64,000 nt of DNA from Octopus sinensis (lineage: Eukaryota). The stretch lies in NCBI RefSeq assembly GCF_006345805.1, contig NC_043011.1, positions 64,244,464 through 64,308,463 on the forward strand. The letters run 5' to 3'. Numbering within the stretch: the first letter of the stretch is position 1; every line of letters starts with the position of its first letter. Positions 1 to 64,000 of the stretch are shown piece by piece. The position numbers were made by a program, and so were the translations under genes. The notes under the pieces were generated by a model that did not search any database, had not been told where the DNA came from, and saw only the letters and a program-made list of their open reading frames with translations.

Positions 1-66
1 AATGCTACGTACCTCGAAACTTCGAACGAGATAAACGAACAAGATACCTTCGAGGTACGTAGCATT
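1..66. repeat. Perfect 18-bp hairpin (may extend left of the window)
   Basis: 1-18 aatgctacgtacctcgaa is the exact reverse complement of 49-66 ttcgaggtacgtagcatt; 30-nt loop. Confidence 0.9.
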
Positions 67-536
67 TGATAAATCTATTTTCATGGAGAGTTGCGCTGAT
101 GACAGATGTGAAATATATATGTAATATATATTCAAAATATATACTCAAAATACATATGAAATATAGATTCAATATATTTATATTCTAGAAACATGTTCAC
201 AAATGACCGCCAGACTTTGTTTTCGTTATTTATTTCTTCTGTTTTGCATATGTGAATTACAGGGATATATCGTGTGTGGAGTCGCACTTGTAGAAAATAG
301 AAATAAACAGTCTTGACTGCTATTTCTAATTTTTCGGTATGCGGCTAAGCAACCTGTTGCCTGCCCCATTTATTTATATACGATATATATACTGAACTCT
401 ACAGAAATTCCTATCGTTAATCGGTTATATTTACATACCGAATTCTACGAATAAATAATTGTTGTTTTATTTAAAAACTATTATAGAAATTATTTACTCT
501 CATTATTATATTATATTATATATATATATATATATA

Positions 537-1225
537 CTAGCAGTATAACCCGGCCTTGACCGGGATTAAGTTACAATTATTAAGCTAATCAGGTTCGTTA
601 ATTCAAACCTAAGTAATATTGACTCTCAAAAAAACACATTTTTATTCGGCGTAAAATAAAAACAAAACACGTTCGCACCCAAAGTAATATGTGAGGGAGA
701 GAGAGTTAGAGAGGGGGAAAAAGATGAACGATTTAAAATAAATAAATGATTTAAAATATATATATTGTAATTGTTGTGTGAAAAAGTATATATACTATGA
801 TTATAAATATAGTGTTTTTCAAAAACATCCTGAATTCGAACACTATATCCCGTGTTTAAGAAAAAACAAAGCATTTTACATTTTATTTCTTATGAACGTC
901 GTCACTTACTCTCTCTCTTTCTTTCTCCCACCTTGTTTTTCCCGTGAAACTCCCTGCCCCTCTTCCACTTTTTTTTATCTTGTTCGTTTTTGTTAGACGC
1001 CGTCAGAAACCTATTGCTGATATTTTTCATGGCTAAAAACTATGGCTGAAAATAGGATTTTACCGCTATCCGCGGGTGCCTCGGGGAAAAATAACTTGAC
1101 AAAAACCCAGATAGGGATGTTGACAAATGTCCTCCGAAAATTTGAGCGACATGCGTGCTAATTTGTGGATGTGCATAAATTACAATCACGTACAAACGCA
1201 TACACACACACACGCTCGTGCCTTA
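537..1225 (-). mobile_element. Non-autonomous Helitron-like element
   Basis: CTAG at 537-540 next to a GC hairpin (cccgg-ccttga-ccggg, 549-564); this terminus matches the reverse complement of the element end at 40461-40490. Right boundary approximate. Confidence 0.6.
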
Positions 1226-1487
1226 TAAACATGTCTCCGTTAGCACTTACAAGAAAGATTATCATGAGATTCAAATGGTTCTGGTGTCCAAAAGCAAAGA
1301 AACACCTGTCTCCCTAGTACACGAGATTGAGAACGTATACAACATATGTACTCAGTAGGGATGACAGAGAAATAACGTTTCATTATTTATTAACCAGGGA
1401 GTAGTAATGTCATGCAGAAGCAGAGGATGATCTGTCAGTTATATATACATATATAAACATACATACATACATATATATATATATATA

Positions 1488-1531
<44 letters not shown>

Positions 1532-1566
1532 ACATGAATATATATATATATATATATATGTATATA

Positions 1567-1656
<90 letters not shown>

Positions 1657-1869
1657 TATATATATTTAGTAATTATATTTCATGCAAAACGTCAATTTCT
1701 TGTGAACATCTGTCGTCACAAATTCAACTGAAATGTCATATTTTAATGAGAGCCATTATCAAGGAAGATAGTATAATCTGATGACGTGTCCACTTGCAGG
1801 TTTTCAACATTTATATAATAATATCCTTTACAAACACACACACACACACAAGACATATATATATGATGG

Positions 1870-2165
1870 ACTCTCAATTTGAAAATGGCGTATGGATATT
1901 TAGCAATGGCCGCATGACCTGCATATATGATTCGTTTTTAGAGGTCAAATGATCGAGCCACGAATTAGAGTTCACTCTCTCTATGTGATCGACGCTATCT
2001 GAACAGATGCACTGTGCACCAGACATCAGGTTTCGAAGTGATAGCAATGTAACGTGAGGTGAGGTATTTTGCTCAAGAACACAGGGCACACCGTTTCTAG
2101 GAATTGAAACCACGTTCTAACGATCGTAAATCCATTTCCCTAACCACTAGGTCATGTGCCTTCAC
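1870..2165 (-). mobile_element. Degenerate tRNA-derived SINE
   Basis: Minus strand starts with a tRNA-like head (tgacctagtggttag ... gtttcaattcc) followed by tgtgttcttgagcaa body resembling the SINE at 58985-59318. Confidence 0.6.
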
Positions 2166-3847
2166 ACGTTTATTTGTACACAAACACACACACAAACATG
2201 CATATATATATATATATACGTGTGTGTGTGTGTGTGTGTAGAATTAAGAATACACTATTCTCAATTATTATACAATAAGGTTAATCCCTCTTAAAGTGTT
2301 TGGTTTCAAGGATATAATTAATCATCGCGATGTAGAGTACCTGAGCTTCTATTAATTGTCCGAACCTCAGCGGACTCTAATCCAGCTGCAGATGCCAATA
2401 CCCTGCGGCCACATTACCGGTTTCCACGTTGTACTGTTTACACATACCTTAGAGGCTACTATTCTTGTCTCCAGTTGCAGATACAAATACAGATTCCAGC
2501 TACCGTTTACCGGTCACTATTTTGTGCATTAGAAAACTAGGCCATAACTGCTGGTTCCACTGGCACCACAAGCGCCAGTATTGGCGATAAACAAAAACGA
2601 ATGGTAAGGACGATGTTGCGCTCTGTTTACGATTTTATTTCAATATCAGAGATGGAAAATATTTTAGGAACACTGAAACAATATTAGGTGGGTGGAAAAT
2701 CATGTTTGTGGTACTTTTGTCAGGGAATCTAGGGTGAGAGTGCCGAGGACAACGGCTATTTGGAGTTCAGATGGGTAAGCATAACGTAGAATTCTTATCT
2801 CTAATTTCTCTTTTTATAATTATCCAGCGAAGTCATCAAGAATTGTATATATTTATAATAATGATACCTTTGGAAATAGAAAATGAGGTTAATTCCTTTA
2901 ACAAGGGTTTCATATGTTAAATATATAGGTATTTAATTACCTTATCTTTTAATTTTATTCTTTAGTTATCAAGTGAAAGTATCAATGATTGTATACATTC
3001 GACCTACATGCGTAAGAGAAACTAGGGGATGGTAATCACTCATCTTAGTCTATTTGTGCGTTTGAAAAACTTACTGGAAAACTGCTCAACGGATTTGCAC
3101 CACATTTGGGAGAATTACTCCTCGGGTGAGTGGCTCGAAATGATGAATATTTGGTAGCATTGTTTTTTTTTTTAATTTAAAGAACTCTGAATTCACAAAT
3201 TTTCCGTAAGTAAGTAACCATGTTATTCAGTTCACTTTCTTTTTCATTTGAATCGTCCCTCGTCTGCTTCTGTATCGATCATGGTGCGCCTATGCGCTTA
3301 TACGCTTGTGGGTCCATACATACATAAATATGTGTCTCAGTGTGCGTGTATGTGTGTGTGTGCGCGTAAGCCTATGTGTGTGTGTGTGTGTGTGTGTGTG
3401 TACATTGACTGAGGAATTTGTTTATTTACAAGATGATTTTTTAAAACTCCAACGCAGTATAAATAGCTATAACGTTGATATTTAATTTGCCACTCGATTT
3501 CTTAATTTCCCCGGAGTGTAAATACCTATAATACGGATACTTAACATTAAAAAAAAAGCAATAAAATACAATTTAAAAACGTCGATCTTAAAAGTGGTCA
3601 TATTATTTAGTCCACTTTTCTTTTTACATATCAAGAGTCCCTGGTCTGCGTGTGTATAGATTATGGTGCGCCTATGCGTGTCGACACCTGTGGGTACATA
3701 CACAGACAAATACGATATGACACTGTGCGTGTGATTATGTGTGCGCGCACATGTGTGTGCTAATGGATTCGAGAGTTTCACTGGTACATAAATACCTATA
3801 ATAGAGAAAAATAATAGAAAAAAAATTTTAATAAGAAACAGATAAAA

Positions 3848-4069
3848 TCCCCCAGATTCCGTGATCTGAGCCGTCTTGATTTCTATCGTTGGGAGCATTT
3901 GAAAAGCATGGCGTATCGCAGAAACATAAAATATCATTTGAAGGAACGCATCACCAACTCATTTGCACACGTATCATCAGGTGTGCTATTACGAGTTCAC
4001 AAAGAGTTGGATAAACGTATTGTAATGTGTATTCAAAACAATGGTAACCATAGAGAGCCTGTTATATAA
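3848..4069 (+). pseudogene. Tc1/mariner-superfamily transposase C-terminal fragment
   Basis: Translates RDLSRLDFYRWEHLKSMAYRRNIKYHLKERITNSF...KRIVMCIQNNGNHREPVI*, matching the SPDL.PLDF.LWG.LK C-terminal block of DDE/D transposases. Confidence 0.75.
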
Positions 4070-4429
4070 AACAAAACTGTTGTTATAAACTGTTTCTTAC
4101 AAAAAATAAATTATTCCTATGAATCATATAATAGTAGAATAGTATATTAGTCTCCTAGAGTATTTTCAGTTATTCCTTTAGGGTAGTTTTATATGTAGAA
4201 TACAAATTTTCCAAAAATATAGAAATGGCAAGGTATATTTTATCTTCTATTTTTATGAAGTAAATTAGTAATTCAATGACGTCACTATTGGTTGAATGAA
4301 TAAAAATGTCTTCAGCTGAATTTGATTTTGGGCTTCTATTGAGTTAGATTTTCTTAACACCTAAATTATTTTCAAATGTTCAGTTAGAGTCTCACTAATT
4401 AATTATCAAAAATATAATTATAAGTAATA

Positions 4430-4507
<78 letters not shown>

Positions 4508-4509
4508 CA

Positions 4510-5150
4510 TCATCATCATCATCGTTTAACGTCCGCTTTCCATGCTAACATTGGTCGGACGATTTTGACTGAGGGCTGGCGATCCAGATGGATGCACCAG
4601 GCTCCAATCTTGATTTGGCAGAGTTTCTATAGCTGGATACCCTTCCTAACGCCAATAACACCGTGGGTGCTTTTTACGTGCCACCAGCACAGAAGCCAGT
4701 TTGCTGCTCTGCCAACGATCACGCTCAGACGGTGCTCTTGGCACCCTACTAGCACGGGCATAAGTGCCAGTAAGGTGACGCTGGTAACGATCACACTCGA
4801 ATGGTGCCCTTTTATGTGCCACTGGCACTGTCAAACGATCACACTCGTATGGTGCTCTTTGCATCCCGCTAGCACGGATGCCATTCATCGTATTTGATTT
4901 TGATTTCGCTTGCCTCAACAGGTCTTCACAAGCAGAGATTAGAGACCAAACAAGGATAAGGTACACATAAGCGGGCTGGTTCCGCTCTTGGTATAGGCCA
5001 CAGGTTATGGTCTCATTTGGCTTGCCGGGTCTTCTCAGGCACAGCATATTTCCAAAAGTCTCGGTCGCTCGTCATTTCCTTGGTGAGGCCTAATGTTCCA
5101 AGACCGTGCTTAACCACTTCCTCCCAGGTCTTCCTGGGTCTACTTCTTAA
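4510..5150 (-). mobile_element. 5'-truncated RTE-clade LINE 3' end
   Basis: Minus strand encodes RPRKTWEEVVKHGLGTLGLTKEMTSDRDFWK (RTE ORF C-terminus), then a 3' UTR with ~60-bp internal repeats and a (GAT)n tail (cat repeats at 4509-4522). Confidence 0.75.
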
Positions 5151-5171
5151 TTACATATATGTGTATATATA

Positions 5172-5530
5172 TATCATGTCATCCCATTAGTTCTGTCCGA
5201 TTTAATCTTTTTTTAAATTGATTGAAATTTAATAGTATTTTAGAATGTTTAATAGAATTAAAAATTATTTTTATGCATTTGTGTACAGTTAGACTAATTA
5301 AATATTTTACAGAAAATAGAATTAAAATTTCTTTGAAGAATACCCTTTCTAACATGGAAGTATCCAAAGCGCATTTGAAGCACATAATGCTTTATGAGTA
5401 CAAAAAAAGGAAACTCTGCGGCCGATGCGACTCGTACATACACTCAGTTTATAGCAAAGAATGCTTGAATGAAAGAACTTATAGAAGATTGTTTCCAAAA
5501 TTCAGAAGTGGAGATTTCGGCCTTGAAAAT
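5172..5530 (+). mobile_element. Mariner left end: TIR plus transposase N-terminus
   Basis: TA + tcatgtcatcccattagttctgtccgattt resembles the TIR at 19716-19746; encodes MEVSKAHLKHIMLYEYKK...CLNERTYRRLFPKFRSGDFGLENEE (mariner HTH). Confidence 0.85.
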
Positions 5531-5677
5531 GAAGAAGAAGAAGAAGAAGAAGAAGAGAGGAGGAGGAGGAGGAGGAGGAGGAAGAGAGAAGAAGAAGAAG
5601 AAGAAGAAGAAGAAGAAGAAGAAGAAGAAGAAGAAGAAGAAGAAGAAGAAGAAGAAGAAGAAGAAGAAGAAGAAGAA
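5531..5677 (+). repeat. (GAA)n/(GAG)n compound microsatellite
   Basis: Direct inspection. Confidence 0.95.
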
Positions 5678-7004
5678 ATATATAATGTGAATTAACGTAA
5701 GACTTGCCGGATAAATGTTTTTGCAGAACCGGAAGTGAAGAAGTTTGATTCTTCACTCTATGTTTTGGGGCTAAGGATAACAAAATTCCATTACTACAAC
5801 GTCTAGTCAACCAAAACCTTGTGAGGACATTTGGTAGAAAGAAACTTAAAGAAACACTCATAATTATGATTGTATGCCAACTTATATGTTTATTCCCAGC
5901 GTCCATTGTTCAGTAAATGTTTGTTTCTGTACGTCTTCGTAACGTGTTACACTATAAACAAATAATACTAGGTTCGGGCTATTCGACGGAAACCTTGAAG
6001 ATATTGCGCATAAGGGCCACTATCCAATGCTAGAAACAAGTAAATCATATAGCAATATATAAGTGTATACATAGAAATATTATGCATAAATATTCACTCA
6101 TGCATTTATGTGTGTATGTTTGTGTGTGTGTGTGTGTGTAAAAAATAAATATACTTCTGGGTGTGCGTGTGTGTGAGAGACAGACAGTTGTGTGTGTGTG
6201 TTTGTGTGTGTGTGTATTCATATCATAACTTGCGAATAAAGTCTGGAAAAGTGTCACATTTTATTTAAATGCAATAAAAATTTCAAGAAATACAATTCGA
6301 TTACTTTAACGCAGCTACTTAGTTACACCGCTTCATTTGTGATCATCATTTGCCATTTACCTCAGTTGCCATTTACAATGAAAATATCTTTTACTCAATT
6401 TCTTAAGCAACATACAACAATGAAACCAAATATTTAAGTCACGCAGGTTTTTGACAATCCATGGTGTGCATTGATTAACAACAACTTCGCATTTTATTGC
6501 AGAATTACGTGGATATTCAGTATTTTTAATTTTGGTGAATATTGCAGCTGATGCCAGGCAGGAACTCTACCATAGCCTTGTGGCTCTTCTTGGAAGGCAA
6601 CAAGAATGTTATGAAAGGATTCTTGTAGCAACACAGTGTTTTTATCGCAACAATTTTGCTGTGATATTTTACGGGTTTGGTGTAATTATGAAAAATTGCA
6701 CATTATTCTTTTGTTTTTCTACTTTAGACATTTTTTAATATCGTTTCATGAGTTTTATAAAAAAAACGCAATTGCTGGAGTACTAAAAACATAATTTAGA
6801 AGAAAAAGTAAAGCAAAGCTTAGAATTTCTTGAGATGCTCCCTCCAGTTTCAGTTCAACTCAAAACAAAATAAGCCGAATCACAGCATATTAGAATATAA
6901 CATGCGATATGCAAGAAGGGTGTACATCTGTTACAATTCATTTCTTTCATTTCATAACGTAATTCAAAAGGCGCAGCACATCTTAGCGTAAACTGAGAAA
7001 CACA

Positions 7005-7041
7005 ATGAAAATATTTATAATAAATGCGTTTCTCATTTCAG
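7005..7041 (+). CDS. Gene A exon 1: signal peptide MKIFIINAFLIS(G)
   Basis: ATG at 7005, strong donor G|gtaagt, phase 1; same layout as exon 1 of B and C. Confidence 0.85.
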
Positions 7042-7537
7042 GTAAGTATACAAATATCCTGAAACTTTTTTGACAAACATTTAAACCTACCTCGTAAACT
7101 CCTCTCCTCTTGAAATCTCTCTCTAACTCTTGCAATCGCTTTCATGCTATATATGTAGGCATGACATTTAGAAGAATTCAAAATTAGAAGTAAAACAATT
7201 TCTTTGTTGCTTAATTTGATAACTCAATATGTTGGCACAAATTCATTAACAACTCATGTTTGTCATTTATTTGAAACACTAAGAATCGAATGATTTCCCT
7301 TCAGTGATCATCATTCTTCTGCTTGTCTGGAATCGTAAGCAATTCATATATTGGCAGTTACATCGATATAAAATATACACATGTATATTTGAAGGAATTC
7401 ATACCCGTAATATATATTGTGTTCAAAAGTGTCCAGAGCATAAATGTACATTTTACTAAGGGATGTACATGAAAATTATAACTCATTATTATAAATGTAT
7501 GTTAAAGAATTAAAAATATTCATTTTAACTATTGTAG

Positions 7538-7637
7538 GTGTTATGATGGAGGAAAGTTGTGGTAAACTAGCAGAGAAGACATGCGAGTACCCAGCGCGGA
7601 TGTTCAATAACATTCACTATGAACAAAACTTTTGCAG
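7538..7637 (+). CDS. Gene A exon 2: GVMMEESCGKLAEKTCEYPARMFNNIHYEQNFC(S)
   Basis: ttgtag acceptor, gtacat donor, 100 nt, phase 1 to 2, identical length and Cys spacing to B and C exon 2. Confidence 0.92.
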
Positions 7638-8141
7638 GTACATTGTCATAAATAGTCAAACTGATATTCGGAATACTGCATCGCATGCTTCAACATTCCC
7701 ATATTGGTTACTGAATGTCTCTCTGCCTCTACTATTATCGCTTTCTTTTTCTTACATTCCTTTTCTTCCTTCTTTCTCCCTCACTCCCATCTCTCTGCAT
7801 GTGTAAGTGCGTATCTGTGTATTTGTTGGCGGGCTGATTGCACACGGTCGCCATAGGGATTAGGTCACATTTGATTCGCCTGCGCTGTCATCCCACCTCA
7901 GAGAATATATTATACGAAACATTATTTGTAAGAAATCCTCTCATAACAAAGAAACAAAAACCACCCATTTTTGAATGAGTTAAAAATCGAAATCTATATT
8001 GTGTCAATTCAAACATTTCAGAACGTTTGAGCCTATGCCACATAATGAAAAATATAAACCCATTGTGATCCTCTCCTTATGAATAGCTAAAAAATCACGA
8101 TTCCATCAGCGACGAAGGAAAAAGAACAAAACCAAATGATA

Positions 8142-8541
8142 ATCTTTTCTACTCTAGGCACAAGGCGCAAATAATTGGGGGACGGGGCCAGTCGATTAGA
8201 TAGACCCAAATACGTAACACCTACTTAATTTACCGGACCCCGAAAGGATGAAAGGCAGAGTTGACCCGGCAGAATTTGAACTCAGACCGTAAAGAAAGAG
8301 GAAATTCCTATATCTTTACTACCCACAAGGGGCTAAATGCAAAGAGCCCAAACAAGGACAGACAAACGGAATAAGTCGATTACATCGACCCCAGTGCGTA
8401 ACTGGTACTCAATTTACCGACCCCGAAAGGATCAAAGGCAAAGTCGACATCGGTGGAATTTGAACTCAGAACATGACAGCAGTCGAAATACGGCTTCGCA
8501 TTTCGCCCGGCGTGATAACGTTTCTGCCAGCTCACCGTCTT
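8142..8541 (-). mobile_element. Abundant tRNA-derived SINE
   Basis: Minus head gacggtgagctggcagaaacg...gagttcaaattcc (A/B boxes) with duplicated gtcgat...ggggtcgat body; homologous copies at 9672, 14015, 15338, 16050, 25496, 26820, 49288. Confidence 0.85.
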
Positions 8542-8590
8542 AAGACTAATTAATAACGGACCAGTGCAGTTAGAAAGAACACAAATAACA

Positions 8591-8748
8591 TCTCTGGATC
8601 TTTCCTTTCCCTATGTTACTGACGAAGAGCTCCGCTCGAAACGTTAAACCCTCCTTCTTCCCTTCCTTCCTGAGCGTCCAGTAATACTTTATTTGTTCCA
8701 CGTCCTTGCGTTGTTGTTTTTTCTCTTTGTGTTTTCATGTTTGGATTA

Positions 8749-8749
<1 letters not shown>
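8591..8749 (+). mobile_element. Short Penelope-like pseudo-LTR fragment (family also at 16356 and 60736)
   Basis: Three homologous copies in the window, each ending in ...ttaac + (AT)n and carrying a hammerhead-like motif. Confidence 0.65.
8614..8649 (+). ncRNA. Minimal type I hammerhead ribozyme motif
   Basis: CTGACGA (8619-8625), extra A, stem II GAG/CTC, GAAA (8638-8641), palindromic stem III ACGT, H17=U; stem I gtta/aaac has one mismatch. Confidence 0.55.
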
Positions 8750-8801
<52 letters not shown>

Positions 8802-9322
8802 ATGCATGTGTGTAGTCACACACGACGGTCTTCTTTCAGCTTTCACCTAACATGTTCATGCACAATTCTTTACTAGACGTGGGACTCTAATAAAGATACT
8901 TGTCCAGTGTGACACGCAGGGATATTCTATCTGGAACCATGTGGTTGGAAAGTAATCTTCGGAGCACACATCCACATGTATAATATACATACATTACTTC
9001 CGTGCATATGTTAAACTTTTCCACTCTTACGACGTAGTAAATTCCAGTGTCATCTTATTATATAAATGTGATTGCATGTAGTGCAATACCTGTACGCTAT
9101 CGCGTTATGTTTGTCGCGTATCTACAGTATTGCGAAGGAAATGAGTTGATCACACATCTCGTTATTTCTCAAATTTTGCTGTGTTTACGCTTGCCCAACT
9201 GCGTATAGGTGTGTCGTTGTAAACTGAACTTGATCACAGAACATTGTAAATTTTCAAAATCTACAAAACTTTTATATTTAGTTTTTTTAATCTAATATAT
9301 TGATTTTTATTTTGTCTCGCAG

Positions 9323-9410
9323 TACTTTCCTTGATTTTTCTCCATGTCTCATGGGTATATCTATAATTTGTGATGAATTCTACAAGTCATTCTTTTACGA
9401 AAAATGCCTG
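9323..9410 (+). CDS. Gene A exon 3: TFLDFSPCLMGISIICDEFYKSFFYEKCL
   Basis: tctcgcag acceptor, gtaaga donor, 88 nt, phase 2 to 0, same Cys spacing as B and C exon 3. Confidence 0.92.
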
Positions 9411-9671
9411 GTAAGAACGTTTCATTATTTTGGTTTCATTATGAGAAATGATGTACAGATGAATTAAATTTTATACCATTTGAAATTTTGTTACTTTACG
9501 CTCTCAGTTGGTGAATCTCTTAGAGATTGTATCGTTTTGAAGCAAGCACTTTATAACACAACGTGACGTTTCCTTACTATATATCAAGTGATAGTAGACC
9601 AACAGGAGATAATCTGTAATAATTTATCATTGCAAATCCGTATCACTTTTGTACATTACACATAAACCTTT

Positions 9672-10058
9672 GTACTGAAGGCACAGGACCAGAAAATAGG
9701 TGGAGAGAGGACTTGTCGATTACATCGACACAAATGTTTCACAACTGCTAAATTTATCGATCTCGAAAGAATAAGAAGCAAAGTCAACCTCGACGGAATT
9801 TAAACCCAAAACTTAGTAATGAGCGAAATACCTATTTCTTTACTACCCACTAGGGGCTAAAAAAAGAGAGGGCAAACAAGCGCAGAAAAACGGATTAAGT
9901 CGATTATATCGACCCCAGTGCGTAACTAGTACGTATTTAATCGACACCGAAAGGATGAAAAGCAAAGTAGACCTCGGCGGAATTTGAACTCAGAACCTAG
10001 CGGCAGATAAAGTACCGTTAAGCTCGGCGTGCTAAAGTTTCTGCCAGCTCGCTGCCTT
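9672..10058 (-). mobile_element. tRNA-derived SINE (same family as 8142)
   Basis: Homology to the 8142-8541 copy. Confidence 0.85.
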
Positions 10059-10199
10059 AGAATTGTTTAATAATATGTATTTGTAAAGTGCTGCTGTCAC
10101 TTTAAATTGGTGTTTCATTACAGAGCGATATATATGGACGCTGATGCATGAAATTCAAGTACATAAAATATATTAATGCTGTTGTTTTAGCTTGCTTAC

Positions 10200-10330
10200 A
10201 AACCATATGGTATCAGGTTCAGTCCCACTGTGTAGCACCTTGAGCAAGTTTCTTCTACTATAGCCTCGGGCCTACCAGAGCCTTGTGAGAGGATTCGGTA
10301 GACGGAAACTGAAAGAAACCCGTCGTATAT
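10200..10330 (+). mobile_element. SINE fragment (second family)
   Basis: B-box-like ggttcagtccc, then ...ggtagacggaaactgaaagaaacccgtcg + (AT)n tail. Confidence 0.55.
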
Positions 10331-10344
10331 ACATATATATATAC

Positions 10345-10441
<97 letters not shown>

Positions 10442-10477
10442 ATTTAATCAAAATAAAAACATGATGCCAAGGATTCA

Positions 10478-10555
10478 GCGGTACATATGTTTCGGGCCTT
10501 TATTAGACGGATTTATAACAATGCATAATGTATGTCTGTGGCCTTCTTCAGCCAC
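10478..10555 (-). ncRNA. Type I hammerhead ribozyme (left arm copy)
   Basis: GTGG-CTGAAGA-A-GGCC...GGCCC-GAAA-CATATGT-A-CCGC; stem I keeps a G-U wobble. Confidence 0.7.
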
Positions 10556-11988
10556 GCACAACAACTTCCACAAGGACATGTATTACATCAAAAATTCTTG
10601 GTTAGGGATGCAAATCCTCTCATTCGCGTACGACATAATGCGGCAACAGCATAAAAATGAAGCGTCCATCTCGTTCTTCTCTCAATGTAGAATGAAGAAA
10701 TTTGGATGTTGAAGTAATGTAAATAAATTAATAAATAAATATATACATATATAAATATATAAATGCAGACAGACGTGAAGGAACCTGGTAATAAGAGTAA
10801 ATAGAGATAAAGATGGAGGGGCGAGAATTCAGGACGAAGGATAAAAAATATATAAAAAGTGTAAGTATACAAAAATATAAAAATGTAGAGTATAAAGATA
10901 TAAAGAGTTATAAAAAATATTAAAAAAATTAAATGAATATAAATGTATAAAGTTATAAAAATAAAAATAGAAATAAAAATAATATAAAATGTAAAAGAAT
11001 ATAAGGATAAGGGATATATAGTAGTTACGGACCAAACATGGTGGTCAGGGAAATGACAAATACACACACACACACATACGTATACATATACACACACACA
11101 CACATACATGTATATGTATATATGTATATACGTATGTGTGTGTGTGTATGTATATGTACATGTATATTGTCCGTGTATATATATGCATATTCTGTTGTGT
11201 GTGTATATATATATGCGCATGTGTGTGTGTATATGTGTATCTGTATATGTTTACACGTGAGTACGTATGTATGCTTATATGCTTGTGGCTGGGTATGCGT
11301 GCATATATGTGCGCGTGTATATGGGTGTATGTATCCATGCGGGTACGTATGTACAAGATGACCACTTAATACGTTACGAAGAACTAGAGGAACGAGATAA
11401 GCTGCTCAACAACTCTAATTTACAATACACTAAGTCCCCAGAGGCCCCTGTTGATTTATGACACCCAAGACTTCTACAACCAGAATTTGTCATTTCCCTG
11501 ACCACCATGTTTGGTCCGTAACTACTATATATCCCTTATCCTTATATTCTTTTACATTTTTTATCATTTTTATTTCTATTTTTATTTTTATAACTTTATA
11601 CCTTTATATTCATTTATATTTTTTAATATTTTTTATATCTCTTTATATCTTTATACTCTACATTTTTATATTTTTCTATACTTACACTTTTTATATATTT
11701 TTTATCCTTCGTCCTGAATTCTCGCCCCTCCATCTTTATCTCTATTTACTCTTATTACCAGGTTCCTTCACGTCTGTCTGCATTTATATATTTATATATG
11801 TATATTTATTTATTAATTTATTTACATTACTTCAACATCCAAATTTCTTCATTCTACATTGAGAGAAGAACGAGATGGACGCTTCATCTCTATGCTGTTG
11901 CCGCATTATGTCGTACGCGAATGACAGGATTTGCATCCCCAACCCAGAATCTTTGATGAAATACATGTCCTTGTGGAAGTTGTTGTGC

Positions 11989-12066
11989 GCGGCTGAAGAA
12001 GGCCACAGACATACATTATGCATTGTTATAAATCCGTCTAATAAAGGCCCGAAACATATGTACCGC
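11989..12066 (+). ncRNA. Type I hammerhead ribozyme (right arm copy, sense to gene A)
   Basis: Stem I GCGG/CCGC, CTGAAGA 11993-11999, stem II GGCC/GGCC, GAAA 12051-12054, palindromic stem III ACATATGT, predicted cleavage after GUA at 12062. Confidence 0.75.
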
Positions 12067-12188
12067 TGAATCATTGGCATCATGTTTTTATTTTGATTAA
12101 TTTACTCTACCACCTACACCACCTACACCACCTACACCACCAAACGGTATATACAGGTGCTTACAATTATCAAGTATCACCCCGAATT

Positions 12189-12268
<80 letters not shown>

Positions 12269-12344
12269 GGAATATATGTTTGTGTGTCTGTGTTTGTCCT
12301 CTTCAACATCGCTTGACAACAGATGCTGGTGTGTTTACGTCCCT

Positions 12345-12490
12345 GTAACTTAGCGTTTCGGCAAAAGAGAGCGACAGAATAAGTACTAGGCTTACAAAGA
12401 ATAAGTCCTGGGGTCGATTTGCTCAACTAAAGGCGCTGCTCTAGCATGGCCACAGTCAAATGACTGAAAGAGTAAAAGAGTAAGAATAGA
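12345..12490 (+). mobile_element. SINE 3' half (family also at 63760-63965)
   Basis: ggggtcgatttgctcaactaaaggcgctgctctagcatggccacagtcaaatgactgaaa + A-rich tail; reverse copy near window end. Confidence 0.7.
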
Positions 12491-12537
12491 TAAATACACG
12501 CAGACACTTATAGACACAAACACGCGCACGCACGTAT

Positions 12538-12604
<67 letters not shown>

Positions 12605-12967
12605 CACTCACTGGTAAATGCTAAAAGGTTTGCCAACATCGAGGTCGCAGCTAGTGGCATTATGGCCTGATATAATTTTCTACAAAATCGAGTACACCGA
12701 TACCATTTATGCAAAAATAGTTTGACAGGAATTAGAGACAAGGGCACCCACGTAGAGTCTACAATTAATTAAAAAGTACATTAAGATATTCAGTATCAGT
12801 TGATTATGTACGTAAATGACGCCAAGAGCTCACGTGTCTATGACCATCTCATCCACCAAGACACTAATGTAGATGCAATGAATAATTTTGTCATCTTCGT
12901 AGAACAACGGAAATCCATTAGCATATACATGAGTGTATATTAGCTTATAAACACACACACGCACATA

Positions 12968-13011
<44 letters not shown>

Positions 13012-13304
13012 GATACAGTGATAATGAAGAATACTGAGTCATATCGACTACATGCATGCAAAAGACGTCGAATGACAAGAAAAGTCGCTTCATGTTAAGC
13101 TGAAAGCGACGAAATGTATGTAAAAGTGATTTAGTAAAATATATTTTGAGGTTAATTCTAGGTCGTCCGATCTCTGGTTTAGTAATACAATTACTTTACC
13201 GTCATCAGAAGATAATATAGAATAGAATATAACCAAATGTACATAAATGTAAATATGTATGTATATATATATGTCTATCAATCTATCAATATATATATAT
13301 GTAT

Positions 13305-13391
<87 letters not shown>

Positions 13392-13415
13392 CATATATAA
13401 TACATATACATATAC

Positions 13416-13474
<59 letters not shown>

Positions 13475-13834
13475 TACATAATTAAGGATAAAATCAATTA
13501 ATGTACTTATCAGTGGCGAGCATGTAACAAATGTCATACAGGTAAAACTTAATATAAATATATAATTATATATATATATATGCGCACACACACACACGCA
13601 CACATACACACACACACAAACATATATATATATATATGTATATATATACATATATACGCGTATGTTAATATGTGTCCGTTTGCAAACACACACAAACTCG
13701 TGGGCGCACGCACACATAGATATTATATTAGAGGAAGCTGCTTCTGGGATAACCCAAGCGGTAGGTTAGTATGACCACGGATTGGGTATTCGGCCATCAG
13801 TGACTAGTTATGAATATTTTAGATAAATAATATT

Positions 13835-13899
<65 letters not shown>

Positions 13900-13921
13900 T
13901 ATACGTGTATAAATGTTAAAT

Positions 13922-14612
13922 GGTAAAGATACCCTTCGGTTATCAATATCCATTTGATTGCACCTAGGAAGTTCACATCCAAAGCATAAATCGGGAGAGA
14001 TGTGGTCTATAGACGACGGCGAACTGGCAGGAACGCTAGCCTTCCGGGCGAAATGCTTAGCGGTATTCGTCTGCCGCTACGTTCTGTGTTCAAATTCCGC
14101 CAACGTCGACTTTACCTTTCATCATTTCGGGGTCGATTAGATATGTACCAGTTACGCACTGTGGTCGATATAATCGGCTTAACACGTTTGTCCCGTCTGT
14201 GTTTAGCTCCTTGCGGGTAGTAAAGAAATAGGTCTTTCGTCTGCCGATACATTCTGAGTTTAAATTCCGCACTGGGGTCGATGTAATCGACTTAATCCCT
14301 TTGTCTGTCCTTGTTTGTCACCTCTACGTTTAGCCCCTTGTGGGTAATACAGAATTAAGAATGCCATCTGTCACCCATGCATACCAGTCTCCCCTCTCAT
14401 GCCACCGACGTGAAGTAGGAGAGGCTGAGATCGATACACTTTCCTGCCACTTACGTCGCAACTCATTTCTATCGATGAGTTAAAGGGAGCATTATGAAAG
14501 AAGTATCTTTATTCATAGCACTACGCACAGCTCAGTTCTGGAATGGAACCCACTACCTCGTGACAGCAGAACCGACGCTGTAACCACTGAGCCATGCTCC
14601 TTCACACACCGG
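13922..14612 (-). mobile_element. tRNA-derived SINE split by a nested SINE
   Basis: 13922-14014 and 14358-14612 align in order with the intact copy at 58985-59318. Confidence 0.7.
14015..14357 (+). mobile_element. tRNA-derived SINE (8142 family), nested
   Basis: Head gacggcgaactggcaggaacgctagc...gtgttcaaattccgcc. Confidence 0.85.
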
Positions 14613-14775
14613 CATACATGCATTACACACACACACATATACATACACAAACATATTCATTGCCCAGTTATAAGTGAATGGCATGGTGGAATGTGAACCA
14701 AAGTATTTTGCCCTAACACACAATTTTACGCTGATCTGTGAATCGATAGTATAACCTTTCACTTAGCCACGTTCA

Positions 14776-14819
<44 letters not shown>

Positions 14820-15337
14820 ACACACACATGGCAGATTTCATACGTTCAATATATAACTCGTGAGTTGTTTTGCTTTCAGTACTATGAAACACTCAGGCCC
14901 GATCGCTTAAAAACGGTGAGTAATACACATTTGAAATATCGTTTTATCTACCAATATAACATAACCCATATTGTATTTGTGGTGTCGTTTCAATTACGAA
15001 CATTACGTCATACTTACTGAGTTATTTTAGTAGAATTCTACTTAAAACACTACTCTTGCATTTCCAATAATTTCTGGCATTAACACGGCATCGAATTGCT
15101 CTATCGATAAGACTGTAGCTGTACTAAGTGAAATACAAGTCATAAGGACGCAGTGTTCGCTCAGTTTTGTCATCTCTCCCCATTTTTCCTTTAAACTAAT
15201 GAATCAGCGCATTACTTTCAGTCTAATGCCCGTATGGCACTGTAAGCATGGAGTATGAATAATGTATATAAACAGAAAAGTTTGTAAGTTAGGTAAAATG
15301 CCAATTTTTTTTATTAGGGATTACTGGACACCTCGAT

Positions 15338-15728
15338 ATTCTTTTCTACTCTAGTCACAAGGCCCGAAATTTTGGGGAGAGCGGGCCAGTCGATTAAATT
15401 AACCCATGTATGCAATTGATATTAATTTATTGTCCCCGAAAGGATGAAAGGTAAAGTCGACCTCGGTGGAATTTGAACGTAAAGACAGATGAATTACCTA
15501 TATCTTTACTACCAACAGGGCTAAACACACAAGGCATAGACAAGGACAGACATAGGTATTAAGTCGATTACATCGACCCCAGTGCGTAACTGGTACTTAA
15601 TTTATCGAGCCCCAAAGGATGAAAAGCAAAGTCGATCATGGCGGAATTTGAAGTCAGAACGTAACGGCAGACGAAATACCGCTAAGTATTTCACCTGGCA
15701 TGCTCACCTTTCTGCCAACTCACCGCTT
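15338..15728 (-). mobile_element. tRNA-derived SINE (8142 family)
   Basis: Homology to the 8142-8541 copy. Confidence 0.85.
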
Positions 15729-16217
15729 TCGATAAATCGATATTGGACTGGAACTTCATTTTCTCGACCGGGAGAGATGCAAAGAGCAATCAGCCGCAGC
15801 GAGATTTGTAATCACAAATTAAAGAGATCGATACCTTGCATAACAGAATCATAAAAGAATCGTATTAGGTAATAATGCCGATGTACTTTCGGAATACGAG
15901 GTCAAATCCATGACAAATTTATCAGGCAATGGATATTAGTATTAAGATATTCTATCAGTAACAGCTAAACAGATGCTTTGACGAAATGGGTTTCAAATAT
16001 TTGGCAGAAACACAGTGTTCAATTGGTGATTTTTATTTTCATCCCTAAATGATTGCAAGCAGAGTTGACCTTGGCGTAATTTGAACTCAGAACGTAAAGT
16101 CGGACGGAATGCCAGATAGTCTTTTCCCCGGCGTCCTAACAATTCTGCAAGCTCACCGTTTTACGAGCAAGTATATCATTAACACGTGTATACATACATA
16201 CATACATACCCCCCCAC

Positions 16218-16248
<31 letters not shown>

Positions 16249-16265
16249 CGTTATCTATCTCTCTC

Positions 16266-16335
<70 letters not shown>

Positions 16336-16355
16336 GAGAGAGAGAGAGAGAGAGA

Positions 16356-16551
16356 GATAATGTGACCGCGTGTGTAACGTTGGCGATTTTTTTCCTCCGT
16401 CTCCCCTTCTTTGGATCTTTCCTTTTCCTATGTTTCTGGAAACGTTAAACGCTTTTTCTTTCCTTCTTTCCTGAGCGTCCAATAACACTATACTTGTTCC
16501 ACGTCCTGGCGTTGTTGTATTTTCTCTTTGTGTTTTCATGTTGGGATTAAC
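16356..16551 (+). mobile_element. Short pseudo-LTR fragment with deleted hammerhead core
   Basis: Homologous to 8591-8749 but tgtttctg joins directly to gaaacgttaaac (16 nt of core and stem II missing). Confidence 0.7.
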
Positions 16552-16557
16552 TATATA

Positions 16558-16617
<60 letters not shown>

Positions 16618-16761
16618 TTCATAAACATACAATGACGCACAGATACATGTGCGCGGACACACACATGCATATTGCATATGTGTCTTTCTGGTGCATGTGT
16701 TTGCGCGCACTCGTGTCTGTGTGTGTGGTATACTTACAGTATTTCAATTCATGTCTTCCAG

Positions 16762-16800
16762 AAATCTGCAGCGGCTAAAATTTCAACCGCCCCACAAAAG
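16762..16800 (+). CDS. Gene A exon 4: KSAAAKISTAPQK (putative omega-site linker)
   Basis: tcttccag acceptor, AAG|gtaagc donor, phase 0-0; positionally equivalent to the 33-nt exon 4 of B and C, but not similar to it in sequence. Confidence 0.7.
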
Positions 16801-17967
16801 GTAAGCAAGACACTTACGGAATATCATTAAATATCACAGATATTCCAGACAAAAACCTTCAATAAGGCTCCACCATCGCTTAATTAACCAGTAATTCATT
16901 ATCAATCATATTTTAGTGTTCTTTCGTGTAATTTGCAGCTAAAAGCCCATCTCATAATCTGCATGTCTCATAGATAAGTGTAAATATGTAGTATTATATG
17001 ACGAAAAAAATTATACTTAAGCATTATTTATTCATCATTGATTGTCATCTCTCTTTTATACTAATACATCAAGCTGTTACTTTCATTTATTTAACCACTG
17101 TAGCGATGGTACAATTTAATATGAATAATTTATAAATAAATACGTATTACATATCTACTTATAATGCAACGTCATGAATGCAATAATAGTTAATAATACT
17201 ACATTATTTTAATATATAATAGGCCAATAAAATTAATTCTACTACTAGTAGTATAATATAGACTGTGTAGTAACAGTCAATGCCTTGCTACATTCCATCT
17301 GTAGCTAACGAAATACACGTTTTGAAAGCTCTAATCATATAATCCACAGCAATGTTTAATTTGTCCCTCGCTTCAAAATGGCAATTTTCGAGGAAATAAT
17401 AAAACAAGTGACCAATTCCTCATTTGTTTCGCTGTACATATTGAGAGAAACCCTCTAAAATTACCCAAAAGTTCACCAGAAAATATTACACAATTATGAG
17501 CGCCATTGAAAGGTTCGATGGTTGGGACAGCGTAAGCCTTCTATATGGAGAAGGTTTTCACATGATCCGTACGCATTTATTTTGACAGTTTGCATTCGTG
17601 TTCTTAAACGACCTTTGCGTAAAAAAAGAAAAGAAATGAATGCCTAGTAGTTAGAGAATCTTTCGTTGCAGAAGCGTGCGATGAAATTTTGTGAAAACGA
17701 TAAATTTTCACTATTTAATAATATATATTACCTGCTATAGTATTTATTACCTACTTTATCCATTTTATAAAGTGATATCCTGATCAGTGCATCACTTTTG
17801 AGGAATATTTGACACTAGCTAGTCCGCAAGTGCTTGTTTACAGTAAACTCCAATCCGGAAAACGTTCGAGTTTGGAACTCTTGATATATACTAAGATTAT
17901 TGTTTAATTTATATTAAGCTCTCACATCTCCAGATATTTCAATAATGGCTCTTTTATATTTTTACAG

Positions 17968-18027
17968 GTCACAATGGAATGCTTCCTGGTTATAGCAGTA
18001 ACCATTAAATTGTTGATACATATGTGA
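17968..18027 (+). CDS. Gene A exon 5: VTMECFLVIAVTIKLLIHM* (hydrophobic tail)
   Basis: tttttacag acceptor; 19 codons + TGA, same length and V..E..L..A....L.I pattern as C exon 5; AATAAA at 18027-18032. Confidence 0.85.
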   Translation, partial: VTMECFLVIAVTIKLLIHM

Positions 18028-18651
18028 ATAAAGTTTACATTTCTGGGTTTTAGCTATTTTGATTTAGTAGTTGTTTTGATTTGCGTATGAAGAAAAATTT
18101 CAATATTGGTGAAGTGAGGGAGGCATGCAGCTGGAAGAATCTTTATCATTAGCCTTATGTGACAGACCACTCTCTATAACGGAACCCTGCGAAACCATCT
18201 GAAAGAACTTACGTTCAAAATTTACTGCAAGATTTCAGTAATGCTACCAGACGTTACAGATACTGACGTTAATATCACTTGGCGACAGATCCTCATTTGT
18301 GATTTTACTTTCGAAGCATGAAAATTGGTCAAAGTTTTTCAATGATTTTACAGATTTGTCTGACGTGGACATAATGTTGTTGCTTTGATTGTTCACTGTA
18401 TATTGTATATCATCCGCTTTGATGTACACAGGCCAACACTTATCTAAGCCAGTGTAAGGGTTTTTTTTAGAGATGGTAAATCTAAGGTTAAAACATTAGA
18501 AAGGCCAGGAAGTCCCATAAAATCATTGATCAGTAGGATAGGGTATTATATATAATACAATTTTACTGAACCTTCAGTTTTTTTATGCTAGACCAATGGT
18601 GTGAACTCGTTGTTAATTAAATTAATATCTAATTCCTCACCTTTATTTCAA

Positions 18652-18713
<62 letters not shown>

Positions 18714-19713
18714 AGATAGGGGTTGAAAATCCAACCCACCATGGGATAACATATATCCAATATACTGCTAGATAGGTACCCAACAAGCCTAATATATTTT
18801 GTATAATGCCTTTACTGATATGTAATGGTGTAATAAAGTATTGAGTGGGTATCATCTGATAGTTGATGTTTTATTGATTTAAGTATGTTTCTCCATTTTC
18901 TAATTTTGTATATATATATATACATATTCGAAAAGGGCCCCATATAAAAAAAATAACTCTGGACTATGTAAGATGAAACCAGAAGTTAACTCTATGTTAA
19001 GTAAGATAATCTAAAGCATTCAGTGTACTGCAGAAACAGGATATCAACAAACATGGAGAGCAGCACAAAACATAGAGGATTCGAATAATAAACACAGGCA
19101 GGATATCAAATTGTAGAACAGCTCGCCATTGCTCTACCAACATTCTCGGTTAATATCATCAATGTCAAGGTATTTTTAACACTTAGAAACATTACAAAAT
19201 CCACATACATAGTATGAGATGGACTAAGCGTCAACAGAAAGTATCAATGGAACAATAACACACCCGCAAAACCACCACACCATCCTGCAAAACATGACGA
19301 TTAGAGAGAGTATGAAGTGAGACAAATCAAAAATACAAAAAATATAATGGACACACGATACACAGATACTCAAGAGGAAATGGGAAAATAGAAAAATAGA
19401 TAAATAAATAAAACAGCATATAGATGGCACAAAACAAAGGGTATAGTAAGCTAACCCATACACAGACAGACATACACACACTCACAAAACACACATATCA
19501 TACACATAGACCCGTTCACACACGCACAGTTGGAAATGCATGGGCAGATAAGCATACACACTGCAGAATGGACAAAACTCGACAGGAGAAAATACGATCT
19601 ATGAAGATTTGGTGAAGGGGATGTCTGATAAAAATGTCCGACAAATGAAACTGACCAAATAACAAACTTGAAATGACGAACCTTTATTGAATTCTTGTGA
19701 TCATTTATATATC

Positions 19714-20775
19714 TATCAGGTTATCCCAAAAGTTGTGTCCGAATTTTGAATAAAGAAAACAAGTGATCAAATGTTATATATAACTGAAATTTAATCATCA
19801 ATATACTTTCCCTGTTTATCTATGATTTGCTTCCATCTTTCTACAAGCTTTTTAATCCCATTAATGTAAAACTCTTTTGGTTTCAAAGCGAAGAACTCTG
19901 AAATGTCAGTTTCGACCTCCTCCTGGCTTGCGAAATTTATGTCCCCCAAATGATTCTGTAAACTACAAAACAAATGGTAGTCTGAAGGAGCAAGGTCGGG
20001 GAAATAAGGTAAATGAGGATTTTTTTTTCCCAACCAAACACTTCGATCTTCTATAATGTGATATTTGCAGTGTGGGATTGCGCATTTTTCTGATGAAACA
20101 TCACTCCTTTTCGATTATCTAAAGCGAGTGTTTTTTTTACGCGTTGTTCAAAAGCTCTAATTGCTGATAGTAAACTTGAGGATTTAAAGTTGCATTAGGT
20201 GGTAACAATTCAAAGTTAATTATTCCTTTGCAATCCAACTAGATAGAGAGAAGAAACTTTTTGTCATGAAGTTCCTTTCTCGCTTGCGGTTGAGCTTTTT
20301 CCCTTTTACCAAGCCACTGTTTACGACGTTTTTCATTTCGATAGAATATCCATTTTTCGTCACCAGTCACAAGTCTATCCCAAAAAGGTGAAATGGAGAG
20401 AAGAGCAGATGTCAAGTTGAAATTTGCACTTGCTTTCGGACAATTCATGAGGCATCCATTTTCCAAGTTTAGGAAACTTTCCAAGTTTTTGAAGATGACG
20501 ATGAACAGTTGTATGGTTTGAACTAATCGCTTATGCCAATTCTTTAACTTATAATACAAGATTTTCTTCAAGCAATGCCTCAAGGAGCTTATCATCAAAC
20601 TCAACTGGACGTCCTTGTCGATCTTCATCTCCAAAGCTGAAATTTCCACTTCTGAATTTTGAAAACTATCTTCTGCAAGTTCTTTCATTCAAGCATTCTT
20701 TCCCATAAAATAAGTTTATGTTTCGAGTGGCTTCGGCCGCAGAGTCTAGTTTTTTTGTACTCATAAGGTATAAAT
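19714..20775 (-). mobile_element. Degenerate mariner transposon (5' end missing)
   Basis: Frameshifted transposase with LVTGDEKW and HLPYFPDLAPSDYHLF motifs; right TIR tcaggttatcccaaaagttgtgtccgaattt with TA at 19714. Confidence 0.92.
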
Positions 20776-20864
20776 GTATCATTTAATAAAAAAAACAAAG
20801 AATTACATGGAACATTTGGTTCATTGAACATTGGGTTACATTTCATTCTTTGTTCTTGCTGAGA

Positions 20865-21660
20865 CCAACCATGGAAATTCTCGCTTGAAAGCCGACTTAA
20901 AAGAGTGTTGGGCCTTCAACTCCTTTACTTTACCTGAACGACATCATTGACTTCGTCAAACACAGGAAGATAAAGATTCTTTTCGATGACTCCATATATG
21001 TGTTGGACATCGAAGACCGAATATAGTTGCAGTTGGATCTTCACACTACCATCCAATGGGCGTGCAAATACAATATGATTTTAAATGGAGATAAATCTGA
21101 AATAATCCACATTGCTGGAGAGACATTTTCCTTCAGCGAGGTTCTTGTATCACGAAATACCACTGAGGATTCTCAGGACATTCTGGTCGAGATATGTTTC
21201 AAACATTATCTTTCACGTCTCTACTTTGATAATATTGTCTTCTATAATATTTGATAATATTTGATAATATTGTCTTCTATGCTATCAGCACAAAGAATAA
21301 AATTATTTTCAAAATTGAAGCACCACTGAGATCAATCACTCAAAATCAAAATGTACAAGTCTTCATTACTGGGATCAGTTCGAGAAAATGAATCTCTATT
21401 CTCCAATTCTATTGTGTGCCCTATATCATTTGTATGATGTGAAATGTTTCTATCAATAATACTCATATGATATTGGCCTAACCGTTCAAATTCACGCAGA
21501 ACCTGGTCCCAGTACCATCCGCCGTCTACAGAATTTGTATCACATCACAACACTAAGACAGAAGCATTCCACCTTAACTAGATCTTCGTTCTTTAACATT
21601 CTGTTGAGACACATACAGGAAAGAACAGAACTCATAATATCCGGAAGTTTCCGGATTCTA
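20865..21660 (+). mobile_element. Degenerate CR1/L2-group LINE RT fragment upstream of gene B
   Basis: Remnants such as LNDIIDFVKHRKIKILFDD and LQLDLHTTIQWACKYNMILNGDKSEIIH resemble the LINE at 30011-33977; its 3' part is homologous to 45033-45300. Confidence 0.7.
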
Positions 21661-22064
21661 ATTTTAACCATGAACGCATAAATCCTTGCGAAAGTTGTTA
21701 ATACGTAGTGAATAGGCAAATAATAGCTCTTTACCTGTATGATCTATTGTAATCAAAAATTATGATTATAGCAAAAAACATATATTTTCTTTGCTATCTG
21801 GCGCTATTATGTTAGTAATTGTCCGGGATGATGAAGGCTATAAAATATACAAAGTTTAGGTTTCTGATAATATGGTAATATATGAACAGCATGTTATTTT
21901 GCAAATCATCGAAAACATAAATCAAATCATAATATGTCACATCTGAAAATTAATGTTCAGTCGCGATGTCAAACATATGTCACAATTTTGCTTCTTAAAT
22001 AAGACAAGGCTACGTATTGAATATTATCACATATGCAAACTTTTACACATACCGATTATTAACG

Positions 22065-22104
22065 ATGAAAATTATTGCTATCTTCGTTCTAGTGCTAACG
22101 TTTG
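22065..22104 (+). CDS. Gene B exon 1: signal peptide MKIIAIFVLVLTF(G)
   Basis: ATG at 22065, G|gtaagt donor, phase 1; upstream flank homologous to gene C upstream. Confidence 0.9.
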
Positions 22105-22309
22105 GTAAGTTTCTCTTCATTCATATATGTAATTCCTAACAGGCTCCACAATTTTTAATCTATCACACAGCTGAACACCCCCCACACACACATCCGTATA
22201 CCACACACACATGTATGTATATGAATATATATATAACGGGATACATATGTACATATTTATGTATATATATATACACACATATATATATACATATACATTT
22301 ATGTGTATG

Positions 22310-22379
<70 letters not shown>

Positions 22380-22423
22380 CACATACGCATATGTGTGTAA
22401 GTATGTATATATACATATATATG

Positions 22424-22469
<46 letters not shown>

Positions 22470-22521
22470 TACACACACACACACACTAATACACAGAGAG
22501 ATATATATGTACATATGTGTT

Positions 22522-24432
22522 TATGTGGGGATGAGGCTAACCGGAAGGAAAGAGCCGAGGGGGCACCACCAGAATGGGTGGAGAGAACGATAGCATGACA
22601 TAAGCAAGAATATTTTGGCCCTTTTAGCCACGAGGCGGTGGTGCTTAACAGACGCGTGATGACGCAAGAGCGAGCAAGAGCTTAGTACTAGCAACTAGTG
22701 AGAGGCGAGACAAGTAGGGCACAGATTGTAATTAACACAGCTGGACGGCTGACCCTGTGAGGTAGGTGAAGCATATGTTTCCCTCATGTTATTGTTCTGT
22801 CATGCTACGTGTTATTTCGGCACTCGTTTAGACATATATTTTCCTGTTCTTAATGACCCTTTGTACTAAATGACACCGAGAGTAAGGATTGGCCGCGCTG
22901 GTATAAGACATTTCTGTGGGAATGTGATCGCTTGACAATGTGGTTGCCAGGACATGAAATCGCCTGGAGCCGTAAAATGAAGGTAGTGGCTAGGCTGCAA
23001 AGCATTGAAGATGTAGCAGGTCTCAGAGCTCTGTAACTAGAGGAAAACGCGTTGGCGCTGTACCTGGAGATGGATGAAACAGTCCAACTGGACGCGGCGA
23101 AGATGGTTGCAGTGGCTGAAGGATGACTTTACGGAACGATCGTTCGACGAGATGGGCACAGTCAGGTTGAGAAAGGAAAAGGTATATACGTACGCAACGG
23201 AAGCTCGGTGACTGGCCATGTTATCTGGTTTTACAGGAGAGGGACTAGAAAAGGCTGCAAGATTGTGTGACAATCCAATTGTATGGTATCATGCAGTTAC
23301 ATCGAGACAGGAAGCTGTGGAGACAAATTGTGAGAGAGATCGGTGGCAACGATGCAGAATATCCTAGAAGGGATAAACGCGGCAAACCCAGGAATAGGAA
23401 GCTCCTAATTGCCCAAGTTGGAGAACTGGGCAATCTGTTGCGATGCTAGCAGCATAATGATAGGGGTTGTCCTGGAAATCAGAGGTGTCGAAGTGGACGA
23501 CGCAGCCTTACTCCGGACAGCAGATGACACAACACATGACGTGGCTTAGTTGCACGCTGTGTTGAGGCTCTAAGTTGGGTGCTGTACTCAATGAAAATGC
23601 AAACCGATCCAGTAGCCTCCGGGGGTGGTTAGAATCAGTGATTCCCTATGAAAATATGTTTCGAACTAACGGGGCTGCAGAGATGTTAACAACTTCATCC
23701 TAGGGGTTGTGGTAGATGTAGCTTCCGAGTTTCGTTTGAAACTGAATGTGATCTTTATAACCTTAGAGAGGTTGTTAGACATGCTAATCAAGTTGAAAAT
23801 GCCAGGTTGGCGATGCCGGATGTTCCGGAACTTGGGATTGCACGTTGACTTGGAGCTAAGAAGATTGCAAACTATGCAACACATGGGCGTAGACAGAAGG
23901 TGCCTCGCATCTTGCCAGGTGGGTAGAGCTGTGATAGGTCTCAAGCCATCGAACCTTCTTAGGCTGTGCACGAGCTGGGACGTATATCAATAGAGCACAA
24001 CTGGAGGCGTATAATAGTTGATGTGACACACTACCGGCCGAAGATAAATCACTCAATGGTCGACTGCGAGGACGGAGTAGGATGGCGATGTGGAGGGAAA
24101 TGGAGACTGGTACAGCAGATAGGTTTGCACGTAGCCTTGTGGAGGAATTTCTGATAGACAACGGCACCGCATTTCGTTCGGATATGTTGCTGGGTAAAAT
24201 TGATAAGTGGAACATTCACCGCTCCTTCAGAGCAGCATACAGGCTTAGTGAAAATAGGAACGTGGAAGCACATCATCGCAGAATCAAGGTCGCGGAGATG
24301 AGAGGACACTTTTCATCAATAGAAGCGGATTTGGTACTATATATCAATTCAATCAGGACGGGCTGAGCAGTCCATAACACACATAGTAATATTCAGCTAT
24401 GAACGGCGACATCCGTGTACATCAAAACACGC

Positions 24433-24490
<58 letters not shown>

Positions 24491-25016
24491 TGCCTTAATG
24501 TAAATAGGAGAGGAAATCCGGATCAAGCTCTCAAAATTAAGCACTGCAACTTAGTGGAACAAAGAGAGAGTGACGGCAGTTAATTGCCGAAAAAATAACT
24601 CTCTGTATGGACAGCCGCGTTATGTCTTCTCTGCTCTCAAAATTATTGAGGAAACGAAGCGAGCGGATATCAAAGTGAGACATCTGCTCGGATTGATGGA
24701 GATTTGAAAATAGTGAGAAGAGGAACTTTGAGATCAGAGAGGCGTACTCGGATGAGATGAAGTGTATGCCGGTGACATCAATAGCCGAATTGCCCCATCA
24801 GAGGAGGAAGAGGGAGCGACGAAACATGGGAATCAAGACCAGAGTGGTGCTCTTTGGCATCGAAGTAGTGGAGGTGAACGGCGTGTAAGGACATGAGGGT
24901 GACACATGGCTTTAGCTGTAGCTACCATTGATAAGCGAGACATAGGTTACGTCCAGCATTTAATATATCTCGGCAGCCGACAGTGAGAGATAGGTGAATT
25001 CTATTTTCTTCCTCAT
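22522..25016 (+). mobile_element. Degenerate Gypsy-like LTR element (gag/integrase relics)
   Basis: Integrase remnants NWRRIIVDVTHY..SMVDC and EEFLIDNGTAFRS...FRAAYR; LTR-like repeat (cagctggacggctgac...aggtgaa vs ggcagccgac...aggtgaa) near both ends; homologous to 46030-48285. Confidence 0.8.
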
Positions 25017-25034
25017 ATTTCAGTCTCCTCACGC

Positions 25035-25082
<48 letters not shown>

Positions 25083-25097
25083 TATTTGATGTATTTT

Positions 25098-25141
<44 letters not shown>

Positions 25142-25495
25142 AGAGATATAGATATATATATCAATATTTCTCTCTCTCACTCTATTTTTCTATCTATGTC
25201 CATATATATGTCTGTCACTCTGTCATCTGGCTTATTTTTACCTTCATTGATGCAAATTGTTACATACTCATCTGGGGCGAAACTATGTGAGTGAATCTGT
25301 TGCTTGCTTCGAAAATCGAATACATGTGACCTTTTCTAATGCAACACACTGACGAGTGTTTGTTCTATTTTAAAAATCATGTTTCACAGATTTTCTCTCC
25401 AAAGAAGTCTTGTATCTTTTTATAGAAATCCGTTCATATTAGGTTACTTCTGCGCTGTTTATTGAGTTGCAGATGTGGTAAAATATAATAATCTT

Positions 25496-25705
25496 TTCTA
25501 CTGTATGCACAAAGTCCGAAATTTTGGGAAAAATGGCCAATGGATTAGATCGACCCAAATACGCAACTGGTACTTAATTTATCGTCCCCGAAAGGATGCG
25601 AGGCAAAGTCGACCACAGCTGAATATCAACTGGGAACGTAAAGGCAGACAAAATACTACTAATCATTTCACGCTGCGTGCTAACGTTTCTACAAGTCACC
25701 GCCTT
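25496..25705 (-). mobile_element. tRNA-derived SINE (8142 family), short copy
   Basis: Homology to the 8142-8541 copy. Confidence 0.75.
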
Positions 25706-26203
25706 GGTCAGACATAATAATGCGCTACCACACCTAACTATCTTTCAGTTTTAGATAATTTGCTTGCAGATTTTATACATTACAATTCCACATAATAGTT
25801 TATGAAAGCATTGCAAAATAACCCTAAAATAATTTTCATTCACCGGGTGTATCGACATGTAACGCAAGCAAAATTTGAAGTAGGTAGAATTATGAAATAG
25901 TTCACCACAGATTCACTCTTTCTCGAAATGTCTGGAGACTATAACACATGTTTTACTAAGCGATCTATTCGTAAATATATATATATATGTATATATATAT
26001 GTATATATATATGTATATATATATATCAGTTAAGCTAAGTTTATTTTGGGGCTCAAAAAGCAAAAAGCAAGGCCATGTAGGGGGACATGGAGTCATGTAC
26101 AGGATGGTGTTCATGCAAAAAGTGCAGGCTATTTGTGGTCAAGGGAGACTTTGAACCGAGCGGTCGTCGGCATCTTCACTATCTATATCTATATCTCTAT
26201 CTC

Positions 26204-26337
<134 letters not shown>

Positions 26338-26349
26338 AGGGGTAGTTAC

Positions 26350-26560
26350 GAAAAAAACAAAAGACGAAGATCGGTGGTGTAAAAAACAAACAGATGTATT
26401 AGTATAACGCTCAGAAATAGAAAACGTCTTTTATGTTTCGAGCCTACGCTCTTCTACAGAAAGTGACACAGAAAAAATAAGGAGAGAAACAAGGAGAGAA
26501 AAAAGGTGTGTAGTGGCTAACGATCTATCATGGCGACTGACTCGGACAGAAGGGTCACAC
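26350..26560 (-). mobile_element. Penelope-like pseudo-LTR fragment with mutated hammerhead
   Basis: Minus 26463-26428: cttt-CTGTAGA-A-GAGC-gtag-GCTC-GAAA-CAT-A-aaag. Confidence 0.6.
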
Positions 26561-26664
26561 ACGAGAGGGATTATATATATGTATGTGTGTATGTACGTAT
26601 ATATAAAGATTCCATATCATCAACATTTAAGTAATTTTTGTTTCATTATTTTCTATATTTTTAG

Positions 26665-26764
26665 GTGTTGCGATATCAGAGGATTGCAATGTGTGGGCAC
26701 AAAGGAACTGTGGCGTATCCGCATCGTATTTCTTCTCACTCGATTCTGACAAACGTTTTTGCAG
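26665..26764 (+). CDS. Gene B exon 2: GVAISEDCNVWAQRNCGVSASYFFSLDSDKRFC(R)
   Basis: tttttag acceptor, gtagat donor, 100 nt, phase 1 to 2. Confidence 0.92.
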
Positions 26765-27249
26765 GTAGATACACATTCAAACTATAAGAATTACAATTAC
26801 AATCTTTCAATATTGCAACTTGGCCAGTAAACAGAATCGTTAAGAGACCAGGAACAATGCATTGCGGCATTTTCTTCAAATTCCGCCGAAGTCGACTTTG
26901 TCTATCATTTATTTCGATGGCGAAAAAAAAAGTACCAGTCATGTACTGAGCCCCATGTAATTGACTTACTAGCATTACCCGAAATTGTTGGTCCTTTAAT
27001 CAGTTTCACAAGATACAATTACTTTCTTCATCATCAATATATCCATCTATCTACAACAGTTATTTATACATGTATTTAGCTATCTGTATATTTGTCTATA
27101 TATTTCACTGTCTATTTATCTTTCTATTTTTCTAACCATCATTGTTTCCATCTGCATTTACCTATCTACTTGACCATCTATCTCTCTTTCTACATATCGA
27201 CCTATCTATCAAACTATCCATCCATCCATCCATTCATATCTCTGTATGT

Positions 27250-27526
27250 CTGCCATTTTGTCTATCAAGATGTGAGCCGCTGAAAAAGGTGGCAGTATTA
27301 AGAATACATCGGAACCCTAGGAACTGTGAGTAAAAACCTTGAGACGTACATGGAACAAATAGGGGATGCAATAAGGTTGGGGCACCTGCGGAAAATGCGC
27401 TGCTTGGAACCGCTGGAATACTTCGGAATGTGCTCGAAAGGTAAGAGGTGTTACCTTTGTTCACTGGTAAATAACAGCTTACACTGTAGTACATCTCCAG
27501 CCTTAGAAGCTGTACAAAGATGGTGA

Positions 27527-27530
<4 letters not shown>
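27250..27530 (+). mobile_element. R4/Dong-clade LINE 3' end with (AAT)n tail
   Basis: Remnant LGTVSKNLETYMEQIG...LLGTAGILR..VL typical of the RLE-clade C-terminus; (AAT)n at 27530-27562. Confidence 0.7.
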
Positions 27531-27562
<32 letters not shown>

Positions 27563-27564
<2 letters not shown>

Positions 27565-28285
27565 CTAGAGCAACAACAAATATAATAACAGCACTAAATG
27601 CCATGAAGACATAAGGCTAAGTTCAGAAATGGTAAAAACGGAGTTAAGAGAATTCCTAAATTAGAGGAGCCCTGGACCGGGTGAAGGCCAATGCATAAAG
27701 AAACTGATAGTGTTCCGTGACAGAATATCGAAACAGCTAGATGAATGTTTGCAGAATGGGGATGTACCCAGCTGGATGACAAAAGGGAGAGTTGTTGTTG
27801 TGTGCCAATGATCGCGAAAAGGGAAATTTTGCAACTTTCCGTTAATGTGGAAACTAATGACGGGTACGTTGGACGGCGAACAATATAGATACCTGGAAAG
27901 CGCTGGGCTGCTACCCACTAAACAATAAGGGTGCCGAATGAGGTGTTGAAGAACAAAGAATCTTCTCTTAATTGATAATCTAATTATCAGGAACTGCAAG
28001 AAAATGTGCACAAATCTGAGCATGGCATGGGCAGACTATCGTAAAGAATATGATATGATACCCAACTCCTTGATAATAAAAGCAATGAAAATGTTTGGAG
28101 TAGCAGAAAATATGAGAAGCTTTATATAGAATAGCATGAAATGTTGAAGAAAGGAATTTACAGCAGAGAAGGAAGTATTAGGAGGGGTGAAAATCAAGAG
28201 AGTTATCTTCCAGCGAGTGAGTGTGTCCCCACTGATTTTCGTGCTGAGAATGATCCCCCTGAGCGAAATACCACAGAAAGATTTA
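27563..28285 (+). mobile_element. R4/Dong-clade RT fragment
   Basis: Degenerate SPGP..., VPSWMTKGR, LMWKLMTG, LSMAWADYRK.YD, IKR.IFQ..VSPLIFV motifs. Confidence 0.75.
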
Positions 28286-28289
28286 AAGT

Positions 28290-28790
28290 GCCTACCTAGG
28301 CGGAGGGATCTCAGTGCCTACCACGACGTACGACAGAAGGGGCAAAGTGTTGCACTGAATGATGACGACAGTCGAAAGCTTTATTATGAAAGACAATTAA
28401 GCATCATTCCGAGCTCATGTACCCCTATCAACATGCAGACCATGAGATATATCTTAGAGCGGGGACGTAAACTACATGGCATCAGTGGTCTCTGATCAAT
28501 TTAGAACGATCGAAAGCTTTCGATACGCCCGACAAGCAATACTTAGCAACTGTATTCAAAGCGGTCAGTTTCGTCCCTACACCCGCGTTTGTATTGACGC
28601 AGTATATAGTAATAGAGACTTGGTGAATTGTGTCTTCCGTTTCAAATGATTCGGGAACTACTACTTTGGAATCTGGAGACCTTGTTGTGTATCTGGCGCA
28701 CATTAAGTCGAGTGAACTGCGTGAGTATTCGTGGACGATGTGATCGTCTTAAATCGTTCACTAATTACATAGATCAGTTTGCGACTGCCC
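28290..28790 (+). mobile_element. Tx1/L1-like RT fragment
   Basis: Degenerate LINL.RSKAFD..DKQYL and FVDDV motifs; homologous to the reverse complement of 55935-56690. Confidence 0.65.
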
Positions 28791-29228
28791 TTTTGTAATA
28801 CAGGGCGTTCACAGGAGAAACATGAGCGTCCGCTTTTCAAAATGGAATAAAGAGAACAAGAGGTGACACGTGATATAGGGTCAATGAAATGGTCAGAGGA
28901 TGTGTGACGAAGGGGCTTTTTACAGAAAAAAACTAAAATAATTGAAATGAAACCGTATTATCTTTGGGAAAATGTGAACATACCCAAGTACAACGATATA
29001 TTTCAACTTACGATATTGAGAACCTTACATAACAAATACATAAACGTGTGTGCCACGCGGGCGACCCGGTTTCCTTTCCCGGCCGATGTACCATGTTTCA
29101 CAAGGCAGAACTCCATTATCGCTCATAGGAAAATCTCATTCTATATAATAAAATATTGAAGAACATAAAAATTTGTGCCCGTTTCTTTTAAATGATTCTG
29201 ACTAATTATATATTATTTTTTCTCTCAG

Positions 29229-29316
29229 ATTAATGGAAGAGAAGAAAGCCTGTCTTTACATAAAAGTCAATAGTTGTAATAAATTCTTCGATTTCTTTAA
29301 ATATCATAAATGTAAG
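29229..29316 (+). CDS. Gene B exon 3: LMEEKKACLYIKVNSCNKFFDFFKYHKCK
   Basis: ttctctcag acceptor, AAG|gtaaga donor, 88 nt, phase 2 to 0. Confidence 0.92.
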
Positions 29317-29660
29317 GTAAGATAATCAGTATTGCTTGTTAAATTTTCCCATTCGCAGTCATTTGGCTTATAGCAATTCTTTGGCACAGCTTTGAGTGGT
29401 AAGACTCAATGAAACCTAACCTAGTGCCCAACTTTAAATTTGATACGTATTCTAATGATTTCAAAGTAAAATTGCAGCTGAGGAAATGAATTGCAAAATT
29501 TGTGCCGAGGACGAACAGTACGTGGTGTATTCCAGGACAAAAAGGAGTTATGTTAACATATGCAAATGTATTGAAGAGGGAACTCAATTTGAGGCTCACG
29601 CTCTGTTTTGATAATACGATACGATGATAGTGATAACATACAACAAAATATATATATATC

Positions 29661-29882
29661 TGTAAATGTAATATGTGACAATTATTCGGTAGCCATAATA
29701 AAACTCTGAATTTCGGATGCCGAAGTGGAAATACACGTCGCCATCTCTTCAGTTATTTGGCCAGTATTTTTTTTTCAGATAGCCGGATAATTAAAGAGAT
29801 GGCGGCGTGCGTTTCCACCTCGGCATCCGAAACTCAGAGTTTTATCATGGCTACGGAATAATTGTCACATGTTACTTTTACA
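29661..29882. repeat. Foldback palindrome, ~100-bp arms
   Basis: tgtaaatgtaatatgtgacaattattcggtagcc... pairs with ...ggctacggaataattgtcacatgttacttttaca; loop ~20 nt. Confidence 0.9.
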
Positions 29883-29962
29883 CATAAATTCCTCTATTTA
29901 CATAATATCGAGGTCTCTTTCTTTCTTTTGCTCTGTTACCATTTTTATCAATATATATATAC

Positions 29963-30014
<52 letters not shown>

Positions 30015-30098
30015 CTTAGAATAACTTAGAAAGGTTTTGGCCAGTATTGGCCGAGGCCATGTCTAACTTAATAGCACCACCTGGCGAAGTCTTTCGAT

Positions 30099-33057
30099 TC
30101 AGGATTTGGGCACCGAGGCCCATTCGAGCAGAGAGTTATTGTTTGCGGAGACATATCCGGGTGTGGGTTGTTTGTCTGGGACTGTTTGAAGGAATTTGTC
30201 CAAAGACTTCTTGAATTTTGTGTGGTCAGTTTCTGTTTTGACGTGTCCTGGTGTAATGTTGAAGAGAGCGGGTCCAATTGAGGTGAAATAATTGTGCCGT
30301 ATTGTCGTTATGTGATGCGATTTAGATTTTTGTTGTGGACGGATGGCACGTGGTCTAAGCCTTGGATGTATTTTGAAGGTGATGCCAACATCATTCGGAC
30401 AGTGCTGATGGAATATTTTCCACTTCAAACAGATAATGTAGCATTCACGGCGTCGTTGGATTGAATACAGTTTCAGCTTTTCCAGGCGACCCCAGTAGTC
30501 GAGGTCTGACATGCCATTTATTTTTTGTGATTGACCTTTGGGGAGCTTCAATTATCATTATATTTTGTTTTGTGTAGGGAGACCACGGTAGACAGCAGTA
30601 TTCAAGGTAGGGTCGGGCAAAAGTGGAGAAGAGAAGGATAATGTTTTGGGAATCTCTCGACTGGAAGGTTCTGAGAATCCAGGAACACATTCTGCGCGCC
30701 ATATCAACTTTGCTGCTTATATGTGTTAACCAGCTTATGTTGTTGTCCACTGTTAGTCCCAAGTCTCTGATGCTGTTAGACGCCATGAGAATTTCTCCAG
30801 AAGGAAGGGAGTATGGGATTTTCAGAGCGTCCTCCCTTCCAAAGTGGATCAGTTCGAATTTGTCTTCGTTTAGCAACATGTTTTCCTTTTCCGCCCATTG
30901 AACAACAGCCAGTAAGTTTGACTGAAGGCTTTGTCGGTCATCCACGCCATTGATGACCTTTTGGATCTTGGAATCATCAGCGAAGGTTCTGAAGTTACTG
31001 TGTTTGATGGTGTCAGTAATATCATTAATGTAGATGATGAAGAGAAGTGGGCCCAACACAGTGCCTTGTGGGACACCACTGCTGACTTTGGCTGGGCTGG
31101 ATTTGACTCCTTCGACTACAACATGTTGGGTTCTGTTAGACAGGAAGCACTTGATCCACTGCAGCAGCTTTCCAGTGACACCAATATTGGACAGCTTTCT
31201 CAAAATGATCTTATGATCAACCCTGTCAAAGGCCTTGCTGAAATCAAGGTAGATGACATCAGTGTTGGAACCCTCTCCCAAGGCTCTCAAAATGTCATCA
31301 AAGGATGCAGTAGCTGCGTCAGGCATTCTCTTCCATTACGGAATCCATGCTGGTTGGAGTTCAGCATATTATGACTCTCGAGGAAGTGGGTCATACGCGA
31401 GCTCAGCACTCTCTCAAATACCTTAATGATATGAGAGGTGAGTGAGATTGGACGGTAATTCACGGCAAGCGATTTGTTTCCTTTGTTGACAACTGGGACA
31501 ACAGCCTGGGATAGGTCTTCCGGTATATATCCAGCATCCAGTGAGTTCCGCCACAGATTGGCTAGAGGGGGTGCAAGTTGATGTTGACACATATTCAAGA
31601 CACAAGCAGGGAACCTATCGGGACCTACTGCTGAATTATGCCTCATTTCCTTTATTGCTGCAAAGACATCAGGAGCACCAAAGGTTATGTCCGATAAAGT
31701 ATATTGGGGAGTAACATCACTGATACAGCCCAGATGAGTCATATCAGGATTGCTGAAACAGAGCAATATTGTTTCTGCAATATCTCTCCCATGGTTTTGG
31801 CATTGTCTTGATGAGTACCATTTTCATCAATCAGACGGCCAACAGTAGAACCAGTGACTCTGTGTTTTTTTTGCAAACGAAAAGAACACTTTTGGATTGA
31901 GTTTGATCTTCTCAATGGCCCAGGCCTCTTCAGCTCTTCTCTGACTATTGATGATAGACCTTATGTTGTTTTGGAGTTTATGTTTTTTAATCTCTAGCGA
32001 CGAGATGGCAGTCAGGTTGGAGAGATATTCTATTTCTAGGGATTCGACACTTAGATTTGTTTGCAGATCTTAATGAGGTGTGTTTTGCATATATGTCATA
32101 TGTCCGTAATGGTGTCTACAAATGACTGCCAGGACGTTTTGATATTTTTTAATGTTAGTGGGTGTGTATGTGTGCGTGAAGGACCAATCGACTTGTGCAA
32201 GATCATTATTGATCGCTTCCCAGTTTGCATTGTGGAAATCCATAGTGTCAAATGGATGAACAGGATGGATGACATTTGTTTTGTATTTTGGCCGGTAAAA
32301 TCTCAGATCACAGAGAACCATGTCATGATCTGAGAGTAGGATTTTCTCCACTGCAATATTGTGGATAGTATTAGTGTGATTGCTGAAAATTAAGTCTAAG
32401 ACGTTTTTGTGACATCTCGTTGTTCGAGCACCACTTGGGACAGGAAGAAATAATCCATGAAGTCAAGAAGCGATTCCACTGCCTCCCTGTCAGGGGTTGA
32501 GAGAGAATAACCTTGCGGCAGACTGTTTGTAGACCAGTCAACCCCGGGAAGGTTGAAGTCTCCCATCATTAAATTATTGTCAGGTTGACACTGCTGAATT
32601 AAACACTTTATGCTGTTGAGGCATTCCTTGAAGCATGGTAGGGGCGTCTGGGTGGTCTGTAGAGCTCAACTACTGTTAATTTGGTTTGACTGAATACAGC
32701 GACTGCTTCGCCGTATCCATTGGAAAATATGTTCATAGCTTCTGTTGAGAATGAATCATGAACATAAATGGCAGTCCCACCCTTTCTTCTACCAGCACGA
32801 TCAGCACGAATGGCTTTAAAATTTTTAACTTCCACCTCGACTTCCAAGTGGAGGTTACTAAGATGGGTTTCAGTGAGGACGAAGAAAGGGATGTGGTTTG
32901 GATGAGCATCGACCCAGTCCTCCAGGAATTTTATCTTCCATTTTTGAGTATTGGTGGAAGGGCTGATGCGTTGGGCATTAAGCAAAAATGTTGAGGCGAG
33001 AGTGGATGGTTTTAATTTTTTTGGTGTTTTGTTTATTTGATTGCTTTTTAATGGCAT
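30099..33057 (-). pseudogene. LINE ORF2 (endonuclease/reverse transcriptase), broken into at least five frames
   Basis: ORF-track pieces 32608-33057, 32070-32351, 31287-31766, 30445-31326 and 30099-30551 are consecutive parts of one protein. Confidence 0.9.
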
Positions 33058-33710
33058 GTGCAGTGGGGTAATAGTCGTGGATGGTGGTGGGTGATAGCTC
33101 GGATGTTTTTTTCCAGTTCTTTTGCTAGATTCATTATAGCTAAAAAAGAGGAAGAAGTTTCCTGTCTAGGGAACTGTAGGTGACTGTGGTTGTGGTTATT
33201 TTTATATGAGTGGTTATTTCTATATGAGTCGTAGGTTTTTTTGTTTTTAGTTTTATTTTTATTATCAATTGTCCGACGAGTCCCCGGGAGATGGGTAAAG
33301 GGACAATCTCTGTGCAAACACAATCTGTCTCGCTGGAAATAGCGGCAGATTTGGGGATTCTTTGTTTGAGATATTGGTGGTTGTGGTGGTGTTGTAATAG
33401 AGTATGTATTATGGTGGTGGCTTCTATAGTTTGTGGGGATAGTGTGTTTTGTCCCAGGTAAATGGGTGAATTTGCAGTCTCTATCAGTGCACAACCTATG
33501 GCGGAGAGTATAACGGCAAATGATGGGGTTTCGAGTGGGTGTGTAGGTGCGTGTGTGAGTTGTAAGAGGCGTGGATGATAGTTTGTTGAGGTTTTGGCGA
33601 CCTTTGTGACAGTTGAAAGTTATTTTGTTAGGGAAAAGTATGTAGAATAGAATAGATTGTACACAATATTTGCTGTAATACTGAGAAATATGCGATTCTA
33701 TTTGAATCAT
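33048..33710 (-). CDS. LINE ORF1, 220 aa, two CCCH zinc fingers
   Basis: CRYTLRHRLCTDRDCKFTH and CRYFQRDRLCLHRDCPFTH (C-x8-C-x4-C-x3-H), each followed by LPGT; overlaps the ORF2 ATG at 33057. Confidence 0.75.
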   Translation of the reverse strand: MIQIESHISQYYSKYCVQSILFYILFPNKITFNCHKGRQNLNKLSSTPLTTHTRTYTPTRNPIICRYTLRHRLCTDRDCKFTHLPGTKHTIPTNYRSHHHNTYSITTPPQPPISQTKNPQICRYFQRDRLCLHRDCPFTHLPGTRRTIDNKNKTKNKKTYDSYRNNHSYKNNHNHSHLQFPRQETSSSFLAIMNLAKELEKNIRAITHHHPRLLPHCTCH

Positions 33711-33977
33711 GAGCTTGCAGTAATTTTATCTTTCTTTTCTTCTCTTTTTTCCCACTTTTTCTAATTTTTTATTGTGTGTGTGATCCTTTAGTTATCAGAA
33801 GGTATTGACGGGGTGTATATATAAATAAATACTCTCTCATAAGAATGTGCGGTTTTGCTTAATTTGGTCGTTTGAAATTAATGAAAATAATTTGTAGTTA
33901 AAGAAAAGTCTACTCGCGAGTCGAGAAACGCGTGGTTTCGAATGTATAGGAATATAAGTGACGGCCAATTTCGTCTG

Positions 33978-34043
33978 TATATATATATATATGCTATATA
34001 TATATATATAAAATATATATATTATACTATATATATATAACGG

Positions 34044-34118
<75 letters not shown>

Positions 34119-34126
34119 ATATATAT

Positions 34127-34222
<96 letters not shown>

Positions 34223-34267
34223 GGTATATAATATAATATATATATATATATATATATACAATCTATA

Positions 34268-34332
<65 letters not shown>
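33978..34332. repeat. Long (AT)n microsatellite
   Basis: Direct inspection; one of many (AT)n tracts (e.g. 4433-4502, 10330-10440, 13310-13470, 38390-38528, 60010-60235). Confidence 0.95.
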
Positions 34333-34334
<2 letters not shown>

Positions 34335-34335
<1 letters not shown>

Positions 34336-34745
34336 TTAATGAAAGAATGGAGTCGAACGAAGATGTTAACACAGTTCCTTTACTCTCGACACATGTTTCG
34401 AAGACAGCATGTTCTCATTCCAAAGGAATAAAGGGTGCATCATGCAATCTTCTCATCAGGAAAGAAAGGGAGCCTCTCTCGACAACAAGACAAAAACAAA
34501 TTTCGATGATTGCCTACATTGTAAACAAAGCGATAATGAGTGTTTTTTTTAAAAAACCGTTAGAAGAACTGACGTCAAAAATAGATAGTAGGAAGAGAAG
34601 GGTTAAAGTGATAATAGGTAGGCAGCAGTATGTTTGCTGTATGTATGGAAATGTTTGGGTGTGTGCTTGTGTTAATGAGTGCGTGTCTTTGTGTGTGTAT
34701 AACTGCATTTCAGGAGTATCCGGTGGTATATAAAGTGATAAAAAA
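34335..34745 (-). mobile_element. Penelope-like pseudo-LTR
   Basis: Strand-biased low-complexity UTR-like tract ending in a hammerhead; same layout as the arms of 10441-12103. Confidence 0.55.
34377..34469 (-). ncRNA. Intact type I hammerhead ribozyme
   Basis: CCTTT-CTTTC/GAGAG-T-AAAGG stem I, CTGATGA, GAAGA/TCTTC stem II (extended by GCATG/CATGC), GAAA, AC/GT stem III, GUC cleavage triplet. Confidence 0.85.
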
Positions 34746-35786
34746 ATAATAAAATTTCGTTAAAATAACTGTTTATTCTGTTTTGTAGTGAGAAAAAAGG
34801 CCGAAAAATAAAATTGCAGAAGAGAAAAAGAGAATTGTACACTTCAACCAGCGAGAAAACTATTGAAAATAACCGTTAGCAGATATGAATGTTTAAACGA
34901 CATCGGGCAAGCTGCATGACACCAGTCCACACGCTCATACAAGCATTAGCAAATTAACAAATAATAGAAAAAATCATTAAAATGTCTGTTCCACAATCCA
35001 GCTTCCTGTTTTGTAGAGATAAAAACACAGCCAGACGGAAAAAATTCTTCATATACACAGAAGATCCAAAAATAAAACTGCAGAAGATGAAAAATGAAAT
35101 GAACACTCAATCCAGGGATTTTCAGCTTTGCTGCTAATTTTCCAAAATTCAAAGTTAATTGAATGTTTGGTATATCAATTTCGTTTCCAAAATGAATATG
35201 CACAAAAAATTGAAAAATGTTGTAGACGCTTAAATTTTGATAATTGTAAGCTAATCAGAAAACAGGATTAAAGAAGCTATTATTTTGTGCGTGACAGCAC
35301 GTGTCCTCAACTGTAAACGAACCAGATATTGGCGGAATTCGGTTTTACGCAGGCAACCTAACCCCTCAATTCAGTTTTAATTTATTTTGGGGAACTTTAA
35401 GATAGTTTTTGAAATTTTTTTCTACACGCACGAAGTCGTACGATTGTGCAAAAACCTACGAATAGATTTGCGAAGTGCGCGATATAAGGGCTATTTAGCT
35501 GCTGTTTTAGCACACCTCACCACTGATTCCATTGATAATTAATATTTGTTAACACATGCTCCACTTCTTACCTTGGAAACAGGCTTCAATGTGGCTGTAG
35601 CACCAGATTTGCTAAAATTACCCCAAAATTGGGAACCTTATATCTGTAAACACATTATCTATTGATTTATGGTGACAATGAATTTCGAGGTGTCGATTAG
35701 CATTTAAATGTATATCATTACACAGAACATGAAATCAATTCAAACAGAAAATAAAGACTTATAATTAGCAGCCAGATAAAAAAAAT

Positions 35787-35835
<49 letters not shown>

Positions 35836-36576
35836 CATGTGTGTGTGTGAGTGTGTGCGTGTGTGTGCGTGTGTGTGTGTGTGTCTGTGTCTGTGTGTGT
35901 GCATGTGTGCTTGTGTGTGTGTGTGCGTGTACGTGTGTGTGTGGGTGTGTGGGTGTGCGTGTGTGTGTGTGTGTGTTTGTGTGTGTATACATGCACATTA
36001 CGTCAAGACTTCCGAATTTAACAATGAGTTTTCTCCTATCTCAAAAAGTAACATAATTTCTGCAGTCATATAAATGATTATCTTTATTAATGAAGAACTG
36101 TAATTAATATTTTTAAAAATATAATAAAAAACTTAGGTTTGCAACATTTGTTACAAAACAATTTGTTGTTATATTCCCAAAACTAACAGGAATTTGTTTT
36201 CTCTTGTCATTTATATTTCTATACACTTATTTGTCTCATACAATACATTCTATATATTTTATAGAAAGATACGTTAATAAGCATTTGTTATGAGTACTTA
36301 CTGATTTGTTGAATTCGTACGTTATGAAAATATTCCACTTTAATAATTAGATATTCATAATTATATAAATGGTGTCTCTGAAGGGAGTCTGTCGGTTAAA
36401 ACTTGTCTTCAAAATAATAATTTAGAATTTAATTACCACTTATATATGGAGTGTCTATTTACAACCATACACATATAAAAGCACAAATGTCATCCCTGTC
36501 AACATCTATATATAAAATTATATATATATATAATCATATATATATATAATTATATATATATATATATATATATATA

Positions 36577-36908
36577 ATTTGCCATCAAGATGAAGGACAA
36601 GATACTGTGATAGCCTGGGCTTCAGAGGCCCACAGCTCTTCAATATCCTCCCGAAGAACCTGAGGGACCTGCATGGGGTGGATGCGGATGTCTTTAAAGT
36701 AAGACTGGATCTCTTCCTGTCAGGTGTCCTGGATGAACCAACTTCACGGCAGGAGGTGCAGATGAGGGCAGCTGCATCGAACTCTCTCATGCACCGAATG
36801 GCTGTTGCTAAAAACCATTCATGAAGTAAAATCATGTAGCAACACCAAATGGCGGTGCCCCGGCAAGGTCACAGCTCGTGAGCTGAAACTAGATAAAATA
36901 AAATAAAA

Positions 36909-36910
<2 letters not shown>
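36577..36910 (+). mobile_element. CR1/L2-group LINE 3' end
   Basis: SLGFRGPQLFNILPKNLRDLHGVDADVFKVRLDLFLSGVLDEP parallels the C-terminus of the 30011 LINE; (TAAAA)n tail. Confidence 0.75.
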
Positions 36911-36979
<69 letters not shown>

Positions 36980-37099
36980 GAAATATGTTACGAAAAGAAA
37001 ATATAAAATACACGTGGAAATGTAAGGGTAAAATATGAAAAATCCGCGAAAATGCATATTGCAAATAGAAAAAGGCTGTTTATGACAGGTAGTGACAAG

Positions 37100-38050
37100 T
37101 ATATACATTTAGATTGACTGAGGTAGTAATACGAGTCCTAAAAGTCGTTATTATGAGATGATTATAAGATGATAATAAAGTAAGAGAATAAAACGAGGCA
37201 ATTGCCTTACGTGAAGGCTATTCATCATTTGAACAACACCGGTTAATATACGGTGTCAGGTCTAATAGTTCCTGAGAAAAAAGATTATTAGTAAGGGAGG
37301 TAAGTAGTCCTGGAATTAGAGATGTGAGTGATGTAGGTAGTGTATAGGGTTTAGTGGTTTAAATTGAAGATTTAGTAGTGTTCTGTATTGAGTTGCGTGT
37401 TCATATTTAGTTGGGAGAGAAATTTGTTAATGAAAAATGCCTCTTTATTCAACCTTTGTTGCATTGTGGTGTTCTGTGATCATTGGTAAAATGGAAATAT
37501 TTGGAAATTGGGATTAAGATTCCTGGCATATATTTCTATGTGTTCACTCATCTTTAACTATCTGTATTGTGGGTGACGGATTCGCTCTTTGTGAATGGTG
37601 ATTCCTTGACGGAGCGAAATTCCTGTTTGTCCAATATAGAGTTTACCACATCCTATGCATGTCATGCCATAGATTACATTTGCTGAGGCGCAGGTGAAAT
37701 TTGATTTGATGTTAAATATTTCTCCTTGTTTGAATTGGAATTCTGAACCCTCCAGAAGGTGGGGGCATGTTCCACATTTAGAACGTCCACATTTTCTCAC
37801 TTTTGGCTCAGTAGTTAGTGGGTAAAATCTAGCGCTGGTTAATATTCTTTTCAATGACTTCGGTTGCTTTTTTGCTTTTTATAATTTTATATGAAATTAA
37901 AATTTCGTTCATTTTTTTGTCTGCTGTGAGAATGGGAATGTTTTGGGTGATGATGTCGAAGGCTTCGTTATTTCTGGGGTTATGTGTGGAGATGTACGGG
38001 AGTATTTTTAAGTCTTGTTTAGTATTTAGCTAGTTTTCCTTAATCTTTGT
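37100..38050 (-). mobile_element. Penelope-like element 3' part with GIY-YIG endonuclease
   Basis: KCGRSKCGTC...FTCASANVIYGMTCIGCGKLYIGQTG...H, then EAFFINKF and a pseudo-LTR-like tail. Confidence 0.9.
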
Positions 38051-38389
38051 ATATCTATTCCCTTAGTTCTTATATATATATATACATATAAAAGGAATGA
38101 CCACTAGGTGAATCCCTAATATGCTAAACGTAGACATCCTATAGTCTGAAAAAATGCTGCAAGGAATTTCGTCAAACGCCAGAACGTAGAGTGAGCAAGA
38201 CAAATGGAAAGACACAAAATATCATGATTAGTCACATACCTAGATTTCTTGTCAGAATTTATATTACGTAAATGTTTACAAATCCTCAGTGTGATCGTCA
38301 CTGATAATATAATTTGAAGAACTATAAACGAGACCTCCTTCCGAGAGATAAGATGCATACAGTTCCGAGAGATAAGATGCATAACCCGC

Positions 38390-38532
<143 letters not shown>

Positions 38533-39469
38533 AGTAGTTGAATGAATTATCCTAGTATGGATAATTCGGTTAACCGATCCCCGGGTAGCAAATTCACGTC
38601 AGAAAAACACGGTAGGAGCTACATGCCAAGGGCAGAGATCACGTGCTTTCGTGTGGACATTTGTGTGTGTTTTTTAATACAATAAATGAAATATGAGGCA
38701 GTGGCAATGGAAAGGTCTGCTTCAAGGCAGACAGCAAAACGCTAACATTTAAATGGGACAGACGAACTTGCGAGCTGAATAAAAATAATAAAATATTGGA
38801 AACCAAAGTTTGAAGCGATAGAATCTGAGATAGTAGAGTCACCATGTCTGGCATTTGTTAACGACTGACAGAAACGTAGTAACAGTTTAACGGCTGCCGT
38901 AAACTTTTGAACTTGATGTAAAAGAAAATTCGTAAACACCAAGTTTTGAAGTGATTCTTTCTCACGACAGTAGACTCACCATGGCAATCATTCAAAACTT
39001 CTTTATCATGGACGGCAACACATTGACGATTAAAAGGCTGGCGCAAATTTCTTAGCTTGATGTAACAGAGAATTCCTAAACACCCGCTCCTTGAAATTTT
39101 AATCCCCTTCCAGCCCCATTTAGACCCCTTTTCATATTTTGGTTAATATAACCCAATTTCATTCGGGTCTACTGGGGTCACATTTTATAAGATGAGGAAT
39201 TTTGTCCTAGAGGTGACGCCTTTCATTTGAGGAACAATAGGTGTGCATATTTTCAGCTGAATCGACCGACTACGTAATGCACACATTATATATATATATG
39301 TATATATATATATGTGTGTGTGCGTGTGTGTGCACACATTATATATACAAATGTATACACATGAGATATATATCTGTATAAATTAAATTAGAGATAAAAC
39401 CACTAATAGGCAAATCAAACAGTGAAAAACCAAAAACAAAAACATAAAAAAAGAAAATATAACATAGAA

Positions 39470-40488
39470 AATATATATATATATAAAACTGTAGTTGTGT
39501 GAGTGTCTGTCCCCTTCGATTTAGATTCCTAACTACTCCCACATTTTGCGGTGCAGTTTAACCAAATTCGGGTATCTTATAGTCGTGATTAATATCGAGC
39601 CTGTCTGGGTATTAGCGCGCGTCTACGATGAGTCTACGATTTTTAAAATAATTTAACATCATTTTTTATTCCATTTTAATGCATATTTTTTCGTGTGTCG
39701 ATGGCGGCGGAGTTGGCGTCCACGCTCACGCCTGCACCTGTGTTGCTTCTCCCCCTTCTTCCCTCCCTTGTGAAGCTGTGGGGAAGGGAGTGTAAGGAAA
39801 TCAACGTCGTAATGCGTTGTGAAGGAGACCAGCATTCTTTTAGAACAACGACTTCATGGCTTGAAGTCGCCAAAACAGAAATCGCTAAAAAAGCTGAAAC
39901 AGATCCACAAAAACGGCAAAAACCGCCACACAGGGCAGGTTTCCTGTGCAAACAATTTGCACAACCGAATGTTTTAGTTATTGCACAAATATTTATATAT
40001 AAAAGTAAGGTTGTGTGTCTGTCTCCTACGATTTAGATTCCTAACTACTCCCACATTTTGCGGTGCAGTGTAACCAAAACCGGGTATCTTATAGTCGTGA
40101 TTCATATCGAGCCCTTCTGGGTATTAGAGCGCGTCTACGATAAGGCTACGATTCTTAAAAAAAAATTACCATAATTTTTTATTCCATTTTAATGCATTTT
40201 CGCTATTATATAAGGGAAGTAACTCTCTAAAAATGTCTACGATGAGTCAACGATTAAAAAAAATTACCATCATTTTTTATTCCATTTTAATGCATTTTTC
40301 GCTATTATATAAGGGAAGTAACTCTCTAAAAATGTCTACGATGAGTCAACGATTTAAAAAAAAATTACTATCATTTTTTATTCCATTTTTAATGCATTTT
40401 TTGCTGTTTTTTTTTGCTATAACTCACTAAAAATGCTTATATAGTTATTTGCCTTACAAATCCGAGCAACGCCGGGCGATACTGCTAG
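39470..40488 (+). mobile_element. Non-autonomous Helitron-like element with internal tandem duplications
   Basis: Starts atatataaaactgtagttgtgtg, ends ccgagcaacgccggg hairpin + CTAG (40485-40488); the 39480 block recurs at ~39995 and an ~85-bp unit repeats at 40140-40400. Confidence 0.7.
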
Positions 40489-43254
40489 TAAAATATAAAA
40501 TTGAAAACTTTAAATTATTTAAATTGAAAATAAAAATTATTAAATTATATTTATAATTTGTTTAAAAATATATATAACTATGAAAAAGTATGAAAAAGTT
40601 TAATATACATAAATACAGATATATACACTTTGTATATATACATTATATATACATATTTATATATAGAACACACACACACACACATACATTATATATACAT
40701 ATTTATATATAGAACACACACACACATATAAATGAACGCAAGAATATCTGATTTATAATATTTGTTCTCATGCTCGTGTGTTGTTTGTTGGTGACAGACA
40801 TATGCTTAAAAGAACGCCGCCGAAGTGATAGGAAGGTAGGAAACAGTCAGTGAAAAAGAAAGGAAACAGCGATAGTGACAGATACTTTAAATAACGGTAG
40901 TGGACTTCTGAAAGTTATGAAGAGGAGTAAGAGAGGGAAAGGAGGAAATAGGGTGAGTGAGGAAGATGGCCCCTAGCAAACACACCTTTTAAGATAGGGA
41001 TTTCTAAGGTAGCCCACGAGCATCGTCACATCATTCTACATGTCCCTGTAAATTTTGGAGCGAATCGGACCGGGATGTAGTGGCAATGAAAGCGATTCAA
41101 GCGGTAAAAACGCAGTTCAGTTTTATATATATATTTATATATATATAATGCCTTCCAATTGCTGTTTTTACTGAGATCTCCCTTTTTAGTAGAAGAAATA
41201 GCTATAACTCTTTGACTGCTATTTCTAAATTCGGTATGTGGTAAGGCAATTCGTTGCTAAACCCTTTATTGCTTAGTATATATATATATATATATATGTA
41301 CATGTATAGACACGTACACAGAACCTTTATATGTGGGTGCATATCTCTTTATTTCCCTCCTCTCAGTCTCTCTTTGTATACATGTATATATATAAAACTG
41401 AATTTGTGTGTCTGTGTGTGTCTGTGTGTGTCTGTGTTCCTCATGGATTCGACAACAGAGTTGCCGATTGTGACGAATGTGGTATCAAATGTTTGAATAA
41501 CCATTCTGTTACCAATAAAGGATGCTTTTCATACAACAACTCTTTTTTAAATGTGTCTAAATTTTGAGGTCTTTAGCTAAGGTTGACAACTGTTCAAGAA
41601 GAGTCTTAATGTATTAGAGCATAATGAGAAAATGCTTAAAACATACGGATCTTTTCCAAGGAACGAAACTTCGAGAAATTTCCGTCCAAAATATTTATAC
41701 TATTTAGTAGAAAATCTTTCAATCAAAAGTATGTTTCTCTGTGTTTTGTTTAGCGCAGAGTTGCCTCTGATGTAGCTGACCAATCGCATATTCCTTTTCG
41801 TCTGAAATACTGTAAACCTGTGTCTTCCATTTGATGAAAATGTATGCTTTAAGAGAGATTTGGCTGTTATTTTTAGTAGCTCACGTTACCACAGACACAC
41901 CTCTGTGCGTGTGTGTGTGTGTGTGTGCGTGTGCGTGTGTGTGCGTGCGCGCGTGTGTGCGTGCGCGCGTGTGTGTGTGTGTTATTGCGTGAGTGTGTTT
42001 TGTCGTGCTGAAAAAAGAACTTTTCCTCAGAATATTTTGCATAATGTTTTTAAAATAAGTCTGGATGTCTTTGGTAGTGCTAGCCATGAAAGAGCAAACT
42101 ACAATTGTTAATTGTTGCAAGTAGACTGAGTTGTACATATAGTGTCATCGTTCAGAGTGGAAGCGCAATAGGAAGTTTCGAATTCATTATCTTGTGGTTA
42201 GTATTCGATTATCTCAAAATTCATGCCATTAAGACTTGAAACATGGGGAATTTACAACCGTGTTTCGTGGTCTACTACCATAACAGCTCCTTTATAGAAT
42301 CCAGTTAGCTCAAGACATCATCAGGAGGAACCACGTCCGGTTTTTCCCCTTACTCCTCTACCATTTTGACGTGGTGGGGCCCCCTTTTCGGAGGTGTCTT
42401 CAGCTCTGGTGTTTGGGCATGTCTTCTTCCTTCTGTTCCCTGGACTCTTCGATGTAGCGTCAGCGAGTGTCAGCCTGTGACTTGTCAAATTTTCCGGGTT
42501 TACTGGGTTTACTGGGTTTAGTTATTCGATGAGCTATCACTTTCCAACATTTAATTGAATCTGGCATCTATTTTATAAAAGTATGTTTCATGAACTCTAA
42601 GAAACTATGGGACCCAATACCCGATTCAAAAAGACGAGTAATCACACATACATACACAGACACACGCACATACAAGGTGTAAAATCAATGTGTGGTAGCG
42701 ACAATTGTTTTCTATTCACAGGGTTCTACGTTCCGTCTCACTGCATGGTGGCTTGGGCATTTTCTACTACAGCTCTGGACCCACCAGAGACTTCTGTCTC
42801 AACGTGGTAGAGGGAAACTGCTGCATCGTTTATTACAAAATAACCGAAACACATGTTTGTAAAAAAGCGCTGTTCGATTCATGTTCTTCGTGTGCCGAAT
42901 CTGCCGATAAGAAAGGACGACTACAACTTTCCGTCACCTTTCTCGTTAATACTATTAGAGGATAATTTCATACCAAAATAACATCACCAATATATTCCAT
43001 TTGTTTAGTTTTGGTCCACTTAAATCACCTTTCTCACTCCCTTTTTCCCCTTTCAATATTTTTACTGTACACACATATTTCTGTGCGTATGTGTATATAC
43101 GTATGAATATATAGGAATGAATACATGTATATATGTTTGAATTTCTCTGTGTGTATGTATGCGTAATGTCCCATGTTCTTATATGTAAGTTTGTGTACAT
43201 GAGTTTCTATGAATATAAACATGTGTATGTCTCTATATAATTTGCTTATATATG

Positions 43255-43323
<69 letters not shown>

Positions 43324-43660
43324 ATATGTATAAATGTGTCCGTGTTTGTGTTGAATGTCCGTGTTTTATGTATCTCTCTTGGTGTTTGCATGTGTGTACA
43401 CTTCTATTTAAATGGTCTACCTAAGCAGTGAATAAAGCCTAAATTATCAGTTTGCTGATCGCTTTCAACCAGGAATCATTGATTAGAGATACCATTTGTA
43501 AACTTACAAACATCTAATTATGAAAGTGGAAAAATTGTCAGAAAAAAAGCCATTTCTATTCATTTTGTCAAATATATCATATGGTACCTAGGACTTTCTA
43601 TTTTTTATGCTATGATATTTACGTCGGTGTTCGTGTGTATGGCAGCGTATATATATATAT

Positions 43661-43889
43661 ATGCAAAATTTAGAGGAATGACCACTAAAAGTGGACATCG
43701 GGTATGCTAGATATAGACGTCAAAATCGCCATTTTCCACGGTGAATGCGTTCTCAAGAAAAACCTCAGCAAAAAAATAAAGTTGAATTCTTTCTTGAGAA
43801 CACATTTTCCGTGGAAAATGGCGATTTTGACGTCTATATCTAGCATACAGGCTGTCCACTTTTAGTGGCCAATCCTCTAAATTTTGTAT
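43661..43889. repeat. Foldback palindrome, ~100-bp arms
   Basis: tatgctagatatagacgtcaaaatcgccattttccacgg pairs with ccgtggaaaatggcgattttgacgtctatatctagcata; ~30-nt loop. Confidence 0.9.
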
Positions 43890-43969
43890 GTAAAAACAGT
43901 GTTAATATTCGGATTTTTAAATATGCTAGGCCACTAGTTTTAATTGATTAATATCAATTTCTACCCTTA

Positions 43970-44045
<76 letters not shown>

Positions 44046-44159
44046 AATATATATATTTTATATTGTATTATATTATATTATATTGGTGTACGTTCCTCTG
44101 TATATGTGTTTATATATGGGTACATGTATATTATTAACACGATCAGTTGTGCATTTCAG

Positions 44160-44267
44160 CTTCGTAACAGAACAGATATCAACGGTGACACAGCATGTAG
44201 TTTCCAATGTAACATTCTGTTAATATTTCACCATTATGCGAGAGCTGGTGTAGGTTTTCATCAATAA
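44160..44267 (+). CDS. Gene B exon 4 with read-through: LRNRTDINGDT-ACSFQCNILLIFHHYARAGVGFHQ*
   Basis: catttcag acceptor; the first 33 nt are homologous to C exon 4; the donor position reads gcatgt instead of gtaggt; the frame continues to TAA inside AATAAA (44263-44268). Terminal structure is inferred. Confidence 0.65.
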   Translation, partial: LRNRTDINGDTACSFQCNILLIFHHYARAGVGFHQ

Positions 44268-44476
44268 ACTCAGGTTATCACCGAATAAGTATTTCAATAT
44301 CTTATCCAGATTGTGAAGTGTTATAATGGAATTTCAGTATTGTTTTAGTTCTTAATTTCCACACAAACCTTTCGAATATTCCTAACAAAACAGATTTAAT
44401 AACTGCGAAATGTTTCATTAATATAGCTTCAAAGTAAGATCTATACTGAATTGTGCTGTCGTTGGTATGATAAGCT

Positions 44477-44549
<73 letters not shown>

Positions 44550-44595
44550 TGTTGTAGTAGTGGTGGTGGTGGTGCTGTTAGTAGTAGTAGTAGTG

Positions 44596-44686
<91 letters not shown>
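44477..44686 (+). repeat. (AGT)n microsatellite
   Basis: Direct inspection. Confidence 0.95.
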
Positions 44687-45032
44687 AATCTTTTGTTTTA
44701 TCAGTTGTTATGAACAACACACCCGTTATGTTTATATGAGTGCATCATAGAACGCAGATTAAACTTAGAGATTTTCAAAATAATATGTCGGAAAAACTAA
44801 TACCGTTGAGAAGTATGTGGAAATATAATTTCATGTACAGATAATTAGTTTAACTCTCGGTGCATAATTTTTCTTGGGAAGAACGGTGCAAGTTATATTC
44901 AGTGTTAACACTACAAGTTATCCTTTCCCCTTCTTTATCTAAAAATAAATAAATGCGCCCTTTTCAGGCCTAGCTAGGGTCATACGCCCGGTTTCCCGGT
45001 TTCTATGGCATATATATTCACCAGCTGGACGG

Positions 45033-45300
45033 TGAAGATCAGTCTCTATTCTCCAATTCCAGTGTGAGTGCTATATCACTTGTGCAATATGAAATTCGGA
45101 TTTTACCTATCAACATTGCCAATATTACGTTGGCATGAATTTCCAAATTCCCACAAAGCATGTTCACAGTGCCTTCCGTCGTCGTCTACAGCATTTCTTT
45201 TACCCTCACGTGACACTTAACTAGTACCGCGTCCTTTAACATTCCTTAGAGGCATTTTTAGGATGGAACAGAACTCGTCAAATCCAAACGTCTCCTGAAC
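45033..45300 (+). mobile_element. CR1/L2-group LINE fragment upstream of gene C
   Basis: Homologous to 21380-21640, at the equivalent position upstream of gene B. Confidence 0.65.
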
Positions 45301-45891
45301 ATATTCTGTTATGTCTGGGGAGAGTCATTTACTTTTTGTGCCTTATAAAGTAACACACACACACACACACACACACCGGTGAAATTTCCACTTAATTCTA
45401 TTTTCCTAAATTTTAAACTGCGTCTTGCAACCTTTACAATAGTCTTGACTCTTGAACAGATACCTCCAAATAATCTTAGTTTTAACCACGGAACTATAAA
45501 TCTTTGCGAAAGTTATTAATACGTGGTTAATAGTCAATGAGTAGATCATTTAGTTTTTGGTCTGTTGTAATCCAAAATGAGGATTACAGCGTGAAATATA
45601 TAATGACATTTCCACCTGTTGTCATTAGTTTAGCACTTGTCCGAGCTGATGAAGGCTAAAAAATATACAAGTGTGTAAGTTTATGAATAAACGATAATAT
45701 ATATTAACGTATATTTATGTGTTCTGTAAATCATTGAATGATTGAAACATATTATAATAATCCACCTCTCATAATTAATGAATCATTCCCGATGTCAGAC
45801 ATCTGTTACAATCCTCTTTATTAAAAAAAGACAAGGCTACTTATTCAACATTATTACACATGCAAACGTTTGCATTTACTCGATATTAACG

Positions 45892-45928
45892 ATGAAAATT
45901 ACTCTCTTCGCTTTACTTCTGATGTTTG
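45892..45928 (+). CDS. Gene C exon 1: signal peptide MKITLFALLLMF(G)
   Basis: ATG at 45892, G|gtaaga donor, phase 1. Confidence 0.9.
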
Positions 45929-46029
45929 GTAAGATTTTTCTTCATTTATTTTTATTTCGATGGAAGTATGTTCCACTATTTTTAATCTCTCAACGGCTGA
46001 ACATCAGCCACAAAAAAAACAACATCCGA

Positions 46030-48285
46030 ACACCAAGTCGGGTACGACTTGGATTTTACACAGCTGGACAGTCGACATTTAAAGGTATGTGAAACGGGTT
46101 TTATCCTTCACTTTACAGTTCCTTATGCCACAAGTAATTTCGACAGTCGTATACACCTATATGTTCCTGGTGCTATTGTCTCCTTCCTCGACATTGCCAC
46201 GAGAATAAGTATCGGCAGCGATTGTATGAGACACGTCTGTGGTAAAAATCCTGTGATCGGTTAAAGCCGTAAAATGAAGGTGGAGGCCAGGTTGCAAGGT
46301 TTAGAAGATGTACAGGCAGCGTAGATCGCGCGGCGCCTAAAGAAATCGGGCAGCGCCTCCTTTAAGGGAGGATCGTACTGTGCGTTGGACAAGATAACAA
46401 CGGTCAGGTTCAGAACTGAAAAGGTATGCAACGGAGGTTCGGTGACTCGCCATACTAACTGGTTTTACAGAAAAGGCACTAGAAAAGATGACACGATTGA
46501 ATCACAATACAATCGCAGGATGGTTTCCAACATCATGCAAGACATGAGCATACGAGGCAAGCTTGGTTGACCAAGTGGCCAAGAGTACGGTGGCAATAAT
46601 GCAGGAGATGCTAGAATGGGTAAGAGCAGAAAACCGAGTGTGAGAAAGCTGGTGTGTTCCCAAATTGGAGAACTTAACCATATGGTGCGATGCTAGTAGC
46701 ACAGCGATATGATTTGTCCTGGAAATCGGTGGTGTCGTGGCAGAATACGAAAGCGGGTTCCGACCGAAAATCAGACGAATACAACCATTCTAACGTGGAT
46801 TAGATGGAGGCAGTGCTGAAGTGGGTGACTCTGGCTCTAAGATGGGGGTCTTGTCTCAATCGAAATCCGAACCAATTCGGGTAGTGTGCTTGGATGTGTA
46901 GGATATGTGATCTGCGATGAAAAGGTGTCTCGAACAAAAGAGTCTGCAGAATGGTTAGTAGATGCCGCCTAAGAAGGTAGGCTTGTCGCCGAATTTCGTT
47001 TAAAGCTGAACGTGACATTGTCTTCTGAGAAGAATAAAGCAAATATTCTAACCAAGATGAAAAATGCCAGTTTGGTGATGACTTAAGATTCGGAGCGGAG
47101 CATAGCTACAGTTTGTCGGCTCGGTGACTTTTAACTGAGCAAACCGTAAGCCATGCATCATATTGGCGCGGATAGAAAGAACCATGTATCTTGCCAGGAG
47201 GATGGTTCCGACGTCACTAGGCAGGGCATTCAAAAGCTCATCGGGAGCTCTAATCGGTCTCAATTCATCGAACCTACTTTGGGTGTGAGCGAAACATATC
47301 AATATATCACAGCTGGAGACAAACTGGTGGTGGATGTGACACATTATCGGCAGAAGACAAATACCTCGCTGGTCGACTGCTGACCGGGTTTCATGGCCGT
47401 GTGCTGGGAAATTAAGACTGGTACTGCAGATGAAGTTGCGCGTGTCCTGAACGACATATTCCTGGAGCGGGACGCAGTAGACAGATTGCTGTTGGACAAC
47501 GGACCCTCATATAATTGATAAATGCAACGTATACCGCTTCTTCATAGCGTCATACAGACCTTGTTAAAACAAGATCGTGGTAAGGCGCCACCGCTCCATC
47601 AAGGCCATAATGAAGAGAGGACGCATCTCAGCACTGGAAGCAGTTTTCCTACAACATATCACCCAGATCAGGACAGGCTGGTAAGTTGGTGTCACGCAAT
47701 GCAATGTGTGGGTATGAATAGCGGCATCCGTGTACATTACAACACGCCGCAGGTAGAAGAGGAAGTTTGGGTCAAGCCTCCAAGGGTACGCTGTACATTT
47801 CAGTGGAACGAAGGCTGTTAATTCCAAACGTAATGTCCCCCTGGATGGAATGTCGCTTCATGTTTGGATGTTTGCAGAATTGTGAAGGAGCAGTTGCGAG
47901 CGGAAACCACATAAATGGGAGATGTGACAGGAAGATGGAGATTTCAAAATGAAGTGGGAGGGTGACCTTTAAAATCACAGGAACGTGTGGGGATGAGCTA
48001 AAATGGTAGGATAGGGCAGTGTGCATAGGTGCGGCGTGTCGCCAGAGGAGGAAGCCGGAACGATTTAGCGATGGGATCAAGACAAGCGTGGCCCTGTTTG
48101 GCCTCGAAACTGTAGTGGTGATTGGGCACGTGGGGACGAGACAGTGACACGTTGACTTAGCAGTAGCTACTGCTGAAGGGCGAGACGCGTAGGTCACTTT
48201 TTGGATTTAACACGGCTGGACAGCCGACACAGGGAGGTTGGTGAATTCCGTTCTCTTCCTCACATTACAGTTTGTTCATGCTAAA
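46030..48285 (+). mobile_element. Degenerate Gypsy-like LTR element, paralogous to 22522-25016
   Basis: KLVVDVTHYRQKTNTSLVDC integrase remnant; LTR-like repeat acacagctggacagtcgac / acacggctggacagccgac at both ends. Confidence 0.8.
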
Positions 48286-48297
48286 GCTTATATATCT

Positions 48298-48298
48298 G

Positions 48299-48396
<98 letters not shown>

Positions 48397-48427
48397 AATC
48401 TTTCTTTCTTTCTTTCTTTCTTTCTAC

Positions 48428-48460
<33 letters not shown>

Positions 48461-48486
48461 AATCTTTCTTTCTTTCTTTCTTTCTT

Positions 48487-48528
<42 letters not shown>

Positions 48529-48635
48529 AATCTTTCTTTCTTTCTTTCTTTCTTTCTACCTATCTATCTATATGTCTGTCTGTCTATCTCTGTATCTATC
48601 TATCTATCTATATATCTATCAGTCTGTCTGTCTGT
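48298..48635 (+). repeat. (TCTA)n/(TCTT)n compound microsatellite with higher-order repetition
   Basis: Direct inspection. Confidence 0.95.
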
Positions 48636-49134
48636 AGGTATATACATATATATGTTAATATGTTTACATTCATTCATGCATACAGGTAACACACATGTAG
48701 ACCGAAAATATGCGAGTGAATTTCTTGCATATTTCGAAGATCTAATATATGCCATTTTTTCTATTGTAACATATCGATGAGTGTTTGATCCATTTTAAAA
48801 ATCTCGTTTGATATTGATTTTCTCTCAAAAAGAAGTCGGGCATCTTTTTATAGAAATCCCTTCATATTAGGTTATTTCTGCGCTGTTTATTGACTTGCAG
48901 ATGTGACAAGACATAATAATACGTTACTACACATAACTATCTTTGTTTTAAATAATTTACAAAGTATTCGTAAAATAATTTTCATCCACCGGGCGTATCG
49001 TCATATAACAGAAGCTAAAATGTTTAAATCGTTCACCCTCTCGAAAGGTTAACAGACTATAACGGATGTTTTACTAAGTGAGGTATTCGTTAAACACTTC
49101 AAAACTGAAAAAAAAATATTTTCGAACTTTCTAG

Positions 49135-49234
49135 GTGTTGCGGTGTCAGACGATTGCAGTAGATTGGCAGAGGAACGCTGTAGGTTGTCCAGAAAATATT
49201 TCTACACACTCCATCATCAATATCGTTTTTGCAG
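49135..49234 (+). CDS. Gene C exon 2: GVAVSDDCSRLAEERCRLSRKYFYTLHHQYRFC(R)
   Basis: tttctag acceptor, gtatat donor, 100 nt, phase 1 to 2. Confidence 0.92.
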
Positions 49235-49884
49235 GTATATACATGTTCAAACTATTAAAGTTTTTATTAAAATATTTAAATATTCAAAGTCGGTGAGCAG
49301 GCAGAATCGTTAGCTGACGCTTAGCGTCATTTTCTCTAAATTTCCCCCAGGGAGGCTTTGTCTTTCATCTCTTCGGGTTCGATAAAATAAGTACCAATCA
49401 AGTACTGAGGTCGATTTAATAGACTTACTACAATTACCCGAAATTGCTGGTCGTGTGCCAATATTTTAATGCAGTATTACAATATGTAATTGCTTTTCCT
49501 CTGTTTCTAGGATCTGAATTCAAATTCCCCTTGCTTCCTTGTAATTAGTTTGACTTTAACCACTTTAGTGGTTGAAAATATGCGCATCTGTGATCACGAG
49601 CAGAAATGGTGAGGGCGTAATACAGACATGTGTTGAAAGGAATTCTTTGGGGTTTGGATAACAATTCAGTTTTGTTCAACATCATTAAACAACTATTATT
49701 GAGGGAGTTTTTGAGCCGGTTGGGGAGCTCCTCGAGAAGAAAATTGTAACTCGACCACGCCTGCAAGTTCATACGTTGTTTATCTTGATATGAGATCACT
49801 ATGTCGCACACATATGTTTCTGGTGCATCTGCCTTGTGTACCCTTATCAGACGAGGAATCATGATGGGTGTACTTTTCTCTCAC

Positions 49885-49933
49885 TGAATAATAATGATAA
49901 TAATAATAATAATAATAATAACAACAACAGCAG

Positions 49934-50003
<70 letters not shown>

Positions 50004-50089
50004 GCCACTACCACTACTACTACTACTACTACTACTTCTATTACTACTACTTCTACTACTACTACTTCTACTACTAATACTACTACTAT

Positions 50090-50124
<35 letters not shown>

Positions 50125-50150
50125 GTATTAGTATTAGTATTAGTAGTAGT
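49885..50150 (+). repeat. (AAT)n/(ACT)n compound microsatellite
   Basis: Direct inspection. Confidence 0.95.
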
Positions 50151-51139
50151 CGTCAAAATAATACAAGAAATAATGGTGGCAGAGGACTAATTAGTATAGG
50201 AAATTGTTTAAGGAATGAAAGAAGAACGCGTGCCGAGTATTTGATAAATAGTGATGAAGACCTGCTTCAATATACCGCGAAGCATATGGGAGTAAATGCA
50301 GATGAAATGATGGGCAAGGAAGGCCTTCTTGAAATGAGAATGAATGGATGGTTTGTACATAAACACAAGACCTTCAGGATAATACAGCATCAGGAGCAAG
50401 GCTGGAGGGAGGTGATCTGAAGCCTACCACAGAAAGCCTGATCATGGAATGTGAAGGTGTGTATGCGGACCATGTTTGTAATGCGGGTGTGTGTGTGTGT
50501 GTGTCGTCTGCAGTAGGATCAGGGAGTTTTATTTATTAAGGCTTTTTAAAATCTATTCACTGATATAGTATCTTTATGATCATTTAGGATATAGCAAAAA
50601 CTTTATCCGTGCGGCAAAGAAAACGGAAGGGTCCAACATACGGTGCTGTTAGCGGAGGTTTAAAAACATAGATGCCGTGCACAAAAACGTGAGTCTAAGA
50701 AATAAAGCTTCCTTCAAGGCAGAGCTAGAAAGGTAATTGTCAAGTAGGGAAGACGTTTTAAGCAGATGCGATCCACGATTGGTAAAACTAAAAAAAATGT
50801 CACGGATAAATTAAATTCATTATTGTTCCTGAATACGCTAGTGTTATTTAATTTCCGAACGGTTCCGCTAACGTTTATTTATGTAGTTTGATTTGTTTAT
50901 CCACTAGTTTCCACTAAGTTAGAAACGCGAGTAAAATTAATTATAGAGAAACGAAAATGAAGCTCGAAAGCAATTTACCCGGCTAACGTCCTTCAAAAAA
51001 GTCCTCACTCTAAATGTACTCTGCGAAACATTACATGAAACAGTTGACCATCACGCCTAGGGATTGTCTGTACTGATAGCAAACGAATGCAAAAGATCGC
51101 TACGATACGGTAGGACAGTATTTACATTGGTAAATACGT

Positions 51140-51703
51140 GAACATTACAAAATCAGCAGTACAGCCTACTGGTATAAACATCATCCTGAGCCAGTTGTTG
51201 AGGATGAAAATGTCACCATCCTCTGGGATTCTACAGTCAGCACCGGCAGAACGATCGAGGGGAATCGACCAGACATAGTCATTCAAACAGGGAAGAAACT
51301 ATTTGAAGACTAAGAGATGCAAGTGTGCCTACTGTTAAAATATATATATGGAAAGGAATATAAAACTTGGGAATTGAAGTAGAGCAAGGAATGTTCTTGT
51401 AATTGTAGGTCTGCAAAGAAAGGGATGCAAGAAATATCTAGAAGATGTGCCAGAAGTGCCATGACTCAGAGAAATCCAAAAGAACGCGCAGAGAATTATT
51501 GCAAATATCTTTAGAAAAACTCTATCAATTTAAATATCTCTGTTGTATTACATGAATATATTTCGCTTCTACCCCTACAACTTGCCCTGCATAATCTTTC
51601 AGTCTCAGCGAGTGAGGGGGGGGGCTCGGCGAGTGTTTGTAACAAACAGGCAGACTAAAAGTAAATAGTAATAATGACGTGGACAACAACAACAACAGCA
51701 ACA

Positions 51704-51776
<73 letters not shown>

Positions 51777-51800
51777 CCCTGATGTTAATAATAATAATAA
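51140..51800 (+). mobile_element. R4/Dong-clade LINE 3' end (RLE domain) + (AAT)n tail
   Basis: YWYKHHPEPVVEDENVTILWDSTV...NRPDIVI; a related fragment lies at 50160-50450. Confidence 0.75.
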
Positions 51801-52899
51801 TACCCCTGATGTAGTATCAGACAGTGGCTCTCATAGCTTCTGATCTTAACTGATTGGAAGTGATGTACATTGTTCCCCGAGCGCACAGGAATCCGGAGCC
51901 CCATTGGTGATCTCCACACCATTTGTGGAACCTATTTACAAACCAGTGGGGATTTGTTGTATTCACCAAGCTGCTTCTGTTACTGTCTAGTCCAACCCTC
52001 ACATATTCAAGATTACCTGACGTCGAAGACAACAAATCCTCATTGAAAAATACAACAGAGTAGTTGGTATTGTAGCATCGCAAGATGGTTACAACACCAA
52101 AGATTGTAGGAGCACTTGAAATGTTCAATAAAGGAATTGAAAGTTATTTGAGAATGATAGCTGGATTACCCTCCGTTCAGATTGCATTTTCTGGTAAGTA
52201 CACGTATTCAAAATTGTATTGTAGCTATGAATGACTGTATAAATGAACAACCTGGTGTGATTATTTTAATGACCTGTAATTGTATATAGCGCGTTTCTCT
52301 GCCCTAGATGTCAGGAAGGCACTCGGCAAGTGAAGGAAATTGAATCGAAAGTTGAAAATGGAAGTTATAATAATCATAATATAATTGAACAGCACCCAAA
52401 ACAAAACCAAGCAAAAGAACGCCGGACTTATAAATATAAACAGTTAAAAATGGTTGATTTATGAGGTGCACCCACACACAAACATGCACACACATTACTA
52501 TGCCGTACTCCACGAAAACATAGAAGAATAAATGCATGCTGTTGATAGCCAAGAAAATGAAGAAAACCCACAACATGTGCCATAGAAGGCTGATACCCGA
52601 TAGAAGACACACAACCTGTGCTAAACAGACAGCACACAATATAAAGACAAATACTTCAGAAGACACGAAGGAAAACCCATAAGAAAATGTGCTGATACAA
52701 TACCATATGCCCGCTGCCTTAACATTTTCAGCATACATCACCTCACCTGTAGAAAGTTGTAACAAATGATGTAATCAAAAGTTACATGAAACTTTCAAAT
52801 GTTGAAAAATAATAAGAGATGACGATGGTGACGAACGTTGACTTATCTTAGTTTATGAGAGACGAGAGTTTACGAAAACGAAACTGGAGCTTTAATGGG

Positions 52900-55500
52900 A
52901 GGCTTCTCTTTCGGCCGTGCATCAGTAAATGTGCAGACTGACTACAACTATTATCCTAATACAATTTCAGCATATAATAGAGCAAAGAGGAGGAAGTGGA
53001 CCGGCGAAGAAAACGAGATAGTTATAAAGGGACACTTAGAAAGGGAACCTAAAAGAATGGGCTATCGAAAACGCATGTTAAGATTTTGGTTGCAAGTGGT
53101 ATGTTTAATGCGACTGAACATGCTAATAGAAGAAAGTGGATGAGAGAATTGCTGGTAGAAGAGATCACAAGAGAAATGGAAAAGAAAGTCGAGGCAGTAG
53201 GAATGACAAACAATAACATAAGAGATAATTAAACCAAAAAAATAATAGCGCTACCATAAAGGAAGGGACAACTGGCACCGATGACGTCAATTATTTGAGC
53301 AAGATCAGACGAACTTAAATTAGATGCAGGAAGTGATGAGTAAAGAAGTAAGAAAAAGATTGTTTGCATTAAAAGACATCAAGAGAAGGAGTCTACGACA
53401 AATTGCAAGGAGTGTAAATTCTGCTATCAGGAATATAGATACTAAATAATGGAAGAGTTATAACAGAGCATCATAGCAGTAGCAGGTAAATAATCCAGGT
53501 AGCAGAAAAGAATAGATCGGTATCAGCAGTATAGATTATTCGAGGCAGACCAGATGAGAATTTATAACCAGATAAATAGTGTAGAATGAAGTAATGGAAA
53601 TGAGAAACCTAATGCAGATGAAGCTTAAAAGATCTGGAGTAATATTTGGTATAAACCTGTGTATCAGAATGGAGATGCAGTACGGTTAGAGAATGTGAAG
53701 TAAGAAATGGTGGGTGAGAAGCAGCCAGCTCAAAGATTAGCTAGTACGTTAAAGAGTAAAGTGTTAGGAAAAATGCCAAATTCGAAGGTTCCAGGATGAG
53801 ATTAATTCAGTAGTTTGCATGGGAGGCTGAGGGCGCAACTTCAGGATTGCATTAATCGAGGAATAACACCGGAATGGAGTACTTCAGGGAGGACAATAAA
53901 CATTATGAATGATAAGAGCATAGGTAATACAGTTAGCAACTATAGTCCAGTCACCGTTGTTAACGGGAATGCTTTCAGAACGATAAGATTGCAGATAAAA
54001 TGATAGGGGAACGCATGATCTATTATATATAGTCAAAGCAGTACAAAATGAAGTAAAAACTTGAAGGACAAAATCTAATGGTAGCAATGATAGGATATAA
54101 GAAAGCCTATGACAGGATCCCGCACTCACGGATAAAATGCATGTTTCCGTATGTTCAGTACAGGAGTCAACACAGTGAGTGAAATATTAGTCATGGAAAG
54201 TGGACAAGTAGTCAAGTGAAGGAAGCCAATTAACAGATGGCTAGATATTAAAATCAATGAAATAAGAGGGGAAGTTATAAATATAAAGGTTTATTAGAAT
54301 ATGACACAGCACTAATTATAGAAGGAAAAACGAAAATTGTGAAGTCAGCTAATGGAGTTAAAACATAAATCTCCGTATCTATTGAAGGCTGTAAATACGT
54401 GAGCAGTATCGTTACTTAGATACTTACCAGCTTGTGTAGATTGGACAAAAACTGATTTGGCAAAGCTAGACAGAAGAACTAGGAATGAATTCTATAAGAA
54501 TAGAGGATTCCACCAAAGGGAAGTAGTATGAAGTGTATACTTACCAGGAAAGGAAAGTGAAAGAGGACTGATATCAGTGGAAGACTACGTGGAGTTAGCT
54601 AGAGTAGATATAGACTCCTATGAAGGTAAGAGTTAAGACATTTTATCAAAGGCTTCTAGAGTCACGGCAAAATATAGGGAAACCAAAACACCAAACGAAT
54701 TTAAAAACCATAAAAAAAGGACAAAAATATCTGACTAGCAGGAGATCCTGCTGCATGGGGGATTCCCAAAGTTTGCTTCAGCAAATAGTAGTAGTGATAC
54801 ATGGTTATGCCTGCTGAATGGAAAGCTGAAAAGAGAGATGAAAAGTTTCCTAGTAGCTGCAGAAGATAAAGCATTCAGGACTAATGAGATAAAATCCAAA
54901 ATAAACAAATGAAAACCCCAAAACAATAGGTTCCCAGAATAGGCTATGCAAATCAAAAGATGAAAGCGTTACTCACATTGTTAGTGAATATAGCATGCTG
55001 GCACATATAGAATGCAAGAAGTGGCATGACAACCTAGGGAAAGTAATCCCCTAGGAACTATGTAGAATGCTAGGATTTGAACTTACAGATAAACGTTAAG
55101 AACATGAACCTAGTAAAGTACTAGGAAGCAAGAAGTACAAGATACTAATGGGACGTTAACATTCTCACTGACAGAGTAATAGAAGCTAGACTACCTGATT
55201 TGGAAGTAGTAGATTAGAAGAATAGGGTGTCAAATGAGGAAAAACATCCATATAAGATGTGTAGAAAAAATAGCAATGTACGAGTACCTAGCCATTGAAT
55301 TACATAGATTATGGAAACTGTAGGATAAATGTATCCCAGTAGTAATAAATGCATTGGGAATTATCCCTAAAAATCTGAACAGATGGAAAGGAAATAAGCA
55401 TATAACCCGGTTTAGTACAGCTGCAGAAAACCGTGTTATTAGGCACAGTTAGAATACTTAGGAAAGTTCTTTGCATCTAAGATTACTAGCTGTAGCCCAA
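52900..55500 (+). mobile_element. Heavily degenerate near-full-length R4/Dong-clade LINE
   Basis: N-terminal RRKWTGEENEIV...GYRKRMLRFW, RT remnant IGYKKAYDRIPH, C-terminal ALGIIPKNL...LQKTVLLGTVRILRKVL; (AAT)n at 55585-55840. Confidence 0.8.
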
Positions 55501-55605
55501 GAGCAAGGGCCTTAACATCTACTTAATGTTTGCAGATGTTAAGATTATTTTCTTTTCCAACAGTCTAATCTCTTGAGTTTATGTGAATAATAATAATGAT
55601 AATAA

Positions 55606-55662
<57 letters not shown>

Positions 55663-55744
55663 TAATAATAATATAATAGTAATAATAATAGTAATAATAA
55701 CAACAACAACAACAATAGAAATAATAACAACAACAATGATGATG

Positions 55745-55813
<69 letters not shown>

Positions 55814-55934
55814 TTAATGATGATAATAATAATAAACAATAAGGAATATTTTCACAGATACGACGGCTTTGGGACCTACACGGGATATATACCAACACTA
55901 TGGAATACCAACAGAAAAAAAACAACAATATGGT

Positions 55935-56990
55935 AGTCGCGAAAAGATCTACGTACCTAGTGACCGATTAAAAACGGTGAAATTGTCCGTGAATGCCGAC
56001 ACAGCTCACTCAACCTAGATCGTGCCAGATACACATCAACGTCTCCAGTTTGCAAAGTAGATGTTCTTGAGCTAGTCGAAACTGAAGACACGAGAGTTGA
56101 CCATATTCACGTATCGAGTGCAGCATACGAAATATTTACCATAGATAACCATTCTCCTTATTCATCAAGTACCTGCTGCTATATATTGCGGCAATACAAA
56201 CGCGGATGATGGGAAAGAAACTCACAGCCTTCAACACAGTCCCCAAGTATTGCTTGTCGGGCATATCAAAAGCTTTAGATCGATTAAAACTGATCAATGT
56301 CCACTGATGTCATGCAGTTTACGTTCCCGCTCTATGATATATCTCATGGGCTGGATGTTGAAATGGGTACATGAGCTCCGAATGCGCTTAATTGCCTTTC
56401 ATAAGTGAAAATTTCGACCCGGTTCGTCAACACATTGCTAACACCAATGGTTCGGAATCTATATTTATCGAAATTATGTATTGAAAAATGTCTGTGTTTC
56501 CAATACTTGTTTGAGATAATTATTAGCTGCACCACTGCACCACAAACTAATTTTAAAAAGGCAGATCCTCGAAACCAGGCAACCACTTGCTTCGCTCAAT
56601 TCTACAGTCGTCTTCATTTAGTGCAACACTTTGCCCCTTCTGTCGTACGTCGTGGTAGGCACTGAGGTCTCTCCGCCTAGATTCACAATTAAACTTATCC
56701 TGCCGCTCTTCGACCCGATCACTTCAGTTCAAAAGCCTTATACATATGCTTGTTAACAAGCAACAAGTGAACGTTGCGGTCCACAGACGATCCAATATTG
56801 ACTGTTTCCACATTCTTTCTCCACCACTAGGACCAGTCTAATGGCTTTTTCTACTGCGAGTTATACAACTCATGCACACTCTCTGACAATGCAGCTTTCG
56901 TACCTCCTCGATCTCATTCCTTGGTTATCTCTGGCCATTGACTATAATCTCGCTGGAAAATCCATATTGAAACACATGTCTAAAATATTT
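55935..56990 (-). mobile_element. Tx1/L1-like RT fragment
   Basis: Reverse complement shares long stretches with 28290-28790 (e.g. ctcagtgcctaccacgacgtacgacagaaggggcaaagtgttgcact). Confidence 0.65.
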
Positions 56991-57264
56991 ATTCATTATC
57001 AATTCATTCCGCTTTTTATTTATCATATGATATCGTGTACCACTGATATTTGTTTTCATGTGTAGCGCTTGTCAATCTATTCTAACAATTTTCGGGGGAA
57101 TGCATATCAAATAATAAGCGTCAAAATTTAAACATGTTAACGATTATGATGACTTTATATGTTTGTACCTTGCCCTAGAATTGCATTGCTAACAACCTCC
57201 CTCCCGATACCTAAATCACTTCTCTACTACAAATAATTGTTTTTTTCATCCTTGGAGTTATCAC

Positions 57265-57303
<39 letters not shown>

Positions 57304-57357
57304 ATAGCTTTATATTTTTATAGCGTGCTTTCACTTCACTCTCAGTACACATATATG

Positions 57358-57431
<74 letters not shown>

Positions 57432-57550
57432 GTATCATAACCACGATTGTAATGAGAAAAATTAACTTTCTTGTAAAATAGAATTGAGCAACATAAATAT
57501 TTATGCCCATCCTTCTATGATACTGACAGGTTCATTTTTTTTTCTTTCAG

Positions 57551-57638
57551 ATTACTCCGAAGGTATAGAGTTTGTCTTTTTGGAATAAGTGATGAATGTT
57601 TTGCATATTTCAGGTTCTACCATTATTATAAATGTGTG
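57551..57638 (+). CDS. Gene C exon 3: LLRRYRVCLFGISDECFAYFRFYHYYKCV
   Basis: ttctttcag acceptor, GTG|gtaaga donor, 88 nt, phase 2 to 0. Confidence 0.92.
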
Positions 57639-57936
57639 GTAAGATCATAAGTACTGTTTCTTCAATTTTTCTTATTCGCGTTTAATTTTCATTCGTTTTC
57701 TATGGATTTTCAAGCTATATATATATATATGAAAATGTGAATAGAAATAGCTTTTCTGAAAATGTTTCCATTTTAATAGTTAGAAATTCCAGATTTTGAA
57801 AATGATGACTCTGATGGGAGTCTCTCGCTTAAAAGCAGATAATTTAAAATTTAGTCACTGCTTAAATAGGAAGTGTCACAAGGATACACATATAGAAGCA
57901 CAAATGCCACCACCGTCTACATACACTCACACACAC

Positions 57937-58002
<66 letters not shown>

Positions 58003-58984
58003 CATATTACTAATATATTATTTAAACAACTGAATGGAATTAACCCATACAACATGCCTTAACCTTTTTTGTTCTCATTAGCATTTATACATCCGCTATA
58101 TTGTAAACCTACAATGGTTCCATAAGTAACGTTTGTTTTCTATTATGATTTTTAGAATAATAATTATAATATATATAATTACTTCCTATGTGATCGGAGT
58201 CAAATAGGGAAAATGTGAATGGCATAGATTAATGAAACGATGACACCGAGAACAAGAGAAAAAATAAAGAAATAGAGAAAAAAAAAGACAAAAGACGCAT
58301 AAAAGTTCACATCACAATTGATCGTTCCGATAGTGTAGATGTTAGTTTATAAGTCTTTCGATGCAATTCCTTGTAAATCCATGTATAGTTGCAACTTTAA
58401 TGTTGTAAATATTCAAAGGTAAACACGAGCGTATTGGGGTTTGGTAACAGAACGGTAACAGAGGTGGCTGATAAGGGGAAAAGAGAAAGAAAATATATAG
58501 AAAGAGAGAGGGTATTGGTTGGGAAGCAGCAGGCACCAAAAATGGAGGAGGAAAGGGAGGATTGGTGCGAAGGATAAAATAAGGGGTATAAAATATGATA
58601 AGCAGATATATAAATAAATAAAAAAATAAATGAATAAGGGTAAATAAGGAGAGGGATTAGGCAAAGGACGATAACGTAAAGAGGTATTCAATAGAGTAAA
58701 ATGAAAAGGGTTCAAAGGCAGTTTTATGTACCAGTACAATTCTACGAGTTTGTTGGGATTGCGGAGGAAGTCGATTTGTAAGTGTTTGTGTCTATCTCAT
58801 GGCTAAGATCAGTTGGTGTAGAAGTAACTAAACAATTTCCTACAGCCAGTGATCTTAGCCATAAAGCAGACACAACACTCATCTACCTTTACCTCCTCTC
58901 TCCTTATTTCTCCCCCCACACCCCGTTTTTAGTTTCCTTTCATTATTTTTATTATGCACATATTTTTGTGCGTATATGTAGATA

Positions 58985-59318
58985 AAGGGTAAAGACCCCC
59001 TTCGGTCATGAATGACCATGGGATTGCACCTAGAAAGTTACCCTCCTAGACACAAGTCGGGGCAAGGTTGTTTATGGAAGACCAGCAGTCGCCCATGCAT
59101 ACCAGCCTCCCCTCTCCACGCCACCAGTGTTATCCAAGGGAAAGACAAAGGTCGATACAGCTTGGCACCTGTGACGTCGCAACTCATTTCTACAGCTGAG
59201 TGAACTGGAGCAACGTGAAATAATGTGCCTTGATCGAGAACACAACACGCAGCCCGGTCCGGGATTCGAGCTCACAACCTCACGATCGTAAGCTCGACGC
59301 GCTAACCACTGGGCCATA
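58985..59318 (-). mobile_element. Full-length tRNA-derived SINE
   Basis: Minus head atggcccagtggttagcgcg...gagctcgaatcccgg (A/B boxes). Confidence 0.85.
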
Positions 59319-59441
59319 TTATGTATGAATATAGGTGAATGAATACATGTATATATCGTTGGGTTTCTCTGTGCGTTTGTATATGTAAGGACCAGTGTTC
59401 TTATGTGCGTGTTTCTGTACGTGCATATATATATACATACT

Positions 59442-59504
<63 letters not shown>

Positions 59505-59773
59505 TCGTGGATGTACGTCTCAATATAGGTGGTTACGTTTAGTTATTTGTATATGTTTGGGTATGCATGTGTGCATTTTTGTATTTGTATATCTGTATAC
59601 GGCTATATAAACTCTGTATCTAAGGTGTGAATGAACCCTAAATTATCAGTTAGAAGATTGCTTTTAAGCGAGAAATTTCCATGAGATTTCCCTTTTGTAT
59701 ACTTACAAACGTCTAAATATTAAAATGTATAAGAAAAGTCATTTGTATTCTTTTTGTCAAATACATTACACTA

Positions 59774-59866
<93 letters not shown>

Positions 59867-59874
59867 ATATACTT

Positions 59875-60010
59875 TGATAGGTTTCGGCCATTATTGGCCC
59901 AGGCCATGCCTAACTTAATAGCACCACCTGGTGAAGTCTTTCAAGTCAGAATTTGGGCATTATGGCCCACTCAAGTAGAGAGTTATTGTTTACAGAGACA
60001 TATCCGGGTG
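59875..60010 (-). mobile_element. Extreme 3' fragment of the 30011 LINE family
   Basis: High similarity to 30035-30165; embedded in (AT)n. Confidence 0.85.
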
Positions 60011-60036
60011 TATATATATATATATATTTATATATA

Positions 60037-60208
<172 letters not shown>

Positions 60209-60613
60209 ATATATATATACACATATATATATATATGTGTGTGTGTGTAAATTACAATATGTTACTCATATATGTATATTCTTGTAATTGTCATTTTAGT
60301 AAATAAATAAATAAAGTTGACATAATATAATATCTAAGAGTTGATAAATCACCTTTTGATGCCCACCATTTTCTTATTGCTCTATGAATTAATGGTAAAA
60401 TATCGCTCTACCTTCACCCATTTAGTACATTCGGTAACGTAATTGCAATACAATAAAAAAAATACTTGTGCATTAATAATTGGGTATTCTACCAGCAATA
60501 TATTGGATAGATATTATCCCTTAGTTGTTGAATACACTACCTCTAAATTATATACATACATACACACACACACATATATATATATACATATATGGATAGA
60601 TATATATATATAT

Positions 60614-60724
<111 letters not shown>

Positions 60725-60735
60725 TAGATATACAT

Positions 60736-60944
60736 ATTGATGTGACATCGTGAGTACCGCTGGCGATTATTTTCCTCTGTCTTCTCTTCTCGGGATCTTT
60801 CCTTCTCCTATGTTTCCGACGAAGAACTCCGCTCAAAACGTTAAACCCTCCTTCTTTCCTTCTTTCCTGAGCGTCCAATAATAATATATTTGTTCCACGT
60901 CCTCGCGTTGTTGTGTTTTTTGTGTTTTCTTGTTTGGTTTAACT

Positions 60945-60945
<1 letters not shown>
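60736..60945 (+). mobile_element. Short pseudo-LTR fragment with point-mutated hammerhead
   Basis: tgttt-CCGACGA-agaactccgctc-AAAA-cgttaaac; homologous to 8591-8749. Confidence 0.7.
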
Positions 60946-60999
<54 letters not shown>

Positions 61000-61094
61000 G
61001 TACGTGTGTATGTGTGCGTGTGTGTACTTGTCTCTCTATACGTGCCTATGTATCGGTATATGTACGTTATTTAAACGATATTTTTTAATTTCAG

Positions 61095-61127
61095 CTTAAT
61101 AACGGAGCAGATATCAACAGAGATATG
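61095..61127 (+). CDS. Gene C exon 4: LNNGADINRDM (putative omega-site linker)
   Basis: taatttcag acceptor, ATG|gtaggt donor, phase 0-0. Confidence 0.85.
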
Positions 61128-61614
61128 GTAGGTAGCACGAATGTAAAGTATTGTTAATATTTCACTGATATGCTAGGGCAGAGCAGGTGTAGTTTTTCAA
61201 CGATAAGTCTAGGTTATCACCGAAGAATCATCTCAATATCTCCTCCAGATTTGGTAATACTAATAGGTGCAATTTGAGTAGCATTTTCCTTCATAATTTT
61301 CACGTATACCTTTCGTAATATTATAGCAGTAAATACATTGCTAACACTAAAAATAAGATTAATAACTTTGAAATATGTATATGAATCATGTATTTGAAAA
61401 GATATGCACCAGGTAACGTTGGATAATCTCTGTGGTTCCAGCGTATAGTTGGTAAGTATTGAAATATCGGATATGATGTTTCGGTTGTGTTTACAGAAAG
61501 ATTCAACTCTATGAGTATTTAGCTGGTACGCGTTACATTGAGAAATACGGTGTTGGTATACACTAATGCATCCGACAAGTCCTAAAAAGCCTTTGTCTAT
61601 TATAATTAAATGAA

Positions 61615-62875
61615 TAATAACATACGATCGACGATTATCAGCTCATTACAGCTGTTTCTTAAGTAAAATTACACAGAATAAGAACATTACATCATTATAA
61701 AACACCGTAATCATCAGATGAGAAGTTATTTAAAAAAAAAACATAAAACTATCCAAAGACTACAGCAGGGATGTGGTTAGACTCTGTCGAGACCAAATAT
61801 GAAACGTTAGAATGAACCAATAGGATAGCAGTTTGTATTAACAACGTAGTTCTTTAAAGCGTGTAATCTGATATCTAAGGTCAGTGACCCGGGTGAGAGG
61901 AAGTCTGCTAGCCTGGGGCTTAGGATGACTGGAGTGATGCGGTAGGAAATTATTTATTTCGGTAGGCTTGGAGTAGCGGTATGTAATTGAGAGGTCATAA
62001 AACAATGAAGGGTACGGGAAAAAGCAATGATAAATAAACCAAAACGTAAGGGTGAAGGAAAAATACAAATACAAAACTAAAGTCATACACGTTTAACATT
62101 CCGTATAGTTTATCATTGGACTACTCCGTACTGCTGGCTTTACTTGATATATGACCTGCTATTTCCTTAAACTCCGTATAAAGTGTAGTTCATTATATAA
62201 TACCATAATTAAAAATAAAATCTAAGCTCCCTATTCATAGGTGGCGCTCTATTCTAATACAACTTCAATTCCATAAATATTCGATCTGATTATTTGATGG
62301 CCTTGGTATCCGCCCCTAATTGCAACCGACTTCCATTGAATACCCCTAAATTTCTGTTGCTCTGTCCCCCTCTTCTGGTCATTACCTTTAGCTAGATTTT
62401 CTTATACCCCTTATAGTATACTTTTATTTTTATTTTTCGTTCACCCTAACATTTCATTTATTTATGATTCTCCCCCACCCCGTATCCTTGTTTTATGACT
62501 TCTCCATTACACCACACTATTCCAAGCCTGCAATAATAAATTATCTATTAGCCCCACTCCAGTCAGCCAATCTTCTAGGCTATCAGACTCCTTCTCACCC
62601 CAATAACTCACGTTAGATATCAGATTACACACTTCCAAGAACTATTTTCTCAGCGTAAACGGCCAACATGGTCGTCTTTATCCCTTTTCCCATTTGGCAA
62701 CGACAGGCTCTAGCTACATTCCTGCCGTAATCCTGAGATATTCTTTTGTTAAGTAAAATTATTCTTCATCTTGCGATCACTGTCTTTTACGATGATGTAA
62801 TTCTCCCATTCTTCTATTTAACGTTACCTCAGAAACAGTTACAGTGAGTTGACAATTATCCATCATATGTTACGT
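61615..62875. mobile_element. Old inverted pseudo-LTR pair (~475-bp arms)
   Basis: 61615-62090 aligns with the reverse complement of 62400-62875 at roughly 70% by eye. Confidence 0.75.
61642..61722 (-). ncRNA. Type I hammerhead motif with weak stem II
   Basis: CTCAT/ATGAG stem I, CTGATGA, TTA/TAA stem II, GAAA, palindromic ACAGCTGT stem III, GUA triplet. Confidence 0.55.
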
Positions 62876-62914
62876 AATATATTATATATCTAACATGTCA
62901 TATCCTCTTTGCAG

Positions 62915-62974
62915 GTCAGGCTGGAAACATTGTTGGCCTTTGCATTTGTCACTCAATTAATGATAAGGAAATAA
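62915..62974 (+). CDS. Gene C exon 5: VRLETLLAFAFVTQLMIRK* (hydrophobic tail)
   Basis: tcctctttgcag acceptor; 19 codons + TAA; AATAAA at 62970-62975. Confidence 0.85.
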   Translation, partial: VRLETLLAFAFVTQLMIRK

Positions 62975-63759
62975 AGAATCTATTGTAATAAGTATATTGT
63001 ATCATTTTATGTTTCTTTTTCTTTGTTTTTGTATGTCAGAAATATGACGTATTTTTGCGATGAACAGTTGCCTTCCTTATATTACTGGCCATTACGCCAT
63101 GATAAATTCGTTGTCATAATGTTGCATCTTGAAAGACTGAAAGCTACTAAGAAAATCTTCTTATGGTATTCCTTTTCTCATTACAATTTTTAGTAGAAAT
63201 ACCATTGTCTGCTGTCAATAAAATAAAGGACCAATCCCATATTTGAATGTACGGGATAAACAAGGCCTTCCTCTCAAAACTATTTGTTTGGTCTCGAGTT
63301 GTCAGAATCATTAACGAGTGTGAAAATATATTTAGTGGCATTGTTCCGTCATTTATAAATTCTTGGGACAACTTAAGAACTAGATTCGATGTAATCGACT
63401 ATACGCTCCTTTTGAATTAGCTAACACTGTGCCAAATTTCATTTTTTTTTCTGTAATTCTTTTTTCCACTCTATTCCTAAATTCTAACTTCTATTTTCAC
63501 GCAGGCTAATTGCGAATTTCATTATTTTGACTTTCCTAAATGAAGCACCAGTGAAGGATTCGAATTTTGGTCATCGAAACGCACCTTAAATCTTCTCTAA
63601 AATACTTTAACAAAAAAAGATCTTAACATTTTAAGCGATATCAATAATTCTTACGTTTTGACTATGGCCAGCAGAAACAAATTATAAGAGCTCTCAGATT
63701 TAATTCACTGCTGTGAGTGGTTAAGTTTCTTTTTTTTATCATACTATCAACATGAAAAC

Positions 63760-63965
63760 GATCTTTATCTTTTCCTTTATTTATATCATTCATTGAACAG
63801 CGGCCATTTTGGAGCACAGCCTTGAAGTATTTCAGTCGAAGGAATCCAGGCAAATAATTACTTTAAGCTTGGTAGTTATTTTATCGGTCTCTTTGCTAAG
63901 CACCTGACACGCAAACACACTAACACCGGTTCTTAAGCGGTACTGGGGAACAAACATAGTCACAA
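63760..63965 (-). mobile_element. SINE 3' half (12345 family)
   Basis: gcggccattttggagcacagccttgaag...gtcga matches the reverse complement of the 12345-12490 copy. Confidence 0.6.
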
Positions 63966-64000
63966 CTGTACACACACACATAAATATATATATATATATA

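What the first reader, a model, noticed from the sequence alone, without database searches (positions are those of the whole stretch)
44160..45035. Gene B lost its anchor exon and may be a secreted variant made by intron read-through
Seen: homology with gene C intron 4 continues to ~44820 and then breaks near a SINE-like remnant (~44950-45030), just before the LINE relic upstream of gene C; no exon 5 equivalent exists between 44193 and 45892. The exon 4 donor is GC (ACA|gcatgt) where C has GT (ATG|gtaggt). The frame runs 24 more codons, including two extra Cys, to a TAA inside an AATAAA that the paralogous C sequence lacks. Exons 1-4 have no stops. An N-R-T glycosylation sequon replaces the small-residue NNG. 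Inference: an anchored-to-soluble switch (decoy or released form); a young pseudogene is the alternative.
Basis: partly seen in the sequence, partly recalled or inferred. Interest (0 to 1): 0.75.

Follow-up and report, generated by a model that had tools for sequence, protein, structure and literature searches.

The report
Octopus gene copy lacking its membrane-anchor exon
In a cluster of three small cysteine-rich octopus genes, the middle copy really does lack the last exon, which encodes the greasy tail that probably tethers its neighbours to the membrane, so it most likely makes a secreted version, a familiar kind of evolutionary switch seen here in an uncharacterised octopus-only family.

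Summary
The core observation holds. The window is octopus DNA, 1.85% diverged from an Octopus vulgaris chromosome. It carries three tandem paralogs (A, B, C) of an orphan family: signal peptide, a six-cysteine domain in a 100-nt and an 88-nt exon, a short linker exon 4, and in A and C a 60-nt exon 5 encoding a hydrophobic tail.

B has exons 1-4 only. Its exon-4 donor is GC. The frame reads 24 more codons to a TAA inside AATAAA. No exon-5-like sequence lies before gene C, and the O. vulgaris assembly shows the same.

Two details fail. B/C intron homology stops at 44423, not about 44820. The "SINE remnant" has no other copy.

B has not drifted since the duplication: keeping the ORF, six Cys and splice sites has P of about 0.001 under neutrality, and exons 1-3 match O. 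vulgaris exactly. O. bimaculoides has a RefSeq paralog (LOC128249835) with the same four-exon, donor-less, hydrophilic-tailed build.

A secreted, anchor-less B is therefore the best reading (about 0.55). B may have been born truncated by a partial tandem duplication rather than having lost an exon. There is no transcript evidence, and the GPI anchor is inferred. The 24 codons and two Cys are within chance. The switch itself is a known kind, so interest is modest.

The parts
22065..22104 (+). Gene B exon 1 (signal peptide MKIIAIFVLVLTF, phase-1 donor TTTG|gtaagt)
   Evidence: It is identical in O. vulgaris.
26665..26764 (+). Gene B exon 2 (100 nt, Cys1-Cys3 of the six-Cys domain)
   Evidence: There are 0 substitutions against O. 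vulgaris.
29229..29316 (+). Gene B exon 3 (88 nt, Cys4-Cys6; donor AAG|gtaaga)
   Evidence: It is identical in O. vulgaris, and it is the piece shared with database protein P0001.
44160..44192 (+). Gene B exon 4 (LRNRTDINGDT, with the N-R-T sequon at 44166-44174), ending at a GC donor (ACA|gcatgt)
   Evidence: There are 2 nonsynonymous differences from O. vulgaris, and the GC donor is conserved.
44193..44267 (+). In-frame read-through of the former intron 4: 24 codons (ACSFQCNILLIFHHYARAGVGFHQ) plus TAA at 44265-44267
   Evidence: There is 1 nonsynonymous difference (G to V) in O. vulgaris, and the frame stays open there. The length is within chance.
44263..44268 (+). AATAAA hexamer overlapping the read-through stop; candidate poly(A) signal
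   Evidence: It is absent at the paralogous C position (CGATAAGT) and conserved in O. vulgaris. P(first stop overlaps AATAAA) = 0.026. The exon-5 stops of A and C also overlap AATAAA.
44206..44423 (+). Remnant of intron 4 homologous to C intron 4 (61140-61364, about 71% identity); B/C homology ends here
44478..44688 (.). (TAG)n-rich microsatellite at the junction between the B unit and the C unit
   Evidence: sequence.
44689..45033 (.).
   Evidence: It is present at 94.6% identity in O. vulgaris.
45034..45891 (+). 5' flank and promoter region of gene C, homologous to B's 5' flank (21384-22064). The start of the duplication unit includes a weak LINE 3'-end relic at 45035-45180
45892..45928 (+). 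Gene C exon 1
49135..49234 (+). Gene C exon 2
57551..57638 (+). Gene C exon 3
61095..61127 (+). Gene C exon 4 (LNNGADINRDM, GT donor)
62915..62974 (+). Gene C exon 5 (VRLETLLAFAFVTQLMIRK*, hydrophobic tail; the stop lies inside AATAAA). This is the exon B lacks
7005..18027 (+). Gene A, a complete 5-exon paralog. Exons: 7005-7041, 7538-7637, 9323-9410, 16762-16800 (KSAAAKISTAPQK), 17968-18027 (VTMECFLVIAVTIKLLIHM*)

Best explanation
Gene B is a maintained, anchor-less member of an octopus-restricted family of small secreted six-cysteine proteins. The domain is predicted to be helical.

In the complete members (A and C here; LOC128249866, O3 and the minus-strand paralog in O. bimaculoides), a short linker exon rich in small residues is followed by a 16-19-codon exon encoding a hydrophobic C-terminus. 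Together these look like a GPI-attachment signal.

B ends after exon 4. With no downstream exon to splice to and a degenerate GC donor, transcription most likely runs into the former intron. Translation would stop at the TAA 24 codons on, and the overlapping AATAAA would direct polyadenylation. The product would be a soluble protein with the same six-Cys core, a new N-glycosylation sequon and a non-conserved tail.

The truncation most likely dates from B's origin. A tandem duplication would have had its 5' breakpoint about 680 bp upstream of the ATG and its 3' breakpoint inside intron 4, leaving the upstream copy without exon 5.

Shown: gene structures, absence of exon 5 in two assemblies, conservation of B's coding capacity, and an analogous annotated gene in O. 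bimaculoides.

Inferred: GPI anchoring of A and C, read-through and polyadenylation, secretion, and truncation at birth.
For: - Exon models for A, B and C share lengths and phases (37/40, 100, 88, 33/39, 60 nt). All have canonical sites except B's exon-4 donor.
- Exon 5 is present in A and C but absent downstream of B in the window and in O. vulgaris L001.
- The B/C duplication unit runs 21384-44423 and 45034-61364, so its 3' edge lies in intron 4.
- Under neutral evolution at the B/C divergence (dS about 0.43), P(ATG, no stop, six Cys and six splice dinucleotides all kept) is 0.0003-0.0016, before counting frameshifts.
- The intron alignment has 21 gap columns in 431, whereas the coding exons have a single in-frame 3-nt indel.
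- B exons 1-3 show 0/228 substitutions against O. vulgaris, compared with 1.2-1.85% in flanks and overall. A, B exons 1-3 and C exon 1 together show 2/589.
- The GC donor, TAA and AATAAA are conserved in O. vulgaris.
- O. bimaculoides LOC128249835 (P0004) has four exons. Its last exon runs straight through the position of the old donor (GACACC|ATGCTT) to a stop after 12 more codons. Its tail is hydrophilic, and no exon-5-like sequence lies within 10 kb downstream.
- Hydropathy: the tails of A, C, 866 and M have a best 11-aa Kyte-Doolittle (KD) score of 1.8-2.8 at the C-terminus. B's read-through tail ends hydrophilic (mean of last 12 residues -0.76) and 835's is flat.
Against: - There is no transcript evidence. 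Searches of 5.8 billion protein clusters found no protein matching B's or C's spliced product, only the chimeric O. vulgaris model P0001.
- B-C dN/dS is about 1.1, so pairwise data alone show no purifying selection.
- Exon 4 plus tail differ from O. vulgaris at the local neutral rate, and all three changes are nonsynonymous.
- The 24-codon extension and two Cys are expected by chance, and an AATAAA nearby has P = 0.08.
- GPI anchoring was not tested with a predictor or experiment.
- The conservation of exons 1-3 against O. vulgaris is only marginally significant for B alone (P about 0.015-0.07).
Confidence: 0.55

Rival explanations
1. B is a dead or dying truncated duplicate (a pseudogene). 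The open frame, the read-through stop and the AATAAA are accidents of AT-rich sequence, and no stable product is made.
For: - There is no exon 5 and the GC donor is degenerate.
- dN/dS against C is about 1.1.
- Exon 4 plus tail evolve at the neutral rate with only nonsynonymous changes.
- The tail's features are within chance.
- The gene is not annotated as such in O. vulgaris, and no matching proteins or transcript ORFs are in the databases.
Against: - Retaining the ATG, an 87-codon ORF, all six Cys and six splice dinucleotides at this divergence has P of about 0.001 under neutrality, and less once indels are counted.
- Exons 1-3 are identical to O. vulgaris (0/228).
- High dN/dS with a conserved Cys scaffold is the family-wide pattern: 21-41% identity among eight copies, all keeping six Cys.
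- Only a very recent death would fit, yet the exon-5 absence already predates the split from O. vulgaris.
Confidence: 0.27
2. B still makes an anchored protein. The GC donor at 44192 is used and spliced to a distant phase-0 exon, most plausibly C's exon 5 at 62915, as a shared 3' exon.
For: - B exon 4 ends in phase 0 and C exon 5 starts in phase 0 on the same strand.
- GC-AG introns do exist (general knowledge).
- The GC is conserved in O. vulgaris.
Against: - The donor context is poor (ACA|GCATGT). GC donors normally need a near-consensus context (general knowledge).
- The splice would have to skip C's promoter and the good acceptors of C exons 2-4 over 18.7 kb, and C exon 2 is phase-incompatible.
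- The analogous O. bimaculoides gene has no donor at all.
Confidence: 0.06
3. B had a full exon 5 and lost it later through a deletion. This is the reader's wording, as opposed to truncation at birth by a partial duplication.
For: - Once the 1.25-kb foldback insertion in C intron 4 is discounted, ancestral exon 5 lay only about 300 bp beyond the point where B/C homology ends.
- The 610-bp junction, with its microsatellite and 345 bp of orphan sequence, could be the scar of a deletion.
Against: - A deletion would have had to remove exon 5 and all of the 3' flank yet stop just short of C's duplicated 5' flank at 45034.
- No trace of C's 3' flank (62975-64000) is found near B.
- A single partial duplication explains the same layout in one step.
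Confidence: 0.4

Closest known systems
Ly6/uPAR clusters with GPI-anchored and secreted paralogs (e.g. LYNX1/SLURP2, SLURP1)
   Same: Both are tandem clusters of small, disulfide-rich, signal-peptide proteins in which most members carry a C-terminal GPI signal. Some paralogs or isoforms lack it and are secreted modulators (PMC4839075).
   Different: The fold and cysteine pattern are unrelated. This family has six Cys, is predicted helical, and gives no UPAR_LY6 Pfam hit. Anchoring and secretion are experimentally known for Ly6 but not here.
Acetylcholinesterase H (GPI) versus R ('read-through') C-terminal variants; intronic polyadenylation giving soluble forms
   Same: The mechanism matches. 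Sequence just after the last common exon is retained, giving a short novel hydrophilic tail and a soluble product instead of the GPI-signal exon (general knowledge, not tested here).
   Different: In AChE this is alternative processing of one gene. Here it would be hard-wired in one paralog because the anchor exon is absent from the DNA.
O. bimaculoides LOC128249835 (XP_052830339.1), an uncharacterised protein
   Same: It belongs to the same family, with the same 100+88-nt exon pair and Cys spacing. It has four exons, exon 4 runs through the former donor to a nearby stop, the tail is hydrophilic, and there is no exon 5 nearby.
   Different: Its exon 4 is 39 nt and its extension is 12 codons. 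It is 29% identical to B and 40% to C in the domain, so orthology to B is unresolved. No DNA-level synteny is detectable.
Repulsive guidance molecule N-terminal domain (Pfam RGM_N, PF06535; PDB 4uhz RGMB-ND)
   Same: RGM-ND is a three-helix bundle with three disulfides on a GPI-anchored protein (PMC7354924). The octopus domain has six Cys and is predicted as about three helices. It gives sub-threshold RGM_N hits (E 0.0086-0.11), and RGMB-ND is the top PDB profile hit, with the C-x8-C-x7-C motif aligned.
   Different: Scores are 13-15 bits against a gathering cut-off of 24.2. Foldseek finds no match. The rest of the RGM architecture (the vWD-like domain with its autocleavage site) is absent. 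This is a lead, not a membership.
Partial (3'-truncated) tandem gene duplicates that recruit intronic sequence as a new 3' end
   Same: The duplication boundary lies inside an intron. The upstream copy lacks the last exon and ends in formerly non-coding sequence. This is a known outcome of segmental duplication (general knowledge).
   Different: Here the missing exon is specifically the membrane-anchoring signal, so the truncation changes localisation rather than removing part of the fold.

Membership tests
Octopus six-Cys family (LOC128249866 / LOC128249835-like) | A signal-peptide exon 1 (37-40 nt, phase 1), a 100-nt exon 2 and an 88-nt exon 3, with Cys spacing C-x7-C-x16-C-x8-C-x7-C-x11-C | tested here: met
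   B, A, C and five O. bimaculoides copies share the exon lengths (one copy's exon pair is 3 nt shorter), and the six Cys are invariant in all.
Octopus six-Cys family (LOC128249866 / LOC128249835-like) | A terminal 16-19-codon exon encoding a hydrophobic C-terminus (V-[RTG]-[ML]-[ED]-...) | tested here: not met
   It is present in A, C, 866, O3 and M, and absent for B (in both the window and O. vulgaris) and for LOC128249835.
GPI-anchored proteins (applies to A and C, the proposed ancestral state) | An N-terminal signal peptide, plus a C-terminal signal made of small omega/omega+2 residues, a polar spacer and a hydrophobic tail reaching the C-terminus | tested here: inconclusive
   By inspection and hydropathy only. 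The linkers are SAAA/IST-A (A), NNG-A (C), EAST (866) and SQNGG (M). The tails have a best 11-aa Kyte-Doolittle (KD) score of 1.8-2.8. No GPI predictor was available.
GPI-anchored proteins (applies to A and C, the proposed ancestral state) | Release by PI-PLC or detergent-phase partitioning | not testable with these tools
   This is an experiment.
Read-through / intronic-polyadenylation soluble variant | An in-frame stop and a poly(A) signal shortly after the unspliced donor | tested here: met
   The TAA is at 44265-44267 inside AATAAA at 44263-44268, and both are conserved in O. vulgaris. The chance level for this is 0.026.
Read-through / intronic-polyadenylation soluble variant | Transcripts that actually end there | not testable with these tools
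No transcript-derived protein is in the databases.
RGM_N (PF06535) | A score above the Pfam gathering threshold | tested here: not met
   The best scores are 15.5 bits (P0006) and 13.2 bits (P0004) against a cut-off of 24.2. Other members give no hit.
RGM_N (PF06535) | A three-helix bundle with three disulfides | tested here: inconclusive
   The AF2 core has pLDDT of about 70-79 with helices at 16-28, 41-59 and 63-76. Foldseek finds no PDB match.
Ly6/uPAR three-finger domain | A UPAR_LY6 profile match or the 8-10-Cys beta-rich pattern | tested here: not met
   There is no Pfam hit at E of 10 or below. The domain has six Cys and is predicted all-helical.

The most novel reading that the evidence does not exclude
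An octopus-restricted, very fast-evolving family of GPI-tethered, stand-alone RGM-N-like three-helix modules repeatedly spawns soluble paralogs by turning linker exon 4 into a terminal exon. B in the O. vulgaris group and LOC128249835 in O. bimaculoides would be two such cases. The result would be membrane-bound/soluble ligand or decoy pairs, possibly for BMP/GDF-type or other cephalopod-specific signalling.
Probability: 0.15. Interest if true: 0.6.

Novelty: new member of a known kind. Interest (0 to 1): 0.35.

Why it matters
If B is expressed, it is a clean natural example of a protein moving from membrane-tethered to secreted through a single structural event, a partial tandem duplication that ends inside the last intron. 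It sits in a lineage-restricted cephalopod family that nobody has characterised. The anchored and soluble neighbours A/C and B, together with the O. bimaculoides pair 866 and 835, would make a ready-made comparison for working out what this family does. The switch itself is well known from Ly6/SLURP, AChE and other families, so the value lies mainly in annotation and in defining a new octopus gene family, not in a new principle. A practical by-product is that the current O. vulgaris model covering this locus is a chimera of genes A and B and should be split.

Tried and rejected
- **Hidden exon 5.** I looked for a hidden or divergent exon 5 after B with BLAST using C exon 5 and its flanks, a family-motif scan, and a scan of every AG acceptor followed by a phase-0 short ORF with a hydrophobic tail. 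None found a candidate.
- **Homology up to about 44820.** I tested the claimed extent of homology. Local alignment scores beyond 44423 equal those of shuffles.
- **'SINE-like remnant'.** It has no other copy in the window, L001, L002 or L003, and Rfam gives nothing.
- **Conserved intronic poly(A) element.** I asked whether the start of intron 4 is conserved between the old paralogs, prompted by A's CAATAAG at a similar position. A versus B or C gives z of 1.9 or less, so it is not significant and I dropped the idea.
- **Look-up of a LINE ORF to name the organism.** It is not on record.
- **Word-index search with C.** No hit.
- **DNA synteny with O. bimaculoides.** Only interspersed repeats align, so B/LOC128249835 orthology stays unresolved. 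Domain identities are B-835 29%, C-835 40% and B-C 39%, and their intron starts are not significantly similar.
- **Fold assignment.** AF2 gave pLDDT 55.6 and 60.6. Foldseek against PDB gave only spurious matches with E above 8.
- **Single-sequence PDB search with P0006.** Noise only.
- **Literature search for the locus names and for octopus cysteine-rich or GPI families.** Nothing specific.
- **Shared-terminal-exon model (B exon 4 to C exon 5).** I considered it and rated it unlikely.
Full report
**What the window is.** The sequence is AT-rich, microsatellite-rich animal DNA. The only database protein sharing words with gene B is a 'hypothetical predicted protein' of Octopus vulgaris (P0001). 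Its locus is L001 (GCA_951406725.2, OX597831.1:16538044-16593251). L001 is colinear with window positions 48-47190 and differs by 1.85% substitutions over 45 kb. The window therefore comes from a very close relative or another haplotype of O. vulgaris.

**Gene models.** I used self-comparison of the window at DNA and peptide level, followed by inspection of splice sites. This gives three tandem paralogs on the + strand with the same architecture.
- Gene A: exons 7005-7041, 7538-7637, 9323-9410, 16762-16800 and 17968-18027.
- Gene B: exons 22065-22104, 26665-26764, 29229-29316 and 44160-44192.
- Gene C: exons 45892-45928, 49135-49234, 57551-57638, 61095-61127 and 62915-62974.

Exon 1 encodes a signal peptide. 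Exons 2 (100 nt) and 3 (88 nt) encode a 62-residue domain with six Cys, spaced C-x7-C-x16-C-x8-C-x7-C-x11-C. Exon 4 (33-39 nt) is a polar linker rich in small residues. Exon 5 (60 nt) encodes VTMECFLVIAVTIKLLIHM* in A and VRLETLLAFAFVTQLMIRK* in C. In both A and C the stop codon overlaps an AATAAA. No other family copy is in the window.

**Checking the observation.**
- B's exon-4 donor is ACA|gcatgt, where C has ATG|gtaggt.
- The frame continues for 24 codons (ACSFQCNILLIFHHYARAGVGFHQ, two Cys) to the TAA at 44265-44267.
- That TAA lies inside AATAAA at 44263-44268, where C has CGATAAGT.
- Exons 1-4 are open.
- N-R-T replaces N-N-G.

There is no exon-5 homolog or look-alike between 44193 and 45891. 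This was tested by BLAST, by a family-motif scan, and by a scan of every AG acceptor followed by a short phase-0 ORF. The O. vulgaris assembly aligns through the whole interval without extra sequence, so this is not an assembly gap in one genome.

Two details are wrong or unsupported:
- B/C intron-4 homology stops at 44423/61364. It is followed by 54 bp, a (TAG)n array at 44478-44688, and 345 bp that match nothing above shuffled background.
- The 'SINE-like remnant' has no second copy in the roughly 170 kb of octopus DNA held here, and no Rfam match.

Some features carry little weight by themselves. In this window at least 24 open codons occur with P = 0.30, an AATAAA within 80 nt with P = 0.084, and about 0.84 Cys are expected in 24 random codons. 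Only the stop overlapping an AATAAA is somewhat unusual (P = 0.026), and A and C share that trait.

**How B came to lack exon 5.** The B and C units are homologous from 21384/45034 (about 680 bp upstream of each ATG) through exon 4 to 44423/61364. C's unit begins only 610 bp after B's homology ends. No trace of C's exon 5 or 3' flank is present near B.

A tandem duplication of a segment running from the 5' flank to a breakpoint inside intron 4 produces exactly this layout in one step. The upstream copy lacks exon 5 and the downstream copy is complete. A later deletion is possible but would have had to end just short of C's duplicated flank. I therefore rate 'born truncated' slightly above 'lost', but cannot settle it without outgroup genomes.

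**Is B alive?** B and C are old duplicates. Alignable intron is about 70-72% identical, dS is about 0.43, and the proteins are 44% identical. Pairwise dN/dS is about 1.1.

That ratio alone would fit a pseudogene, but the scaffold argues otherwise:
- Simulated neutral evolution at half the B-C distance keeps the ATG, an open 87-codon frame, all six Cys and the six splice dinucleotides in only 0.03-0.16% of trials.
- The intron alignment has 21 gap columns in 431, whereas the coding exons have one in-frame 3-nt indel.
- Against O. vulgaris, B exons 1-3 have 0/228 substitutions, where 2.6-4.2 are expected (P about 0.015-0.07).
- A, B exons 1-3 and C exon 1 together have 2/589, against about 11 expected.

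High dN/dS with an invariant Cys frame is the family pattern. Eight copies from two species are 21-41% identical yet all keep six Cys, and all but one (a 185-nt pair) keep the 100+88-nt exon pair. By contrast, exon 4 plus the read-through tail differ from O. vulgaris at the local neutral rate (3/108, all nonsynonymous). The tail sequence itself is therefore probably unconstrained.

**Relatives elsewhere.** A full HMMER scan of 1.84 billion representatives with P0001, and a profile search of 5.8 billion clusters, find only octopus proteins:
- O. bimaculoides LOC128249866 isoform X1 (P0005) has five exons, the linker NSHELKKLEASTTRNM and the tail VRMDLLFSAVLLYKLI.
- Isoform X2 of the same gene (P0003) skips exon 4.
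- LOC128249835 is P0004.
- A0A0L8HFY8 (P0006) has the linker SQNGGTAQKKG and the tail MTELLLSIAASSYLMRYL.

The two O. bimaculoides loci (L002, L003) also hold two unannotated copies. One of them has an exon 5 encoding VGMELAFASAVANKFIY.

LOC128249835 is the key comparison. It has four exons. Its last exon starts like exon 4 and runs straight through where the donor should be (GACACC|ATGCTT) to a stop 12 codons later. Its tail is hydrophilic, and no exon-5-like sequence lies within 10 kb downstream.

**The anchor.** The linker plus tail of A, C, 866 and M is 29-32 residues long. It has a cluster of small residues, then a polar spacer, then an 11-15-residue hydrophobic end (best 11-aa Kyte-Doolittle score 1.8-2.8). 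This is the layout of a GPI-attachment signal on a signal-peptide protein. That is inference. No predictor was available, and only PI-PLC-type experiments can prove it. B's read-through tail has a short hydrophobic patch (CSFQCNILLIF) but ends hydrophilic, so it does not look like a replacement signal.

**What the domain is.**
- Pfam gives no significant hit.
- Two paralogs give sub-threshold matches to RGM_N (E 0.0086-0.11, 13-15 bits against a cut-off of 24.2).
- The family profile's top three PDB hits are RGM N-terminal-domain chains (RGMB, and one shared with RGMC), with the C-x8-C-x7-C core aligned (E 0.88-1.6).
- RGM-ND is a three-helix bundle with three disulfides on GPI-anchored BMP/GDF co-receptors (PMC7354924).
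- AF2 with a four-sequence alignment predicts about three helices with core pLDDT of about 70-79.
- Foldseek finds nothing.

I record this as a lead of about 25-30%, not a membership.

**Verdict.** The most likely reading (about 0.55) is a maintained, secreted, anchor-less paralog whose exon 4 became the terminal exon, probably from the moment of a partial tandem duplication. The main rival (about 0.27) is a non-functional truncated copy. Use of the GC donor to reach a distant exon is unlikely (about 0.06).

The principle of anchored and soluble paralogs or isoforms arising by loss or bypass of the C-terminal signal exon is well known from Ly6/SLURP (PMC4839075) and, from general knowledge, from AChE-H/R. 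This is therefore a new member of a known kind in an uncharacterised octopus-specific family. Transcript mapping is the decisive missing test.

Noticed in passing
window 1733-37274; L001 10001-45208: The only annotated protein at this locus (O. vulgaris P0001, 136 aa) is a chimera. It joins a far-upstream exon (1733-1765), gene A exons 2-3, a frame-shifted part of B exon 2 (26665-26715), B exon 3 and a terminal exon, ELLDLTPYINRCCSNDE. In L001 that last exon exists on both strands (45152-45205 on + and 46032-45979 on -). The window has only the minus-strand copy (37274-37221). Genes A and B should be split, and gene C has no matching protein in the databases searched (its locus lies mostly outside L001).
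   Followed up: partly
L003 10001-15133 (O. bimaculoides LOC128249866): RefSeq isoform X2 (P0003) skips exon 4, the linker that would carry the omega site, and joins Cys6 almost directly to the hydrophobic tail. Alternative splicing may therefore also modulate anchoring in complete family members.
   Followed up: no
window 17968-18027 and 62915-62974: In both complete genes the stop codon of exon 5 overlaps an AATAAA (TGAATAAA in A, AAATAAAG in C), implying extremely short 3' UTRs. B's read-through stop has the same arrangement.
   Followed up: partly
window 61618-62872: A foldback element of about 1.25 kb, with inverted arms of about 455 bp (61618-62074 versus 62872-62422, 70% identity), fills most of C intron 4. 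Without it, exon 5 would lie only about 300 bp beyond the end of B/C homology.
   Followed up: no
window ~43663-43888: A near-perfect palindrome of about 225 bp (MITE-like; arms ...aaatttagaggaatgaccactaaaagtggaca... and its complement) sits 270 bp upstream of B exon 4. It is flanked by long (TA)n tracts.
   Followed up: no
window 30099-33710 (- strand): A LINE with reverse-transcriptase ORFs (for example 30445-31326, 293 aa) lies inside B's 14.8-kb intron 3. A second retroelement relic with integrase-like frames lies in intron 1 of both B (23141-24432) and C (46383-47747), so it predates the duplication.
   Followed up: no
window 10440-11061 vs 12104-11485: A 622-bp inverted repeat at 97% identity lies inside gene A intron 3.
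   Followed up: no
window 8138-8541, 9662-10073, 14015-14270, 15335-15728, 25485-25705; L002/L003 several sites: An interspersed repeat family of about 400 bp (SINE-like) is shared between the window and the O. bimaculoides loci at 72-88% identity. It is the only DNA that aligns between the two species here.
   Followed up: no
family alignment A2; P0006 residues 3-47, P0004 residues 39-63: The family shows sub-threshold similarity to the RGM N-terminal domain (Pfam PF06535; PDB 4uhz_B), with the C-x8-C-x7-C core aligned. RGMs are also GPI-anchored, and their N-terminal domain is a three-helix, three-disulfide BMP/GDF-binding module.
   Followed up: partly
window 44478-44688 vs L001 ~52350-52560: The (TAG)n array at the B/C junction appears to differ in length between the window and the O. 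vulgaris assembly (the BLAST pieces overlap there), so it is a polymorphic or fast-evolving microsatellite.
   Followed up: no
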